DNA of 64,000 bases from Candidatus Aenigmatarchaeota archaeon (GTDB lineage: Archaea > Aenigmatarchaeota > Aenigmatarchaeia > QMZP01 > QMZT01). Positions 1-64,000 of the stretch are shown here, piece by piece. The position numbers and the translations under genes are program-made. The notes beneath the pieces were generated by a model. That model searched no databases. It saw nothing but the letters and a program-made list of their open reading frames with translations, and was not told the origin of the DNA. Location of the stretch: contig QMZT01000002.1 in the NCBI GenBank assembly GCA_003663325.1, positions 731-64,730 on the forward strand, in the 5' to 3' direction. Each line of letters begins with the position of its first letter. Within the stretch, counting starts at the first letter, position 1.

Positions 1-35
1 CAAAGATATCCTCCGCAATTAATATCCTATTTTAT

Positions 36-1010
36 GTGTTTAGTGCATGGTTATTTGGCAGGATAACATTTAATTTTGTAAGAAAAGATGTGAATTTTAT
101 ATTTAGGGTTGCAATCATTTTTGTTCTTGGATTCATTGTAATTGTTTCAGGATCTACTATCTCTTCTGTTGTAAGAATAGATATGTTTGAGAGCGGCATG
201 CTGGGGTTGGTTAATGCAAGCATGCTTATATTTTCACTTATTTCCTCTTTAATTATAGGTGCAGCTCTTTACCTCCTTACCTCTGATCTAAGGCCAAAAA
301 GCGCGGGCTACTTAAGGAAAAGGGTTAGCTTGCTAGAAGATCTTTTAAGAAAAAGTGGTGTTGTTGGTATTAATGCGAACGAGGTAAAGGAGATGGTGAA
401 GAATAGATTCAAATGCGATGTAAACAGAATAGAAAGGCAGAATGATGTGTATGTAGTTATGTGCAAAAAAGGCAAACAAGAGTTCAATACCTATGTAGAT
501 GTGTATGATGGAGCGATAGTTGGTACTAAATGTAACACCCTGGTTTCGTTTTTTCTTCTAAACAAAAAGAAAATAGTGGGGGCTTCTATAGTAATTTTCT
601 TTGTTATTATCACCTTATTTAACTTTAAAAACTTGCCAAGGTTTGATTTGATTGAAGGTGTTGCAAATATGGTAGGTATACCAAAAGAGCAATTGAGTAT
701 GTTTTATGAAAAGGATATGGCAGAAGGGTGTGTTAGCATAACAAAACTCATGATAAAGTATTCAACAAAAATAAACGAAATGGATTTGTATGAAAATAAA
801 AGGGTGCAAGAGGAAATAGAGTCTATTCTTGATGAAAAGGTTATAGCGATGTATAAAGTTGAGTATAATGGAAATGATTACATAATATCGGTAAGCGTGC
901 CAAAAAATATAAGTAGTGAGCAGTTAGGTAGTAAGAATATACTAAAAATCTCAAAGGTTTGCTCTATATACAAAAATAAGCTATGCGATTGTATGAAAAC
1001 TCCCGTTTAA
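36..1010 (+). CDS. hypothetical membrane protein, possibly 5'-partial (frame stays open to window edge; GTG start in track)
   Basis: Long ORF with N-terminal and central hydrophobic helices; no recognisable catalytic motif; no in-frame stop upstream to position 3. Confidence 0.4.
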   Translation: MFSAWLFGRITFNFVRKDVNFIFRVAIIFVLGFIVIVSGSTISSVVRIDMFESGMLGLVNASMLIFSLISSLIIGAALYLLTSDLRPKSAGYLRKRVSLLEDLLRKSGVVGINANEVKEMVKNRFKCDVNRIERQNDVYVVMCKKGKQEFNTYVDVYDGAIVGTKCNTLVSFFLLNKKKIVGASIVIFFVIITLFNFKNLPRFDLIEGVANMVGIPKEQLSMFYEKDMAEGCVSITKLMIKYSTKINEMDLYENKRVQEEIESILDEKVIAMYKVEYNGNDYIISVSVPKNISSEQLGSKNILKISKVCSIYKNKLCDCMKTPV

Positions 1011-1023
1011 TTTCACTTTTAAA

Positions 1024-1599
1024 TTAAGCCTGGAATTTACTTAAGGCATTTTTATTACCGGAAACAACTACTATACAACCTTCCCTTATCTTCTCATCCA
1101 AATCTATAGGATATAGCCATTCCCCTTTAAACTTTATACCTATTACCCTTGCCCCCATTTGCTCTATCTCCTTTACCTTCTTACCTACGATATCTCTTAT
1201 CTTCCTCGTATCCAATATCTTTATTATTCCAAGCTCCCTAAAAGCATCCACTATAGACTTCTCAACCGGTATATCCCTTAAGACAGGGTCTACAAGCTCT
1301 TTAACACTGTTTGATATATCCTCTATCCCAGAGCCAACCCTCAATATTCCTGTAAGATTTATAGCACCTCTCGGGTTTGAGGCTGCAAGCATAGCTTCTA
1401 TTTCAAGCTGGTATTGCAATACATCGAGCTCATTACTCATCTTTATAACCCTTTTTGCAAGCTCTTTATCCTCTGTGAGCAAGGCTGCAAACGCTGTATA
1501 TATGCTTACCAACGCCAATGCCTTCATCTCCTTCAATATATCTACCACATTTTTTCTTCTTTCCAACAAATCTTCAACTATATCTTTTCCTATTTTCAT
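1024..1599 (-). CDS. PhoU-like / TrkA-C domain regulatory protein (COG3273-like), partner of MgtE-like permeases
   Basis: N-terminal PhoU-like helical repeats, C-terminal TrkA-C-like beta domain (…VVVSGNKNALSKF); immediately upstream of two MgtE-TM proteins. Confidence 0.55.
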   Translation of the reverse strand: MKIGKDIVEDLLERRKNVVDILKEMKALALVSIYTAFAALLTEDKELAKRVIKMSNELDVLQYQLEIEAMLAASNPRGAINLTGILRVGSGIEDISNSVKELVDPVLRDIPVEKSIVDAFRELGIIKILDTRKIRDIVGKKVKEIEQMGARVIGIKFKGEWLYPIDLDEKIREGCIVVVSGNKNALSKFQA

Positions 1600-1603
1600 A
1601 TTC

Positions 1604-2176
1604 TTAACCTCCTATTATTATTTTTGCAAACATAAACAAATTAATTACCCCTATAAGATCGCCCAAGGTTGTTATTATTGGTGACGTTGTATTATCTGGG
1701 TCAATACCATATTTATAGGACAATAAAGCCGTTATGATAACAAAAATAGAAAGTATAAATGTTGTTGTAATGCCGGCTGATAGTGTTATGAGGATAAACG
1801 TTACATACCCTATTCCTTTCCCATTCAAGAATATAAGCAACGTTTCAGCGCAAATTCCAAGAATAAAAAATGTTATAAATGCAATAATCAGTGCAGCCAT
1901 TAAATTATGATATATGAGTTTCTGACGTTTACCAATAACTATTTTACCTAGATGCAAGCCAGAGGATATCCTTGACCCGATTACACTTGCTATATCCCCT
2001 GTCATGTTTATGAAGGATGGTACAACAACAAGTAAAGAAACAAACACTGGCATGCCTAAATTTTTATTTAAGAAATAACCTGATATCGTGCTTACAATTA
2101 ATAACAAGGTAATTATTGGTAACATGTCCATTATAATCTTTCCCATGCTGTAATGACCTATATCCCTATTATCCAT
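1604..2176 (-). CDS. MgtE-like cation transporter, transmembrane-domain-only protein (COG1824-like)
   Basis: Five TM helices with MgtE C-terminal signature (…GIDPDNTTSPIITTLGDLIG…); paralogue of next gene. Confidence 0.6.
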   Translation of the reverse strand: MDNRDIGHYSMGKIIMDMLPIITLLLIVSTISGYFLNKNLGMPVFVSLLVVVPSFINMTGDIASVIGSRISSGLHLGKIVIGKRQKLIYHNLMAALIIAFITFFILGICAETLLIFLNGKGIGYVTFILITLSAGITTTFILSIFVIITALLSYKYGIDPDNTTSPIITTLGDLIGVINLFMFAKIIIGG

Positions 2177-2727
2177 CCTACAACACCTATCGCTACTATT
2201 AAAGAAAATATCGTGAATATATCACCTATTGTTGCGACAAAAGGTATGGTAATATCATCTGGGTCCATACCTCTTCTAAATGATAGAAATGCAATAAATA
2301 TTGTGAGAAATGTTAGAACTACGCCTGCTATAATTCCCGATATGAGAGATATGAGAAGTAGCGCAACAAATGAAACATTAAGGCCTATTATTAATGTTAA
2401 AATAAATGCAAAAACAGAGAGCAAAAATGATGCAATAAAGCTTAGTATGAGTGATGAATAGATATTTGCCTTAATATCCCTGTTCATATGAAAATAAGGT
2501 TTTATGTATCCCAAATGCAGAGCGCTTGCCAATCTAGAACCAAGCGCACATGAGATATTCCCTTTCATATCCATTATTCCCGGAAGCAATATGAAAACCC
2601 CCGGTATCATTTCTAGTTTATTAATGGTTCCAGCAAGCACTATTCCGGCGAGAAGTTCAAGAATTCCGTACATAGAAATGGAGGGTGCACAATCTTTTAC
2701 AGTGTGGCTAATATCTTTTGGTAGCAT
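2158..2727 (-). CDS. MgtE-like cation transporter, transmembrane-domain-only protein (second copy)
   Basis: …RGMDPDDITIPFVATIGDIFT… motif; overlaps previous gene by 19 nt (operon). Confidence 0.6.
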   Translation of the reverse strand: MLPKDISHTVKDCAPSISMYGILELLAGIVLAGTINKLEMIPGVFILLPGIMDMKGNISCALGSRLASALHLGYIKPYFHMNRDIKANIYSSLILSFIASFLLSVFAFILTLIIGLNVSFVALLLISLISGIIAGVVLTFLTIFIAFLSFRRGMDPDDITIPFVATIGDIFTIFSLIVAIGVVGWIIGI

Positions 2728-2733
2728 ATAATT

Positions 2734-3492
2734 TTATTCTGTAAAGAAGTATTTTAAAGCATCCTTTATGTTTATAATCTCTTTCATTCTTATTTTAACC
2801 TTATCCTCTATATCGATCTTTTTCGGCACAGTTTCAGTCCAGCATAAGGTCTTTGTACCTATTTTCTCGCAATATTTTTTCCTTTCAAATTTCACACTTT
2901 GTGCATGCATCAATGGCACAAGCAAAAGTTTTGCTCCAGCGTTTTTTGCTGCTATCGCCTTTTCCATAACATTTCCTACAGGCCCTAACGTGCCGTCATG
3001 GTTTATTGAGCCTGTTATCATAACACTTTTATTTATTCTTTTGCCTTCTAATGCAGCTATTGTAGCTATTACTATGGCTGCACCTGCTGATGATCCCTCA
3101 ACCACACTGGCGTTTGTCTCTATGGTGTATATTAGGTCATATCTTGCTAAGCTTTTCCCAGTAATATTTTCAACTACCATCCTTGCGATCCTTATGGAGT
3201 TTTGCGTATCCGTCCAAAACAAAAGCTTGTCTATGTTTGTGAGTATCCTACCACTACCCCTTTTTATCTGTACGGTGAGCGTGGTTATTATACCCTCACC
3301 ATCCTCATTAACAGCGGGTATCTCTATGCTTGCACTGCCTTCGTCCTTTATATCTGAATATATCGCCTCCCCTGCCTCGCAACCCTCTACATATTTGTAA
3401 ATAACCCTTTTTTCAACACTAGAGCTACCTAATAAAAAACCTAAAAGCAATGCTACCAACATTACCATCGCTATAACTAATCCCCTTTTCAT
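2734..3492 (-). CDS. membrane-anchored S16 (Lon C-terminal proteolytic domain) serine protease
   Basis: Ser motif …VEGSSAGAAIVIATIAALEG… and Lys motif …EKAIAAKNAGAKLLLVP… typical of the Lon Ser-Lys dyad; N-terminal TM helix. Start trimmed to the internal Met (MKRGLVIAMV) because the 19-codon extension in the track runs into the SRP RNA gene. Confidence 0.6.
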   Translation of the reverse strand: MKRGLVIAMVMLVALLLGFLLGSSSVEKRVIYKYVEGCEAGEAIYSDIKDEGSASIEIPAVNEDGEGIITTLTVQIKRGSGRILTNIDKLLFWTDTQNSIRIARMVVENITGKSLARYDLIYTIETNASVVEGSSAGAAIVIATIAALEGKRINKSVMITGSINHDGTLGPVGNVMEKAIAAKNAGAKLLLVPLMHAQSVKFERKKYCEKIGTKTLCWTETVPKKIDIEDKVKIRMKEIINIKDALKYFFTE

Positions 3493-3509
3493 AGTTTTCA
3501 AATTATCAT

Positions 3510-3792
3510 ATAGGGCAGGAACGTGCCATCGGTGGATGCCTGCCTGCATTTCAGTTTACCATGTCCCTTTCTCAATCCTGCTACCCTGTAAGCACCGCAT
3601 GCGTAGCTTAGGGCTGCTTCCGCCAGGACCTGACCCGGTTCACTACGCATACAGCCAAACAGGACAGGATATCATTGTAGGGGACATGGGCTGAAATGCA
3701 AACAAGGCATCGCCCTCAGGCTTCGGCCCCGCCATAAGGACGGTTTGCGGTTACAGGCTACGCCCAGCAGCCCGGCCTAGTTCCTGCCCATT
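3510..3792 (-). ncRNA. ffs: signal recognition particle RNA (7S/SRP RNA)
   Basis: GC-rich island in AT-rich DNA. Minus-strand reading contains the helix-8 core GGUCAGGUCC-UGGC-GGAAGCAGCC (compare E. coli 4.5S GGUCAGGUCCGGAAGGAAGCAGCC) closed by AUGCGUAG/CUACGCAU. Long helix-5 pairings: GCAUUUCAG/CUGAAAUGC, CCCAUGUCCC/GGGACAUGG, GAUGCCU/AGGCAUC. A 10-bp terminal helix GGGCAGGAAC/GUUCCUGCCC joins the 5' and 3' ends. Length about 280 nt. Confidence 0.75.
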
Positions 3793-3846
3793 TATTTTTA
3801 AACTAAAGCTTAAAATCTTTTTAGCAAAAAGAGTAAAATATAAATT

Positions 3847-4719
3847 ATGTTATCTCTTTATAAACGTCTTTCGGTAGAACTTTTTGGCTGGGTCTATGAA
3901 AGACATAAAGAATATTTTAAGAACCTAGAGCTGCATTTAAAGAACGCCAATATAAAGATGCTTGCGAAGACATGGGTAAGCTTGTCTGTGCTAACATCTA
4001 TAGTAACAGGAATTGTATGTGCTGTGATAGTAGCTGCAATATGCATAATCTTTAATGTATCCAACATAATACAGCTTATTCTTTTCTCCACATTTCCTTT
4101 CCTTTTTGCACTGATAGCATTTACCCTCTTCTATGTCTACCCCGTCCAAAAAGAGTCCTCAATAAGGAAATCTATTGAGAATAACATGCCGTTTGCCATA
4201 ATACATATGGCAGCTGTAGCCTCTTCTGGTATACCACCAGAGTTTATGTTTGAACTGATCACAGGCTTTGAGTATGGAAAGATATCAGATCAAGTAAGGC
4301 TTATAATAAGGAATATGAGGAGCTTTAACATGAGTTCTGTTGATGCTATAAGGGATGTAGCTATGCGTACACCATCAAAAGAGTTCAGGGAGTTTTTGAT
4401 GGGTATAGTTTCTAATATAGAAAGTGGAGGTAACCTTACAGAATACATAAGGGGTGCTGCAGAAAAAGCGCTCTTTGACTATAAAATAAAAAGGGAGAAG
4501 TATCTCAAGACGCTTTCTACGTATGCAGATGTTTATACAGCATTACTTGTTGCTGCCCCATTGATGATGCTTTCATTGCTCGCTACAATGAGTATAATAG
4601 GTGGAAACATAATGGGTATGACAATAAATGATTTAATATTAATAATAACATGGGTATTCCTGCCTGTGTTTAACATAATCTTTCTTGCATTCGTTCATGT
4701 AACCTATCCAGGTGGTTAA
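3847..4719 (+). CDS. type II secretion system F-domain membrane protein (FlaJ/TadC-like, N-terminal half)
   Basis: T2SSF-domain architecture; its stop TAA (4717-4719) is immediately followed by the next gene's ATG (4720). Confidence 0.55.
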   Translation: MLSLYKRLSVELFGWVYERHKEYFKNLELHLKNANIKMLAKTWVSLSVLTSIVTGIVCAVIVAAICIIFNVSNIIQLILFSTFPFLFALIAFTLFYVYPVQKESSIRKSIENNMPFAIIHMAAVASSGIPPEFMFELITGFEYGKISDQVRLIIRNMRSFNMSSVDAIRDVAMRTPSKEFREFLMGIVSNIESGGNLTEYIRGAAEKALFDYKIKREKYLKTLSTYADVYTALLVAAPLMMLSLLATMSIIGGNIMGMTINDLILIITWVFLPVFNIIFLAFVHVTYPGG

Positions 4720-5565
4720 ATGAGAACAGAGGTATATGAAGCTGTATCTGTGGCAATTGGCGTTTCAATACTTATATTTAGTATTTTCATCTTCCCTTCC
4801 CTCTTTCCTGACCTTGTTTTTCTTACCCCACTATTAAATATAAGCGGCGCATTGATAGCTGTGGTCCCGCCTTTTCTATTTTTCTACAAAAAGTACCTTG
4901 AAAAGCGTGCGATGGAGGAATATTTCATAGTGTTCATTTCCGACCTCACAGAGGATATAGACTCTGGCATGACATTACCTGTTGCGCTAAGATATATAGC
5001 GAAAAGGGATTATGGTGTGCTAACCCCATACATAAAGGAATTGGCAAGCAAGGTTTCATGGGGTATTCCGTTTGAGGAAGCATTGAAGATATTTGCAACA
5101 AAGGTGGGAAGCGTTACGATAAAAAGGTCTGTAAACACTATACTTCAAACATACAAGGTAGGTGGGAAGCTTTCAGACACATTAAGGGCTATAAGCCAAT
5201 CATTAATTGAAATAAGCAAGATAAAGAAGGAGAGAAGCGTATCTGTACAATCCCAAATAGTAACATCATACTTAATATTCTTTGTCTTTATATTTATTTT
5301 GATAATATTGCAAACTGTTCTTGTGCCAGCCTTTTCAACAAAAGCAACAGAAGCGGGTAGTAGTATAGGTGCTGTATTGCCCACTGAGATATACAACTCG
5401 GTGTTCATAAACTTTATAATTGTCCAAGGCTTTTTTGCTGGTCTTGCAACGGGTAAAATGGCAGAAGGGAGTGTTATAGCAGGTTTTAAGCATTCTGTTG
5501 TTCTTATAACAGCAGGCTATACAATATTTAGCTTATTTTCACAGCTCCAGATAAAGCTTATGTGA
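4720..5565 (+). CDS. type II secretion system F-domain membrane protein (FlaJ/TadC-like, C-terminal half)
   Basis: Second T2SSF-like domain with three TM helices; TAA-ATG abutment with the previous gene. Confidence 0.55.
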   Translation: MRTEVYEAVSVAIGVSILIFSIFIFPSLFPDLVFLTPLLNISGALIAVVPPFLFFYKKYLEKRAMEEYFIVFISDLTEDIDSGMTLPVALRYIAKRDYGVLTPYIKELASKVSWGIPFEEALKIFATKVGSVTIKRSVNTILQTYKVGGKLSDTLRAISQSLIEISKIKKERSVSVQSQIVTSYLIFFVFIFILIILQTVLVPAFSTKATEAGSSIGAVLPTEIYNSVFINFIIVQGFFAGLATGKMAEGSVIAGFKHSVVLITAGYTIFSLFSQLQIKLM

Positions 5566-6188
5566 TGGGAATGAAAGGTAACGAGGAGCTTGTTTTGAAT
5601 CTTTTATCACAAGGCTATATAAAAAGCAAGAAGGTTAGAGATGCCTTTCTTTCTGTAGACAGGGCGGTATTTGTTTTACCAGAATATAAAGACATGGCCT
5701 ATGAAGATACGCCGTTACCGATATTAAACAATCAAACCATATCCGCTCCACATATGGTTGCGATGATGACCGAGTTGCTTGAGCTAAATGGCAGGGAGAA
5801 GGTCCTGGAAATTGGTTCTGGTTCAGGGTATCAGGCAGCTATAATATCAAGGCTGGCAAAATTTGTCTATACTGTTGAAATAGACCATGAACTTGTTGAA
5901 ATGGCAAAGGCGAATCTAAAAAGATGTAGCATAAAGAATGTGAAGGTTATAGTTGGTGATGGTGCAAAAGGTTATGAGAATGCAAAACCTTACGATAGGG
6001 TTATAGTTACATGTGCAACACCAAAAATATTTGATAGTTGGCTTAACCAGCTAACCAAAAATGGTATTTTGCTCGCTCCTGTGAACGCAGGCTTTTATCA
6101 AAAACTTGTAAAGGTTATAAAAAAGGATAATAAGATTTATAAGGAGATGCATGGTCTTTGCTCATTTGTTCCACTAAGAAGAGAATAG
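5562..6188 (+). CDS. pcm: protein-L-isoaspartate O-methyltransferase
   Basis: …ISAPHMVAMMTELLEL…VLEIGSGSGYQAA… PIMT SAM-binding motifs. Confidence 0.85.
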   Translation: MMGMKGNEELVLNLLSQGYIKSKKVRDAFLSVDRAVFVLPEYKDMAYEDTPLPILNNQTISAPHMVAMMTELLELNGREKVLEIGSGSGYQAAIISRLAKFVYTVEIDHELVEMAKANLKRCSIKNVKVIVGDGAKGYENAKPYDRVIVTCATPKIFDSWLNQLTKNGILLAPVNAGFYQKLVKVIKKDNKIYKEMHGLCSFVPLRRE

Positions 6189-6749
6189 CTTTGCTATTTC
6201 ATTGCTTGCATATTCTGAATGTTCAAACTCACGCTTCTCTTCCCATATCAACCTTATTATCTTTAACTTTGCCATCGTTGAGGCTGAGGCTATGGTAGCG
6301 TATACTCTGTTTATAGCTTGATGCAATGCTATTTCCTCTTCCCCTTCCATATCCCGCGTTGTTCTTGTTTTATCCCCCTTTCTTCTTTCCGCTATCACCC
6401 TTGGGTTAAATTCTAACAAAACTATTATATCTGGCTTCATTTCCTTGACCAGATCTATAGGTAAGCCGGGATAAAAGCCTTCCGGTGTCTCTATACTTGC
6501 ATGGGTATCAATTATTACATTCCCCTCCATGCTTGCTATATTTTTCGCTGCGCTTATTTGTATAGCTCTATAGCTATCCAAACTTAATTTTTTTCTCATC
6601 TCATCCCTGTTACTAATCCCGAGCTTTTTCGCTTCCTCAAACATCAAATCTCCAAAATTAACCAGCTTTACATCTTTTACCTTTTCCGAGATCATTCTAA
6701 GTATGGTCGATTTCCCCGCCCCAGGCACAGCAAGAATTATAACCCTCAT
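6174..6749 (-). CDS. adkA: archaeal-type adenylate kinase
   Basis: P-loop MRVIILAVPGAGKST; …RDEMRK…DTHASIETPEGFYPGLP… matches archaeal AdkA. Confidence 0.7.
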   Translation of the reverse strand: MRVIILAVPGAGKSTILRMISEKVKDVKLVNFGDLMFEEAKKLGISNRDEMRKKLSLDSYRAIQISAAKNIASMEGNVIIDTHASIETPEGFYPGLPIDLVKEMKPDIIVLLEFNPRVIAERRKGDKTRTTRDMEGEEEIALHQAINRVYATIASASTMAKLKIIRLIWEEKREFEHSEYASNEIAKLFSS

Positions 6750-6812
6750 TAACTATAGTTTTTAATGAAAAGTATATAAAGGTTTGTTTAAGGTATTGAA
6801 AGGTGAAGGAAA

Positions 6813-7427
6813 ATGAAAAATTTCGTGGATTTGGTAATTGAAAAGGCAAAACAAGCCTTAGAAGAAAACCGATTTCAATCCGTCTCCCATAAATGGGATC
6901 ATGTTTATAGAGTTTACAGGAGAGTGATTAAAATGGCAAATGAAATAAAGGGAAAAGGCGTTGATCTGGAAATTTTAAAAATTTCGGCATTGTTACACGA
7001 TATAGATCAACCATACAATAGAAAGCAGAGCCATGTTAAAAGGAGCTTATCAAAAGCTGAGCAAATTCTTAAAGAGATTGGCTATCCAAAAGAAAAAATT
7101 AAAAAGGTCTTGAGTATAATCTCAGAGCATTCATCTGAAGATGAAAAGGGGCCAACGAGTATTGAGGCAAAAATCTTGTATGATGCAGATAAGCTTGATG
7201 GCGTAGGAGCTATTGGTATTGCAAGGGTTTTCGCATTTTGCGGACAAAATGGTTTAATCCCAAAAGAAGCGATAGAATGGTATAGAAGAAAAATAGAAAA
7301 AGCGTTACCTAAGATGCAGACAAAGGCGGGAAAAGAAATTGTTAAAGAGGAGTTGAAATATGTTTATTCTTTTTTCGAGAAATTCAGAAAAGAGGAAAAT
7401 TTATTACAAGGTACAAACATTAAGTAA
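6813..7427 (+). CDS. HD-domain phosphohydrolase
   Basis: H…HD motif (…SALLHDIDQP…) and downstream D (…YDADKLD…). Confidence 0.6.
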   Translation: MKNFVDLVIEKAKQALEENRFQSVSHKWDHVYRVYRRVIKMANEIKGKGVDLEILKISALLHDIDQPYNRKQSHVKRSLSKAEQILKEIGYPKEKIKKVLSIISEHSSEDEKGPTSIEAKILYDADKLDGVGAIGIARVFAFCGQNGLIPKEAIEWYRRKIEKALPKMQTKAGKEIVKEELKYVYSFFEKFRKEENLLQGTNIK

Positions 7428-7535
7428 AACGCTTGAGGTCGCCTAAATGGGATTTTTATATCAACTAATCATTATTATTAAGCTTTGTAGAATCAAGAAA
7501 AGATTTATAACACCGTAACTATAATTGGCATTTAT

Positions 7536-7967
7536 TTGTTAAATTTTACCGCCAAGGATTACAAATACGGTGATTTAAATCTTGTTCTAGACAAACAGAT
7601 TAGTATTAAAGGTGTTTTTCTTTCAAGCTGTACCCTGGAAAATTATGATGAGTGTATCAGTAGGGTGGGTACGAAAAGTGGACCTGGTTTTGAAATCTGC
7701 CAATGGAATTATCATCTTAAAACATTTAAAGAAGTGGGTAGATATCCAGATTGTATTAAAATTGATCTGCTTCCACTAGGTCGTAGATATGTTTCTGAGA
7801 AGCAGTTACAAGAATTCAAAAAATATTTAAATAAAGAAGTAAATGCTACAGGAATTTTGAAATCTGTGAAAGTTGGAGCTAAAGGTACAAATTGTGAAAT
7901 GACACAAATAGGATGTGAGAGAGAAGTAATAATTTTTATCCCAGAAAAAATTGAAATTGTTGAATAG
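7536..7967 (+). CDS. hypothetical Cys-containing protein (TTG start in track; real start uncertain)
   Basis: ORF only; no recognisable motif. Confidence 0.3.
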   Translation: MLNFTAKDYKYGDLNLVLDKQISIKGVFLSSCTLENYDECISRVGTKSGPGFEICQWNYHLKTFKEVGRYPDCIKIDLLPLGRRYVSEKQLQEFKKYLNKEVNATGILKSVKVGAKGTNCEMTQIGCEREVIIFIPEKIEIVE

Positions 7968-8051
7968 AAATTATCTTGGACTCCTGAACTTTCTTATTAT
8001 ATACTAACAATAAGCTAACAGAATCGTTTTCAACTGATCGTATCAAAATTC

Positions 8052-8112
8052 CAAACAATTGTTTGTTTTTTTGAAACAATATATTTATAAAATTAAAAAA
8101 TAAAACAATTGT
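8052..8112 (+). promoter_or_regulatory. palindromic operator-like motif CAAACAATTGTTTG plus TATA-like box upstream of the MNT-HEPN pair
   Basis: Perfect 14-nt palindrome at 8052-8065. Half-site AAACAATTGT repeats at 8103-8112 abutting the ATG at 8113. ATATTTATAAAA box at 8081-8092. Confidence 0.4.
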
Positions 8113-8658
8113 ATGAAAAATTTGCACATCTTTAAAATCTTAGAATTCTTTATAAGAAATCCTTACCAAAGGGTTTATCTTAGGGAGCTTGCCAAAAAGC
8201 TTAAATTGAGCCCATTCACCACTAAAAGGTATGTTGACGTGCTTGTTAGAGAAAAATTTATATATGAGGAAAGGGAAGCAAAGATGAGGTACTTTAAAGC
8301 CAATTTAAGTAATATTGCTTTTAGGTACATAAAGATAGCATACAGCCTGCATGAAATTTTAAAATCTGGGCTCATTAGTTTTTTATTAACCAACATTCCG
8401 AATATCTCATCTATAGTGCTTTTTGGATCTATTGCTAAGGGTGAGGATAGTGAAAAGAGTGATGTTGATTTACTTATTATCGGCAAGCCCAAATATATCA
8501 GGGTAGGAAAATTTGAAGAGAGATTAAAAAGGGATATAGCTCTACATATCTTTAGTTGGAGTGAATGGAATAAAAAAGCAAAGGAGGATAAAGCTTTTTA
8601 CTTAGAAATAATAAGGTATGGTGTACCAATCTATGGAGAATTACCAATGATAGAATGA
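8113..8658 (+). CDS. minimal nucleotidyltransferase (MNT) antitoxin-like protein with N-terminal winged HTH
   Basis: …IVLFGSIAKGEDSEKSDVDLLIIG… (GS…DxD Pol-beta NTase motif); N-terminal HTH; ATGA overlap with the HEPN gene. Confidence 0.7.
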   Translation: MKNLHIFKILEFFIRNPYQRVYLRELAKKLKLSPFTTKRYVDVLVREKFIYEEREAKMRYFKANLSNIAFRYIKIAYSLHEILKSGLISFLLTNIPNISSIVLFGSIAKGEDSEKSDVDLLIIGKPKYIRVGKFEERLKRDIALHIFSWSEWNKKAKEDKAFYLEIIRYGVPIYGELPMIE

Positions 8659-9098
8659 AGATCGAAACGCTTGAAGATTGTTTCAAATTTAGGCTTTTAC
8701 GTAAGATAAGGCCAGATATAGAAAAAAGCAAAAGATCTTTGGAAATAGCAAGGGAAAGGTTAAAAACGGCTAACACAGCTTACGATATTGCCCTGAAATT
8801 TAAATTTTTCAACTTTGTTATCATTGAGGCATATATGGCTATGTTCCATGCAGCCAGAGCCTTGCTCTATAAAGATGGCATTCAAGAAAAAAGTCATTTT
8901 GCAATGTATCTCTACTTAAAGGAAAGGTATAGCAGGAAGATCCCGTTCCATATAATAAATCTGCTAAATATTCATAGAATTGAAAGACATGAAACAATGT
9001 ATGGGTTAGAGTATCAGCCCACGAAGGAAGATGCTGAAATTGCTTTAAAGGATGCCAATATCTTTGTAAAAGAAGTCGAGAAGGTGCTCAAGAGGTAA
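8655..9098 (+). CDS. HEPN-domain protein (toxin partner of MNT)
   Basis: HEPN-like helical protein directly coupled to the MNT gene. Confidence 0.65.
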   Translation: MKIETLEDCFKFRLLRKIRPDIEKSKRSLEIARERLKTANTAYDIALKFKFFNFVIIEAYMAMFHAARALLYKDGIQEKSHFAMYLYLKERYSRKIPFHIINLLNIHRIERHETMYGLEYQPTKEDAEIALKDANIFVKEVEKVLKR

Positions 9099-9237
9099 GG
9101 AATACTCATAGTGAATTATGAGAGATGAAATTAACTTAGTGGGTTTTGAAATCTTTAGGTTTGAAATTCAACATTTAGTTTGTATGTGGATGAGGGGATA
9201 CTAAATATAAAAATTTTTAGCCAATAATTAATTCAGA

Positions 9238-9363
9238 GCGGCTGTAGTCTAGTCTGGTAGGACCCAGGCTTCCCGAGCCTGTGACCCGGGTTCAAAATCG
9301 AAACCACCAGCGGGTTTCGATGCATCCTGCAACCAACAAGCATGGGAAATCCCGGCAGCCGCA
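9238..9363 (+). tRNA. tRNA-Gly(CCC) with a 53-nt intron in the T-loop (position 59/60; intron 9297-9349)
   Basis: Acceptor GCGGCTG/CAGCCGC; anticodon stem CAGGC/GCCTG with loop TTCCCGA; T-stem CCGGG…CCCGG interrupted after TTCAAA. Removing 53 nt gives a 72-nt cloverleaf with T-loop TTCAAAT. Confidence 0.8.
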
Positions 9364-9429
9364 TTCTTTCTATGTGAAAAGGAATAAATTATCAAAAAAT
9401 AAAAATTTAATTGATAATAGTTTAGTTAA

Positions 9430-9556
9430 GCCTCGGTGGTGTAGCCTGGCTATCATACAGGACTGTCGATCCTGTGACCCGGGTTCAAAATCGAAACCAC
9501 CAGCGGGTTTCGATGCATCCTGCAACCAATAAGCATGGGAAATCCCGGCCGAGGCG
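9430..9556 (+). tRNA. tRNA-Asp(GTC) with a 53-nt T-loop intron (position 59/60; intron 9490-9542)
   Basis: Acceptor GCCTCGG/CCGAGGC; anticodon stem CAGGA/TCCTG with loop CTGTCGA. The variable loop, T-arm and intron are identical to tRNA-Gly except for one base. Confidence 0.8.
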
Positions 9557-9591
9557 TTTAATTTTTATTTAAGCAAGGGAAAATAGAATTT

Positions 9592-10746
9592 ATGATAAAT
9601 ATGTTTTTATTTCTGTGTATCGTATTTCTCTTCACATTTTTAGTTGGAAGAATAATAGAGAGGCTCAGGGTCCCGTGGGTTTTTGCATCGCTAATCTTCG
9701 GTGCTATGCTCGCTATCTATAATCCCTTTGCTTCTATTACATCATCATCCCTATTCACATTCTTAGCGAGACTTGGCATGTATTTTTTGCTATTTATGAT
9801 CGGCCTTGAGTTAGATTTAAACCAACTTAAAAAGAAAGGAAGATTTATTTTTAAAGCAACGTTTTCCATTATTTTTTTAGAGGTTATTATCGGCGGTTCA
9901 TTTATACATTTTGTTTTTAGCTATAGCTGGATTGTATCTTTTCTCGTAGCCTTATCCTTCGCTACTGTGGGCGAAGCCGTACTAATCCCCATCTTGGATG
10001 AGTTCAAAATAATAAACACAAATCTTGGTCAGACCATAATTGGTATAGGTACATTAGATGATATAGTAGAAGTATTTACCTTGATCGTAGCTGTTGTTCT
10101 AATTGGTTCCTCTGTACGAACTACATTCCATATTGGCTTGATATTGGTATCCCTCTTTGTCTTATTTATCCTTACAATCGGATTTACAAAACTTAAGAAG
10201 GAAGGTAAAAAATTCAATTTCTTAAATATCGAGACCCTTTTTCTCTTCACGATCTTTGTATTCTTCTTATTCCTAGGTATTGGACAACTAGCAGAAACTA
10301 CTGCACTTGCTGCATTGCTTGCGGGGATTGGTATTAAAACATTTGCACCGGAGAGGAGATTAAAGCTTATAGAGTCGGAGATTAAAACAATGTGTTATGG
10401 CTTCTTCGCCCCTATATTTTTCTTATGGGTTGGTGTAACGCTAGATATAGGATATATTATAACGTATCCTTTGCTTGTCCTTTTAATTGTTATAATCTCT
10501 AGCGGGGCGAAATTGTTAGGGTCTTACATTATTGCAAGAAGAGAATTGGGTTTGAGGCAATCTATTTTACTAGGTATTGGTCTTTCTGTGAGATTTAGCA
10601 CGAGTATTATTGTTTTAAAAATACTGTTTGATAATGCTCTAATCAATGTAAGCCTTTATTCTATTATTATAGCCTCAAGCATGGTGTTCCAATTCCTTAT
10701 CCCGTTACTATTCTCTAATATACTTGCAAGATGGAAAGTAAGGTAG
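9592..10746 (+). CDS. cation:proton antiporter (CPA/NapA-KefB type Na+/H+ exchanger)
   Basis: About 12 TM helices; typical Na_H_Exchanger-family composition and length. Confidence 0.65.
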   Translation: MINMFLFLCIVFLFTFLVGRIIERLRVPWVFASLIFGAMLAIYNPFASITSSSLFTFLARLGMYFLLFMIGLELDLNQLKKKGRFIFKATFSIIFLEVIIGGSFIHFVFSYSWIVSFLVALSFATVGEAVLIPILDEFKIINTNLGQTIIGIGTLDDIVEVFTLIVAVVLIGSSVRTTFHIGLILVSLFVLFILTIGFTKLKKEGKKFNFLNIETLFLFTIFVFFLFLGIGQLAETTALAALLAGIGIKTFAPERRLKLIESEIKTMCYGFFAPIFFLWVGVTLDIGYIITYPLLVLLIVIISSGAKLLGSYIIARRELGLRQSILLGIGLSVRFSTSIIVLKILFDNALINVSLYSIIIASSMVFQFLIPLLFSNILARWKVR

Positions 10747-12561
10747 TTATTTTTTCGCTGCAATCTCAATTATTCTGGCATAGGCTGGTCTTGTTATTAG
10801 CACACCGACTAATATTCCAACTATTGTAGTTATAGCAAAACCCCTTACCAAACCAACGCCTACAAACATTAATGGAAACATTGCGGCAATAGTCGTGAAT
10901 GCAGCACCGAATATGATAAAGAATGCCCTCTTTATCTTATCCTTCAACCCATATATGATCTCCTTTTTTGTTGAACCATGTATAGTTTCATCCGCTATAA
11001 CTATCATATTATCCATACCTGTTCCTATGGCAGCTATTATACCACCGATTGCGGCAAGGTCTATAGTCCATGAACCAGGGAATGCTGCCCCCATTATAGG
11101 AATAAGTATGACAGCAAGCCATGAATTTATATCTATCTCCTCTTTCTTTACCCAATTGTATAACAGGAAGGCTATGCATAGTAACATTGAAAATAACCAC
11201 ACGCCGCTGTCATTTTTGGCTGCTATACCAAGTATTATCACGATCTCAGCTAAACCTGTAAAAATCATTGGTAAAACAACCTTGATATTTCTGTATTTGA
11301 TAAATACTATTACAACAACAACTAAGGCTGCAAGCAACGCCGCATTTATAGCTGAGGTTATAAATCCTTCCCCCAAGCTTGGCGAAATTATACCGATAGA
11401 AACAATCTCTAGGCTAACAGGCAATGCCCCTGAACGAAGTATTGTCTGCAATCTTAACTTTTCCTTAACAGCATCTTCCATTCTTTCTCTGCTACCCTCT
11501 ATTTGCGGCGTGGTATAGACCTTTCCACCAAGACTAGCTGCTATCCTCAATTCTGACATAAGCTGTTGGTCTATGTAAAGCTGTATCTTTGAATCCTTCA
11601 GGTAATACTCCCCGCTCATAAGATCCATTTGCTGAGGAATGCCAGCTGTTATCTTCGCAAACCTCTCAGCACCCTCTCTCGAGACAAGCACAACAAAATA
11701 AAATTGATAGTATCCTCTTCTGGGTATGACCGCAGAATGCTGTGGGTCTGAGTAAACGAGCTCTATATCTTTTCCTTCATAAGCGGTTCCAAGGAATATA
11801 AGCTCATCTCCGCTTTTGTTTATGTATTCAAATTTTATCCCATCCAAAACAAAGGAATCATTAAGCTCTAATGTTATATTGGAAACGGCTATTTTACCGC
11901 TGCTTTCGTTCAAAACCTTTACATCATACCTATTTTCCCCCAATATGAAAATTCCTTTTCCATCTTTCAAAAACACGGGCTTCGTTATCTTTGCAACAAA
12001 GTTTCCTTTCTGCGAAAGCAAGTTTTCAACAACATCTCTTCCTATTCCAGCGGCCTCTATTTGTATGAAATTCTCTCCAGTTATGGTTTTTATTGGATAA
12101 AACTTTATTTCCCTGAGCCCAAAAATATTGGCCCTGGTTTCTAAAGTTCCTATTATTTGTTCAATGACATCGGAGCTTACGTTGCCTTTTGGTTTCATTA
12201 ATATCCTCGTACCACCTCTTATATCAAGTCCAAAATTTATGTTTGTACGTTCAACATTCATCACATCTATACCTATCGTCTCGTTAACGTAAAGTTCATA
12301 GCTATTCTTAACCCTGCCTTTGTAAGCAACAATATTAACCTTGCCACTAATATTCTTTGTTAACCTTAGCCAATCATCAACATTTCTCACAACTTCCCCA
12401 TTAACGGAATATATAATATCTCCTTGCTCTAGAATATTCTTTGCTGGTGAAGTTTTGGATATGTATGCGATCTCTACGCCTGTATATTGGGGTTTAAGAA
12501 ATATCGCTAACAATGATGTAGCTAAGATTATAATCATCAGTATTATTCTCCAATTTTTCAT
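10747..12561 (-). CDS. secD: protein-export membrane protein SecD
   Basis: N-terminal TM, large periplasmic domain, C-terminal 5-TM bundle; overlaps secF (operon secF-secD). Confidence 0.8.
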   Translation of the reverse strand: MKNWRIILMIIILATSLLAIFLKPQYTGVEIAYISKTSPAKNILEQGDIIYSVNGEVVRNVDDWLRLTKNISGKVNIVAYKGRVKNSYELYVNETIGIDVMNVERTNINFGLDIRGGTRILMKPKGNVSSDVIEQIIGTLETRANIFGLREIKFYPIKTITGENFIQIEAAGIGRDVVENLLSQKGNFVAKITKPVFLKDGKGIFILGENRYDVKVLNESSGKIAVSNITLELNDSFVLDGIKFEYINKSGDELIFLGTAYEGKDIELVYSDPQHSAVIPRRGYYQFYFVVLVSREGAERFAKITAGIPQQMDLMSGEYYLKDSKIQLYIDQQLMSELRIAASLGGKVYTTPQIEGSRERMEDAVKEKLRLQTILRSGALPVSLEIVSIGIISPSLGEGFITSAINAALLAALVVVVIVFIKYRNIKVVLPMIFTGLAEIVIILGIAAKNDSGVWLFSMLLCIAFLLYNWVKKEEIDINSWLAVILIPIMGAAFPGSWTIDLAAIGGIIAAIGTGMDNMIVIADETIHGSTKKEIIYGLKDKIKRAFFIIFGAAFTTIAAMFPLMFVGVGLVRGFAITTIVGILVGVLITRPAYARIIEIAAKK

Positions 12562-13400
12562 GCACTCACCTTTCTTTCAATATACCATTTTAATATGCCC
12601 GCATTTTGCATCCAAGTATTCATTAAATCTACAAGCAAGCCAAATAATAAAACATTGGCAATGTTTGATAGTACAGAAGAGATAGATGATGCAAGCAGGG
12701 CTGTAACGGCACCTATTGTTGTGAAGCTCATAGTAAGCCCGGTTTTCATTGCCCTCTTCAGCTTTGCATCCACATCTTTCCCTTCCTCCTTTATGAGCCT
12801 TGTAGTAAGCAAGATATCAGTATCAACTGAATAACCTATAAGCATGAGCAATGCAGCAAGTCCGGCAAGCGAAAGCTCTATGCCGAGTATTTGCATAATA
12901 GCTATTGTAACTATTATATCTGATGCCGCGCTCAGCATAACAGCCAAAGAGGGTATGAATGTTCTGAATATGAAAAATACTATTATACCCATCATAACAA
13001 ATGCTATTATAATGGCTATCTGTGATTGACGCCAGAAAGATGCACCAAGTGCAGGCCCTATATTCTCCAGTGATATATCCTTTTTTTCTATCCCAAGCTT
13101 AGAAAGTCTTTCGATAAGCTTGTGCGTATCGCTTTCAGGTGGAAGTTCAATGATAAGCATATTCCCGCTTACGCTTTTTATTTTTCTTACCTTAAACTCA
13201 TCATAGCCTGCCAGAAGTTTCTCAATACTTTTATCGTTTATTTGAGGTGTGAGAGATACGGTTATAATGGTTCCCCCTTTAAGCTCTATCGATTTCTTGA
13301 AGAATTCACCCGTTACCATATAATTGGAAACGAGATACGCAGATGAGAGAATAAGCACAACAACAGGTACAAATATCAAAACTTTATAATCCATTTTCAT
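12558..13400 (-). CDS. secF: protein-export membrane protein SecF
   Basis: About 280 aa with N-terminal TM and C-terminal RND-like 5-TM bundle; upstream of and overlapping secD. Confidence 0.8.
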   Translation of the reverse strand: MKMDYKVLIFVPVVVLILSSAYLVSNYMVTGEFFKKSIELKGGTIITVSLTPQINDKSIEKLLAGYDEFKVRKIKSVSGNMLIIELPPESDTHKLIERLSKLGIEKKDISLENIGPALGASFWRQSQIAIIIAFVMMGIIVFFIFRTFIPSLAVMLSAASDIIVTIAIMQILGIELSLAGLAALLMLIGYSVDTDILLTTRLIKEEGKDVDAKLKRAMKTGLTMSFTTIGAVTALLASSISSVLSNIANVLLFGLLVDLMNTWMQNAGILKWYIERKVSA

Positions 13401-13461
13401 AACTTTAAATTTAACCCAAAATATTAAAAATTATTTTAATCAGGAAAAATTCTAATATTAT

Positions 13462-14199
13462 ATGGGCATTCTGAATGAGGTTGAAAGGGTAAAGAGTGGG
13501 ATAATAGGGCTTGATGAGAAGGTTGAAGGTGGGTTTGTTAAGGGGAGTGTAAATCTTATTTCTGGAAAGACTGGAACGGGCAAAACCGCTTTTTGTATGT
13601 CATTTATTTATGAAGGTGCTAAAAATTTTGAGCCTGGGGTTTATGTAACAACAGAGGAGCGTGTGGAGGATATAAAGAAGGATATTGAAGCTATGTTTAA
13701 TTGGGACATAGATAGTTTTGAAAGACAGGGCCTTATAAAGTTTCTTTCCATAAGACCGTTCCTCCCAAGCAAGAGCTTTAGTGATGATGAGATTGCGAGA
13801 CTTGTAAGAATGTATATATTCAATCTTTCCAGAAATATAGAGGAAAGCATAAGGTTTGTCAATGCAAAAAGGCTTGTTATTGACTCCATATCACTTATTG
13901 AAGCTTTTATAAAAGATAAGTATATAGCCAAAGTTGCCTTGATGCAACTCATCGATAAATTAAAGGAATACGGCGTTACGGTTTTGATTACCGGAACTAT
14001 ACCAGAGGAGAGCACAGCACTAACAGGTGAAGGTATGCTAGAATTCATAGTAGATTGTGTAATAAAGCTCGATTTTGTTCCAGTAGCTGAGGAATTTAAG
14101 AGAACTCTTACAATAAGAAAAATGAGACGAACAAATCATTCAACCTTTATACACCCTTTTGATATAACGAGGGAAGGAATAAAGCTTCTGGAAATATGA
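13462..14199 (+). CDS. KaiC/RadA-like RecA-superfamily ATPase
   Basis: …GLDEKVEGGFVKGSVNLISGKTGTGKTAFCMSFI… Walker A inside a KaiC-type domain. Confidence 0.65.
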   Translation: MGILNEVERVKSGIIGLDEKVEGGFVKGSVNLISGKTGTGKTAFCMSFIYEGAKNFEPGVYVTTEERVEDIKKDIEAMFNWDIDSFERQGLIKFLSIRPFLPSKSFSDDEIARLVRMYIFNLSRNIEESIRFVNAKRLVIDSISLIEAFIKDKYIAKVALMQLIDKLKEYGVTVLITGTIPEESTALTGEGMLEFIVDCVIKLDFVPVAEEFKRTLTIRKMRRTNHSTFIHPFDITREGIKLLEI

Positions 14200-14203
14200 T
14201 ACT

Positions 14204-14791
14204 ATGAGCATAACAAATAAGATAATATTGGTAAATATAGCAGTCTTTTTAGCGCAAATTGTATTTCCAGAAATAACTCCTATGCTTGCATTCATCCCAT
14301 CCATAGCAATTGCTAGCGCTTATTGGCAATTCGTTACATACATGTTTATGCATGCTGGCATTGGGCATATACTTATTAACATGTTCATACTTTACATCTT
14401 TGGTAACCCTGTGGAGAGGGCTTTGGGTGCAAAAAATTTTGTACTTCTTTATTTCCTCTCTGGAATTGGCTCTGCTATATTTTATATGTTGATAGCGGGC
14501 ATATCATCTGTATCTATGGTGGGGGCAAGTGGTGCTGTATTTGGTATACTAACTGCGTATGCCTTCATATATCCAAAAAGTATAGTGATAATATTTCCTG
14601 GTATACCTATGCCTGCATACCTACTCATAATTGTGCTTTTCTTAGTTGAAACATTCTTTGGTATTACAGGTTCTGAGCCAGGAATAGCAAACTTTGGACA
14701 TGTTGGCGGGATATTAACATCTGCTATAATAATGATCTACCTAAGGAGGTTTAAAAAGCATAGCTATGATTTTGAGTTTTTTTGGGAATGA
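14204..14791 (+). CDS. rhomboid-family intramembrane serine protease
   Basis: GxSG motif (…MVGASGAVFGIL…) and downstream His (…GHVGGILTS…) within six TM helices. Confidence 0.8.
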   Translation: MSITNKIILVNIAVFLAQIVFPEITPMLAFIPSIAIASAYWQFVTYMFMHAGIGHILINMFILYIFGNPVERALGAKNFVLLYFLSGIGSAIFYMLIAGISSVSMVGASGAVFGILTAYAFIYPKSIVIIFPGIPMPAYLLIIVLFLVETFFGITGSEPGIANFGHVGGILTSAIIMIYLRRFKKHSYDFEFFWE

Positions 14792-14827
14792 GTTAATACA
14801 TTTAAATTTATAATGGAAAAGTAAACC

Positions 14828-16048
14828 ATGTTTGGCGTGATTGAGAAGGCAAAAAAAGTTATGGCAAGCTATTATCTTTGTGATAACTGCTTGGGAAGAC
14901 TATTCGCCCTTCTCCTCACAGGTATGAGCAACAGGGAGCGTGGTGCAGCAATAAGAAAAGTTATCGCTATGGAGTATGAGGCAAAGAGGTTCAAAATAAA
15001 GAGAGAGAATTTTTATGGGATAAAATTTAGAAAAAAGCGCACAAGCGTTAAAAAACCACAATGCTATGTGTGCAAAAACATATTTGATAGTATTGATAAG
15101 TATGTAGAGGATGCTCTTTCTATTTTAAAACCTTACCAATTCTCAACATTTCTTGTCGGGATAAAGATGTGTGATGAGATTGTGATGAGAGAGGAGCAGG
15201 TATTGAGGACTTGTGGCAAAAGTTACGCTGAGGATATAAAATCTGAGCTGAGTAGGGAAATCGGGAAAAGAATAGAGTTGAGGACTTCTAAAGCGTATGA
15301 TAAGGATATGCCAGATATTACTATAATATTTGATCTCGAACATAACAAGATAGAGCTTGATGTCAGATCAATTTTTATCTATGGTGAATACAGCAAGCTA
15401 GTAAGGGGTATTCCTCAAACAAAATGGGATAAGTATGAGGAGAGTGTAGAGGATATAATAGCAAAACCTTTTATTAAAGCATTAAAAGGAAAAGGGCATG
15501 TGTTTCATGCAGCTGGAAGGGAGGATATAGATGCAAGATGCCTTGCATACAGGCCGTTCGTGCTGGAAATAAAGGGTCCAAAGAAAAGAAGGGTTGATAT
15601 AGAGAGTATGGCAAAGGAGATAAACAAAAGCGGAAAGGTGCTTGTGAGGAATCTAAAGCTAACAGAAAGGAGCAAGGTAAGGGCTGTAAAGAAAATGGCA
15701 ATGGATAAAATCTATAGAGTTGTGGTTAGTTTTAGGGACAGGGTTAAGAATATTGCAAGTGTTAAAGGCATCTTAGGCATAGTTGAGCAAAGAACACCAA
15801 GAAGGGTGTTGCATAGGAGAAAAGATATAAAAAGATATAAAAAGATAAAAAGCATAAAATGGAAAAAGGTAAATGATAAAAAATATATATTTGAGATATG
15901 TGCGGAGAGCGGCACATATATAAAAGAATTAGTAAATGGTGATAACGGTAGAACAAAGCCAAGCATAGCATACCTTTTAAACAATCCAGCAAAGGTTGAA
16001 AGCCTTGATGTAATAGGGTTTGGTGAGAAAGATGGTAAGAAAGAATAA
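14828..16048 (+). CDS. pus10: tRNA pseudouridine(54/55) synthase Pus10
   Basis: N-terminal Zn motif …YYLCDNCLGRLFA…; catalytic-Asp region …GREDIDARCLAYRPFVLEIK… characteristic of Pus10. Confidence 0.75.
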   Translation: MFGVIEKAKKVMASYYLCDNCLGRLFALLLTGMSNRERGAAIRKVIAMEYEAKRFKIKRENFYGIKFRKKRTSVKKPQCYVCKNIFDSIDKYVEDALSILKPYQFSTFLVGIKMCDEIVMREEQVLRTCGKSYAEDIKSELSREIGKRIELRTSKAYDKDMPDITIIFDLEHNKIELDVRSIFIYGEYSKLVRGIPQTKWDKYEESVEDIIAKPFIKALKGKGHVFHAAGREDIDARCLAYRPFVLEIKGPKKRRVDIESMAKEINKSGKVLVRNLKLTERSKVRAVKKMAMDKIYRVVVSFRDRVKNIASVKGILGIVEQRTPRRVLHRRKDIKRYKKIKSIKWKKVNDKKYIFEICAESGTYIKELVNGDNGRTKPSIAYLLNNPAKVESLDVIGFGEKDGKKE

Positions 16049-16316
16049 GGGTTTCCACAGAAGGACACGTAGAAAATTAAAGAAAGGGAGGAGGGAGAAG
16101 TTCAAGGTAACACCGTTCATAAAAAGATTTGGAATTGGCCAGAGGGTTGTAATAGATCATCTTCCATATTCATTGGATGGTATGCCTCATCCGAGATTTA
16201 AAGGAAGAAGTGGTGTTATAAGGGGCATAAGAGGAAATGCATATATAGTAGAAATAAGAGATGGGGACAAAATTAAAAATATAATCTCAAATCCCGAGCA
16301 TTTAAAGGCTGCGTGA
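16020..16316 (+). CDS. rpl21e: 50S ribosomal protein L21e (eL21)
   Basis: Basic N-terminus (…KNKGFHRRTRRKL…) and L21e core; followed by rpoF as in other archaea. Confidence 0.8.
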   Translation: MVRKMVRKNKGFHRRTRRKLKKGRREKFKVTPFIKRFGIGQRVVIDHLPYSLDGMPHPRFKGRSGVIRGIRGNAYIVEIRDGDKIKNIISNPEHLKAA

Positions 16317-16320
16317 TATA

Positions 16321-16650
16321 ATGGATGTAATGAGCGAAAAGGTCGTTTCATTTCTGTATGCAAAAAAAATACTTGAGAAAAGAGAGAAAAAGAAAGAACT
16401 TGGGTATGAACAAAAAAACGCATTAGAGCATTTAAGAAAATTTTGTACATTAACAGAAGAACAGGAAAATAAGATAAGGGATGAGCTTAAGGCTATGGGG
16501 AAGCTTAATGAAGAACAAATAGTGAACATAGTAAACTTTCTACCAACAACAATAGACCAGGTTAACATAATTTTCGCGTATGAAAGAACCATTCTGGAAG
16601 AGGAGGAGAAAAAGAAGATAATCGAAATAGTAAAGAATGTTGTTGGCTAA
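16321..16650 (+). CDS. rpoF: DNA-directed RNA polymerase subunit F (Rpo4)
   Basis: About 109-aa acidic helical protein in the conserved L21e-RpoF position. Confidence 0.6.
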   Translation: MDVMSEKVVSFLYAKKILEKREKKKELGYEQKNALEHLRKFCTLTEEQENKIRDELKAMGKLNEEQIVNIVNFLPTTIDQVNIIFAYERTILEEEEKKKIIEIVKNVVG

Positions 16651-16658
16651 GGGAGAGG

Positions 16659-17438
16659 ATGGTAAAGATTGCAATAATAGGTGGAAGCGGCCACATACTA
16701 GAGCATGGCTTTGAAATTATAAAAGAGGTAAAAATCTCAACACCATATGGAAATCCATCGGATAGTATATTTATAGGCAAGGTTAAAAATACTGAGATTG
16801 CTGTATTGCCAAGACATGGAAGGAATCACACAATACCGCCACATAAGATTAATTTCAGAGCAAACATATGGGCGCTGAAGGAAATGGGTGTGGAGAGAAT
16901 AATAGCAACTGCTGCTGTTGGTTCACTTAAAAAGGATTATATGCCCGGGGACATAGTTTTTCCTAATCAATTCATAGATTTTGGTAAGGATGTAACAACA
17001 TTCTATGACAGAAAGCGTGTCTACCATGTATCTCTTGCAGACCCCTTCTGTCCAACATTAAGAGAGGTTTTGATTAAAGTGGCAAAAAAGCTTAAGCTGA
17101 GGTATCATGAGAAGGCAACATATCTACGTATCTCCGGTCCGAGGTTCTCTACAAGAGCAGAATCAAAGATGTTTAGAAGGTTTGCAGAGATTATAGGTAT
17201 GACATGCGTGCAAGAAGCTATACTTGCTAGAGAGGCGGAGATTTGTTTTGCTGTTATTGCAAGTGTTACAGACTATGATGTATGGGCCGAGAAACCTGTT
17301 AGTGCAAAAGAGGTTATAGAGGTTATGAGAAGAAATAAAAGCGTTGTTGAAAAGATATTGCTTAATTCTATTGAAAGTATACCAAGTAAAAGGACATGTC
17401 CATGCAAGGACGCCTTGAAGAATGCCGCCATTGGTTAA
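16659..17438 (+). CDS. mtnP: S-methyl-5'-thioadenosine phosphorylase / purine nucleoside phosphorylase
   Basis: MVKIAIIGGSG… N-terminus, …RHGRNHTIPPHKINFRANIWAL…, …SGPRFSTRAESKMFR… PNP/MTAP-family motifs. Confidence 0.8.
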   Translation: MVKIAIIGGSGHILEHGFEIIKEVKISTPYGNPSDSIFIGKVKNTEIAVLPRHGRNHTIPPHKINFRANIWALKEMGVERIIATAAVGSLKKDYMPGDIVFPNQFIDFGKDVTTFYDRKRVYHVSLADPFCPTLREVLIKVAKKLKLRYHEKATYLRISGPRFSTRAESKMFRRFAEIIGMTCVQEAILAREAEICFAVIASVTDYDVWAEKPVSAKEVIEVMRRNKSVVEKILLNSIESIPSKRTCPCKDALKNAAIG

Positions 17439-17476
17439 AGCTATTTAAAAGTAACAGAGGATAATTATTAATGGAT

Positions 17477-17669
17477 GGGCCCGTAGCTCAGTCTGGTAGA
17501 GCACCGGACAGTTTGCTGGGTGATGCTTTTAACTCCCGTTAAAAGCGTGTTGAGCAAGGCAATGACAGGAAGACACCCGGGAGTCGCGGGTTCGAAGTAG
17601 AAAGTTTTAAAAACTTTTACAACTATATATAAGTTTAATCACAAAGAAGCGAAAATCCCGCCGGGCCCA
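17477..17669 (+). tRNA. tRNA (isotype unresolved) with two introns: about 60 nt in the anticodon region and 59 nt in the T-loop at 59/60 (17597-17655)
   Basis: Acceptor GGGCCCG/CGGGCCC, D-arm GCTC-AGTCTGGTA-GAGC, T-stem GCGGG…CCCGC interrupted after TTCGAA. Between CCGGA (17504-17508) and CCCGG (17576-17580) lie 67 nt, so an anticodon-region intron is present but the anticodon could not be read unambiguously. Confidence 0.6.
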
Positions 17670-17679
17670 AATTCAAAAG

Positions 17680-17922
17680 GTGGTTGCATCGATCGATATA
17701 TTAAAACATGATCTGGTTCCAGATTTTAGGATTCTTTCAGAAAATGAAAAGAAGGAGTTATTGGGAAGGCTTAGGGTTAGTGAGGACAAGCTTCCAAAGA
17801 TATTGGAGAATGATGTTATTGTAAAGAGGTTGGGGGCAAAGGTAGGGGATGTGTTGGAAATAAAGAGAAAGTCGCCAACAGCAGGCATTGCATTGTATTA
17901 TAGGATCGTGGTGAAGGGATAG
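17680..17922 (+). CDS. rpoH: DNA-directed RNA polymerase subunit H (Rpo5)
   Basis: …ILKHDLVPDFRILSENEKKELL… RpoH signature; immediately upstream of rpoB''. Confidence 0.8.
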   Translation: MVASIDILKHDLVPDFRILSENEKKELLGRLRVSEDKLPKILENDVIVKRLGAKVGDVLEIKRKSPTAGIALYYRIVVKG

Positions 17923-17923
17923 T

Positions 17924-19396
17924 ATGCCGTTTGTAACGCTTATAAAAACATTTAAAAAGGAGGGTGAATGGGTAAATTATCAGATTGACTCCTTTAATCG
18001 GTTTATTGACTTTGGTTTACAAAAAATAATAGATGAGATTGGCTCGGTTAGAATAGTTCATGAAGCAGAGGATTTAAAGCTAAAGTTTGGGAAGATAGAG
18101 GTTGGGAAGCCTGTTGTTAAAGAAGCTGATGGCTCCGTTAGAACCCTGTACCCTAACGAAGCGAGAATAAGGAACATAACATATATGGCTCCTATGTATG
18201 TAACTCTTACGCCTATCTTCAATGGTGTACAAGAAAGACCAGAGCAGGTACATATTGGTGATTTGCCTATCATGGTAAGATCAAAGGTATGTAATTTGTA
18301 TGGTTTGAATGAAGAGCAAATGTATGAGGTTGGTGAGGACCCAACTGATCCAGGTGGTTACTTTATAGTTAATGGTACAGAGCGCGTGCTTGTGTTAATA
18401 GAGGAGATAGCATCCAATAAGCCTATATTTGAAAGGGATGGTGATTCTATAACTGTCAGAATAAACTCTGAAAGGTCTGGATTCAGGCAGAGGCATTTAA
18501 TAGAAATGAAACAGGATGGTGAGATGCAGATATCGTTTGCAAATATAAGAAGATTGCCAATAGTTGTTATACTCAAAGCATTAGGCATGGATAATGATAA
18601 AGAGCTGTGCTCATTAATATCTGATGATGAGAATATATTGAATGAATTCTATACAAATCTTTATGAGGTTGATGTAATAACAACGGAAGATGCCATAGAT
18701 TATATAGGCAGGAGGTTGAAGATATCGAAAGAGTATAGAGATGAACGTGTTAGCCAAATATTGGATCGTTACCTTCTTCCCCACCTCGGCCAAAACATAG
18801 AGGATAGGGCAAGAAAGGTTACATTCTTAGCAAGGATAATAAGGAAATGCATACAGGTAAAGCTGGATATGATACCCGAAGATGATATAGATCATTATTC
18901 CAATAAGAGGTTATTAATGTCTGGTGAGCTTTTGGAACAGCTATTTAGATCGATATTACTTGGAAGATGGGGGCTGGTAGCTAAAATGACGTATAATTAT
19001 CAAAAGCTTATTAAAAGAGGTAAATTTCCTTCCCTACAATCTATAATAGAGGCTAATACTGTAACAAAGCAGATACTCTCTTCTCTTGCTACGGGTGCAT
19101 GGGTTGGTGGAAGAACTGGTGTTAGCCAAAGGCTTGATAGAAGCAGTTATATAAAAACAATATCACATCTGAGGTCTGTTATATCTCCACTAACATCAAC
19201 ACAAGAACATTTCAAAGCAAGACAAATACATCCCACGGAGTGGGGAAGGCTCTGTCCAGCTGAGACACCAGAAGGATCCAGCATAGGGTTAAGAAAGCAT
19301 CTAGCATTGCTAACAGAGGTTACATCTGGCCTGTCTGATAAAGAGATGGAAGAGGTAATAAAAATAGTTGGTGAGAGGGTAAAGCATGAGGTGTGA
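17924..19396 (+). CDS. rpoB2: DNA-directed RNA polymerase subunit B'' (Rpo2N; split B, N-terminal part)
   Basis: RNAP beta-family N-terminal domains; ends …GERVKHEV and overlaps the B' start. Confidence 0.9.
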   Translation: MPFVTLIKTFKKEGEWVNYQIDSFNRFIDFGLQKIIDEIGSVRIVHEAEDLKLKFGKIEVGKPVVKEADGSVRTLYPNEARIRNITYMAPMYVTLTPIFNGVQERPEQVHIGDLPIMVRSKVCNLYGLNEEQMYEVGEDPTDPGGYFIVNGTERVLVLIEEIASNKPIFERDGDSITVRINSERSGFRQRHLIEMKQDGEMQISFANIRRLPIVVILKALGMDNDKELCSLISDDENILNEFYTNLYEVDVITTEDAIDYIGRRLKISKEYRDERVSQILDRYLLPHLGQNIEDRARKVTFLARIIRKCIQVKLDMIPEDDIDHYSNKRLLMSGELLEQLFRSILLGRWGLVAKMTYNYQKLIKRGKFPSLQSIIEANTVTKQILSSLATGAWVGGRTGVSQRLDRSSYIKTISHLRSVISPLTSTQEHFKARQIHPTEWGRLCPAETPEGSSIGLRKHLALLTEVTSGLSDKEMEEVIKIVGERVKHEV

Positions 19397-21176
19397 TGTT
19401 TACATTAATGGTATGTACGTTGGTGTAACAGATAAGCCTGAAGAACTTGTAGCTGAGATAAGAAGGAGAAGAAGATATAACATGATACCTTCTGAGGTTA
19501 ACATAGCATACTTCAAAGAGTTCAACGAGATAAGAATAAATACAGATGCTGGAAGAGCTAGAAGACCACTTATAATAGTTGAGAATGGTAAGCCAAGATT
19601 AACAGAGGAGATGATAAGAAATCTTAAGGAAGGGAAGATAACATGGGATTATTTACTAAAGCATAATGTAATAGAATACTTGGATGCTGAAGAAGAAGAA
19701 AATGCGTACATTGCTCTAAGCCCTGAAGAGGTTACGAAAGAGCATACACATCTTGAGCTTAATCCCATGTCCATCCTTGGTATATCTGCCAGTATAACAC
19801 CGTACCCGGAATATAACAGGGGTGACAGGGTAAATTATGGAGCGAAGATGGTAGGACAAGCTATAGGAGCTCCTGTATTCAACTTTCTTATAAGAACGGA
19901 TACAAAGTTTAACATATTAGCATATCCCCAGCTGCCGTTGATTTACACAAAAACAGACAATGTACTTAAGAATCACCCTTATGGTCAAAATATAGTTGTT
20001 GCTGTTATGCCTTACGAAGGCTATAACATGAATGATGCTGTTGTTATTAATAAAGCATCCATAGAGCGGGGTCTGTTCAGATCTTTCTATTTTAGAACAT
20101 ATGAAACGGTAAGAAAGAGGTATTGGGGTGGACAGGAAGATATAATAGGTATACCAGAACCAGGGATACAGGGATATAGAGGGGAGCAAGCCTACATACA
20201 TCTTGATGAGGATGGTATAGTAAACCCCGAGACTGATGTTGGTTCTGACACCGTGCTAATAGGTAAAACATCTCCATTAAGGTTCCTTTCAGCTGGGGAC
20301 TTCACAGCAGATATAGAGAATAAAAGAGAATCATCTTTATGTGTCAAATATGGAGAAAAAGGTATAGTGGATAAGGTGATAATAACAGAAACACCTGATG
20401 GCGAGATGCTGTTTAAGGTAAGGGTAAGGGATGAAAGAAATTGTGAGGTTGGAGATAAATTTGCTACAAGACACGGACAAAAAGGTATTGCAGCCTTAAT
20501 AGTTCCACAGGAAGATATGCCATTTACAAAGGACGGGATAGTGCCAGATATAGTATTTAATCCCCATGGTATACCGAGCAGGATGACTGTTGGGCAATTG
20601 CTTGAAATAATAGCCGGAAAGTATGGTGCATTGGTTGGGAAGAGAATAGATGCATCTGCCTTTTCTGGAACAAAGGAAGAGGTTATAAGGAATGGTTTAA
20701 TAGAGCTTGGTTTCAGAGATGATGGTAGGGAGGTTTTGTATGATGGTAAAACTGGCAAGGCTTATGAGGCAACAATATTTATTGGGGTCAATTACTATAT
20801 GAAGCTTGATCACATGGTTGCGGACAAAATCCATGTTAGATCAAAGGGTCCCGTTACACTGCTTACACATCAACCAACAGAAGGGAGAAGTAAGAGGGGT
20901 GGCCTGAGAATGGGTGAAATGGAGCAGCAGTGCCTCGTAGGGCATGGTGCAGCACTTACATTAAGGGAGAGATTCAGCTCAGATGATACAACAATACCCG
21001 TTTGCTCTAACTGTGGGCTTATCGCAATACATGACAATATAAATAACAAATCATATTGCCCGGTTTGCAAGGATTCAAAAATAGTTAAGATAAGAACATC
21101 ATATGCCTTTAAGCTGATACTTGATGAATTAAAATCAAGTATAGTATATCCAAAACTTGTGGTGAAAGAGCTATGA
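19386..21176 (+). CDS. rpoB1: DNA-directed RNA polymerase subunit B' (Rpo2C; split B, C-terminal part)
   Basis: …GDKFATRHGQKGI… and C-terminal Zn motif CSNCG…CPVC. Confidence 0.9.
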   Translation: MRCDVYINGMYVGVTDKPEELVAEIRRRRRYNMIPSEVNIAYFKEFNEIRINTDAGRARRPLIIVENGKPRLTEEMIRNLKEGKITWDYLLKHNVIEYLDAEEEENAYIALSPEEVTKEHTHLELNPMSILGISASITPYPEYNRGDRVNYGAKMVGQAIGAPVFNFLIRTDTKFNILAYPQLPLIYTKTDNVLKNHPYGQNIVVAVMPYEGYNMNDAVVINKASIERGLFRSFYFRTYETVRKRYWGGQEDIIGIPEPGIQGYRGEQAYIHLDEDGIVNPETDVGSDTVLIGKTSPLRFLSAGDFTADIENKRESSLCVKYGEKGIVDKVIITETPDGEMLFKVRVRDERNCEVGDKFATRHGQKGIAALIVPQEDMPFTKDGIVPDIVFNPHGIPSRMTVGQLLEIIAGKYGALVGKRIDASAFSGTKEEVIRNGLIELGFRDDGREVLYDGKTGKAYEATIFIGVNYYMKLDHMVADKIHVRSKGPVTLLTHQPTEGRSKRGGLRMGEMEQQCLVGHGAALTLRERFSSDDTTIPVCSNCGLIAIHDNINNKSYCPVCKDSKIVKIRTSYAFKLILDELKSSIVYPKLVVKEL

Positions 21177-23671
21177 GCGTGAGCAAGATAGAAAGGATAG
21201 ATTTCGGTATACTTTCCCCTACAGTTATAAAGTCTATGGCAACGGTAAGAATAGTTACATCTGAGCTATATGATGCAGATGGCTATCCAGTTGACGGGGG
21301 TGTAATGGATCCACGCTTAGGTGTTGCAGATCCTGGGATAAGGTGTAGAACATGCAATGGAACGATAGGAGAATGCCCGGGACATTTTGGATATCTTGAG
21401 CTGGCAAAGCCTGTAATTCATATACTTTATACGAAGATTATATACAATCTTTTAAAGGTAACATGTAGGAAGTGTGGAAGAATAATGGTTAAGGAAAAGG
21501 TGAACATAAACAATATCCCACGAGACCAAATAAAAAAATGTCCTTTTTGCGGCGAGATCCAAAAAAAGATTACATTTGTAAAGCCTTACACATTTTATGA
21601 AGAAAAGGAAGAGTTAAACCCTCTAGAGATAAGGGAAAGATTTGAAAAGATACCAGATGGCGATCTAAGCAAGGTAGAATTCAATGGCGGCAGGCCGGAA
21701 TGGCTTATATTGACAATATTCCCAATACCACCTGTCACGGTAAGACCGAGTATAACACTTGAAACTGGTGAAAGGAGCGAGGATGATTTAACGCATAAGC
21801 TCGTAGATATAGTCAGAATAAATCAATCGTTAAAGGAGAACATAGATATAGGTGCTCCTGAGTTTATTCTTACGGACCTATGGGAGCTTTTACAATACCA
21901 TATTGCCACATACTTTGATAATGAGCTTACCGGTGTGCCACAAGCAAGGCATAGAAGTGGAAGGCCGCTTAAAGGCATTGTCCAGAGATTAAAAGCAAAG
22001 GAAGGGAGGATAAGAAATAATCTTTTAGGAAAAAGGGTTAATTTTTCAAGTAGAACGGTTATATCCCCAGATCCGAGGATAAGTATAAATGAGGTAGGCG
22101 TGCCAGAGGTTGTTGCAAATGAACTAACAATACCAGAGAGTGTCACAACACTTAATATAAAAAGGATAAAAGAGCTTATATTGAATGGCAGGGTCAATTA
22201 CGTTACTAGACCGGATAAAAGAAAGATAAAGGTGACAGAAGATAACAAAGAAGAGATAGTTAAAAATATAGGTGTCGGTTGGAGCGTAGACAGGAAGCTT
22301 GAAGATGGGGATATAGTACTCTTTAATAGGCAGCCTTCTTTGCACAGGGTTTCTATAATGGCTCACCGTGTCAAAGTCATGCCGTATCGTACGTTCCGCC
22401 TCAACCCCTCTGTTTGCCCGCCATACAATGCTGACTTTGATGGGGATGAGATGAATTTACATGCATTGCAGAGCGAGGAGGCACAAACAGAGGCATCTAT
22501 GCTCATGGAGGTAAAGCACAATATAATATCCCCGAGATTCGGTGGCCCACTCGTTGGTCTTGATCTGGACCAGATCTCTGGCATATACCTTCTAACAAAA
22601 AAGGGTGTTGTGTTTACAAAGGAAGAAGCTGCACAATTGCTAGGCTCGGCAAACATAGATATTGAGCTTCCAGATAAAGAAAAGATAACAGGCAAGGAGT
22701 TGGTAAGCCTTTTGATACCTAAAGGTGTTAATATAGAGTTCAAAACAAATTATTGTAAGGAATGCGATGAAAGATGTACAAAAGAAAAATGCAAACATGA
22801 TGCGTGGGTGAAGATAGTTAATGGTGAGCTAAAAACGGGCACGCTGGATTCATCTGCTGTGGGTGCGTTCAAGGGAAAGATGATAAATGAGATAAAAAGG
22901 GTTGCAAGTGAAGATGAGCTTAAGGACTTTATAGATAATTTAGGAAGGCTGGGGATAGCATACCTCATGCAAAGAGGCTTCTCTATAAGCATCGCAGATT
23001 TGGACCTAAGCAAAGATATTTTGGAAAAGGCACAAAGAGAGGTTGAGAAAGGGGAAAGAAATGTTCTAAAACTTATAGAGGAGTATAACAAGGGTGCGCT
23101 TGAGATAATACCTGGTATGACACCCGAGTCCTCCTTAGAAACGCATATCCTTTCCACACTGGCAAGGGTCCTGAATAATGTAAGCCAGCTTGTAGCAGAA
23201 AATATAAGGTATAGTGATATAGTTGTTATGGCAGACTCTGGGGCAAAGGGTTCTAACATAAACACAACACAAATGGCTGCTTGTGTAGGATCTGAGACGA
23301 TAATGGGTAAACGTATACAACGTGGTTATTACATGAGAACGTTGCCCCATTTTAAAAGAGGTGATTTATCAGCAAAAGCCCATGGATTTGTTGCCAGAGG
23401 GTTCAAGAAAGGTTTAACCCCCTTTGAGTTTTTCTGGAATTTGATGAATGGCAGGGAAGGATTAATGGATAAGTCCCTTCGTACGAGAAAATCAGGTTAT
23501 ATGCAAAGAAGATTCATGAACTCCTTGCAAGATTTGAGAGTGCATTATGATCTTACGGTAAGAGATTCAAATAATAATATAATCCAATTTGTTGCCGGGG
23601 AAGATGGTATAGATCCTACAAAATCAGACTGGGGAGAATTGGGATGGATAAATTATATAAGAGGTGTCTAA
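21173..23671 (+). CDS. rpoA1: DNA-directed RNA polymerase subunit A' (Rpo1N)
   Basis: Zn motifs CRTCNG…CPGHFG, NADFDGDEMN catalytic loop. Confidence 0.9.
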   Translation: MSVSKIERIDFGILSPTVIKSMATVRIVTSELYDADGYPVDGGVMDPRLGVADPGIRCRTCNGTIGECPGHFGYLELAKPVIHILYTKIIYNLLKVTCRKCGRIMVKEKVNINNIPRDQIKKCPFCGEIQKKITFVKPYTFYEEKEELNPLEIRERFEKIPDGDLSKVEFNGGRPEWLILTIFPIPPVTVRPSITLETGERSEDDLTHKLVDIVRINQSLKENIDIGAPEFILTDLWELLQYHIATYFDNELTGVPQARHRSGRPLKGIVQRLKAKEGRIRNNLLGKRVNFSSRTVISPDPRISINEVGVPEVVANELTIPESVTTLNIKRIKELILNGRVNYVTRPDKRKIKVTEDNKEEIVKNIGVGWSVDRKLEDGDIVLFNRQPSLHRVSIMAHRVKVMPYRTFRLNPSVCPPYNADFDGDEMNLHALQSEEAQTEASMLMEVKHNIISPRFGGPLVGLDLDQISGIYLLTKKGVVFTKEEAAQLLGSANIDIELPDKEKITGKELVSLLIPKGVNIEFKTNYCKECDERCTKEKCKHDAWVKIVNGELKTGTLDSSAVGAFKGKMINEIKRVASEDELKDFIDNLGRLGIAYLMQRGFSISIADLDLSKDILEKAQREVEKGERNVLKLIEEYNKGALEIIPGMTPESSLETHILSTLARVLNNVSQLVAENIRYSDIVVMADSGAKGSNINTTQMAACVGSETIMGKRIQRGYYMRTLPHFKRGDLSAKAHGFVARGFKKGLTPFEFFWNLMNGREGLMDKSLRTRKSGYMQRRFMNSLQDLRVHYDLTVRDSNNNIIQFVAGEDGIDPTKSDWGELGWINYIRGV

Positions 23672-24782
23672 GATGGAACTCCCTTTAAAGATAGTCAAGG
23701 AAGTCGAGGAGTATATAAAAAATAATAAGATCGATAAGAAAAGGGCTGAGAAGATATGGGAAAGGGTAAGAGAGGCTTATAGCAATGCTGTATACGATCC
23801 TGAAGAACCCATAGGCGTCGTCACAGCCCAAAGCCTTTCTGAGCCTGCAACACAGATGACTATGCGTACATACCACTTTGCAGGTACAGCAGGTATACAG
23901 GTCACCCTTGGTTTGCCACGTCTCATAGAGATATTTGATGCTAAAAAGGAGCCAGAGACCCCAAGCATGACAATATATTTAAAAAAGGATTACCAAACAA
24001 AGGAAAAAGCCATGAGGATAGCTGAGGATATAAAGGAGATAAAGCTCAAGGATTTGGTTATCTCAACAACGATAGACCTAATAAACATGACCATTACATG
24101 CAAGCTTGATATGAATAAGCTTCGCAGATATAATATAAAGCCTGAGGAATTGGCAAAGAAAATAAAGCTTAAGAACTTGGAAATTACAACAAAGGAGGAC
24201 AGATTAATAGCTGTATCAACAAAAGAGGATGTAATAAATTTGCATAAACTTAAGTTCAGGATGCTTGAATCGCATATAAAGGGTGTAAAAGGTGTTACAC
24301 ATGTCATTTTAAGCAAGAATGAAAAGGGTGAGTGGGTTATAACAACCCTTGGTTCTAATCTTAAGAAGGTCTTTGATATAGAAGGCGTGGATGCAACAAG
24401 AACCTATACAAATAATATATTTGAAGTGTACGAGGTTTTAGGTATAGAGGCTGCAAGGAATGTTATAATAAGGGAGGCGATGAAAACTATAGAGGAGCAA
24501 GGGCTTGGGGTTGATGTTAGATACGTCTCCTTGCTTGCAGATTTGATGACGGTTACAGGGAAGATAAGAGGAATAGGAAGGTATGGTATTGCAGGAAACA
24601 AAGACTCTGTACTTGCAAGGGCGGCATTTGAAGAAACAAAAAAACACATAATAAATGCATCTGTAAAGGGTGCTAAAGATCCTCTTAAAGGACCAATTGA
24701 AAATATAATCTTAAACCAAGTTATACCACTAGGTACAGGTGCGTTTAAGCTAGTAGGTAGAATTGGGAAAAAAGGTAAATAA
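23664..24782 (+). CDS. rpoA2: DNA-directed RNA polymerase subunit A'' (Rpo1C)
   Basis: Continuation of the largest-subunit C-terminal domains; overlaps A'. Confidence 0.9.
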   Translation: MSKMELPLKIVKEVEEYIKNNKIDKKRAEKIWERVREAYSNAVYDPEEPIGVVTAQSLSEPATQMTMRTYHFAGTAGIQVTLGLPRLIEIFDAKKEPETPSMTIYLKKDYQTKEKAMRIAEDIKEIKLKDLVISTTIDLINMTITCKLDMNKLRRYNIKPEELAKKIKLKNLEITTKEDRLIAVSTKEDVINLHKLKFRMLESHIKGVKGVTHVILSKNEKGEWVITTLGSNLKKVFDIEGVDATRTYTNNIFEVYEVLGIEAARNVIIREAMKTIEEQGLGVDVRYVSLLADLMTVTGKIRGIGRYGIAGNKDSVLARAAFEETKKHIINASVKGAKDPLKGPIENIILNQVIPLGTGAFKLVGRIGKKGK

Positions 24783-24814
24783 AGTTTTAAAGTTTTTAAA
24801 ATAAATGTGATTTT

Positions 24815-25351
24815 ATGTTAAAAAAATGGCTTGACATAATTGATGGTGTTACCGTAAAAAATGAGAATGGTAAGGTAGTGGTTAGTGGTGAAAAGGGCAG
24901 CCTGGAAAGGACATTTACGCATCCAAAGCTTTCGTTAAGGATAGAGGATGGCAAGGTATTTATAGATGTTAAAGAGAGCAAGCGGAATATAAATGCAATC
25001 GCCGGCACGTGGAAAGCATTGATAAAGAACATGATGTTGGGCGTTAAGTACGGCTGGCAGGCAAAGTTAAAAGCAGTGCATTCCCATTTCCCCATGAAAA
25101 TGAAGGTTGAGGGCAATAAATTTATTTTAGAAAATTTTTTAGGAGAGCGAAACAAAAGAAGCGTGGAGATTTATCCCGATGTTGAGATTGAGATAAAAGG
25201 AAATGAGGTAATAGTGAGCGGGAGTGATAAAGAAAAGGTTGGCCAGATGGCCGCAAACATAGAGCAAATGACAAGGGTGAAAGGTTTTGATAAAAGGGTT
25301 TTTCAAGATGGTATATATATTGTTGAAAAAACACATCTAATGGGGGAGTAG
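24815..25351 (+). CDS. rpl6: 50S ribosomal protein L6 (uL6)
   Basis: …HSHFPMKMKVEGNKFILENFLGERNKR…RVFQDGIYIVEK closely matches archaeal L6. Confidence 0.85.
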   Translation: MLKKWLDIIDGVTVKNENGKVVVSGEKGSLERTFTHPKLSLRIEDGKVFIDVKESKRNINAIAGTWKALIKNMMLGVKYGWQAKLKAVHSHFPMKMKVEGNKFILENFLGERNKRSVEIYPDVEIEIKGNEVIVSGSDKEKVGQMAANIEQMTRVKGFDKRVFQDGIYIVEKTHLMGE

Positions 25352-25353
25352 CT

Positions 25354-25734
25354 ATGGAAACAGAAGCGTTGGTGAAGAGAAGGGAGATAAAGAAGAAAAA
25401 ACCACGTTTTAAGAGACAAGAATGGCACAGGCATAAGAGATTGGAAGAGAAGTGGAGGAGGCCGAAGGGTAACAGCTCAAAGTTAAGAAAGAGAATAAAG
25501 GGAAGGGGTAAGCTACCATCTATTGGTTACTCTTCACCAAAAGAGGTAAAGGGGTTGAACAGGAATGGTTTTAGAGAGGTTATTATAAAGAATATCAATG
25601 ACTTAGAAAAGATAGACCCAAGTAGAGAGGTTGGGAAAATAGCATCCAGCGTTGGTAAGAAAAAGAGATTTGAGATTGAGGAAAAAGCAATCAAGATGGG
25701 AATAAAAATAGTAAATGGTATGTTAAAATATTAA
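25354..25734 (+). CDS. rpl32e: 50S ribosomal protein L32e (eL32)
   Basis: …RQEWHRHKRLEEKWRRPKGNSSKLRKR… eL32 signature; follows L6 as in archaeal ribosomal operons. Confidence 0.8.
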   Translation: METEALVKRREIKKKKPRFKRQEWHRHKRLEEKWRRPKGNSSKLRKRIKGRGKLPSIGYSSPKEVKGLNRNGFREVIIKNINDLEKIDPSREVGKIASSVGKKKRFEIEEKAIKMGIKIVNGMLKY

Positions 25735-25744
25735 GGTGTAGAGA

Positions 25745-25906
25745 ATGTTTATCGTGTTTAGGAATAAATGCCCCGTGTGCGGGACTAAGGGAAAGGTGTG
25801 GCATAAAAGGCCCAGGGTTTTTGTTTGTCCGCATTGCCTAACAATTTATTCAAACTATGGTATAGTGCTTGAAAGTGATTATGAAGAAGAGAATTTATGG
25901 AACTAA
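25745..25906 (+). CDS. small zinc-ribbon protein (53 aa), absent from the ORF track because it is under 60 aa
   Basis: Hand-translated MFIVFRNKCPVCGTKGKVWHKRPRVFVCPHCLTIYSNYGIVLESDYEEENLWN; CxxC…CxxC. Confidence 0.4.
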   Translation: MFIVFRNKCPVCGTKGKVWHKRPRVFVCPHCLTIYSNYGIVLESDYEEENLWN

Positions 25907-25934
25907 ATATTAAAAATAATACTATTTTCTTTAT

Positions 25935-26315
25935 ATGGCAAAAAAGCGTGCAGACAAAAAGCTATTAATGTCTATTTTGGCTGAGATAATTAAAGAAAGA
26001 AAGGAAATAGAGACACAAAGATTGCTATTGGAGATTGTCAATAAGAGGTTGAATAGTAAGTATGCTGTATCTGGCAAAAGATTAAGGAAAATAATTGCTG
26101 AGATTCCTGAGATAGGTATTGCTACAAAAAATATATGTGGGGAGATGCCAAAAGCATGCCCTGTATGCAATGGTAAGCTTAAAGGTGTATATGTAAAAAA
26201 TCTCCAAGGCAAGAAGATATTGGTATCGATGAAATGTACAAGGTGTGGATATAAAGGCGGGAGTGGTAAATGGAGGGTTGGGAGGTATGTATTCTACTGG
26301 AAACCTAAGCTATAA
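25935..26315 (+). CDS. hypothetical protein with C-terminal zinc ribbon
   Basis: …CPVCNGKLKG…CTRCGYKG… CxxC pairs; basic N-terminus. Confidence 0.4.
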   Translation: MAKKRADKKLLMSILAEIIKERKEIETQRLLLEIVNKRLNSKYAVSGKRLRKIIAEIPEIGIATKNICGEMPKACPVCNGKLKGVYVKNLQGKKILVSMKCTRCGYKGGSGKWRVGRYVFYWKPKL

Positions 26316-26380
26316 TTTTCTAAAACAAAAAAGCAATACACAATAAAGGTTTATAAATATTTCATGGTAATAAATTAAAT

Positions 26381-26914
26381 ATGGGTGCATTTCAGACTTT
26401 GTTATACAATATGCAAAGATTGGAGTTTTTCCAGTTTTTATTCCCGTTCCTGCTTGCGCTAGCGATATTTTATGGTTTAATAAAAACGGCATTAGGTGAT
26501 AAGTTACCAGCAAGCGCACAAGCGCTAATCTCCATAATTCTAGCGTTTTTTGTGATGCTCTATACAAGCTGGAATATCATGGTTGTTGATTTCTTTGCAA
26601 AGATATCTGGCTATTGGCTCATGGCAGGCTCTGTACTGCTTTTTATATTGATAATGTTCGGTTTTGTTGGTGTTAAGCCAGAGGAGGCATTTGGCGGTAA
26701 ATCAAAAACAATATGGGCACTGGTAATAGTGTTTGTTGGCATACTTTTTGCATTAGGTGCGGGTGTTGATCGCCTTATAGGTATACCCAGCTGGGCCATC
26801 AGCTCTGATGTATGGACCATCATATTCTTTATAATAATACTTGCCATTGTTGTTTGGTGGATGGGTGGAGAGAAGGCTGAAGCTAAAGGTGCCGGAGAGC
26901 AAAAGCCTGGTTAG
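26381..26914 (+). CDS. hypothetical integral membrane protein
   Basis: Four to five TM helices; no motif. Confidence 0.4.
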   Translation: MGAFQTLLYNMQRLEFFQFLFPFLLALAIFYGLIKTALGDKLPASAQALISIILAFFVMLYTSWNIMVVDFFAKISGYWLMAGSVLLFILIMFGFVGVKPEEAFGGKSKTIWALVIVFVGILFALGAGVDRLIGIPSWAISSDVWTIIFFIIILAIVVWWMGGEKAEAKGAGEQKPG

Positions 26915-26940
26915 GTAAAATAAAAGGTTTGTTATTATTG

Positions 26941-27756
26941 CTATGATTGGCTTTTTGGTACATTAGGGGCGTTGTGCTGAGCGTGCTGGATATGCCCTCT
27001 TTCTTTAAGCGTTCTTATTGTCTCCGAAAGGCTTCTTAAAGATTCAAGCATGGGCGTTAGAGAATCCTTGAATGCCCTTTCCATCGATTCTATCCTCTCA
27101 TTAAGCTCATTCATACTGTTTTTATATTCATCAATCTTTTCCTGTATGCTTTTTACCTCATTATTCCTCTCAACGCTCATCTTATTCATTTCCTCTTCTA
27201 CCTTGTTTATCCTTTCTACAATGCCTTGTATCTTTGTTTCCAAATTCTTGAAGTTTGTGGATATATCAGCCATCTTTTCTTGAACTATGACCTCAACAAG
27301 CTCCTCTATCTCTCTTCTATCAATGGTTTTTTTAGGCTCAGGTAGCGCAGGGGGTTTTTTGGGAGGTGGTAATAAAGGTTTTACCTCTTGTATTGGTGGT
27401 GCTTGGGGTGGTTGTGGAGGAGGTAATGGAGGTGCAGCAGGAGCAGGAGGTGGTGCTTGGGGTGGTTGTGGAGGAGGTAATGGAGGTTGTTGAGCTTCAG
27501 GACCAGGTCCCTTAACCTTCTTTTTCAATGCCTCTTTTATTGCTGCATCGATCTCTGTCATTGAATATCCTTGTTTTTGCAGGGCCTGTATTATCTCGGG
27601 TTCTGTGAGGCCACGAGAAGACATCATTTCAACTTCCATCACGGGTATAGGTCTGGATGGACCAGCTGGACCCTTTTCTTCCTTTTTCTTTTTACCAAAC
27701 AACATCAAAAACACCTTAATTATATTTTTACTTTTATATAAATAAAAGTTTTCCAA
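26941..27756 (-). CDS. hypothetical protein: UBA-like N-domain, tandem Pro-rich linker, C-terminal coiled coil
   Basis: …EPEIIQALQKQGYSMTEIDAAIKEAL…; PPLPPPQPPQAPP duplicated; heptad-rich C-terminus. Likely start at the internal Met (MLFGKKKK). Confidence 0.45.
   Translation of the reverse strand: MENFYLYKSKNIIKVFLMLFGKKKKEEKGPAGPSRPIPVMEVEMMSSRGLTEPEIIQALQKQGYSMTEIDAAIKEALKKKVKGPGPEAQQPPLPPPQPPQAPPPAPAAPPLPPPQPPQAPPIQEVKPLLPPPKKPPALPEPKKTIDRREIEELVEVIVQEKMADISTNFKNLETKIQGIVERINKVEEEMNKMSVERNNEVKSIQEKIDEYKNSMNELNERIESMERAFKDSLTPMLESLRSLSETIRTLKERGHIQHAQHNAPNVPKSQS
27395..27486 (-). repeat. tandem 54-nt direct repeat (two copies) encoding the PPLPPPQPPQAPP(PAPAAP) units
   Basis: ggtggtgcttggggtggttgtggaggaggtaatggagg at 27395-27432 and again at 27449-27486. 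Confidence 0.8.
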
Positions 27757-27762
27757 TTAAAT

Positions 27763-28434
27763 ATGGGTCAAAAGCTTCTACCGACCAAAGAGCTTGTGAT
27801 AATTGTTGATATAAGGGAAAGGTATAGCAATGTTATTAGATACCTCTCAGAATGTAACGCTAACGTAGTGTTCAAAAGGCTCGATATAGCTGATTATATA
27901 TGTTCTGAAAGGGTTGGGATAGAAAGGAAGACTGTAACAGATTTCATCCAATCCATAATGGATAAAAGGATATTTAATCAAATGGAAGATATGGGCAAGG
28001 CATTTGATGCTCCCCTCTTAATTATAGAGGGCATGCAAGACTCGATATTTTTGCAAAGAAGTGTTCATCCAAATGCAATAAGAGGCGCTATAGCTGCAAT
28101 AACAATAGATTATCATATACCCATAATATGGACAAGGGGTGCAAGGGAAACGGCCATGCAGATATTTTGGATAGCAAAAAGAGAGGCTGAGGGGAAAAGA
28201 AAAGAATTGCAGATAAGGATAAAGAAAAAGAGCAAGGGGTTGGGATATGAACAGGAATTTTTAGTATCTGGCTTGCCCGGAATAAACACAAAACTTTCCA
28301 AACGCTTGCTTTCTGCTTTTAGAAATCCAAAAGCTATATTTAATGCAAGCATAGAGGAATTGATGAAAATAGAGGGTATAGGAAAAGAAAAGGCAAAGCG
28401 AATCTGGGACGTGGTGAATAAGAGATATGGCTAG
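27763..28434 (+). CDS. xpf: ERCC4-type (XPF/Mus81-family, short form) structure-specific nuclease with HhH2 domain
   Basis: …VIIVDIRE…GIERKTVTDF… ERK…D nuclease motif; C-terminal tandem helix-hairpin-helix (…GLPGINTKLSKRLL…IEGIGKEKAKRI…). Confidence 0.75.
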   Translation: MGQKLLPTKELVIIVDIRERYSNVIRYLSECNANVVFKRLDIADYICSERVGIERKTVTDFIQSIMDKRIFNQMEDMGKAFDAPLLIIEGMQDSIFLQRSVHPNAIRGAIAAITIDYHIPIIWTRGARETAMQIFWIAKREAEGKRKELQIRIKKKSKGLGYEQEFLVSGLPGINTKLSKRLLSAFRNPKAIFNASIEELMKIEGIGKEKAKRIWDVVNKRYG

Positions 28435-28448
28435 TAATTTTATAATGT

Positions 28449-29594
28449 TTGGTACTAAGTTCAATATGTATGGAATATAGGAGCGCTGGTGTTGATATAG
28501 AGCTCGGGAATAAAGCATCTCGGATTTTATATAACGCAGCAAGAATAACATGGGAGAATAGGAAAGGCAGGCTTGGTGAGGTTGTTGAAATATCTCCTGA
28601 TTTTTCTGGAATAAGGGGCATTAATGTGGGTATGCTGCCAAAAGATACATACATGGGTATGGGTTTTGATGGTGTTGGTACGAAAATCGAAATTGCCGAA
28701 AGGGCGAGGAAGCATGATACCGTTGCATATGATTTGTTTGCAATGGTGTGCGATGATGCATCACGCATAGGAGCCGAGCCAGTTATAATTGGTTCTATTC
28801 TTGATGTTAATACCTTGTGTGATGGCGAAGACTCATATATCGATCTCCTGCAGCAACTGGCAAAGGGTTACATAGATGCTGCAAAAGAAGCAAATGTAGC
28901 TGTGGTTAATGGTGAAGTAGCTGAGGTGGGAGCGAGGGTCAGAGGATATGGGGAGTTTAATTATAACTGGGGTGCAAGCGTTATCTGGTTTGCAAGAAAA
29001 AACAATCTTATAACAGGAAAAGATATTAAAAAGGGTGACAGGCTTGTTGCACTAAGGGAGCATGGCTTCAGATCAAACGGTATATCCCTTGTCAGGAGGA
29101 TAATGGAAACAGCATATGGGAAAGAATGGCATAATGAAGAGTACTATGGTCAATTACTTGGGGATCTTGTATTGATTCCTCCTTCCAGAATTTATACACC
29201 TGCAATAGTGGACATGTGTGGTGGTGCTTTTAATGAACCAAAAGCTGAAGTGCATAGTGTTGCACATATAACAGGTGGTGGTATTCCAGAGAAGCTTGGT
29301 AGGGTGCTGAAAAATAGCGAATTTGGAGCATATATTGAAGATCCCTTTGAGCCTTTCGAGCTTATGCTTCTCTGCCAGGAAAAAGGCAATGTTAGTGATA
29401 GAGAAGCATACATGACATGGAATATGGGTCAAGGGATGATTATAATAACCCGTGAACCAGAAAAAGTTATAAAAATTGCCTCAAACTACGGGATTGAAGC
29501 TAAGGTTATAGGAGAGGTTATCGAAGGAGATAAGATAATCATAAAGAGCAAAGGTCTTCATCGCAAGGGAAAGGAGCTGATTTATAAAAAATGA
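28449..29594 (+). CDS. purM: phosphoribosylformylglycinamidine cyclo-ligase (AIR synthase, PurM-like)
   Basis: …YRSAGVDIELGNKA…, …GFDGVGTKIEIA…, …GAEP…, …AHITGGGIPEKL… PurM-family motifs. Confidence 0.7.
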   Translation: MVLSSICMEYRSAGVDIELGNKASRILYNAARITWENRKGRLGEVVEISPDFSGIRGINVGMLPKDTYMGMGFDGVGTKIEIAERARKHDTVAYDLFAMVCDDASRIGAEPVIIGSILDVNTLCDGEDSYIDLLQQLAKGYIDAAKEANVAVVNGEVAEVGARVRGYGEFNYNWGASVIWFARKNNLITGKDIKKGDRLVALREHGFRSNGISLVRRIMETAYGKEWHNEEYYGQLLGDLVLIPPSRIYTPAIVDMCGGAFNEPKAEVHSVAHITGGGIPEKLGRVLKNSEFGAYIEDPFEPFELMLLCQEKGNVSDREAYMTWNMGQGMIIITREPEKVIKIASNYGIEAKVIGEVIEGDKIIIKSKGLHRKGKELIYKK

Positions 29595-29595
29595 T

Positions 29596-31191
29596 TCATT
29601 TTTTACTTGCAGCCCTAACAAAACCTAAGAAGATGGGATTTGGTTTCATGAGGCGGGATGTGAATTCTGGATGGAATTGCGTTGCTATGAAGAATTTATG
29701 TTTAGCTAACTCAAGAATTTGCATAATCTCTCCGCTTTTATCATGACCAGAAAAAATAAGGCCGCCCTGCTCTATAATCTCTTTATACTCAGGATTAAAC
29801 TCATATCTATGACGAAAGCGTTCTCTTATCTTTACCTTCCCATATAATTTATACGCCATACTACCTTTCTTTATTATCACATCCTGCCCGCCCAGTCTCA
29901 TTGTTCCACCTTTTTTATACACCTTTCTTTGTTCCGGTAGCAGATCTATTATTGGGTACTTTGTTTCCGGATCAATCTCTGTTGAGTTTGCATTCCTTAG
30001 CTTGCATATATTTCTTGCAAACTCTATGCATGCAAGCTGAAACCCGAAACATAGCCCAAGGAATGGCACATTATTTTCTCTGGCATACCTTATACATTCT
30101 ATCTTTCCCTCAGCCCCTCTACTACCAAAACCACCAGGTACCAGCACACCGTTAACATCACTTAGCACCCTCTCTGCCCTTATCTTTCCATTCTCAATAT
30201 CTGTTGTTTCTATCCATTTTATTTCTGGCTTTAATGATAGGTGCATGCATGCATGTGTTATTGCATGCAATATGGATACATATGAATCGTGCAACTCTGT
30301 ATATTTCCCTGTTATAGCTATTTTTACCCTCTTCTTGCTTCTTTCAAACCTTTCTACCAATTTCTTATATTCCCCCATTTCATTCCTTGTTGGCTTTAAA
30401 TCAAGATACTTAAGAATCTTCTCTGCAACCCTCTGCTTATTCAATATGATAGGCACTTTGTATATGTTTGTTATATCCGGCCCAGAGAATATGTGATCCT
30501 CTTTAACACCGCAAAATAAGGATATCTTTTTCTTAGCCTTTTCCTTTAGGTATTTCTCGCTTCTACAAAATATGAAGTCTGGCTGTATGCCTATCTCTCT
30601 TAGCCTTTGAACAGATTGTTGTGTAGGCTTTGTTTTTTGCTCACCCACACTTTTTATCACAGGTACGAGTGTGCAATGTATAAAGGCTACTTTGTATTTC
30701 AAAGCTAGTTGTCTCGTTGCCTCCAAAAATATCAGATTTTCGATATCGCCAACAGTTCCACCTATTTCAATAAGCTCTATATCAGCCCTATAAAGTTTAG
30801 CAACCCTTTCCAGCCATTTTTGTATCTCATTGGTTATATGTGGAATTATCTGAACGGTCTTGCCGAGATAATCCCCTTTTCTTTCTTTTTCTATTACAAG
30901 CTTGTATATCTTTCCCGTGGTTAGATTGTTCTCACTCCTCAGATTCATGTCAAGAAACCTTTCATAGGTGCCAAGATCCATGTCAACCTCGCTTCCATCA
31001 TCCAAAACAAAAACCTCGCCATGCTCTATAGGATTCATCGTACCTGCGTCAACATTAACATATGGGTCTATCTTGATCGGCACTACCTTATATCCTCTCA
31101 TCTGTAAAAGCTTTGCGAGTGATGCCGTAAATATACCCTTACCAAGACCAGAAATTACACCCCCACTTACAACAATAAATCTTGTAGGCAT
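29596..31191 (-). CDS. pyrG: CTP synthase
   Basis: MPTRFIVVSGGVISGLGKGIFTASL… plus C-terminal glutamine amidotransferase domain (…GLCFGFQL…HPEF…). Confidence 0.9.
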   Translation of the reverse strand: MPTRFIVVSGGVISGLGKGIFTASLAKLLQMRGYKVVPIKIDPYVNVDAGTMNPIEHGEVFVLDDGSEVDMDLGTYERFLDMNLRSENNLTTGKIYKLVIEKERKGDYLGKTVQIIPHITNEIQKWLERVAKLYRADIELIEIGGTVGDIENLIFLEATRQLALKYKVAFIHCTLVPVIKSVGEQKTKPTQQSVQRLREIGIQPDFIFCRSEKYLKEKAKKKISLFCGVKEDHIFSGPDITNIYKVPIILNKQRVAEKILKYLDLKPTRNEMGEYKKLVERFERSKKRVKIAITGKYTELHDSYVSILHAITHACMHLSLKPEIKWIETTDIENGKIRAERVLSDVNGVLVPGGFGSRGAEGKIECIRYARENNVPFLGLCFGFQLACIEFARNICKLRNANSTEIDPETKYPIIDLLPEQRKVYKKGGTMRLGGQDVIIKKGSMAYKLYGKVKIRERFRHRYEFNPEYKEIIEQGGLIFSGHDKSGEIMQILELAKHKFFIATQFHPEFTSRLMKPNPIFLGFVRAASKK

Positions 31192-31255
31192 AATATATTA
31201 TGTTTCCAAACTACTTAAGTTTTACCAAAATCTAATTTAAAATTTTTGAATAAAA

Positions 31256-31648
31256 ATGAATATGAAGAAGTATCTTTATCTAAGCCTTTCCATTATAGAA
31301 ACTGCTCTGCTTATTTACCTTTCTGTCCAACCATACAAAACCGCTGTAATGAAACCGTTGCTGCCTATGATGAGAAGCGGCGATATAGAACATTTTTTAG
31401 CATATTCCATCTATGCAATGCTGCTCATAAATACATCAAGAGCATTTAATAAGTCAGAAAGATATTTTCTTTTCTTCGGTTTAATAATAGCAAGCTTTAC
31501 AGAAGCTGTACAAACAATTGTACCAAATAGGTACGGAGAGCTTATGGATATGCTTATAAATTACTTTGGACTCTTTATAGGAACTATTTTTATGAGGCTA
31601 CCTCTTTTTTCTTCTAAATACGAGGTAAAATTCAGTCAAAGCCTTTAA
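31256..31648 (+). CDS. VanZ-like membrane protein
   Basis: Four TM helices; …ASFTEAVQTIVPNRYGELMDMLINYFG… VanZ-like motif. Confidence 0.5.
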   Translation: MNMKKYLYLSLSIIETALLIYLSVQPYKTAVMKPLLPMMRSGDIEHFLAYSIYAMLLINTSRAFNKSERYFLFFGLIIASFTEAVQTIVPNRYGELMDMLINYFGLFIGTIFMRLPLFSSKYEVKFSQSL

Positions 31649-32362
31649 TGTAAATGTTTTTACTACCGCCGCTCCAAACGAATAAATAACTAATGCCAAA
31701 TGTGTTGAAAAAACGGCATACACTAACAAAGCTGGAGATGTGAAATACTCTATCCTAATACCATATAAAAATAATATACATACCGCAAGCAATACAAGAA
31801 CAACAATAAATGGTATATAGGCAAGCAATATTAGTATGTAACTAAGTGGTACCCATAAGGGATGCCTTCTAAATATACGTACAGACTCTGATATGCCTTC
31901 GTAAAAACCATTATTTGAAATTATTATAGATTGCAATGTGAAAATAAAGGCAAGGAAGAGTATGAACTCTATAATAAATCCCACAAGCGGTATCATTGAA
32001 AAAAGTGTTGTAATTAGCCATATAACAAATATTGCCGCTATCATAGATTTGTATTTTTCCATTGCTCGTTTCCAGCTCTCCTTGTAATATTTCCATTTAC
32101 TCTTCCATGACTGATATATTACAGCACCGTCTATTAATGTAATGATCATGAATTGCATAATAGCCAATATAAATACAGCTGGCATAAAATCCCATAAGTA
32201 GAGCTCCCCTGGATTTAGTATAATTGATAGAATCTCATCTTTAAATATCATGAAGCCAACCAAAGATAACACTAAATATACAATAAAATATGGAAACCAC
32301 CTCTTGTAATGTAAGGAAAACTTGGCACTTTTAGATAATATAGCCAATACAGGAATATTCAT
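31598..32362 (-). CDS. hypothetical polytopic membrane protein
   Basis: Six or more TM helices; no motif. Confidence 0.4.
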   Translation of the reverse strand: MNIPVLAILSKSAKFSLHYKRWFPYFIVYLVLSLVGFMIFKDEILSIILNPGELYLWDFMPAVFILAIMQFMIITLIDGAVIYQSWKSKWKYYKESWKRAMEKYKSMIAAIFVIWLITTLFSMIPLVGFIIEFILFLAFIFTLQSIIISNNGFYEGISESVRIFRRHPLWVPLSYILILLAYIPFIVVLVLLAVCILFLYGIRIEYFTSPALLVYAVFSTHLALVIYSFGAAVVKTFTLKALTEFYLVFRRKKR

Positions 32363-32418
32363 AATTATTATTTAAATTTCTTTAGCTTTATAAAGTATTA
32401 TGGATTTTTGGTGATACT

Positions 32419-32916
32419 ATGAAGGCTCCTATATGTGATGTTTGCCTTACATCAGACATACTTTGCAAAGCTGATAAAGAGAAGATGGAAAAGGGTATAA
32501 TTAGTGAGAGTGATGTAAGGGTGTCGAGAAGTATTTATGAGCTCTCTAAACATGTAAGGCCACTAAAGGATATAACTATAAAGAAGGTGATAGAAACAAA
32601 CAATTTGGTGGTTATAGTTTGTAAAGAAGGTGATGCATCAAAGATAATAGGCAAAAGTGGGGTTATAGTTAAAAAGCTTTCAAAGCACCTAGGTAAAACC
32701 GTAAGGGTTATAGAAGAGGCAAAGGATATGAGGGATTTTGTTCAAAAACTATTATTTCCAACATACGTGCTCGGCATAAATATACTTTATACCCCAGAAA
32801 AGGAGATATATAAGATAAAAATACCGAAAAAAAGGGCAAATATAAATACCAAATCACTGGAGGAGATAATTAAGAAGGCATTTGGTGTTGAGGCAAAAAT
32901 AGTTCCTTGTTCTTGA
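32419..32916 (+). CDS. KH-domain RNA-binding protein with N-terminal Cys cluster (NusA/Dim2-like)
   Basis: …CDVCLTSDILC…; GxxG-like KH loops (…IIGKSGVIVKKL…); precedes ABCE1. Confidence 0.45.
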   Translation: MKAPICDVCLTSDILCKADKEKMEKGIISESDVRVSRSIYELSKHVRPLKDITIKKVIETNNLVVIVCKEGDASKIIGKSGVIVKKLSKHLGKTVRVIEEAKDMRDFVQKLLFPTYVLGINILYTPEKEIYKIKIPKKRANINTKSLEEIIKKAFGVEAKIVPCS

Positions 32917-32921
32917 TTTAG

Positions 32922-34709
32922 GTGTTTAACATGAAAAAAAGAATAGTAGTTCTGGATAGAGATGCTTGTCAGTTTAACAAATGTAACTATGCATGTATGA
33001 AAGCATGCCCGATAAATAGAGCAGGAAAGGAATGTGTGCGTATTGGTGAAGATCGCTATCCGATTTTCAATGAAGAACTATGTATAGGTTGTGGTCTTTG
33101 TGTGAAGGCTTGTGAGAAAGCAAACTTCAACGCCATAACACTTGTTAATATACCAGAAGCGCTGAATGAAGACCCGGTGCATAGATACGGTACAAATGGG
33201 TTTTCTTTATACAGGCTCCCAATTCCGCAAAAAAATAAAGTAATAGGCATAATAGGGGCTAATGGTATAGGTAAGAGCACGATACTAAAGATACTCTCAG
33301 GTATTATAATGCCAAATCTTGGAAAAGAACGGGCTGAATGGAAAGAGATACTAAGAAGATTTAGAGGTAGTGAACTTCAATCGTATCTTGAAAAGCTTTC
33401 AAAGAAAGGGGTGAGAGTTGCGTATAAACCGCAAAATATAGACCTTATACCAAATGTATGGAAGAGGAAACGGGTTAGAGATTTGCTCAACAAGATTGGA
33501 GGTGATTATGAATATTTTATCAATACCTTTGGTATAAATGCTGTATTAAATAAAAATATATCTGAGCTTTCTGGTGGTGAGCTCCAGCTGGTTGCAATAG
33601 TAGCAACATTAATAAAGGATGCAGAACTTTATTTCTTTGATGAGCCGTCCAGCTATTTAGATGTTAAAAGCAGGTTGCTTGTTGCTAAGGAGATACGAAA
33701 ACTTAGCAAGAGGAGTATGGTTATGGTTGTTGAGCACGACCTTGCCATTCTTGATTATCTGAGTGATGGCATACATATTATATATGGAAAGCCCGGAGCA
33801 TTCGGAATAGTATCACATCCCTATGGCGTTGGTACAGGCATAAATACATACTTGCATGGCTATATTAAGGATGAGAATGTTAGAATCAGGGAAAAGCCAA
33901 TAGTATTTTCTGATGTTGCGAAAAGCGCTGGCAGCTTTAAAAAATATTTTGAGTTCCCACAGTTAGAGAAGCATTTTGAGAATTTTTCTTTGATTGCAGA
34001 GGGAGGGAGCATAAATAGAGGTGAAATAATAGGCATACTTGGACCTAATGGGACGGGTAAAACAACGTTTATAAAGATGCTTGCAGGAATAATAAAGCCG
34101 GATAAAGGGGTCATTAAGAGCGAGCTAAAAATTTCATTCAAGCCCCAACGTCTTGTTCTTAATGCCAAAGATGCCAGTAAAAGCGTTAAGGAATATCTTT
34201 ATGAAAAACTTAAAGACAGGGCATATGATACAGAGTTTAAAAGAATACTAAGAGCGCTTTCAATCGAAAGGAATTTAGAGAAAGATGTATCGTTCCTATC
34301 TGGCGGTGAATTGCAAAGTCTATTCATAGCAGAGAGTATTGGCAAGGAGCACGATATACTATTCTTGGATGAACCTTCAGCATTTCTAGATGTCGATCAA
34401 AGATTGTATATGGCAAAGATTGTGAGGGATCATATAAAGAGAAATGGTAAGGCATGTTTTATCGTTGATCATGATTTACAGGTAATAGATGCGATGTCTG
34501 ATAGAATAATACTCTTTGAAGGTGTTCCAGGTGTCAGAGGCCATGCTCATGCCAAGCTCACGCTTCAAGAAGGTATGAACCTATTTCTTAAAGGGCTTGG
34601 TATTACATTTAGAAGAGATAAAATAACGAAAAGGCCGAGAGCAAATAAAGAAGGAAGCATCAAAGATCGAGAGCAAAAGAAATCAGGAAACTATTACTAT
34701 ACAAAATAA
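32922..34709 (+). CDS. abcE1: ABCE1 / RNase L inhibitor ribosome-recycling ATPase
   Basis: N-terminal 2x[4Fe-4S] Cys clusters (…CNYACMKACP…CIGCGLCVKAC…) followed by two ABC ATPase domains (GANGIGKST / GPNGTGKTT). Confidence 0.9.
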   Translation: MFNMKKRIVVLDRDACQFNKCNYACMKACPINRAGKECVRIGEDRYPIFNEELCIGCGLCVKACEKANFNAITLVNIPEALNEDPVHRYGTNGFSLYRLPIPQKNKVIGIIGANGIGKSTILKILSGIIMPNLGKERAEWKEILRRFRGSELQSYLEKLSKKGVRVAYKPQNIDLIPNVWKRKRVRDLLNKIGGDYEYFINTFGINAVLNKNISELSGGELQLVAIVATLIKDAELYFFDEPSSYLDVKSRLLVAKEIRKLSKRSMVMVVEHDLAILDYLSDGIHIIYGKPGAFGIVSHPYGVGTGINTYLHGYIKDENVRIREKPIVFSDVAKSAGSFKKYFEFPQLEKHFENFSLIAEGGSINRGEIIGILGPNGTGKTTFIKMLAGIIKPDKGVIKSELKISFKPQRLVLNAKDASKSVKEYLYEKLKDRAYDTEFKRILRALSIERNLEKDVSFLSGGELQSLFIAESIGKEHDILFLDEPSAFLDVDQRLYMAKIVRDHIKRNGKACFIVDHDLQVIDAMSDRIILFEGVPGVRGHAHAKLTLQEGMNLFLKGLGITFRRDKITKRPRANKEGSIKDREQKKSGNYYYTK

Positions 34710-34731
34710 AAGAAAAAAGAAATGGAAAGGT

Positions 34732-37101
34732 TTACAAGCTGTTTACTTGTCCTTTCCACTCATCACCGCTTAGCGCTGCAAAGGTGTCAGGCTTCATTAT
34801 CTTTTGTGCAAGTGTTCTTGTGTCATCACCGCTGTAACCTGCTACTATCAATGCCTTGTGTGTACTTCCTAGTACATTCTCTACAACCTTTAGCAAACCT
34901 GCACCTGCCTGACCAAGTGTTGCATCACTTCTCCAATACTCACAGGAATCCGTTGTGTTCCATGCCTCATTAAGTATACTCTTTACCAGAGTATTTGCGC
35001 ATGGACCACCAACCAATATAAGGTCCTGTGTTGGTGTGCTTGGAATCTCACTTGCAAACTTAGCTACAGGGTTGTAAATTGGTACTGCCTCTTTATATGT
35101 TCCACCAGTTGTAGCACCTGTAGTTGAGAATACCGGATCTGCACCAACTGCAAGGTTGACATATGCTGGTCTTGTACCTGGATAATACACTGTTATGGAA
35201 TCCGAGTCCGTGTCATGCTCTACATATGTACCGTATGTTGTTACCCCTGCATATTTATTTTGTGTCCCTATCTGGCTTGTTGTTACACCGCTCAATGAGA
35301 AGCTTACATCGTTACTTGCATAGCTTGCCAGCATGTTTATTGTTGTACCTGTTGGATCGTTACCTACTGTGTACAATGGGTTTTCAGTTACATTAATAGC
35401 AGCCATTGTTGCTGCACCGATTATCGCTTCTCCTTGTGTGTACATGTTAACTGTTGTCCTGTTTATTGCCCCATCTCCGTTTAGGTCAACGAGTATTGAC
35501 TGATCAGCCGATTGATACTTCACTTTGAACGCCAGCGCACCAATTCTTAGGTATGAATCGGTCTTATAATATACATCATAGTTTGTTCCTGTTGCTATAT
35601 CCTGAAGGGTTACATGCTCCTTTCCGCTTGTTGTTGTAAGGCCTGCATACTTAAGCACATAGGTTTTCTTTTCATCGCTAACGACAAAGTAATCTCCTCT
35701 TGTTATGTTGTATGCACCACTTGTTTCATTACCTTCCTGTATCCATACCTCATGAGTACCATCGTATGTTCTCTCCCATGCACCTGCTGATGAGTCATAG
35801 TAGAACATATCAAATGCATACTCCGTTCCATCCTTGTTTGTAAATGTAAGCTTTACCTTATTTGTACCATCCTTTGCAACCTTTATTACATCCCTGCTTG
35901 AATCTGTCATTCCCGGTGTCATTCCATTGAGCTTGAATTTGAACGCACCAAACACTGGGTCAACGTATTCACCGCCATCTGCTAGGTACGTATCTGTATC
36001 TGGTGCTATCTTTACAACAAGCGATGTTATCTTTGTACTAGTAGAGTTTGTTATGTATACCATTGTATTTGTTAACTGCTCATCATTCTTCTCAACCGCT
36101 TCTCCATTCTTAAATACAAGCTTATCCGTTCCAATGAATAGCTGGGCACTACCTGTCTGGCCAGCACCACCGCTTGCTGACGGCGTATTTATAACTGTAA
36201 CGTCATTTACGTATACCTTTGTTGATGTGCCTGGGAATGTGTATGTTTTTTCTTCTTGCCATGCAGATGGTGTTGTTGCTTGTCCATCTATCTTCAATAT
36301 TGCTCCATATGGTGTTGTTGATGTATCCCATCCTATCATCTCTATTGTGTGCTCAACACCATCTATTGTTACCGTCACAGGATCACCACCCGCTGTAACG
36401 GTTACTGTCTGGGTACCTGTTGCCGAATAAAGCTCAATCTCTGGTGCTCCGCCTACCGCAGTTCCTGTATTTGGACCAAATGTGTATTCTTTGCCAAGCA
36501 ATGTTATCTTATAGTTTGAATCGACCGCATTTGTGTCCAAACCACCAAGGAAATAAAACTTCACGTAGTATGGCTTGCTTGAACTGAATGTTGTGTAAAG
36601 CTTTGGTTCTGTAAACTCTGTTGTTGTGCCGAATGTTACTGTTTGGCTGCTAAGATTTAAAGCTTGTTGATATGTGATTGTCTGTGCGTTTTTATCTGTA
36701 AATTGCTGGTTTGCGAACAAATCCAAATCTGTACCTGTTATTGTGTCTTTTACGGCATTCATTGCCGTGCCAAGATATAACTTGTTTAAATCGCTACTTA
36801 TAAGCACCCCATTACTTACGCTTGTTACACCTGCTGTTGAAGGTATAACCTTTTCTTGTACTGCATATTGAGAAGTTAATGCAGTTGCTATATCTATAGC
36901 TCCAAGTACATCCTGTACCAATGCATTATCGCCAACAACTATTGCTGGTTGGGATAGTGTATTACCTGCCACATCTACCTGTACATATGGCTGCAATCCC
37001 TGATTGAGTGTTGTTGTACCAAAAGCGCCAAAAGCTAAGGTTGCTCCAGTTGCCAATGTGGCAAGACTACCAGCAACCAATTTCTTTATCTTCATATTCA
37101 A
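34732..37101 (-). CDS. large secreted surface (S-layer-like) protein
   Basis: Signal peptide MNMKIKKLVAGSLATLATGATLAFGAFG; 789 aa rich in T/G/S/N/V beta-strand sequence; strong SD GGAGGT 7 nt upstream of the ATG. Confidence 0.6.
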   Translation of the reverse strand: MNMKIKKLVAGSLATLATGATLAFGAFGTTTLNQGLQPYVQVDVAGNTLSQPAIVVGDNALVQDVLGAIDIATALTSQYAVQEKVIPSTAGVTSVSNGVLISSDLNKLYLGTAMNAVKDTITGTDLDLFANQQFTDKNAQTITYQQALNLSSQTVTFGTTTEFTEPKLYTTFSSSKPYYVKFYFLGGLDTNAVDSNYKITLLGKEYTFGPNTGTAVGGAPEIELYSATGTQTVTVTAGGDPVTVTIDGVEHTIEMIGWDTSTTPYGAILKIDGQATTPSAWQEEKTYTFPGTSTKVYVNDVTVINTPSASGGAGQTGSAQLFIGTDKLVFKNGEAVEKNDEQLTNTMVYITNSTSTKITSLVVKIAPDTDTYLADGGEYVDPVFGAFKFKLNGMTPGMTDSSRDVIKVAKDGTNKVKLTFTNKDGTEYAFDMFYYDSSAGAWERTYDGTHEVWIQEGNETSGAYNITRGDYFVVSDEKKTYVLKYAGLTTTSGKEHVTLQDIATGTNYDVYYKTDSYLRIGALAFKVKYQSADQSILVDLNGDGAINRTTVNMYTQGEAIIGAATMAAINVTENPLYTVGNDPTGTTINMLASYASNDVSFSLSGVTTSQIGTQNKYAGVTTYGTYVEHDTDSDSITVYYPGTRPAYVNLAVGADPVFSTTGATTGGTYKEAVPIYNPVAKFASEIPSTPTQDLILVGGPCANTLVKSILNEAWNTTDSCEYWRSDATLGQAGAGLLKVVENVLGSTHKALIVAGYSGDDTRTLAQKIMKPDTFAALSGDEWKGQVNSL

Positions 37102-37126
37102 CCTCCTTTTTTATTTTTGTTTTAAT

Positions 37127-37162
37127 TACGCAGAGCTATTTTTATATTCACAGCTCTGCGTA
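37127..37162 (-). promoter_or_regulatory. perfect 11-bp inverted repeat (TACGCAGAGCT…AGCTCTGCGTA) flanking a TATA-like box, about 25-60 nt upstream of the surface-protein start codon
   Basis: Arms at 37127-37137 and 37152-37162; the 14-nt spacer ATTTTTATATTCAC contains TTTATATT. SD and ATG lie just downstream on the minus strand. Confidence 0.5.
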
Positions 37163-37476
37163 TTAATAATTGAATACAAAGTGGTATATAAAGCTTATGT
37201 GAAACTGTTTTGCTCGCCTTATACTCATTTCTTAATTTCCAATATTTTTAGGTGATATAAAAGAATATTTAATATTATTGTTCCACATTAAAAAATTTTT
37301 ATTTTTTTAAAAAATATTTCAAAAATTCTCTAATTTAAGATTTTTGAACCAATCTTACTTAATATAACTAATATAAACTGTTGCTATCGTCATACAAAAA
37401 AACAATTAAGCTTAAATATATTACAAAAACTAAATTATTAAAAGTATTCGGAGGTTAAAAGTAAAGGGTATGGGAT

Positions 37477-37992
37477 ATGATAACTGTGATAGTATTTTTA
37501 TTTTCAATCTTGATGTATCTTTTATTGACCATTGGCTCAGGGGATATTATTTTTTGGAGCTATGAAGAGTTAGCATGCGGAATTTTTATTTCCATTTTAG
37601 CAACATTAATCGCAAAGAAGCTACTTTCCATGATAAGCTTTGAGTTATCCAAATCGAAATCGAGTATGGTAAGCTTAAAAAGAGCTTGCCTGTTTATTGT
37701 TTATCTTCTTGGTCCATTCTTCTTCAATATGGCAAAAGCTAATATTATTCTTGCATACAGGGTTATAACTAATAAAATAGAGCCTGCTATTGTAAAAATA
37801 TCCCCACAACTGAAAACAAATTTTGGCATAGCTATGCTCTCAAATTTTATTACTCTTACCCCCGGTACACTTTCCCTTGCTATTGATGAAGAAAAGAATA
37901 TCTATGTTCACTGGATATATATGAAACATAAGGAACCAAAGCTATATGAAATCTTTTCATCACCAAAATTGATAAGGAAGGTGTTAATATGA
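37477..37992 (+). CDS. mbhA: membrane-bound hydrogenase subunit MbhA (MnhE-like)
   Basis: First gene of a 14-gene overlapping operon. Size and hydrophobicity match Mrp subunit E / P. furiosus MbhA. GGAGGT 22 nt upstream of the ATG. Confidence 0.7.
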   Translation: MITVIVFLFSILMYLLLTIGSGDIIFWSYEELACGIFISILATLIAKKLLSMISFELSKSKSSMVSLKRACLFIVYLLGPFFFNMAKANIILAYRVITNKIEPAIVKISPQLKTNFGIAMLSNFITLTPGTLSLAIDEEKNIYVHWIYMKHKEPKLYEIFSSPKLIRKVLI

Positions 37993-38243
37993 TACTCTAT
38001 TTGATAATATCGATCATCTTAAGTATCTTGGCTCTGTTATGTTGGCTTAAAGTTATTATAAGCCGTACTATAGTGGATAAAATGGTAGCGTTGGACGCTG
38101 CAAACACCATAGTTATTTCATTCTTGATATTGCTCGGTGCTATTTTTAAAGAAATTGTCTATGTTGATGTAGCGATTGTTTATGCAATGCTTAGCTTCGT
38201 ATCTATAATTTATATCTCAAGATATTTGGAGGGTTGTAAATGA
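37989..38243 (+). CDS. mbhB: MbhB (MnhF-like)
   Basis: 84-aa two-TM protein; overlaps neighbours by 4 nt. Confidence 0.65.
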   Translation: MILYLIISIILSILALLCWLKVIISRTIVDKMVALDAANTIVISFLILLGAIFKEIVYVDVAIVYAMLSFVSIIYISRYLEGCK

Positions 38244-38578
38244 TAACAGCTGTTGCTTTCCTATGCGCCGGTATTTTTTTCCAAACAATAGGGGTTATTG
38301 CATTGTATAGATTTCCAGATGTGTACACAAGGATTCATGGGACTACGATGTGTACAACGCTTGGCTCGATTCTATTTTATATAGGCATTAGTATGTATGC
38401 ATTTTTTTCTTTTAATGAAAATTGGCTTGCCTTTACCTCACATATATTTATAACCTTGATCTTACTTTTAATAACAGCTCCAACTGGGTCGCATGCCATA
38501 GCCAGGGCTGCTTATAAAAGTGGTATAAAACCAAAAGTGGTTTTTGATAAACTGAGGGATGCAAAATGTTCGAAATAA
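38240..38578 (+). CDS. mbhC: MbhC (MnhG-like)
   Basis: 112-aa three-TM protein. Confidence 0.65.
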   Translation: MITAVAFLCAGIFFQTIGVIALYRFPDVYTRIHGTTMCTTLGSILFYIGISMYAFFSFNENWLAFTSHIFITLILLLITAPTGSHAIARAAYKSGIKPKVVFDKLRDAKCSK

Positions 38579-38817
38579 TAGAGATGATCATACTGCTGGG
38601 GGTGATATGCACTAGCGTGGCTGCAATGCTTTCAAAAGATCTTTTAGTATCGGTTGTATTGCTGGCTGCTATGAGTTTATTACTTTCTTTGGAATTTTAT
38701 ATCTTGCATGCCCCTGATGTAGCTATAGCTGAGGCTGCAATTGGCGCAGGTTTATCCACTGCCATATACATCATGGCTATAAATAAAACGGATAGGTGGG
38801 AAAATGAAAATGGCTAG
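38566..38817 (+). CDS. mbhD: MbhD (Mrp-like small membrane subunit)
   Basis: 83-aa membrane protein in the conserved position. Confidence 0.6.
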
Positions 38818-39082
38818 GGTTGTAACTTTAGCTCTGTTTTTTGTATTCCTCCTGATAACATCACTTGCTATGCGCCCTTTTGGAAAGCCAAGCAATACTG
38901 GAATGGATGATTACTTTATCCAAAATGGCCAAGCCCAAACAGGAAGCAATAACATCGTAACCTCTGTTGTTTTTGATTATAGAGGCATGGATACCCTTGG
39001 TGAAGCCACAGTACTTTTTGCTGCTGCAAGTGGGGTCTTGCTTATATTCCAAAGAGCAGTGACAGGTGGTAAGCATGAATGA
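38804..39082 (+). CDS. mbhE: MbhE (Mrp-like small membrane subunit)
   Basis: 92-aa membrane protein in the conserved position. Confidence 0.6.
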
Positions 39083-39533
39083 TGTGTCCTTAATAGTAAA
39101 GGTGGTAGCGTATATCCTTATTGTTCCCGTATTTATCTTTGGATCCTACGTCATATTGCATGGTCATCTAAGCCCGGGTGGTGGATTTGCAGGTGGAGCT
39201 ATCTTGGCAACACTTGTTGCGATGCTTGTTATTACATTTAGGGATGATTTTAAAGAAAACCCGCATGAGATCTTTTCTATTTTAGAATGCATCGGCATGA
39301 TCTTTTTTATCCTCCTTGCTTTTTTTGGTCTTTCATCATCATTTTTCCATAATTTCCTTGTTAATCTTAATGGTTTATTTGGCAAGCCTGTGCATTTTGG
39401 TGTAAATCCCGGATATCTAAATACTGCTGGCGTGATCCCTTTAATGAATATGGCTGTAGGTATAGAGGTATTTTCAGCATTGTCTTTGATAGTATTGATG
39501 CTTAGTATGAGGTATGGTGGTGAGAGAAAATGA
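39066..39533 (+). CDS. mbhF: MbhF (MnhB-like)
   Basis: 155-aa four-TM protein. Confidence 0.6.
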
Positions 39534-39877
39534 TAGATATACAATTCCTAACAGTGGTTATTCTCATAAGCGTAGGCATTTCTACGCTTGTCTTTAAAAA
39601 AAATATAATAAAAATAGTAATGGGTATCGAGATTATCTCTAGCTCAATAAACCTTTTCCTCATATCTCTTGGCTATAGAGAAGGTAGCGTAGCCCCCATC
39701 TTTACAAATGCACCAAGCGTTAAAATGGTCCTTCCAACGCCACAAGCATTGACATTAACAAATATTGTTATAGATCTTGCCATTACGGCATTAATGCTTT
39801 CGCTTGCCGTTTTAATCTACAATTACTATGGAACGTTAAGTATGAAGAAATGGAGGTTGGTAGAGAGATGTTCATAA
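39530..39877 (+). CDS. mbhG: MbhG (MnhC/NuoK-like)
   Basis: 115-aa three-TM protein. Confidence 0.65.
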   Translation: MIDIQFLTVVILISVGISTLVFKKNIIKIVMGIEIISSSINLFLISLGYREGSVAPIFTNAPSVKMVLPTPQALTLTNIVIDLAITALMLSLAVLIYNYYGTLSMKKWRLVERCS

Positions 39878-41415
39878 TAGAACATTTGCCTGCCTTGGTA
39901 ATAGCAATCCCTCTATTGGCAGCCTTCATAGCGCCATTACTCAAAAGGTTTGGCAAGCATGCCGTGTCTGTATGGAGCATACTCAACCTTTCAATAGTGG
40001 AATGCTTGGTTATAGTCCTTGGTTATAGGGTAATAAAAGATGGTATTCAAAGCTATGCAATAGGTGCATCAATCCCCTCATTATTATCACCAAATGGTTT
40101 GCCTGTTAGAATCATACTGGAGGTAGATGCCATCTCCTCTTTTATGGGCTTAACCTCAATATCCATTATTTTACTTGCATGTATCTATTCTGCATGCTTT
40201 ATGAAAAAGTATAAAAGCGTTGAAAGATACTATTCACTTCTGCTCTTAATGGCAGCAGGCATTATGGGTATGGCCTTTACAGGGGATATGTTTAACATGT
40301 TCGTTTTTCTTGAAGTTCTATCCATCTCATCCGCTGGATTAATAGCCTTCTATGCTTATAAAGGTGAAGCTATAGAAGCTGCGTTCAAATATCTTGTTAT
40401 TAGTTCAATCTCCGCATTGATGGTTTTATTTGCTATCGCCCTTCTCTATGGGCAATATGGGCTTTTGAATATAGCTGCTTTAGGTGCTGCCTTTAGATTT
40501 ACAATTCTCGATAAGATAGCATTAGCTTTGTTAGTCTCTGCGTTTGTCATGAAATGTGGAGCTGTACCATTGCATATGTGGGTAGCCGATGCGTATGGAG
40601 AAGCACCCGCACCCATATCTGCAAGTCTCGTTGTTGCTAGTCAAATAAGCCTTTACGCTCTTTTCCGAATCTGCTTTACGCTTTTTGGACTACTGCCAGC
40701 GATACAAATCATAGCATGGTTCATAATATTGTTTGGTCTTGCCTCTATGTTCGTTGGCGTCACAATGGCAATGCCACAGAAGGATATAAAAAGGCTTATG
40801 GCATACCATGCCATTTCTCAGACAGGATATATGCTGCTTGGTGTTGGTGTTGGATTGGCTGTGATAAATGATATTAATGCGCTGAATGCTTTTGGTATAG
40901 CAGCTATGGAGGGCGGAATTTTCCATATTATAAATCATGCAATGTATAAAGGTTTGCTGTTTTTGGTTGCAGGTGCAATCATTTATAGAACGGGCACGAA
41001 AAATTTGAATGAAATGGGCGGTCTTGGTAACAGGATGCCTATTACAGCTGTACTTTTTTTAATAGGGATGCTTTCTATTACTGGTCTCCCACCATTTAAT
41101 GGCTTTGCATCAAAGCTTATAATATATGAATCGGTCTTTCTCTTTAACCCCATACTTTCTGTTGTAGCAATGATAGTAAGTATTTTAACCTTGGCATCAT
41201 TCGTAAAGGTTTTCTATTCAGCATTCACTGGCCAAGAGCAATCAAAATATAAAGATGTTAAGGAAATACCTGCTATTATGTTAGTGCCCTTGCTTATATT
41301 AGCTTTCCTTATAATCTTGTTCGGTTTATTTCCGGGTATCATTCTAAAATTACTTGTAAAGCCTGCCGTTCAAGCTTTATTAGACAGGGCAGGTTATATA
41401 GGGGTTGTGGTATGA
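39850..41415 (+). CDS. mbhH: MbhH (MnhD/NuoL-like antiporter-type subunit)
   Basis: 521-aa, about 14 TM, NuoL/M/N proton-pumping family. Confidence 0.8.
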   Translation: MEVGREMFIIEHLPALVIAIPLLAAFIAPLLKRFGKHAVSVWSILNLSIVECLVIVLGYRVIKDGIQSYAIGASIPSLLSPNGLPVRIILEVDAISSFMGLTSISIILLACIYSACFMKKYKSVERYYSLLLLMAAGIMGMAFTGDMFNMFVFLEVLSISSAGLIAFYAYKGEAIEAAFKYLVISSISALMVLFAIALLYGQYGLLNIAALGAAFRFTILDKIALALLVSAFVMKCGAVPLHMWVADAYGEAPAPISASLVVASQISLYALFRICFTLFGLLPAIQIIAWFIILFGLASMFVGVTMAMPQKDIKRLMAYHAISQTGYMLLGVGVGLAVINDINALNAFGIAAMEGGIFHIINHAMYKGLLFLVAGAIIYRTGTKNLNEMGGLGNRMPITAVLFLIGMLSITGLPPFNGFASKLIIYESVFLFNPILSVVAMIVSILTLASFVKVFYSAFTGQEQSKYKDVKEIPAIMLVPLLILAFLIILFGLFPGIILKLLVKPAVQALLDRAGYIGVVV

Positions 41416-41759
41416 TGATGACAACGCTCAGCACTATCAGGGGTTTTTGGGATCCAGTATTATGGATGGCGGCATTTATAATTGTAATAGTAATTACATG
41501 CTATATCCGATCACTAGGAAAGGAGGAATATAAGAGAGGTACAGAGCAAACTATGGTATTCTTTTCTGGAAACATACCCCCAAAAGAGTTGATAAGCTCT
41601 AGCAATATTTATTGGGGGTTTTTTAAAGCAATGGAAAAATATTATACATGCATAAGAAGATTTCATACGGGTATGGTAAATGATTATGTCTATTATTTTA
41701 TCGTTATAGTTATCGTGATTATAGCAAGCTTGATAATCGGAGGGGTATTATGGATGTAA
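41412..41759 (+). CDS. mbhI: MbhI (small membrane subunit specific to Mbh-type complexes)
   Basis: 115-aa two-TM protein between mbhH and mbhJ. Confidence 0.6.
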   Translation: MMMTTLSTIRGFWDPVLWMAAFIIVIVITCYIRSLGKEEYKRGTEQTMVFFSGNIPPKELISSSNIYWGFFKAMEKYYTCIRRFHTGMVNDYVYYFIVIVIVIIASLIIGGVLWM

Positions 41760-42181
41760 AAGCCTTCAATAGGTCTTTATGGGTATTCCACGTTAACACA
41801 GGTTCGTGTAATGGTTGCGATATAGAGATTATAGCAGCTTTGACTCCAAGATATGATGTGGAGCGATTTGGTATAAAGCTTGTAGGAACACCCAGGCATG
41901 CGGATGTTTTGTTGGTAACAGGACCTGTAACAAGAGAAATGGCAAAAAAACTTAAAAGGATATATGATCAGGTTCCAGATCCCAAAGCCGTAATGGTGGT
42001 TGGAAATTGTGGTTCAACAGGCGGTGTTTTCTATGAGTCCTACAACCTTGTTGGACCTGTAGATAAAATAATACCTGTCGATGTTTACGTTCCTGGTTGC
42101 CCACCAAGACCAGAAGCAATTATCCAAGGCGTGATAAAACTTTGGGAGAAATTGGAAGATAAGAGGCGAGGAAAATGTTAA
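41750..42181 (+). CDS. mbhJ: MbhJ, [NiFe]-hydrogenase small subunit (NuoB-like, proximal 4Fe-4S cluster)
   Basis: Cluster Cys ligands: …GSCNGCDIEII…, …GNCGSTGG…, …PGCPPRPE…. Confidence 0.85.
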   Translation: MDVKAFNRSLWVFHVNTGSCNGCDIEIIAALTPRYDVERFGIKLVGTPRHADVLLVTGPVTREMAKKLKRIYDQVPDPKAVMVVGNCGSTGGVFYESYNLVGPVDKIIPVDVYVPGCPPRPEAIIQGVIKLWEKLEDKRRGKC

Positions 42182-42681
42182 AAGATATTTTAGATTCATT
42201 TAAAAGAGAGCTTGGAGAAAAGATTATAGAAGCGAGGATCGAGGAAAAGGTAAAGGGAGAAAAAAGGTTATGGCTGGTGGTTAGGAAGGATTCATTTAAG
42301 CGTGTCGTAAAGCATTTATTTTTAGCATATCCAAATACACGTTTTGCTGTTGCTTCTGGTTATGATGCAGACACTCATATAACGCTGATTTATCATTTCT
42401 TTGTCAGCTTAGAGGGTAAAGCAGGAGATGCATCCGTAAATATAAAGGTCGATGTACCGAAAAACAATCCTGTGCTGCCTACTATTACAGATATTGTTCC
42501 AGGCGCGTTAATATCTGAGAGGGAATTGCAAGAAATGCTTGGTGTAAAGATTAAAGATATCCCTGATCCAAGACGTATATTTTTATCAAACGATTTTCCA
42601 AAAGGCATATATCCGTGGAGAAGGGATGAATACGGCCCAGAAAGGATTGTTAGAGATTTGCATAGAGGTGATAAAGAATGA
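42175..42681 (+). CDS. mbhK: MbhK (NuoC-like)
   Basis: 168-aa NuoC/HycE-N-domain-like protein between the small and large subunits. Confidence 0.75.
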   Translation: MLKDILDSFKRELGEKIIEARIEEKVKGEKRLWLVVRKDSFKRVVKHLFLAYPNTRFAVASGYDADTHITLIYHFFVSLEGKAGDASVNIKVDVPKNNPVLPTITDIVPGALISERELQEMLGVKIKDIPDPRRIFLSNDFPKGIYPWRRDEYGPERIVRDLHRGDKE

Positions 42682-43931
42682 AAAAAATAGCTGACACTGG
42701 CAATGAGCAAAATTCGTTCACATTTTGTGTAGGCCCGGTTCATCCCGCCCTTAAAGAACCGTTGCAATTCACTTTTAAAATAGAAGGGGAAAGGGTTAAA
42801 AAAGTAGACTTTATGCTTAGTCACGTACATAGAGGAATAGAATGGATGGGGACAAGGCGCAACCCAATACAAATTATTTATCTTGCAGAAAGGATATGTG
42901 GAATATGTAACATATCGCATCCATTTGCGTTCTGTAGAGCAGTAGAAAGCGTGGCAGGAATAGAAGTACCACCCAGAGCAGAGTATATAAGGACCATCAA
43001 CGCTGAGCTTGAGAGGATACATTCTCATTTACTATGGGCTGGTATTGCAGCACATGAATTGGGATTTGACTCGGTATTGCATTATATATTAAAGGCAAGG
43101 GAAAGGGTTCTTGATATTATTGAATACATCACAGGAAACAGGATAACCAAAGGTATCATGATGATCGGTGGTGTGAGAAGGGATATTTCAAAAAAACAGT
43201 ATAGAAAAATAATAGAGGCCATGGAGTATTATAAAAAGCAGGTCAAGAAAATAAGCGATATTCTTTTAAAGGATCATGTTGTAAAGGCTAGAACAATAAA
43301 TACTGGGATTCTAAGTAAAGCAGATGCTATAAAATTATGCGCTGTGGGTCCAACAGCAAGGGCAAGTGGTGTTAAAAGAGATGTGAGGCAGGATGAGCCA
43401 TACGCCGCGTATAAGTACTTAGATGTGGAGGCAATAACACCAGCAACCATAGGAAAAGAAACAAGAGGGGACGTATATGATAGAACATTGGTAAGGCTTG
43501 CAGAAATAAGGCAATCTGTTAATATAATCGTTGAATGTTTAAAGAGCATGCCCGAAGGAAAAATAGCATATGAAGATAAAATACCAAAACTTTTAGCTGA
43601 ACTAAAAAGCGTTGAAGGTGAAGGTATAGGTAGACATGAAGCGCCACGTGGAGAGGTTTTGCATTACATTAAGCTAATTGGAAATGAGACCTTATTCTCG
43701 TGGAAGGTTAGAGCCCCAACCTATGCCAATTTACTTTCATGGGTTCCGATGCTCTTAGGTGCGCAGATAGCTGACATACCAATCATAGCGGCATCAACCG
43801 ATCCATGTTTATCATGCACCAACAGAGCTGTTATTACAAAGCATGGCAAGCATGTTGTTATTGATCATGAAGCCTTGCATGAGCTTTCGGTTAAAAAAAC
43901 CTTGGCATTGAGAAAGGTGAAGCATGATTGA
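42678..43931 (+). CDS. mbhL: MbhL, group-4 [NiFe]-hydrogenase large subunit (NuoD-like)
   Basis: N-terminal Ni-Fe motif …ERICGICNISH… (RxCGxCxxxH) and C-terminal …DPCLSCTNR (DPCxxCxxR, as in E. coli HycE). Confidence 0.85.
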   Translation: MKKIADTGNEQNSFTFCVGPVHPALKEPLQFTFKIEGERVKKVDFMLSHVHRGIEWMGTRRNPIQIIYLAERICGICNISHPFAFCRAVESVAGIEVPPRAEYIRTINAELERIHSHLLWAGIAAHELGFDSVLHYILKARERVLDIIEYITGNRITKGIMMIGGVRRDISKKQYRKIIEAMEYYKKQVKKISDILLKDHVVKARTINTGILSKADAIKLCAVGPTARASGVKRDVRQDEPYAAYKYLDVEAITPATIGKETRGDVYDRTLVRLAEIRQSVNIIVECLKSMPEGKIAYEDKIPKLLAELKSVEGEGIGRHEAPRGEVLHYIKLIGNETLFSWKVRAPTYANLLSWVPMLLGAQIADIPIIAASTDPCLSCTNRAVITKHGKHVVIDHEALHELSVKKTLALRKVKHD

Positions 43932-44919
43932 GATCGTGTACAAGATCGGCATGGTGCCTGTAATTGCTGTGTTAGGCATTGTTTTAGGTTTGCTTTACAA
44001 TGGTATTGATAGGAAGCTGGCTGCAAGGATGCAATCCAGGGTTGGACCACCTATAATTCAGCCCTTTATAGATATAAAAAAATTGCTAATGAAAGAGAGC
44101 ATAGTGCCAAGGCATGCGATAAAATGGCTTTTTAATCTAATGCCTGTATTGGCTCTTTCTGCTTCCCTATTAACCTTGTTGTATATACCGTTCTGTGGCA
44201 TTGGGCCTGCTTTTGAAGGCTACGGAGACCTTGTACTTGTCCTATACCTGCTTGTTTTACCGCCATTAGCTATAACCCTCGGGGCTTTTGCCTCTGGCTC
44301 ACACTATGCTACAATTGGGGCACAAAGAGAAATGGTAACCATGATAAGTTACGAATTACCCCTAGCCATAGCCATTGTTTCTGTGGCATGGCTACTTTCC
44401 ATGGCAAATCCATCCTTACCTGTATTTTCCTTAAGTGTAATCTCAAACAACCCTATTTGGAACTTTACCACCCCGCTTAGTTTTCTCGGCCTGCTTATAA
44501 TATTCATAGCTTTGCTTCTAGTTATACCAGGTGAGCTTGGAAAGACACCGTTTGATGTTGCGGAAGCTGAAACAGAGATTGCAGAAGGTGTGTTTGCGGA
44601 ATACTCTGGAAGGAATCTTGCCCTCTTTTATTTGGCAAATGCCGTAAGAACCATAGCCATAGCATCCCTTATCATAGCTATATTCCTACCTTGGAATCTT
44701 TCTACCTTCTTTAATTTCTCATACTTAAGCCTGTTATTTGATGCACTCTTTTTCTTAATAAAATTATTTGTAATTATCTTCATAAGCTCGGTATTTATCA
44801 GGGTTATTGTGCCCAGGCTAAGGATAACCCAAGTAGTTTCCACATATTGGTTTTATACCACTCTAATAGCATTGCTTGGGATGTTATTAATATGGATTGG
44901 CTGTTGTTTAAAGGGGTGA
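43924..44919 (+). CDS. mbhM: MbhM (NuoH-like membrane subunit)
   Basis: 331-aa eight-TM NuoH/HycD-like protein. Confidence 0.8.
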   Translation: MIEIVYKIGMVPVIAVLGIVLGLLYNGIDRKLAARMQSRVGPPIIQPFIDIKKLLMKESIVPRHAIKWLFNLMPVLALSASLLTLLYIPFCGIGPAFEGYGDLVLVLYLLVLPPLAITLGAFASGSHYATIGAQREMVTMISYELPLAIAIVSVAWLLSMANPSLPVFSLSVISNNPIWNFTTPLSFLGLLIIFIALLLVIPGELGKTPFDVAEAETEIAEGVFAEYSGRNLALFYLANAVRTIAIASLIIAIFLPWNLSTFFNFSYLSLLFDALFFLIKLFVIIFISSVFIRVIVPRLRITQVVSTYWFYTTLIALLGMLLIWIGCCLKG

Positions 44920-44924
44920 TGTAA

Positions 44925-45302
44925 GTGATTGTAATTGCAAAAGAGCTTGTAAAGCAGCTTTTGAAAAAACCATTTACCAATCTGTTCCCAGCAAAATACG
45001 CACCAAAATCTATAAAACAATTCCTTAGAGATGCTAAAGAGGGCAAGGTGAAGCTTAATCCTCCTGTAGTTGTCCCGCCAAATTTTAGGGGAAAGATCGA
45101 ATATGATGAGAAAAAATGTATTAGATGCAAGCTATGCACACGTGTATGCCCTGCTAAAGCACTCGAATATGTGGAGAAAGAGAATATAATCAAATATCAC
45201 CTTTTCAGATGTGCATTTTGTGGTCAGTGTGTAGATGTGTGTCCAACAGGTGCTCTTAAGCTTACCAAAGAATTTCTATTAGCTGGGTACAAAAAAGACT
45301 AG
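44925..45302 (+). CDS. mbhN: MbhN (NuoI-like 2x[4Fe-4S] ferredoxin subunit)
   Basis: …CIRCKLCTRVCP… and …CAFCGQCVDVCP…. Confidence 0.85.
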   Translation: MIVIAKELVKQLLKKPFTNLFPAKYAPKSIKQFLRDAKEGKVKLNPPVVVPPNFRGKIEYDEKKCIRCKLCTRVCPAKALEYVEKENIIKYHLFRCAFCGQCVDVCPTGALKLTKEFLLAGYKKD

Positions 45303-45776
45303 CTAATAACTCAGCGTCTTTATTGTTTCTATCTCATCTCTTTTCAAAATATCTATTAATTTTTCCTTAGCTTCTTTCACTTCAGGAGATATCCCGCCCT
45401 TCAATTTAATTTCTCCTATCTGTATCCCAATAAATACTATTTTTTCTACGTATCTTTCTAGGTAAGACACAATATATTTCAATGGAATACCATGAGTACC
45501 AAATGCATTGGAAAGAAGCATATCTTTTGGTATAATCCTAAATTCTCCTACTGGCAAGCTCATATTGGCTGCATCTACTATTACAAGCATTTTTGGCCTT
45601 CTTTTCTTAACTATACCAATAAAATTCTCTGGAACTGTTTCACAGGCAAGAGAAAGCCATCCCTTGGAGCTAAACTCCCTTGCTATTATGTTTCCTATGC
45701 CTTCATCACCTTTAAGTTCATTTCCTATTCCCATTAGAATTTTTTCTACCTTGCTCTTATCCTTTTTATGAGACAC
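45303..45776 (-). CDS. hycI: [NiFe]-hydrogenase maturation endopeptidase (HycI/HyaD family)
   Basis: …MGIGNELKGDEGIGNIIA… (GxGNxxxGDDGxG-type motif). The true start is probably the internal Met at about 45734, which avoids overlap with hypA. Confidence 0.75.
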   Translation of the reverse strand: MSHKKDKSKVEKILMGIGNELKGDEGIGNIIAREFSSKGWLSLACETVPENFIGIVKKRRPKMLVIVDAANMSLPVGEFRIIPKDMLLSNAFGTHGIPLKYIVSYLERYVEKIVFIGIQIGEIKLKGGISPEVKEAKEKLIDILKRDEIETIKTLSY

Positions 45777-46117
45777 TCATTCCCACCGTTAATTTTGATT
45801 TTGTTTGAATTGCAAGCTGGGCATGAGATATCATGTATTCCATAATGAAAAAGCTGGCTATCTTTAACATGCTCCAAACTACCTTTAAACCCACATTCGC
45901 ACTCTATTTTTGGTTTAGCTATGTGTATATCAATCTTTATCTCCAAATCGCCCAGCTCTTTCTTAAGAATCTCTTCAATGTAGAATTTTACGTTCTCTAT
46001 ATTATGGTATCTTAATAAGCCAAGCACCACGCTTATTTCTATTTTTTTTATATCCTTTCCTTTAATTTTTTTAATAACCTCCTCTGCAATAATTTGTGCA
46101 GCTGATATATCATGCAT
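45746..46117 (-). CDS. hypA: hydrogenase nickel-insertion protein HypA
   Basis: N-terminal MHD(E)… metal-binding start and C-terminal zinc finger …CECG…CPACNS…. Confidence 0.75.
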   Translation of the reverse strand: MHDISAAQIIAEEVIKKIKGKDIKKIEISVVLGLLRYHNIENVKFYIEEILKKELGDLEIKIDIHIAKPKIECECGFKGSLEHVKDSQLFHYGIHDISCPACNSNKIKINGGNECLIKRIRAR

Positions 46118-46149
46118 ATCTATAGTAGCTGGTTAAGATATAAATATAA

Positions 46150-46896
46150 CTATATATTAAACACCTTTTTTGCATTTCTAAGCGCATGCGCTAATATCTC
46201 ATCCTCAGAGGCGTGCCTAAGCTCGGCTATCTTTCTTGCAGCCAGCTTTATATTCCATGGATAGTTTCTTTTATCTAACTCTTTATTTGGGGCGAGAAAA
46301 GGTGAATCCGTCTCAAGCAATATCCTATTGCTTGGCAACATTTTTGCTATCTTTCTTACATTTTTAGAGAATAAAACCTGCGTTGATATGGATATGTAAA
46401 AGCCATTATCTATTATCCTCTCTGCAAGATCCCTTTTCCCATTAAAGCAATGAAATATTGCGCTAACAGGCTTATCTTTGATCATATTGAAGCACTCTTC
46501 TTCAGCATCCCACGTATGCAATACTAAAGGTTTTTCCAGCTCTTCTGCAAGCGCTATAAATTTTGAGAATATCTTTGCCTGCTCTTTTCTTTTTATCTCG
46601 TCTTTAACCCAATGGTAGTCCATTCCCACCTCTCCTATACCAACAATACTTTCTCTATTATCATGTACGAGTCTAATTATCCTATCAACTTGCGAAAAAT
46701 CCTCCGTCGGATGTAAACCTATTGTCGGAAAAAGAAAGCCTGCATGCCTTTTTGATAATTTAAGTGCACACAGCGCTTCATCATAGCGTGCCGTACCTAT
46801 AACAACACCTAATAGCTCTTGCTTGCATTTCTCTATAATTACTTCTCTATCATCTTCAAAATCAGGGAAGCAGAGGTGTGCATGGATATCGATCAT
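46150..46896 (-). CDS. tatD: TatD-family metal-dependent deoxyribonuclease/hydrolase
   Basis: MIDIHAHLCFPDFEDD… HxH motif and TIM-barrel TatD motifs. Confidence 0.85.
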   Translation of the reverse strand: MIDIHAHLCFPDFEDDREVIIEKCKQELLGVVIGTARYDEALCALKLSKRHAGFLFPTIGLHPTEDFSQVDRIIRLVHDNRESIVGIGEVGMDYHWVKDEIKRKEQAKIFSKFIALAEELEKPLVLHTWDAEEECFNMIKDKPVSAIFHCFNGKRDLAERIIDNGFYISISTQVLFSKNVRKIAKMLPSNRILLETDSPFLAPNKELDKRNYPWNIKLAARKIAELRHASEDEILAHALRNAKKVFNI

Positions 46897-46998
46897 ATAA
46901 AAATTTTATTGATATTAGATAACTTATAAGCTTATCCTGTTATATTAAGCGTTACCATATAGTAGTAAAATATAAATATTTTTCTGCTAATCTATTTT

Positions 46999-47805
46999 AT
47001 GGAAAAGCCCTTAGCAATAGAAAGATGCAGGCAGGTATATAGCTCATTAGATGAGGATCAACAGATATATCTAGAGGGACTTATTCGTAGCTACATAAAT
47101 AGTGAGCTTAATAGAAGGTTTTTAAGAACCGGTTACAATTTTCTTAAGGAATTAGTAGCTAGTGCAAATATCATTTATGCCGGAATAAGAGGTTCAACAT
47201 CTATGGGAGAATGTAAGTTAGGAGACGATATAGATACAATTATTTTTTGCGACGAGCATGATGTTAAGGAGGTTAAATATGTGTGTGAAGAGTTGGGAAA
47301 GAAGCATGCTGAGAGTTTACTTAAAGATGGTATAGTTAGAGAAAATGATCCAATAGTGTGGTTTATTGGTACGAGGGAAGATTACGAATATTACAAGGTA
47401 GCTCCAACTGTGCTTGATATCAGGAAAATGGACTTCGTAACGCTATCTGAAACGACAAGAGCAGGATATATAATAGAGGCATTCTCACGCCTGCTCTACT
47501 CAACACCGTTTTATCGTGGTTTGCTTGAGGATTATACACAAAATCCGTTTCCTGTTGTAGAGAGGTTTATAAAATCTATGGAAAGGAAGTGTGTGCCAAG
47601 AATTATACTTAGCTTGGCTGATGGTTGTAAAAAGAAAAGAAAAGCATTAGCAAAGGCGAGAAAATTTATAGGCTATACATTGTTCTTTTCTTTGGCAAGA
47701 CCTACAGGGATACATCTCCATTTTGATGATGATTTTGAAAAACATAAAATAGTAGAGGCCAGGGATAACTACTTATTTTATGCTTTAGAAAACGGTATTA
47801 TTTAA
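46999..47805 (+). CDS. Pol-beta-fold nucleotidyltransferase-like protein of unknown function
   Basis: …YAGIRGSTSMGECKLGDDIDTIIF… (hG[GS]…DxD NTase signature); no partner domain recognised. Confidence 0.4.
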   Translation: MEKPLAIERCRQVYSSLDEDQQIYLEGLIRSYINSELNRRFLRTGYNFLKELVASANIIYAGIRGSTSMGECKLGDDIDTIIFCDEHDVKEVKYVCEELGKKHAESLLKDGIVRENDPIVWFIGTREDYEYYKVAPTVLDIRKMDFVTLSETTRAGYIIEAFSRLLYSTPFYRGLLEDYTQNPFPVVERFIKSMERKCVPRIILSLADGCKKKRKALAKARKFIGYTLFFSLARPTGIHLHFDDDFEKHKIVEARDNYLFYALENGII

Positions 47806-47828
47806 AGAAAAACAGAACAATAAATATT

Positions 47829-48962
47829 ATGCTTTGGACAGAGAAATACAAGCCAAAAACAATAGAAGGTATAATTGGTCAAAAAAAGCAGAAGGAAGAG
47901 ATTCTAAACTTTATTAGAAATTTTAGACCAAAGGTAGCGATGCTTGTTTACGGGCCGCCGGGTGTTGGCAAAACACTCACAATTGAGGTTATAGCGTCCC
48001 AGGAGAAGTTATTATTGGTTTCGATGAATGCCTCAGATGTGAGAAATAAAACAGAGATAGAGCGGAATCTTTTGGAGATTTCCAAAGGAAAACCATTATT
48101 TTACAAAGGCGTGATTATACTAATAGATGAGGTTGATGGCATTGCTGGAAAAGACGATAAGGGGGCTGTAGGAGCCATAATAAATATAATAAAGCATTCA
48201 AAATACCCTGTGTTTTTGATAGCAAATGATCCATGGAAACCAAAATTAAGGGAGCTAAGAAAATACTGCAAAATGGTTAAATTTGGAAAAATAGATACAC
48301 GTTCCATTGAAAAGAAATTAAAAGAGATATGCAAGGCTGAGGGTATTGAGGTTGATGAAAAGGTAATAAAAAACCTTGCCAGGTGGAGTCAAGGCGACAT
48401 AAGGTCCGCTATAATTGATTTGCAGACATTGGGTGAGGGGAAGAAAAAGATAGTGGAGCGGGACCTAGAGATATTAGGGTACAGGGAAAGGGAGAACGAG
48501 ATATTTAATGTACTATTTACGATCTTCCATTCGGGAAGTATCATGGCGAGTAAAAGGGCAATAGATAGCTGTGATAAAGATGCAGATGAGATATTTTGGT
48601 GGATCGAGAATAATATAACAAAAGAGTTCAGCGATGCGAAGAAGATAGCAAAGGCATTTGATATACTATCAAAAGCAGACATATTCAGAAGTATTGTATC
48701 AAAACAACAAAATTGGAGGTTTAAATTGTATATGATAGATATGATAGCAAGTATCTCGCTTATAGGTAAAGAGGAGCATCACAAGTACATAAAATATGAA
48801 CCACCAAAAAAGATAAGTATGATGGCATTGACGAAGAGCAAAAGGGGCGAGCTGGAGGAATTGTACAGGGAGATAGGCAAGTATGTACACGCATCAACTG
48901 CTATTGTCAAAAAATATTATGTGCCATATTTAAAATATTTCGTGAAAGAAGCAAGCTCTTAG
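47829..48962 (+). CDS. rfcL: replication factor C large subunit
   Basis: MLWTEKYKPKTIEGIIGQ…VYGPPGVGKT…ILIDEVDGI… clamp-loader AAA+ motifs; 377 aa. Confidence 0.7.
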   Translation: MLWTEKYKPKTIEGIIGQKKQKEEILNFIRNFRPKVAMLVYGPPGVGKTLTIEVIASQEKLLLVSMNASDVRNKTEIERNLLEISKGKPLFYKGVIILIDEVDGIAGKDDKGAVGAIINIIKHSKYPVFLIANDPWKPKLRELRKYCKMVKFGKIDTRSIEKKLKEICKAEGIEVDEKVIKNLARWSQGDIRSAIIDLQTLGEGKKKIVERDLEILGYRERENEIFNVLFTIFHSGSIMASKRAIDSCDKDADEIFWWIENNITKEFSDAKKIAKAFDILSKADIFRSIVSKQQNWRFKLYMIDMIASISLIGKEEHHKYIKYEPPKKISMMALTKSKRGELEELYREIGKYVHASTAIVKKYYVPYLKYFVKEASS

Positions 48963-49910
48963 CTACTTCAGGTAAACATTTCCAAATTCTCTAGTGTAAA
49001 CATAATCGTCTTCTGTTTCGGCGGTTTTCTTATGCATTATCATTTCCGCAACCTTCGCATCCATAAAATCAGCAAAAAATATTGCCAATGCCTCTGGGAA
49101 TGCAGGCGTCTTTGCTGCTCCATACTCCATTTTTCCATGATGACTTAGAATTATATGTATTAACTTTATCCTATATAGCTCTGGTATCTCTATCTTTTCC
49201 AATCTTTTGATTAATTCCTCAATGCCTAGTATGGTATGACCAATTAGCATTCCTTCAGTGGACGTCCTTATACTTGTCTTAAGTTCAAATTCCTTTATCT
49301 TTCCTATATCATGCAATATCGCACCCGTTATGATAAGATCCCTATCTAATTCGGGGTAAAGATTCGTGATAAAATCGCATATTTTAACAACGTTAAGTGT
49401 ATGCTCAAGTAAGCCGCCGATCCACGAATGATGTTTATACATAGCTGCTGGCTGATTTTTGAATTTCTTTACAAAATCAAAATCGTTTATAAACAGCTCC
49501 AGAACCTTTTTTAAATACTCGTTTTTCACGGAGTTTGCATACGCTTTGATCTCTTTAAACATGCTCTCTATATCCTTTTCTGTAACCTTTATGAATTCCT
49601 TTAAATCATACTCCTCCGGCTTAAGAACCTTTATAATACCTTCTTTATCTACCGTTATCTCGATCTTGTTCCCATATACCGTTGTCTTTCCCTTGATGTA
49701 TATGATATCATCCTTTTTGATAGAATCATACAAACGTCTTACCTCTTCCTCATTGTTATCTCCCCAGTACTTAAGCATGATCTCCCCAGAACTATCGCCT
49801 ATTCTTAATTGAAATGCATATCCATTAGCATAGCTAGTCACGGGTTTCTTAAACTTGACCACAAACTTTCCCTCAATATCTTCGTACGGCTTAAGATTTT
49901 TTATAAGCAT
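48963..49910 (-). CDS. OB-fold + HD-domain phosphohydrolase (YhaM-like 3'-5' exonuclease family)
   Basis: N-terminal OB fold then …HSWIGGLLEHTLNV…ILHDIGK… HD motifs. Confidence 0.6.
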   Translation of the reverse strand: MLIKNLKPYEDIEGKFVVKFKKPVTSYANGYAFQLRIGDSSGEIMLKYWGDNNEEEVRRLYDSIKKDDIIYIKGKTTVYGNKIEITVDKEGIIKVLKPEEYDLKEFIKVTEKDIESMFKEIKAYANSVKNEYLKKVLELFINDFDFVKKFKNQPAAMYKHHSWIGGLLEHTLNVVKICDFITNLYPELDRDLIITGAILHDIGKIKEFELKTSIRTSTEGMLIGHTILGIEELIKRLEKIEIPELYRIKLIHIILSHHGKMEYGAAKTPAFPEALAIFFADFMDAKVAEMIMHKKTAETEDDYVYTREFGNVYLK

Positions 49911-49940
49911 AAAGATTGATTAATTTCAAAAATTAAAAGT

Positions 49941-51095
49941 TTAACTATCTCTTTTTAATGCATCAACTTTATCCGTTCTTTCCCATGTAAATTCTGGTTC
50001 GTTCCTTCCAAAATGACCGTAGCATGCTGTCTTTAAGAATATAGGTCTTCTTAGATTAAGCTCATTTATCATATTCTCTGGACTAAAATTGAAATTCTTC
50101 TTTACAGCATCGTAGATATTTTTTGCTGGTACTGTGTTTGTGCCATAGGTGTCAATGAATATTGATATTGGCTCGCTTCCGCCTATCACATACGAAAGCT
50201 GAACCTCACACCTACTTGCCAATCCAGCAGCGACTATATTCTTTGCTACATACCTTGCATAATATGCTGCCGTCCTGTCAACCTTTGTTGGATCTTTACC
50301 GCTAAACGCACCACCGCCATGATTACCAACACCACCATAGGTGTCTGCTATTATCTTTCTTCCCGTGCAGCCTGCATCAGCCACAGGCCCGCCAATAACA
50401 AATCTTCCAGTATTGTTTATGAAATATTTTGTTTTACTATCCAAATAATCCTCACAAACCGGCCTTATAACATGCTCCTTTATATCTTCCCTCAATTTTT
50501 CCATTTCTACATCTGGGTCATGTTGAGCAGCTATAACTACTGCCTCTATTCTTTTTGGCACATTTTTCTCGTACTCTATTGTAACCTGTGTCTTCCCATC
50601 TGGACGGAGATATTTGAGTGTGCCATTTTTTCTAACCTCTGCCAAGCGTTTTGCAAGTCTTTGGGCAAGCAGTATGGGCAAAGGCATCAGCTCCTCGGTT
50701 TCGCTTGTCGCATATCCTGTCATCATTCCTTGATCCCCAGCCCCTAACGCTTTTCTTTCAGTTTTGTTCACACCCATTGCTATATCTGGGCTTTGTTCAT
50801 GTATTGAGGTTAGTACACCAACGGTATGGTAATCAAATCCGTATTCTGGCTTATCATAACCAACATCTCTCAGCACATTTCTTGCAATTTGTTGAACATC
50901 AACCCATGCCTTGGTTGTTATCTCCCCTGTTACTATAATGAATCCCATTCCCGTCATTGTTTCACATGCAACCCTGGCCATAGGGTCCTGCTTTAAAATC
51001 TCATCCAAGACGGCATCGCTTATCTGATCGCATATCTTATCTGGGTGTCCCTCAGTCATTGCCTCTGATGTAAACAGGAATTTGCCACTCCTCAT
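49941..51095 (-). CDS. metK: S-adenosylmethionine synthetase, bacterial/eukaryotic-type (MetK)
   Basis: …[27 protein letters not shown]…ARVACET…, …GAGDQGMM… canonical MetK motifs; not the archaeal MAT fold. Confidence 0.9.
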
Positions 51096-51191
51096 TACCT
51101 CACCTCCGAATATAGAAACTTGCCTTTACCCAAATAAAAAAGTTTGTATATACTACTATAGATTTTTATAACTAGTAGTTATATTTTAACT

Positions 51192-51725
51192 ATGAAGATA
51201 ACTGGGAAGTATATAAGGATGCTAAGAAAGAAGTACGGGCTGTCTCAGGAGGATTTAGCTAGAGCTGCAGGCATAACACAGGCACATATCGCAAAGATAG
51301 AGAATGATAAGGTTGATGCAAGGTTATCAACAATAAATAAAATAATGGGTGTGTTGGAAAAGGCTGGCATGAGGACAAGGTGCAAGGATATTATGACAAA
51401 AAATATCGTTGCTGCACACAAAAATGATAAAGTATCGGATGTTATTAAACTTATGAGAAAATATGGCATATCCCAATTACCTGTCATTGAGGATGGTAAG
51501 CAAATAGGTAGTGTTAGCGAGTCCTGCTTACTTAGTCATACGCATCTTGATTTTGACTATGTAAAGGTTGAAGAGATCATGGAAGATCCCATGCCAATGC
51601 TTTCAGAGAATGCAAGCATAGAAGACGTTAAGAAGCTTTTAGAAATAAGCCCAAGTGTTATAATAATAAGCAAGGGCAAGATAGCTGGTATAGTAACAAA
51701 GTCTGATTTGTTAAAGGTTAAGTGA
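51192..51725 (+). CDS. HTH (XRE-type) transcriptional regulator with tandem CBS domains
   Basis: …LRKKYGLSQEDLARAAGITQAHIAKIEN… HTH followed by two CBS repeats. Confidence 0.7.
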   Translation: MKITGKYIRMLRKKYGLSQEDLARAAGITQAHIAKIENDKVDARLSTINKIMGVLEKAGMRTRCKDIMTKNIVAAHKNDKVSDVIKLMRKYGISQLPVIEDGKQIGSVSESCLLSHTHLDFDYVKVEEIMEDPMPMLSENASIEDVKKLLEISPSVIIISKGKIAGIVTKSDLLKVK

Positions 51726-51732
51726 TCCCATT

Positions 51733-52620
51733 CTATACCAAGCTTTCAACATGCTTAGCCACTCCTTCAGGATCATTATAGAAGTTGCTGAAAGTGTAGC
51801 AAAACATCACCTTAAAACACCTTTCATGGTTTGTTTCCTGCTCGCTTTTTATTAACAGCTTATGACACATTTCATTAAGTATAGTCCCAATTCTATGACA
51901 CATCCCAGCGGTATCTATACAGCTTGGTATATTTTTTTCATTAATAGCTGATTCACATTTTTTATCAAATTCCCTTAAATTGATTCTGCTTTCTAAAATT
52001 AGTGCAAGCCTCTTTTCTATTTTTAGAAAATCAACGGCACATTCCTCATACTTGCTCTCATTTTTAGAAAATTCTTTGCATTTTGAACTGAACAGCCTGC
52101 CGATCACTTCTGAAGCCATACCTTTATACCGTATAACGTAGTACAATCCAATTATATCATACAACTTCTCTACGAGAAGAAAACCTTCTTTAGGGTATCT
52201 CTCATTTATAAAAGCGCTAAAACTGTCTGTAATATCTTTAAGTGCTAGAGAAGTTGGTAGCTTGGCTGCTAATGGTATATAGGGGCTTGGAATATCTTCT
52301 ATGTCTTTTATAAGTTCTGTGTCACATGTCTCAAGGGGTACTACTACCAACATCTCTACTTTAGATTTGTTTCCAGCCAAATCTTGTGTAAGTAGCCTCG
52401 TGCTATTAATTGCACAAATGGATTTCAACTTTTCGAGCTTTTTAAAAACATCCTGCTCACTCCCTTCTAAACGAAGTTGACCAAAAGAAAAAGCACGCCT
52501 ATACCTATGAACAAATTTTGTTGTCATTGAGCCCAGAGCGTTAACAATGGATACGTAAAATAAAGATGCACAGACAAGACTTATGATAGCCAAAGCTGCG
52601 ATGATAGTTGAATCCTTCAT
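51733..52620 (-). CDS. hypothetical protein with N-terminal TM helix and Cys-rich C-terminus
   Basis: ORF only. Confidence 0.35.
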   Translation of the reverse strand: MKDSTIIAALAIISLVCASLFYVSIVNALGSMTTKFVHRYRRAFSFGQLRLEGSEQDVFKKLEKLKSICAINSTRLLTQDLAGNKSKVEMLVVVPLETCDTELIKDIEDIPSPYIPLAAKLPTSLALKDITDSFSAFINERYPKEGFLLVEKLYDIIGLYYVIRYKGMASEVIGRLFSSKCKEFSKNESKYEECAVDFLKIEKRLALILESRINLREFDKKCESAINEKNIPSCIDTAGMCHRIGTILNEMCHKLLIKSEQETNHERCFKVMFCYTFSNFYNDPEGVAKHVESLV

Positions 52621-52682
52621 TTTATATTCTTTTGTTTTGAGATATATAAGAATTTATAAGCCTGCAAAACCAATATATCTAA

Positions 52683-53285
52683 ATGAGGCTGCTAAAAGCT
52701 TTTCTGGTTGTGGTGATCTCCAACATAATATTTTCGGTTTCAAGATTTTATAGTACCATTTCCTTTACCTATTTAACAGTAAACATTATATCTTCGTTTT
52801 CATATCCTGCCTCTACTATTCTATATACCTTAATAATGGTCTTGATTACAGCGGTGTTTTTGGGTATTATAACATGGGTTGTGAGAGCTTTATTATCAGC
52901 TAAGTTAGCTGAGCTTATTTTCCATTCAAAGGCAGAACTTAGAGATGTTGTTAGCGATTTTGGTCTTGCACATTTTCCTCTTATTTTTTCAGCTATTCCT
53001 CTCTTAATGCCGTTCTTCCTGTTTTTAAATAATCTCTCTATATTTTTATCCTTATTTTTAGGTATATTTCTTATCTTGCTCATGTACTTCTTCTTCATTG
53101 AGATAATTGCAAGCTATTATGATATCGGGTTAAAGAATGGCCTTGCAGTAACAGCCTTAGTTGAGCTGATTCTTTTTTTGATTTCCATTCCTATTGGTTT
53201 CATAACGGGCCACCAATTATTACAAATTTCAAGCATAAACATAGCAAGTATGCAAAGTTTTATGAACACGTATAAAACAATTTAA
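52683..53285 (+). CDS. hypothetical integral membrane protein
   Basis: Five or more TM helices; no motif. Confidence 0.35.
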   Translation: MRLLKAFLVVVISNIIFSVSRFYSTISFTYLTVNIISSFSYPASTILYTLIMVLITAVFLGIITWVVRALLSAKLAELIFHSKAELRDVVSDFGLAHFPLIFSAIPLLMPFFLFLNNLSIFLSLFLGIFLILLMYFFFIEIIASYYDIGLKNGLAVTALVELILFLISIPIGFITGHQLLQISSINIASMQSFMNTYKTI

Positions 53286-53308
53286 ACCTTAGGAAGATAA
53301 AACTCTTT

Positions 53309-54253
53309 ATGAAGTTCGAGATCTGGACAGAGAAGTACAGGCCAAAAAGGTTGGATGAGGTTATAAACCAAAGGCATGTGGTTAGTAGACTAAAGGTATG
53401 GGTAAAGGCAGGTAGTATTCCAAATTTGCTTTTTGCTGGACCGGCTGGTGTTGGTAAAACAACAGTGGCTTTATGTTTGGCAAAAGAGTTGTTTGGTGAG
53501 CATTGGCAGGAAAACTTTCAAGAGACAAACGCAAGTGATGAGAGGGGGATAAATGTTATAAGGGGCAGGATAAAGGACTTTGCAAGAACAAAGCCTATAG
53601 GCGCTGATTTCAAGATAGTGTTTCTCGATGAAAGCGATGCATTAACACCCGAGGCGCAGCAAGCATTAAGAAGAACTATGGAAAGGTTTTCAAATATATG
53701 CAGGTTCATACTAAGTTGCAATTATTCAAGTCATATAATAGAGCCCATTCAGTCCAGATGCGCTATATTTAGATTTAAAAGGCTTAGCAAGGAAGATGTG
53801 AAGGCCTATATAAAAAGGATTGTAGAGAATGAAGGTATAGAAATAGATGAAAGCGGGTATAGTGCATTATTTGAAATAAGCGAGGGGGATTTGAGAAGCG
53901 CAACAAACCTGCTGCAAGCTGCATCTACACTTGGAAAAATTACAAGGGATAGTATTTACGAAGCTGCTTCTCTTGCTAAACCAGAAGATATTAAGGAAAT
54001 GATAAAGTATGCATTAAATGGAGAGTTTGATAAAGCCAAAGAGAAGCTTTATGATTTGTTAATAAACCAGGGTTTGGCAGGAGAGGATATAATAAAGAAT
54101 ATGCATCGCTTGATATATGAATTGCAGATACCTAATGAAAAGAAGATAGAGCTCTTATCAAAAGTAGCTGAGTATGAATTTAGACTAAACCAAGGCGGGA
54201 GTGCTGAGATACAACTTGAGGCATTACTTGCCCAGTTTATGAGCCTTAGCTAA
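53309..54253 (+). CDS. rfcS: replication factor C small subunit
   Basis: …WTEKYRPKRLDEV…FAGPAGVGKTT…FLDESDAL…SRC… clamp-loader motifs. Confidence 0.85.
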   Translation: MKFEIWTEKYRPKRLDEVINQRHVVSRLKVWVKAGSIPNLLFAGPAGVGKTTVALCLAKELFGEHWQENFQETNASDERGINVIRGRIKDFARTKPIGADFKIVFLDESDALTPEAQQALRRTMERFSNICRFILSCNYSSHIIEPIQSRCAIFRFKRLSKEDVKAYIKRIVENEGIEIDESGYSALFEISEGDLRSATNLLQAASTLGKITRDSIYEAASLAKPEDIKEMIKYALNGEFDKAKEKLYDLLINQGLAGEDIIKNMHRLIYELQIPNEKKIELLSKVAEYEFRLNQGGSAEIQLEALLAQFMSLS

Positions 54254-57200
54254 ATTCTTATCTTTTTTATTACATCAAAATTATTTATTATATTTATTGT
54301 TGCCTTTCCAATAACCTCTTTTATTGCCTTTATCTCCCTCTCGCTAAATATCTTTCCCTCTATCTTTACTATATCTTTCATCCCGTACTTTTTACTTGGC
54401 ACATTTACCGCAACAAGTATTGTCGAGTTTGGCAATCTTTCTCTTATTCTTAACTTTTCTAGCAGTTCAAATGCCTTTCCTGGCGCTATGTGATCTATAA
54501 CACTCCCATATGCTATCTTCCCTACCTTGAGCTCCTTGCTCATATTTTCCCTCCAATACTCCTTCATATCCCTTACGTTAAACAATGGCCTTGCCTTTAT
54601 AGCATCTAAAAATTTATGTAAAAATTGTTTGTTTGAGATTAAGAATACATTTCTTTTTGCAAATTTTTTTCTTAGCTCGCCAGATTTTGTTAGATCTATA
54701 ATAAGCTCAGGCTTAGTATTACCATTCACATTAAATCCAGCCTCAGTAAGTGCTTTAATAACATCCTTTTTAACACCCCTTACCATAACATTTCCTCTAA
54801 TGCCAAAAACACACTCCGTTGCCATAATGGCTTTTAGTAATGCTTCCTCTAAACTTTTTCCTAAGCATGCAACCTCTCCTGTTGATTTCATCTCCACACC
54901 ACATACGGGGTCTATGTTATCAAACCTGCTCCAAGAGAACATGGGCATTTTAACACCTACTATCCTTACCTCTGGCATTTCAACCTCTTTGCTTATAGGC
55001 TCGTTAAGCATGCATCTTGTAGCCAGTCTTATCAAATTTACACCTGTAACCTTGCTAACAAATGGTAGTGAACGGGATGCCCTTAGATTGCATTCTATAA
55101 CGTAAATATCACCATTCTTAACTAGATATTGTATATTGAATGGACCTTTTATTGAAAGCTCCCTTGCTATCGTTTTTGTATACCTAACTATTTTGTTCCT
55201 TACCTCCTTGCCTATGGAAAATGTGGGTATTACCATGCTTGCATCTCCCGAATGAACACCAGCATTCTCTATATGCTCTATTACAGCCCCTATAAAGACA
55301 TTCTTTCCATCACAAACCCCATCAACCTCCACCTCTCTCGCATGTTCTATGAATTTTGAAATAACAGCAGGATGCTCCTTTGATATATCTGTGTTTTCCC
55401 TTACATACCCCAGAAGCTCTTTTTCATTTCTTGCTATGAACATTGATGTCCCGGAAAGAACATAGGACGGCCTTATTATGACAGGGTATCCTATTCTTTT
55501 TGAAAATCTTAACATATCCTTTATGCTTGAAAATGATCTCCATGCAGGCTGTTTTATACCAAGCTTATCTATTATTCTCGAAAATTTGTGCCTGTTTTCT
55601 GCGCAATCAATATCACTTCCAAATGTACCAAGCAATGTCACATTTCTTTTTGCTAAAGGGTATGCAAGATTGTTTGCAACCTGACCACCAACGGAAACAA
55701 TAACACCAAGAGGTTTTTCAAACTCTACTATGTCCAGCACCCTCTCTAACGTTAGCTCTTCAAAGTATAGTTTGTCTGAGGTGTCATAGTCGGTACTTAC
55801 AGTTTCAGGATTACAGTTAACGACTATAGTTTCTATTTTTTTCTTTCTGAGTTCCCATATGCAATTCACAGTGCACCAATCAAATTCCACACTTGAACCT
55901 ATTGTTATGGGTCCTGCTCCCAAAACTATGATACTTGCCTTCCTTCCCCTTTTCACATCATTTTTGCGTGCATTGTACGTCACATAAAGATAGTTTGTTC
56001 TTGCAGGATACTCTGCAGCAAGCGTATCTATTTGCTTTATGGCGGGTATTATTTTGTATTTTTTTCTTAGCCCCCGTATTTTATCTTCTGAAACCTTCAT
56101 AAGCTTTGCTATCTGTTTGTCAGAAAAGCCGAGCCTTTTATATTTTCTTAGCTTCTCTCCAATATCTTTGCAAGATATTCTCATATTCTTTATTTCCCTA
56201 TAAGCATCAGCTATGTTCTTTATCTTGTAAAGGAAGAATTTATCTATTCCCGTTATTTCGTTTATCTTCTCCACACTAACGCCCCTTACCATAGCTTCTG
56301 CTATAGCAAATATCCTTTTGTCGCTTGCCATTTTTATTTCTTCCATACACCTCTTCAATCCCATGTGCATGTCACACAACTCTTGGCCAAGCATCCTCAC
56401 GGCTTTTTGTATAGCCTCCTCTATTGAGCCTGCTATCGCCATCACCTCTCCCACGGATTTCATTTGGCTTGTAAGAACCCTGCTAACATCTTTTCCGAAC
56501 TTTCTGAATTCCCATTTTGGCATCTTTATAACTACATAATCCAAGGCTGGCTCAAAGAATGCAGAAGTTGCAAGCGTGACCATATTTTTAAGTTCTGAAA
56601 GCCTATAACCCAATGCGAGCTTTGCAGCAATATATGCTAGGGGATAGCCTGTAGCCTTAGAAGCCAGAGCAGAGGAGCGGGACAGCCTAGCATTCACCTC
56701 AATAACATAATATTCCTTGCCCTTTGGATTTAACGCAAATTGTACATTGCACTCGCCAACTATTCCAAGGCTTTTAACTATCTTTATAGCTGCGCTTCTG
56801 AGCATGTGGTATTCTTCATTGGTTAATGTTTGAGAAGGAGCAACAACTATGCTATCGCCTGTATGTATACCCATTGGGTCAATGTTCTCCATATTACAAA
56901 CGGTTATGCAATTATCGTATTTATCTCTAACTACCTCATATTCCACTTCCTTCCAATGATAAAGGTACTTTTCAATTAGCACCTCCTTTATCATCGAATG
57001 TGCTATTCCCTGCTTGGCTATTTCTCTAAGCTGTTTCTCATCCCATGCTACACCGCTTCCTAAACCACCAAGTATGTATGCTGGCCTTACTATAACAGGA
57101 TATCCTATCTTTTCTGCCTTGATCAAACACTCCTCTATGCTATTCGCTGAAGCGCTGGGCGGCGTTGGAATGCCTATTCTTTTCATAAATCTCTTAAACT

Positions 57201-57594
57201 CTTCTCTACTTTCTGTTTTAGCTATGGCACTAACAGGTGTTCCTATAACCTTAACTCCATACTTATTAAGTATGCCATTTTCATAAAGTTTCACACCAAC
57301 ATTTAAGGCTGTTTGACCACCAAACCCTAAAAGAATTGCATCTGGTCTTTCCCTTTCTATAACCTTTTCCACAAATTCTGGTGTTATTGGCTCTAAATAT
57401 ACTTTATCTGCAAGCTCATAGGATGTTTGGATTGTTGCAACATTTGGATTTATTAGTATGCTTTTTATTCCTTCCTCCCTTAGTGCCTTTAATGCCTGCG
57501 AACCACTATAATCGAACTCTGCGGCTTGTCCTATCCTTATTCCGCCAGAACCTATAACCAAGACCTTTTTTACGCTTTCTTTCATCTTATCCAC
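54250..57594 (-). CDS. carB: carbamoyl-phosphate synthase large subunit
   Basis: 1114 aa with duplicated ATP-grasp halves (…KVLVIGSGGIRIGQAAEFDYSG…; …IIVLGAGPITIGSSVEFDWC…). Confidence 0.9.
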   Translation of the reverse strand: MDKMKESVKKVLVIGSGGIRIGQAAEFDYSGSQALKALREEGIKSILINPNVATIQTSYELADKVYLEPITPEFVEKVIERERPDAILLGFGGQTALNVGVKLYENGILNKYGVKVIGTPVSAIAKTESREEFKRFMKRIGIPTPPSASANSIEECLIKAEKIGYPVIVRPAYILGGLGSGVAWDEKQLREIAKQGIAHSMIKEVLIEKYLYHWKEVEYEVVRDKYDNCITVCNMENIDPMGIHTGDSIVVAPSQTLTNEEYHMLRSAAIKIVKSLGIVGECNVQFALNPKGKEYYVIEVNARLSRSSALASKATGYPLAYIAAKLALGYRLSELKNMVTLATSAFFEPALDYVVIKMPKWEFRKFGKDVSRVLTSQMKSVGEVMAIAGSIEEAIQKAVRMLGQELCDMHMGLKRCMEEIKMASDKRIFAIAEAMVRGVSVEKINEITGIDKFFLYKIKNIADAYREIKNMRISCKDIGEKLRKYKRLGFSDKQIAKLMKVSEDKIRGLRKKYKIIPAIKQIDTLAAEYPARTNYLYVTYNARKNDVKRGRKASIIVLGAGPITIGSSVEFDWCTVNCIWELRKKKIETIVVNCNPETVSTDYDTSDKLYFEELTLERVLDIVEFEKPLGVIVSVGGQVANNLAYPLAKRNVTLLGTFGSDIDCAENRHKFSRIIDKLGIKQPAWRSFSSIKDMLRFSKRIGYPVIIRPSYVLSGTSMFIARNEKELLGYVRENTDISKEHPAVISKFIEHAREVEVDGVCDGKNVFIGAVIEHIENAGVHSGDASMVIPTFSIGKEVRNKIVRYTKTIARELSIKGPFNIQYLVKNGDIYVIECNLRASRSLPFVSKVTGVNLIRLATRCMLNEPISKEVEMPEVRIVGVKMPMFSWSRFDNIDPVCGVEMKSTGEVACLGKSLEEALLKAIMATECVFGIRGNVMVRGVKKDVIKALTEAGFNVNGNTKPELIIDLTKSGELRKKFAKRNVFLISNKQFLHKFLDAIKARPLFNVRDMKEYWRENMSKELKVGKIAYGSVIDHIAPGKAFELLEKLRIRERLPNSTILVAVNVPSKKYGMKDIVKIEGKIFSEREIKAIKEVIGKATINIINNFDVIKKIRI

Positions 57595-58625
57595 CTTAGA
57601 AATTCATCAAACAAGAAGTTTGTATCGTTTGGTCCTGGTCTTGCCTCTGGATGGAATTGCACACCTATTATTGGCATCTTTTTGTGTCTTATACCCTCAA
57701 CGCTGTTATCATTCAAGCTCTTAAAAAGTATTTCTATATCCTTCATTCTTTCCTCCTTTACCGCAAACCCATGGTTTTGGGAAGTTATAAAACATCTCCC
57801 ATTGCTCATAATGACTGGATGGTTTTGTCCCCTGTGCCCAAACTTCATTTTATATGTTTGCATACCAAGTGCCAGGGCTATTATTTGGTGTCCAAGGCAT
57901 ATACCCATCAATGGTATTTTGTACTCTACCAGCTCTTTTGCGGTCTTAATCACATAATCGGCTTTTCTTGGATCTCCTGGTCCGTTAGATATCAAAACGG
58001 CTTCTGGGCTGAGATCCATTATCCTTTCTGCCGTAAAGGTTGCTGGCACTCTTAAAACCTGCATTCCTCTTTCTAAGAGGGAATTTATTATACCCATCTT
58101 CACACCACAATCTATAACAGCTATTCTCTTTTTTCCATCTCCATAAATAACAGGCTCTTTAATCGTTACCTTTCTTACCAAATCCTCCTTGTTTGGATCC
58201 CAAATGCATCTTGCCTTCTTTTTCAACTCCTTTATATCATAATCACCTATGCAAAGTATTCCAAGCATCGTACCTCTTACTCTTAGCTTTTTTGTAAGCT
58301 CCCTCGTGTCTATTCCCTCAAGATATGGTATATTTTCCTTTACTAACCATTTCAGGAGTGGTTTATTTGATTTATAATGTGATGGCAGCGCGCATAGTTC
58401 TCTAACCAAATAGCCTTCAACCTTTATTCCATCGGACTCAAAAAAATCCTTACAAAAGCTATAATTTCCTATTAATGGGTAGGTTTGGCAAAGTATTTGG
58501 CCTTTATATGAAGGATCAGTAAGAGATTCTACATAGCCTACCATCCCCGTATTAAATACAACCTCTCCCTCAACTTTGCCTTCAATGCCATAGCTATAGC
58601 CATGCCAAATACTCCCATCTTCCAA
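57582..58625 (-). CDS. carA: carbamoyl-phosphate synthase small subunit (glutamine amidotransferase)
   Basis: …GICLGHQI… catalytic Cys, …HPE… His; overlaps carB. Confidence 0.9.
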   Translation of the reverse strand: MEDGSIWHGYSYGIEGKVEGEVVFNTGMVGYVESLTDPSYKGQILCQTYPLIGNYSFCKDFFESDGIKVEGYLVRELCALPSHYKSNKPLLKWLVKENIPYLEGIDTRELTKKLRVRGTMLGILCIGDYDIKELKKKARCIWDPNKEDLVRKVTIKEPVIYGDGKKRIAVIDCGVKMGIINSLLERGMQVLRVPATFTAERIMDLSPEAVLISNGPGDPRKADYVIKTAKELVEYKIPLMGICLGHQIIALALGMQTYKMKFGHRGQNHPVIMSNGRCFITSQNHGFAVKEERMKDIEILFKSLNDNSVEGIRHKKMPIIGVQFHPEARPGPNDTNFLFDEFLRWIR

Positions 58626-58887
58626 AACTAGAACCCCTTTTTTCTTTTCCTTTTCTTTGCTCAGGCTTGCTATAAAAACCCTTCTAATTTTTATATTTTA
58701 TCTATAAAAAATTTTTTCTCTTAATCTTAAACATGGTATATCCTTTAGCTTTGATGATTTTGCAACAGAGCTTGGCGAGCTAGAGGTAAAGAAAAAGAGG
58801 AAATATGACAGGATATGGAAAACGGGTTATGGGGGAAGCATATGCTGTAAGCCAATAATAGCAAACAATAAGATTTTCTTTGGCGCT

Positions 58888-64000: not shown

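Follow-up and report, generated by a model that had tools for sequence, protein, structure and literature searches.

A shared T-loop intron of two archaeal tRNA genes as a probable copy of a small hairpin element: a hint at how archaeal tRNA genes gain introns

Introduction

How did two tRNA genes with unrelated 5′ two-thirds, tRNA-Gly(CCC) and tRNA-Asp(GTC), come to carry virtually the same 53-nt insert within the T-loop, and how might such an insert be removed from the transcripts? The site, between nucleotides 59 and 60, is a listed position for non-canonical archaeal tRNA introns (Marck and Grosjean 2003; Sugahara 2008; reviewed in PMC4090602), and the mechanism by which such introns are gained has been described as unknown (PMC4090602). 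Heavily disrupted tRNA genes are reported from DPANN lineages, together with insert-bearing splicing endonucleases that the authors associate with broad specificity (PMC5829648). Here the two genes, their neighbours and the relatives of their inserts in other genomes are described, and the inserts are considered both as introns and as DNA that may have moved.

Results

Interrupted tRNA genes in the window

The stretch of DNA analysed (64,000 nt; ‘the window’) is part of the ENA metagenome contig ERZ27227322:k141_258059 (91,198 bp). NCBI lists the proteins of this contig under genome bins of Candidatus Aenigmarchaeota / Aenigmatarchaeota, RLJ00352.1 and HDD45854.1 being proteins of this organism, and the host is therefore placed among the DPANN archaea; the ~37% G+C content, split rpoB, archaeal SRP RNA and 23S rRNA found in the window are consistent with this. 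A database look-up of the orf at 32922–34709 returned no record. An earlier note on this DNA had found T-loop introns puzzling in a genome unlike those of Thermoproteales. With a DPANN host, a group for which disrupted tRNA genes are reported (PMC5829648), and with 59/60 already a listed intron position (PMC4090602), that puzzle falls away.

Our own tRNA scan, based on acceptor stem, D arm and T arm with T-loop length left free, identified four tRNA genes (Gly, Asp, Lys and a spacer Ala) and no further credible tRNA in the 64-kb window. tRNA-Gly(CCC) (9238–9363, + strand) consists of a 5′ exon (9238–9296), a 53-nt T-loop intron (9297–9349) and a 3′ exon (9350–9363), and tRNA-Asp(GTC) (9430–9556, + strand) is built in the same way (5′ exon, 9430–9489; 53-nt T-loop intron, 9490–9542; 3′ exon, 9543–9556). 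Both T-loops read TTCAAA-(53 nt)-T. tRNA-Lys(UUU) (17477–17669, + strand; parsed manually, and by ARAGORN after removal of the introns) has three introns, at 30/31 (17508–17524, 17 nt), 37/38 (17532–17574, 43 nt) and 59/60 (17597–17655, 59 nt). tRNA-Ala(UGC), in the 16S–23S spacer, lies on the – strand and is cut by the window end (63895–64000; 3′ exon, 63895–63908; start of the 5′ exon, 63979–64000). Its 70-nt T-loop intron (63909–63978) belongs by profile match to a second family, family B; the 5′ exon runs past the window and the complete gene is found at 5932–6073 of L002. The Lys and Ala inserts, previously placed at these same coordinates, occupy the Gly/Asp site and are unrelated in sequence to the Gly/Asp insert. 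All four tRNA genes of the window thus have a T-loop insert, as the earlier note had counted. The exception lies just beyond the window on the same contig, where the T-loop of tRNA-Ala(CGC) (L004, 18588–18474) is normal and the gene's intron is a canonical one at 37/38, so that T-loop introns are frequent on this contig, not universal. An independent assembly from another sample (L066) contains the same Gly gene with the same insert, and the interrupted gene is therefore not an assembly artefact.

Removing the inserts restores perfect cloverleaves with canonical 7-nt T-loops in all four tRNAs, which ARAGORN then identifies as Gly(ccc) (73 nt), Asp(gtc), Lys(ttt) (74 nt, once all three introns are removed) and Ala(tgc), 72–74 nt overall. 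That the Gly and Asp genes would yield cloverleaves on removal of a 53-nt T-loop block, as first proposed from the letters alone, is thus confirmed by sequence, scan and ARAGORN. On the raw window, ARAGORN makes a single, wrong 73-nt Gly call and finds none of the four genes correctly, and an Rfam search of the raw 64 kb at gathering threshold gives no tRNA. Unspliced Gly and Asp score 22.1 and 19.5 bits with the Rfam tRNA model, against a gathering score of 29, in sub-threshold alignments that force false, mismatched 3′ arms out of intron sequence. Standard tRNA finders overlook such genes, and some of the ‘missing tRNAs’ of DPANN bins may be T-loop-intron genes.

Splicing geometry of the T-loop inserts

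In archaeal splicing motifs, cleavage follows the second nucleotide of each of two 3-nt bulges, which lie 4 bp apart. The 30/31 intron of tRNA-Lys agrees with this geometry in its strict form (central helix CACC/GGUG; bulges GG↓A and AU↓G, arrows marking the junctions; outer helix CAG/CUG). For a junction at 59/60 the same geometry predicts that T-loop nucleotides 54–57 pair with intron nucleotides n-5 to n-2, that the T-stem abuts the 3′ bulge and that the 5′ bulge is made up of nucleotides 58–59 and the first intron nucleotide. Nine independent T-loop inserts, four being introns of this lineage and five coming from other DPANN contigs, were compared with this prediction. They end ...NNNN-AA, where NNNN pairs with T-loop nucleotides 54–57 beside the T-stem, and both junctions fall in 3-nt bulges, the 5′ bulge being AA↓N in all nine and the 3′ bulge AA↓U in eight and AC↓U in one. 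Central-helix positions pair in 33 of 36 cases, a number that random 4-mers from the same introns reached in 0 of 20,000 trials. As the inserts (family A, described below, family B, the Lys intron and two Ser introns) are unrelated in sequence, the shared bulge-helix design is not inherited identity. The 3-nt bulges and ~4-bp helix, with which the folds agree, are those of the relaxed hBH / HBh′ motif, for which the earlier note had advised looking at these junctions.

The Gly and Asp introns have the less perfect version, with central helix UUCA/GGGA (3/4 pairs, A57·G mismatch) and bulges AA↓A and AA↓U; the tail of the Gly intron ends GGGA-AA and pairs with T-loop nucleotides 54–56. In the Lys 59/60 intron all four positions pair (UUCG/CGAA). 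A run of A residues makes the Gly/Asp sequence by itself compatible with a junction at any point from 56/57 to 59/60, and the bulge-helix motif is obtained with the 59/60 junction only. Minimum-energy folds of the T arms give the T-stem, the short helix and a hairpin, and the whole Gly and Asp precursors (z = -3.7 and -3.6) beat all 200 shuffles. The strict hBHBh′ form, the sole substrate that endonucleases of narrow specificity (homotetrameric and homodimeric) accept, is absent from the T-loop introns, where no 3′-side sequence pairs with intron nucleotide 2 onward: a single-stranded stretch of ~22 nt separates the family-A hairpin from the central helix, and no helix stands opposite the 5′ bulge. 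The strict form is found in the Lys 30/31 intron and in a 23S rRNA intron at 62608–62541, and the presence of such introns in the same genome counts in favour of the T-loop inserts as introns. No gene for a splicing endonuclease or an RtcB ligase was found in the 64-kb window or in the parts of the 91-kb contig that were read.

Computationally, the reading of the T-loop inserts as non-canonical 59/60 introns of the archaeal, protein-spliced type is well supported, and processing may be envisaged as follows. In the precursor the T-stem would fold normally, and T-loop nucleotides 54–57 would pair with the four intron nucleotides that precede the final two A's (UUCA with GGGA, 3/4, in Gly and Asp). 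The 3′ junction would lie in the bulge A-A↓U60, and the 5′ junction in the bulge A58-A59↓A, between the short helix and an 8–9-bp hairpin that opens the intron. In each bulge a splicing endonuclease of the relaxed-specificity DPANN type would cleave 3′ of the second nucleotide, and an RtcB-type ligase would join the exons to give UUCAAAU. The predicted spliced junctions are CCTGTGACCCGGGTTCAAATCCCGGCAGCCGCA for Gly and ...GGGTTCAAATCCCGGCCGAGGCG for Asp, and the predicted circularised intron would have GCATGGGAAA joined to ATCGAAACC. An uninterrupted T arm of the kind expected after joining is found in tRNA-Asp(GTC) of another Aenigmatarchaeote (L061, GCA_021158665.1; 1085–1322), which reads ...GACCCGGGTTCAAATCCCGGC... 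with no T-loop insert, and which instead has a 165-nt intron in the anticodon loop.

Identity of the Gly and Asp genes

Gly and Asp share a 79-nt block (9278–9356 and 9471–9549, respectively) that comprises the end of the anticodon stem, the variable loop, the T arm and the insert, with one mismatch at insert position 41 (C9337/T9530), the C/T difference first noticed; the remaining 5′ two-thirds are unrelated. The earlier note had offered two explanations, recent spread of the intron and gene conversion of the 3′ halves. Conversion of the whole 3′ half (variable loop, T arm and intron) from one gene to the other, with no separate insertions, would account for identity that extends beyond the insert by 19 nt on the upstream and 7 nt on the downstream side in genes only 66 nt apart, the shared flanks supplying homology for recombination. 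However, the same T arm, CCGGGTTCAAATCCCGG, is present without a T-loop intron in the tRNA-Asp of L061 and in tRNA-Gly(GCC) of a further Aenigmatarchaeote (L011), so that the identity of the exons is old and ancestral. Furthermore, the same 53-nt intron, in its Asp version, is found in two genes of a compositionally similar JGI contig, tRNA-Arg(GCG) and tRNA-Glu(UUC) (L039 and L040; tRNA-Arg(GCG) of L039 is 100% identical over 75 nt), and here identity begins only at (T)GACCCGGG. Occurrence in Gly, Asp, Arg and Glu genes indicates that the intron spread among genes sharing a T arm, the part of the earlier proposal that stands; conversion of 3′ halves is not needed to explain an ancestral T arm, and we regard it as unlikely. 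The two explanations overlap, since recombination across flanks is itself a possible route of intron spread, which could have proceeded by insertion or by recombination across short identical flanks. Retrieval of orthologs of the Gly/Asp loci through the neighbouring Na+/H+ antiporter gene did not yield conserved synteny, this gene being horizontally scattered.

Family A, a dispersed hairpin element

The first 38 nt of the Gly and Asp introns (9297–9334 and 9490–9527) form the core of a dispersed family, family A, and read ATCGAAACC-N7-GGTTTCGAT-GCATCCTGCAACC (family-A profile match of the Gly intron, E = 1e-14). In Gly the hairpin occupies 9297–9321 and the core is followed by a tail at 9335–9349. 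Scans of genome bins and JGI metagenome contigs with exact patterns (the hairpin plus a few following bases) detected family A in bins labelled Aenigmatarchaeota and Pacearchaeota and in JGI contigs. The 25 distinct copies share ATCGAAACC-N7-GGTTTCGAT-GCATCC(A/T)GC(A/G)ACC. Since these patterns could pick up only copies with exact stems, stem conservation reflects ascertainment and is uninformative; conservation of loop and tail is informative. Matches of high G+C content that do not have the ATCC tail look unrelated, and a scan of viral contigs returned only these. Exact copies number only 1–2 per genome in these scans.

Within tRNA genes, same-orientation copies lie in 37/38 introns of tRNA-Gly(GCC) from two genomes, tRNA-Thr(CGU) and tRNA-Trp (where the copy is the 5′ end of a long intron), and in 59/60 introns of seven genes, the hosts being Gly(CCC), Asp, Arg(GCG), Glu, Arg(UCG) and one further tRNA (L014). 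In 8/9 distinct same-orientation tRNA introns the hairpin begins at intron nucleotide 2, which supports the intron reading because the outer helix of the motif belongs there. In reverse orientation family A is found in the 37/38 intron of tRNA-Ile(GAU) from four genomes, where the partner of the hairpin's 3′ arm is instead the intron's variable 5′ end; the helix that they form, 8–12 bp long, is kept despite differing sequences. Closely similar introns thus occur across different tRNA species and at both positions (59/60 and 37/38), the pattern that marks transposed intron clusters.

Outside tRNA genes, copies were found in 13 places, 11 of them tied to a protein gene, always with the hairpin end toward the gene (11/11). 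In eight of these, 1–2 nt separate the hairpin from the start codon and GGAGGT lies 7–8 nt upstream of the ATG. There is no relationship among the genes concerned, which encode uS4, an L41e-like peptide, a 2-hydroxyacid dehydrogenase, membrane proteins and an S-layer-like protein. The core in the window is identical (38/38) to a copy that separates two protein genes of a different genome (L016), the bin of which also has family A in a tRNA-Gly(GCC) intron (L015).

Family A as probably inserted DNA

Several loci have features of insertion. At L030 the stop codon of uS13 and the start codon of uS4, which normally overlap (AAATGATAAG...), are separated, the sequence reading AAATGATAA-(insert)-ATGATAAGG with ATGATAA on both sides; a relative with a 68% identical uS4 (L062) has the uninterrupted AAATGATAAGAAAAAAG and represents the empty site. 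A homologous 63-nt form at L038 is flanked by ATGAAAA (7 nt) at the same element boundaries. L016 and L048 are syntenic (carbamoyltransferase, small HypC-like protein, 174-aa protein, EamA transporter) and have the element at different points ~20 nt apart, each being unoccupied at the site of the other. In each the addition is in frame (45 nt, 38 + 7, so that a 7-nt repeat fits both), and in one case the upstream protein is lengthened at its C-terminus, in the other the downstream protein at its N-terminus. In 21/25 core variants all six frames are free of stop codons, weak evidence given that the copies are all related and that stop-free sequences also make up 3.6% of shuffles and 14% of hairpins drawn at random to the same design.

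At T-loops, the end of the 5′ exon seems to recur, imperfectly, at the 3′ end of the intron, as in L014 (AGGATTCGAAAA vs AGGGTTCGAAT), a case in which duplication and complementarity look the same because TTCGAA is palindromic. Flanking repeats vary in length (6–12 nt; 9–11 nt and imperfect at T-loops), and a generic longest-repeat shuffle test was not significant at individual loci. In the 63-nt form, one end (CGCAAAAAAC...) does not recur in inverted form at the other (...GGTTTCGACT) and no terminal inverted repeats were found, the internal hairpin being the sole inverted repeat of family A; no transposase was seen linked to it. Family A thus does not have the terminal inverted repeats of a miniature inverted-repeat transposable element, and this, the variable repeat length, the low copy number, the lack of a linked transposase and the shuffle test count against a classical transposon.

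Other identities for family A were considered and set aside. Boxes of C/D-box RNAs and arrays of CRISPR repeats are absent, and the integron attC consensus does not fit. IS200/IS605 elements do not duplicate their target, and one hairpin is too little to assign an end of this type. A peptide-coding unit is contradicted by inconsistent frame relative to the neighbours, frames 1, 2 and 3 each being used at different loci. Around the L038 copy there is no exon-exon or exon-intron complementarity of the sort expected for an endonuclease-spliced mRNA intron. Co-variation (A/T) of loop position 1 with the tail would give a pseudoknot of 2 bp at most and looks like subfamily structure.

Alternatively, family A could be a functional RNA hairpin maintained by selection, such as a protein-binding site or a Shine-Dalgarno leader, that was recruited as the outer helix of introns. 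The uniform orientation at protein genes, the regular spacing of GGAGGT in eight of them, the exact placement at intron nucleotide 2 and a stem that, as RNA, reads alike in either orientation would all suit such a role. Unoccupied orthologous sites with flanking direct repeats, in-frame insertions within coding sequence (L016 and L048), the occurrence of both orientations in tRNA genes and the lack of relationship among the genes preceded argue against it, and as a full account of the family it seems doubtful. The two readings are compatible, in that a mobile element can persist by supplying a ribosome-binding site or a splicing helix.

Family B and rRNA introns

The T-loop intron of spacer tRNA-Ala (family B) is homologous to both introns of the tRNA-Trp of L039 and to four mini-introns of the rRNA operon in this genome, two in 23S rRNA (62608–62541 and about 61087–61013) and two in 16S rRNA, outside the window (L002, 4644–4706 and 5091–5154). 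In the 23S intron at 62608–62541 the motif is clear: the central helix is CUUU/GAGG, and the outer helix is 11 bp long. With families A and B, the stable RNA genes of this genome have thus been colonised by at least two intron families.

Discussion

We infer that the Gly and Asp inserts are probably introns removed by a splicing endonuclease and seeded by a small mobile DNA element. The intron would be a copy of a 38–47-nt palindromic element, family A, that spread at the DNA level among tRNA genes with the ancestral T arm, and that, in Aenigmatarchaeota and Pacearchaeota, would also have reached other tRNA positions and protein-gene starts. It is very improbable that the repeat simply landed in the T-loops of dead genes that are never spliced and have functional intron-free copies elsewhere in the genome: family A does insert into non-tRNA DNA and the Gly/Asp motif is imperfect, but all four tRNAs of the window are affected, including the tRNA-Ala of the rRNA operon, Asp has no isoacceptor other than tRNA-Asp(GUC), duplicate tRNA genes are rare in the small genomes of DPANN archaea, the exons are intact to the base, and unrelated inserts keep one bulge-helix geometry, as expected only under selection for splicing.

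The 59/60 position, the abundance of introns in DPANN tRNA genes and the existence of intron families common to several tRNA genes were already known. Our literature searches did not find the Gly/Asp intron described as a cross-phylum palindromic element, one element forming introns at two tRNA positions and in both orientations, or insertion of the same element at protein-gene starts, and a literal search for the family-A sequence returned nothing. The T-loop introns resemble the relaxed hBH / HBh′ introns (PMC4090602) in lying outside 37/38, in the 3-nt bulges beside a 4-bp helix and in occurring several to a tRNA. They differ in that the host is an AT-rich DPANN archaeon and not a crenarchaeote, that every tRNA in 64 kb has a 59/60 intron, and that the outer helix is a free-standing hairpin attached via a long single strand. 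The disrupted tRNA genes and L3-loop endonucleases of DPANN archaea (PMC5829648; ARMAN-2 enzyme, PMC3239211) represent the same lineage-level setting; T-loop introns of Aenigmatarchaeota or a shared intron element are not described in the accessible portions of these two papers.

Spread at the DNA level was also thought likely for the transposed intron clusters of Thermoproteales (2010, cited in PMC4090602). No copies outside RNA genes were reported for those clusters, whereas family A also occupies protein-gene starts, where direct repeats and empty sites accompany it, and occurs in both orientations and in two DPANN phyla. In Caldiarchaeum (PMC3293823) mobile DNA has likewise been proposed as the cause of tRNA intron gain; the element there is 1.8 kb long and has a recombinase, and the intron is a by-product and not the element itself. 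Palindromic repeats are also found in both protein and RNA genes of Rickettsia, and the family-A core, a short palindrome like these repeats, is mostly stop-free, with no sequence relationship between the two. The Rickettsia palindromic elements are bacterial, 100–150 bp long and tolerated in frame in protein genes and in RNA genes; to our knowledge they do not act as introns.

A further parallel may be with the eukaryotic introner elements, transposon-derived spliceosomal introns that are likewise small, non-autonomous DNAs, multiplying and becoming introns upon insertion (PMC11282704). Differences are that a protein endonuclease and RNA structure take the place of the spliceosome, that the hosts are tRNA and rRNA genes, and that family A is only ~40 nt long with an apparently low copy number per genome. 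Tentatively, family A could be an archaeal counterpart, a ~40-nt palindromic DNA moving within and between DPANN genomes. In introner elements, duplication of the target contributes a splice signal. In a tRNA gene, the family-A hairpin would correspondingly serve as the outer helix and a duplicated, partly palindromic flank (TTCGAA, TTGCAA) would provide the central helix, so that an insertion might be spliceable at once or after a few changes; at a start codon, the built-in GGAGGT would keep the gene translated.

The Gly/Asp intron, as a copy of a hairpin element, hints at how archaeal tRNA genes gain introns. With a defined short element, the question of how introns are acquired, notably outside 37/38, can be addressed directly; intron ‘transposition’ in Thermoproteales was inferred without a mechanism, and family A makes the question testable. 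If the introner-like reading is true, it would explain in concrete terms how non-canonical tRNA introns are gained.

Mini-introns in the rRNA operon

The 23S rRNA gene (60628-63748, minus strand) hosts two mini-introns of family B, the intron family defined from the T-loop intron of the tRNA-Ala(UGC) gene in the 16S-23S spacer, and both are homologous to that intron: a 68-nt copy at 62608-62541 and a 75-nt copy at about 61087-61013 (both minus strand). The bulge-helix-bulge motif is clear in the former, with a central CUUU/GAGG helix and an 11-bp outer helix, while the latter has a GCAG/CUGU central helix and an irregular outer exon helix. Together, the two mini-introns make up the excess of the 23S span (3121 nt) over the Rfam model (2987 nt). 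Just past the end of the window, the operon's 16S rRNA gene holds two additional family-B copies (4644-4706 and 5091-5154 of L002, part of the same contig). This operon therefore carries five related mini-introns: two in 16S, one in tRNA-Ala and two in 23S.

Family B may occur in both orientations, judging from intron sequences in two tRNA genes. The 37/38 intron of tRNA-Lys (window 17532-17574) contains GCTTTTAACTCCCGTTAAAAGC, the reverse complement of which is similar to the family-B motif TTTACGGGAGCTAA, and the third intron of a tRNA-Gly(GCC) gene (L015) contains this motif in both orientations.

T-loop introns and neighbouring genes

Not every tRNA gene of this genome has a T-loop intron: tRNA-Ala(CGC), which lies on this contig about 8 kb upstream of the window's first base (L004, 18588-18474), has a normal T-loop, and its intron sits at the canonical site, 37/38. 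The gene for the T-loop-modifying enzyme Pus10 (14828-16048), a tRNA pseudouridine-54/55 synthase, lies 5 kb away from the T-loop-intron tRNA genes; in these tRNAs its substrate site is present only once the intron has been removed by the predicted splicing. Directly upstream of the tRNA-Gly/Asp pair, genes for a nucleotidyltransferase (MNT) and a HEPN protein (8113-9098) form a pair that resembles a toxin-antitoxin module. A Mrp-antiporter-like and membrane-bound [NiFe]-hydrogenase/complex-I-like cluster (37477-44919; MnhE, MnhB, Proton_antipo_M, and 20-kDa, 30-kDa, 49-kDa and NADHdh subunits) is unexpected in a reduced DPANN genome.

Family-A arrangements and related insertions

At another locus (L009, 1254-1560), a tRNA whose anticodon region is interrupted by a long intron has a copy of family A, the palindromic hairpin element of the tRNA-Gly/Asp introns, about 50 nt downstream. 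After this copy comes GTTCGACT, which matches 8 nt of that tRNA's T-loop exactly (shuffle p = 0.009); the arrangement may be a remnant of T-loop insertion or of rearrangement. Tandem (C)TGGATG heptamers, placed upstream of the element in gene orientation, adjoin its hairpin in L013 and L021 and correspond to its own tail repeated 3-6 times; in L028 and L030 the entire element is present in two or three tandem copies. The uS13/uS4 junction, occupied by family A in L030, is interrupted in another Pacearchaeota-like contig (L064, 1-200) by an unlike insert some 100 nt long, with a 19-nt direct repeat (AAAATGATAAGAAAAAAGA) on its two sides. Gene-start-duplicating insertions may be generally common in these genomes.

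Follow-up and report, generated by a model that had tools for sequence, protein, structure and literature searches.

A probable Mbh-type energy-converting [NiFe]-hydrogenase operon with adjoining maturation genes in an Aenigmarchaeota genome

Gene layout of the locus

The window analyzed here is a 64,000-nucleotide stretch of DNA from a Candidatus Aenigmarchaeota MAG (DPANN). Within it, 14 co-directional plus-strand ORFs, all intact, span positions 37477-45302. Twelve of the 13 junctions between them overlap by 4-28 nt, and the remaining one is a 5-nt gap. An independent gene caller applied to the public contig recovered the same genes, the sole change being an mbhF product shorter by 3 residues (152 aa, from a start at 39075). 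Pfam/NCBIfam searches called MNHE, MrpF, MnhG, MbhD, MbhE, MnhB and NuoK-like families for genes 1-7, Proton_antipo_M, MbhI, NuoB-like and 30-kDa families for genes 8-11, and 49-kDa plus NiFeSe_Hases, NuoH-like and 2x[4Fe-4S] protein families for genes 12-14; the Mbh-specific subunits MbhD, MbhE and MbhI were all assigned. When each subunit was searched alone, the top solved-structure match for all 14 was the cognate chain of Pyrococcus furiosus MBH (6CFW), and in a pooled small-subunit search the fused MbsE chain 6u8y_E ranks first only because its match covers MbhE and MbhF jointly. These results establish the gene content, the gene order and the 14 subunit families. The initial annotation had described 14 overlapping genes in mbhA-N order; its coordinates and sizes match the ORF listing exactly, and the family calls and cognate 6CFW chains agree with the order. 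The locus very probably encodes an Mbh-type (group 4, Mrp-linked) energy-converting [NiFe] hydrogenase of Aenigmarchaeota, with two maturation genes adjoining.

A divergent, AT-rich intergenic region (37102-37476) separates mbhA from a minus-strand S-layer gene. Reading of this region revealed a candidate archaeal TATA-like element, TTAAATAT, at 37412-37419 upstream of mbhA, which may serve as a putative mbhA promoter element. Purine-rich GGAGGT (37450-37455) and AAGGGT (37464-37469) lie 5' of the mbhA ATG.

At the 3' end of the operon, two minus-strand genes converge on mbhN, as originally described, with zero intergenic bases. The first, hycI, encodes a 157-aa endopeptidase (45303-45776; PF01750; TIGR00142 at 119.7 bits, cut-off 119.1), and the second, hypA, a 123-aa nickel metallochaperone (45746-46117; PF01155 at 48.7 bits). 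HypA has the N-terminus MHD and the Zn site C73-x-C75 ... C99-x-x-C102. It falls under the cut-off of the NCBIfam HypA equivalog models in profile searches, and its variant motifs are also found in the closest relatives (L009, L088 and L089). Of 57 related loci, 22 likewise have a convergent hycI after mbhN.

Subunits, metal ligands and proposed mechanism

The family calls confirm that Mrp-type subunits come first and are followed by one NuoL-like subunit. The series begins with mbhA, an MrpE/MnhE-like membrane subunit (171 aa; 37477-37992; PF01899 at 93.7 bits; 6cfw_A at 80.4 bits). Next is MrpF-like mbhB (84 aa; 37989-38243; PF04066; 6cfw_B at 62 bits in an alignment without gaps), in which D36 and D60 are kept as the counterparts of P. 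furiosus D35 and D59. MrpG-like mbhC (112 aa; 38240-38578; PF03334; 6cfw_C at 84.6 bits) retains equivalents of H75 and T86 in the alignment to 6cfw_C. These are followed by mbhD (83 aa; 38566-38817; PF13244 MbhD; 6cfw_D at 94.2 bits), whose E56 corresponds to P. furiosus E69, by mbhE (92 aa; 38804-39082; PF20501 MbhE; 6cfw_E at 47.9 bits) and by MrpB-like mbhF (155 aa from a GTG start; 39066-39533; PF04039; 6cfw_F at 78.8 bits). MrpC/NuoK-like mbhG (115 aa; 39530-39877; PF00420; 6cfw_G at 82.8 bits) differs from its P. furiosus counterpart in having E34 instead of N34, S37 instead of D37 and N41 instead of H41, so that two residues of the Na+/H+ coupling site proposed for P. furiosus are not kept.

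The single NuoL/MrpD-like antiporter subunit is encoded by mbhH (521 aa; 39850-41415; PF00361 at 197 bits; NF006240 at 655.6 bits), which scores 358.9 bits against 6cfw_H and 165.9 bits against 6u8y_H. Its E155, K235, H359, H363, K367 and K422 (numbering source PMC8679088) retain the equivalents of the P. furiosus E143/K225 pair, H346, H350, K354 and K409. S264 occupies the position of P. furiosus K256, and the TM8 segment is two residues shorter. Across 60 relatives the K256 position holds Ser, Thr, Gly or Ala, and Lys in none. Given the replacements at MbhH K256 and at MbhG D37 and H41, the P. furiosus ion-transfer route would not be transferable unchanged to this complex. The last gene of this series, mbhI, encodes an Mbh-specific membrane subunit (115 aa; 41412-41759) recognized by the NCBIfam equivalog NF053600 (106 bits, cut-off 95) and by 6cfw_I (38.6 bits); a Pfam search of mbhI gave no match.

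The catalytic module starts with mbhJ, the small subunit with the proximal [4Fe-4S] cluster (143 aa; 41750-42181; PF01058). It matches 6cfw_J at 205.5 bits, more weakly HycG (149.5 bits) and MbsJ (119.4 bits), and has the cluster ligands C20-x-x-C23, C87 and C117. NuoC/30-kDa-like mbhK (168 aa; 42175-42681; PF00329; 6cfw_K at 84.2 bits) precedes mbhL, the [NiFe] catalytic subunit (417 aa; 42678-43931; PF00346, PF00374). MbhL bears the nickel motifs RICGICNISH (C74/C77) and DPCLSCTNR (C377/C380), and E27 (the proton-donor Glu), C74, C77, H81, R324, D375, C377 and C380 are conserved (numbering source PMC8679088); equivalents of P. furiosus E21, H75, R320 and D372 and the four Ni-Fe cysteines are thus kept. 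After R383 there is a C-terminal tail of 34 aa, of the type removed by HycI and common to P. furiosus MbhL. NuoH-like mbhM is the membrane anchor (331 aa; 43924-44919; PF00146 at 237.7 bits), with 193.2 bits against 6cfw_M, 138.5 bits against the MBS chain 6u8y_M, and E144 in the place of P. furiosus E141. The operon ends with mbhN, a 2x[4Fe-4S] ferredoxin-like protein (125 aa, GTG start; 44925-45302; Fer4 families; 6cfw_N at 76.7 bits; NF006221 at 127.1 bits, cut-off 124), whose motifs CIRCKLCTRVCP and CAFCGQCVDVCP are two CxxCxxCxxxCP. All three [4Fe-4S] sites of P. furiosus MBH are shared; the metal ligands are intact, as are most of the important charged residues. The initial readings of CxxC/C/C ligands in MbhJ, RxCGxCxxxH and DPCxxCxxR in MbhL, and two 4Fe-4S motifs in MbhN were all borne out.

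By homology with P. furiosus MBH, electrons would flow from reduced ferredoxin into MbhN, the likely electron entry point with its two [4Fe-4S] clusters, and from there to the MbhJ proximal cluster and the MbhL Ni-Fe site. There, protons arriving via E27 would be reduced to H2. MbhM and MbhI would relay the free energy into the membrane arm, where MbhH would move protons and Mrp-like MbhA-G would exchange or export cations, generating an ion gradient. In maturation, HypA would aid nickel insertion into pre-MbhL, after which HycI is expected to cut the 34-residue tail after R383. We infer the ferredoxin donor, net H2 evolution over uptake, the pumped ion species and the use of the gradient; by analogy, the complex would evolve H2 and translocate Na+. 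One survey describes Aenigmarchaeota as having no V/A-type ATPase (PMC8407114), which, if true for the window genome, would make the purpose of an ion-pumping hydrogenase puzzling.

The same complex could also run in reverse, with H2 uptake and an ion gradient driving ferredoxin reduction for biosynthesis. The sequence holds nothing that fixes direction, and in principle enzymes of group 4 can work either way. Methanogens provide a precedent in Eha, Ehb and Ech, and many close operon homologues come from Methanomicrobiales MAGs, in whose methanogenic relatives Ech and Eha/Ehb (group 4) are thought to supply reduced ferredoxin. However, the characterized archetype evolves H2, and a fermentative DPANN archaeon would have no obvious gradient source for uphill ferredoxin reduction, because the respiratory chain and ATPase are reportedly absent (PMC8407114). 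We therefore consider reverse operation unlikely and favor H2 evolution.

Assignment within group 4

MbhL scored 384.6 bits against 6cfw_L, 242 against Escherichia coli HycE and 157.9 against MbsL (6u8y_L), and for the L, H, M and J subunits the MBH score exceeds the MBS score by 55-227 bits. A neighbor-joining tree of 135 large subunits places the window protein and every environmental relative together with P. furiosus MbhL at a bootstrap of 100, and HycE and MbsL fall outside this group; the tree's references do not include curated 4b, 4c, 4e, 4f and 4g sequences, and HycE is the sole hydrogenase reference from another subgroup. The HydDB label 4d would fit the window MbhL because of its similarity to the 4d archetype, the operon architecture and the lack of adjacent fdh/cooS.

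A formate- or CO-dependent hydrogenlyase module (HydDB 4a, 4b or 4c) with its dehydrogenase partner encoded elsewhere appears quite improbable. HycE is the tree's only reference for 4a-4c, and partner genes could sit beyond the contig; yet HycE is much further from the window MbhL than is P. furiosus MbhL (tree distance 1.30 versus 0.84), and no formate dehydrogenase (molybdopterin) or CO dehydrogenase (CooS-type) gene was found in the ~70 kb of contig inspected or flanking the operons of the closest relatives. E. coli FHL-1 (7Z0S; group 4a) has large, small, NuoH-like, NuoL-like and 2x[4Fe-4S] subunits homologous to those of the window, as well as DPCxxCxxR and a HycI-cleaved tail, but it lacks both the Mrp A-G module and MbhI and has a formate dehydrogenase partner. 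The window order is that of mbhA-N with an MbhI equivalog, unlike the Thermococcus fdh-mfh-mnh clusters, in which the hydrogenase comes first and the antiporter after.

The preference for Mbh over Mbs/Mbx, already expressed in the initial annotation, is supported by the MbhL scores, by the complete set of four Ni-Fe cysteines together with the proton-donor Glu, and by the HycI-type tail. P. furiosus MBS/Mbx (6U8Y) shares ancestry with the window operon and an overall architecture identical in kind, a Mrp-like module plus a complex-I-like peripheral arm. A sulfane-sulfur reductase was nevertheless rejected as barely conceivable: MbsL is missing the E21 equivalent and two of the four cysteines of the Ni-Fe site (PMC7684303), all of which the window has; MBS contains two antiporter-like subunits, an E subunit fused to F and a three-Cys proximal cluster, whereas the window has hydrogenase-type CxxC spacing in MbhJ, one antiporter-like subunit and, as in MBH, D, E and F as individual subunits; and nickel chaperone and hydrogenase endopeptidase genes adjoin.

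Relatives and host genome

P. furiosus MBH, the HydDB 4d archetype, likewise has 14 subunits in identical gene order, although the two MbhL proteins are only 49% identical and the hosts are a small-genome DPANN archaeon and a hyperthermophilic member of the Thermococcales. Unlike in P. furiosus, hycI and hypA lie immediately at the operon's 3' end. Of 82 related loci, 40 keep all 14 genes in A-N order, and the A-N order recurs across dozens of lineages, archaeal as well as bacterial. In the closest relatives (71% and 67% identity) this operon is likewise followed by hycI and hypA. A small ferredoxin gene lies directly upstream of their mbhA, which is compatible with either direction of catalysis. 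Mbh operons of Thermoprofundales (MBG-D) and other MAGs (PMC9585477), with large subunits 55-62% identical to that of the window, mostly share the A-N order, Ser, Thr, Gly or Ala at MbhH K256, and MbhG N41. Most of them retain Glu at MbhG 37, a residue absent from the window and its closest relatives. Experiments on one Mbh of these lineages showed that its large subunit produces H2 and that its membrane arm confers Na+ tolerance (PMC9585477). In some Thermoplasmata (e.g. L025) JKLN is split from the membrane arm; the window operon is unsplit.

Li et al. (2021) reported group 4 membrane-bound hydrogenases in Candidatus Aenigmarchaeota MAGs and assigned them to non-thermal MAGs (PMC8407114). 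Phylum and enzyme class are those of the window; the paper has no operon-level description. The exact window proteins are already public in GenBank as "NADH dehydrogenase subunit". Enzyme type, gene order and phylum occurrence were thus known before, and the initial description of a notable metabolic trait was overstated. The operon is a genuine but ordinary example of a well-known, very widespread enzyme type previously reported for the phylum.

That the operon is native to the Aenigmarchaeota genome is indicated by its composition, by the relatives of the RNA polymerase and by independent assemblies. Its G+C content is 0.382, that of the flanks 0.385 and 0.371, with similar GC3, and the non-rRNA DNA of the window has 37% G+C. 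The nearest named relatives of RpoA' are mostly Aenigmarchaeota/Aenigmatarchaeota (8 of 8 at >=70% identity); those at 66-67% include one Micrarchaeota and two Nanoarchaeota labels, all DPANN. The near-consecutive GenBank accessions, from RpoA' RLJ00372 to MbhL RLJ00398, indicate an independent assembly with identical linkage. An assembly or binning chimera, for example with DNA from a Thermoplasmata neighbor, could be imagined from metagenomic data with Thermoplasmata MAG homologues ~60% identical, but is hardly credible for an operon that matches its flanks in composition, lies mid-contig in a 91-kb contig among RNA polymerase, ribosomal and RFC genes, encodes an MbhL that clusters (bootstrap 96) with other sequences labelled Aenigmarchaeota and Diapherotrites, and recurs with hycI and hypA in the independent Aenigmarchaeota MAG GCA_016934325.1. 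The ~70 kb of contig inspected contained no hypBCDEF, ferredoxin gene, POR/KOR/AOR or ATP synthase. The rpoB gene is split, as noted initially, with Rpb2 domains 1-3 encoded in one part (product of 490 aa) and domains 4-7 in the other (596 aa).

Operon layout and subunit identities

Fourteen plus-strand open reading frames (ORFs) at 37477-45302 encode predicted products of 171, 84, 112, 83, 92, 155, 115, 521, 115, 143, 168, 417, 331 and 125 aa, the same sizes as had been listed in the initial annotation. Adjacent genes overlap by 4-28 nt at 12 of the 13 junctions, as is typical of a translationally coupled operon, and are separated by a 5-nt gap at the remaining one. Genes called independently on the public contig were the same, with mbhF alone differing by a start three codons later (39075). 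A TATA-like element upstream of mbhA, picked by eye, is a candidate archaeal promoter.

ORFs 1-8 were assigned by Pfam, in order, to MNHE, MrpF_PhaF, PhaG_MnhG, MbhD, MbhE, MnhB, Oxidored_q2 (NuoK-like) and Proton_antipo_M, and ORFs 10-14 to Oxidored_q6 (NuoB-like), Complex1_30kDa, Complex1_49kDa plus NiFeSe_Hases, NADHdh (NuoH-like) and a 2x[4Fe-4S] protein. The ninth ORF has no Pfam match and was identified as the MbhI equivalog by NCBIfam NF053600 (106 bits; cut-off, 95). MbhN passes NF006221 (127.1 versus a cut-off of 124), and MbhH falls just short of NF006240 (655.6 versus 662). The small membrane subunits specific to Mbh are all present, namely MbhD (PF13244), MbhE (PF20501) and MbhI (NF053600). 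The order proposed initially, with Mrp-type subunits first, then a NuoL-like subunit and then the catalytic module, was recovered as Mrp-like A-G, a single H, I, and J, K, L, M and N, which is the canonical Mbh arrangement. Two maturation genes converge on the 3' end of the operon, as had also been proposed, and these minus-strand ORFs abut mbhN with zero intergenic bases. The first, hycI (45303-45776, 157 aa), matches TIGR00142 at 119.7 bits (cut-off, 119.1). The second, hypA (45746-46117, 123 aa), matches PF01155 at 48.7 bits and scores under the cut-offs of the NCBIfam HypA models.

By far the most likely reading, and one that merits considerable confidence, is that the operon encodes an Mbh-type ferredoxin:H+ oxidoreductase that evolves H2, builds a gradient and is matured by HypA and HycI. 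The complex would evolve H2 while building a cation or proton gradient, and HypA and HycI would mature the hydrogenase. For this complex we infer which way the reaction runs, which ion is moved, what donates the electrons and how the gradient is used. Ion translocation coupled to ferredoxin-dependent H2 evolution has been shown only for P. furiosus and, in part, for a Thermoprofundales homologue (PMC9585477); for the 14-subunit MBH of Thermoprofundales, experiments demonstrated H2 production and Na+ tolerance (PMC9585477).

Catalytic, membrane-arm and maturation residues

Every motif reported earlier for MbhJ, MbhL and MbhN was found in the sequence. MbhJ carries C20-x-x-C23, C87 and C117, the four ligands of a proximal [4Fe-4S] cluster with CxxC spacing, and MbhN carries eight cysteines in two CxxCxxCxxxCP motifs (CIRCKLCTRVCP and CAFCGQCVDVCP) for two clusters, so that the operon encodes three [4Fe-4S] sites, one in MbhJ and two in MbhN. 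The Ni-Fe motifs of MbhL are RICGICNISH and DPCLSCTNR, with C74, C77, C377 and C380 as ligands. Residue roles in MBH were taken from PMC8679088 and PMC9585477, and the P. furiosus numbering of these papers was applied to pairwise alignments. MbhL retains E27 (P. furiosus E21), the proton-donor Glu of the beta1-beta2 loop, together with C74/C77 (C68/C71), H81 (H75), R324 (R320), D375 (D372) and C377/C380 (C374/C377). The catalytic arm appears to be fully competent.

The membrane arm, too, is intact, and most charged residues that define the P. furiosus proton and Na+ routes are retained. Conserved residues include E144 of MbhM (P. furiosus E141), E155/K235 of MbhH (E143/K225) with H359, H363, K367 and K422 (H346, H350, K354 and K409), E56 of MbhD (E69), D36 and D60 of MbhB (D35 and D59), and the equivalents of H75 and T86 in MbhC. 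At the site of P. furiosus MbhH K256 the window has S264, and the 60 relatives from other genomes have Ser, Thr, Gly or Ala and never Lys (60 of 60), which makes P. furiosus MbhH the odd one out. MbhG also differs from the P. furiosus subunit: H41 is N41 here and in 56 of 56 relatives, N34 is Glu, and D37 is S37, a position occupied by E in most relatives and by G or A in the closest DPANN-type ones. The E34/S37/N41 combination was considered as a lineage-defining oddity and dropped: in a search among 1.84 billion representative proteins, about 51 of 114 MbhG/MrpC-like representatives lacked both E and D at position 37, and Glu at 34 was present in a few others. Since absence of the carboxylate at 37 is this common, the MbhG difference was given little weight.

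On the maturation side, MbhL extends 34 aa past R383, the end of DPCLSCTNR. The deposited 6cfw_L chain (P. furiosus MBH structure) stops at the equivalent Arg and the HycE alignment runs on into a HycI-cleaved tail, so the MbhL tail fits the adjacent HycI. HypA begins with MHD rather than MHE, and its zinc site reads C-x-C ... C-P-x-C, with a first pair of C-x-C rather than C-x-x-C. The same variant occurs in the three closest relatives (loci L009, L088 and L089), and the more distant homologue at locus L020 has the usual MHE and CxxC...CxxC. Among the genes tabulated between contig positions 15078 and 85484, hypA was the only hyp gene found. An AIRS/AIRS_C protein at 28470-29594, considered as a HypE candidate, is PurM (TIGR00878).

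These differences bear on a second, improbable reading, in which the operon belongs to a DPANN-type Mbh lineage with its own features and, should the organism be without an A-type ATP synthase, acts as a ferredoxin-reoxidising H2 valve; we consider the two parts jointly doubtful. The features in question would be the missing or shifted NuoK-Glu-like carboxylate of MbhG, the MHD and CxC...CPxC of HypA, and the retention of hycI and hypA alongside. Aenigmarchaeota have been stated to be without a V/A-type ATPase (PMC8407114), and the genes tabulated at contig positions 15078-85484 include neither POR/KOR nor ATP synthase genes. If the phylum truly has no A-type ATP synthase, chemiosmotic ATP synthesis would not be the role of the complex; if the valve reading is true, transport would draw on the ion gradient, possibly one of H+ only, and a host or partner could use the H2. 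Whatever mild novelty the operon has lies here alone, in a DPANN-type lineage with small MbhG and HypA differences and a possible H2-valve role.

Read as an H2-evolving, gradient-building Mbh, the find is correct but ordinary; the operon type is widespread, and knowledge of Mbh enzymes is unchanged. Li et al. (2021) reported that non-thermal Aenigmarchaeota MAGs encode group 4 membrane-bound hydrogenases and thermal ones group 3b enzymes (PMC8407114), and MBH-containing GenBank genomes have been surveyed (PMC9585477), so that both the kind of system and its occurrence in the phylum were already known. The operon provides an operon-level record of a full, apparently functional respiratory hydrogenase in an Aenigmarchaeota (DPANN) archaeon. 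It feeds the question of what use an ion-pumping hydrogenase has in a small-genome, presumed symbiotic archaeon, a question that is weightiest if the phylum has no ATP synthase.

Comparison with other group 4 complexes

When each subunit was searched alone against all PDB sequences, the top match was its counterpart in P. furiosus MBH (6CFW). MbhL scored 384.6 bits against 6CFW, compared with 242.1 for HycE of E. coli FHL-1, 189 and 168.5 for NuoD-type chains and 157.9 for MbsL of P. furiosus MBS/Mbx (6U8Y). The corresponding scores were 358.9 versus 165.9 (MbsH) for MbhH, 193.2 versus 138.5 (MbsM) for MbhM, and 205.5 versus 149.5 (HycG) and 119.4 (MbsJ) for MbhJ; K, N, A-G and I likewise matched their own 6CFW chains. 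MbhL shares 49% identity with its chain in the solved MBH complex. A pooled search with the small subunits was headed at 105.8 bits by 6u8y_E, the fused MbsE chain, whose match spans MbhE and MbhF together and for that reason came first.

A neighbor-joining tree was built from Kimura distances over 408 columns, with 100 bootstraps, for 135 large subunits, among them P. furiosus MbhL, HycE and MbsL as references. The window and every environmental relative fall with P. furiosus MbhL, across a split with a bootstrap of 100 from HycE and MbsL, and the distances from the window large subunit are 0.84 to MbhL, 1.30 to HycE and 1.52 to MbsL. An E. coli-type FHL is ruled out by this split and by the lower score of HycE relative to MbhL. 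The initial annotation had preferred Mbh to a sulfane reductase (Mbx/Mbs), and scores, tree split and intact cysteines all fall on the Mbh side. Mbs/Mbx enzymes have lost two Ni-Fe cysteines and E21, and have a three-Cys proximal cluster and two antiporter-like subunits, whereas the window has four Cys, E27, a CxxC in MbhJ and a single MbhH. In the alignment, MbsL places 'RICVP-EPDVP' and 'SLDNCP' opposite CGIC and DPCLSC of the window, in agreement with the published finding that MBS has lost E21 and two of the Ni-Fe cysteines (PMC7684303); comparison of cysteine spacing thus leaves all four ligands in the window and two missing in MbsL. Taken together, the chain scores, the MbsL alignment and the tree reject both the Mbs/Mbx and the E. 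coli-type FHL readings, the former also on the single MbhH. A formate- or CO-linked hydrogenlyase (4a, 4b, 4c) finds no fdh or cooS partner clustered with the hydrogenase, as no formate dehydrogenase or CooS/CooF genes occur at contig positions 15078-85484 or beside the closest relatives. An Ech-type enzyme (4e), which has six subunits and no Mrp A-G, is ruled out by the full Mrp-like module.

The operon is best regarded as a putative group 4d Mbh, a class set by likeness and architecture rather than by comparison with curated 4b, 4c, 4e, 4f or 4g sequences. This label follows from the likeness to the 4d archetype, from an mbhA-N architecture that includes MbhI, and from the lack of fdh/CooS genes in about 70 kb of contig or beside the closest relatives.

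Relatives, host genome and neighboring genes

A protein search at E <= 1e-20 returned at least 8000 matches. GTDB species representatives yielded at least 522 relatives, the best 80 of which share 51-68% identity. Archaea among these 80 include Thermoplasmata, Methanomicrobiales and Iainarchaeum, and further sources include Atribacterota, Verrucomicrobiota, Dehalococcoidia, Bipolaricaulota, Thermotogae, Spirochaetes and others. Synteny was assessed by tblastn with 16 window proteins on 82 related loci. All 14 genes are colinear in 40 of the 82, and many of the other loci are on truncated contigs. In 22 of 57 loci a convergent hycI is located no more than 2.5 kb from mbhN, and hypA is near the operon solely in the closest relatives and L020. 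One Thermoplasmata MAG locus (L025, 9037-17300) has a split order, mbhJKLN followed by mbhA-I and mbhM, matching the discontinuous layout of Thermoprofundales subgroup E (PMC9585477).

MbhL of the window groups with Aenigmarchaeota- and Diapherotrites-labelled sequences (bootstrap 96), and Iainarchaeum and Diapherotrites sequences branch next to this clade (bootstrap 61-70). Among the matches listed, the nearest large subunits are P0002 (71%) and P0007 (67%; Aenigmarchaeota GCA_016934325.1). Each is encoded in an operon like that of the window, followed by hycI and hypA and immediately preceded by a ferredoxin gene of 55-56 aa; directly upstream of mbhA, this Fer4_13/Fer4_15 gene occupies 962-1129 in L088 and 4061-4231 in L089, and its product is a plausible electron donor. 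Where these relatives carry the ferredoxin gene, the window has a divergent S-layer gene, and a six-frame scan of the 64-kb window for CxxCxxCxxxCP returned MbhN only and no other ferredoxin ORF. Just upstream of the S-layer start (37101, minus strand), an 8-bp perfect inverted repeat with a 14-nt loop (GCAGAGCT...AGCTCTGC, 37129-37162) may form a 5'-UTR hairpin or an operator. L089 also contains a group-3b-like hydrogenase cluster of four genes (17106-21028; Fer4_22, FAD/NAD-binding, Oxidored_q6 and NiFeSe_Hases families), located downstream of its Mbh operon at a distance of about 5 kb, so that both hydrogenase types occur in the one genome, GCA_016934325.1.

The operon is native to its DPANN genome. 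A 91,198-bp ENA contig contains the window, the operon has a G+C content of 0.382, and its G+C and GC3 match those of the flanks, which encode RNA polymerase, ribosomal proteins, SecDF, RFC, CTP synthase, carbamoyl-phosphate synthase and 23S rRNA. Most named RpoA' relatives (65-76% identity), and every one of the eight at 70% or more, are Aenigmarchaeota/Aenigmatarchaeota; other labels, at 66-67%, are one Micrarchaeota and two Nanoarchaeota, also DPANN. Identical proteins in GenBank, RLJ00398.1 and HDD46328.1, are labelled 'NADH dehydrogenase subunit [Candidatus Aenigmarchaeota archaeon]'. In a separate assembly, RpoA' (RLJ00372.1), MbhL (RLJ00398.1) and MetK (RLJ00407.1) show the same linkage. 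As the public records speak only of 'NADH dehydrogenase' subunits, their annotation can be corrected.

Other features of the window include a full-length archaeal 23S rRNA gene (60628-63748, minus strand; 54% G+C versus 37% elsewhere in the window), an SRP RNA (3515-3787, minus) and tRNA-Gly(CCC) (9237-9309, plus); no 16S or 5S rRNA genes were found within the window. ORFs at 46999-47805 (plus), 51733-52620 (minus) and 31598-32362 (minus), 254-295 aa long, match neither Pfam nor NCBIfam families, and the first of these sits directly past the hypA-TatD block. A nucleotidyltransferase gene (NTP_transf_2/Polbeta, 8113-8658) and a HEPN-domain gene (8655-9098), both on the plus strand, are adjacent in a toxin-antitoxin-like arrangement. 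The large and small subunits of carbamoyl-phosphate synthase (54250-58625, minus), PurM (28470-29594, plus) and CTP synthase (29596-31191, minus) represent a greater nucleotide-biosynthesis capacity than is often assumed for DPANN. MetK (49941-51095, minus) is of the bacterial/eukaryotic rather than the archaeal type (TIGR01034, 591.5 bits; Pfam S-AdoMet_synt_N/M/C), which suggests an acquired or unusual gene in an archaeon.
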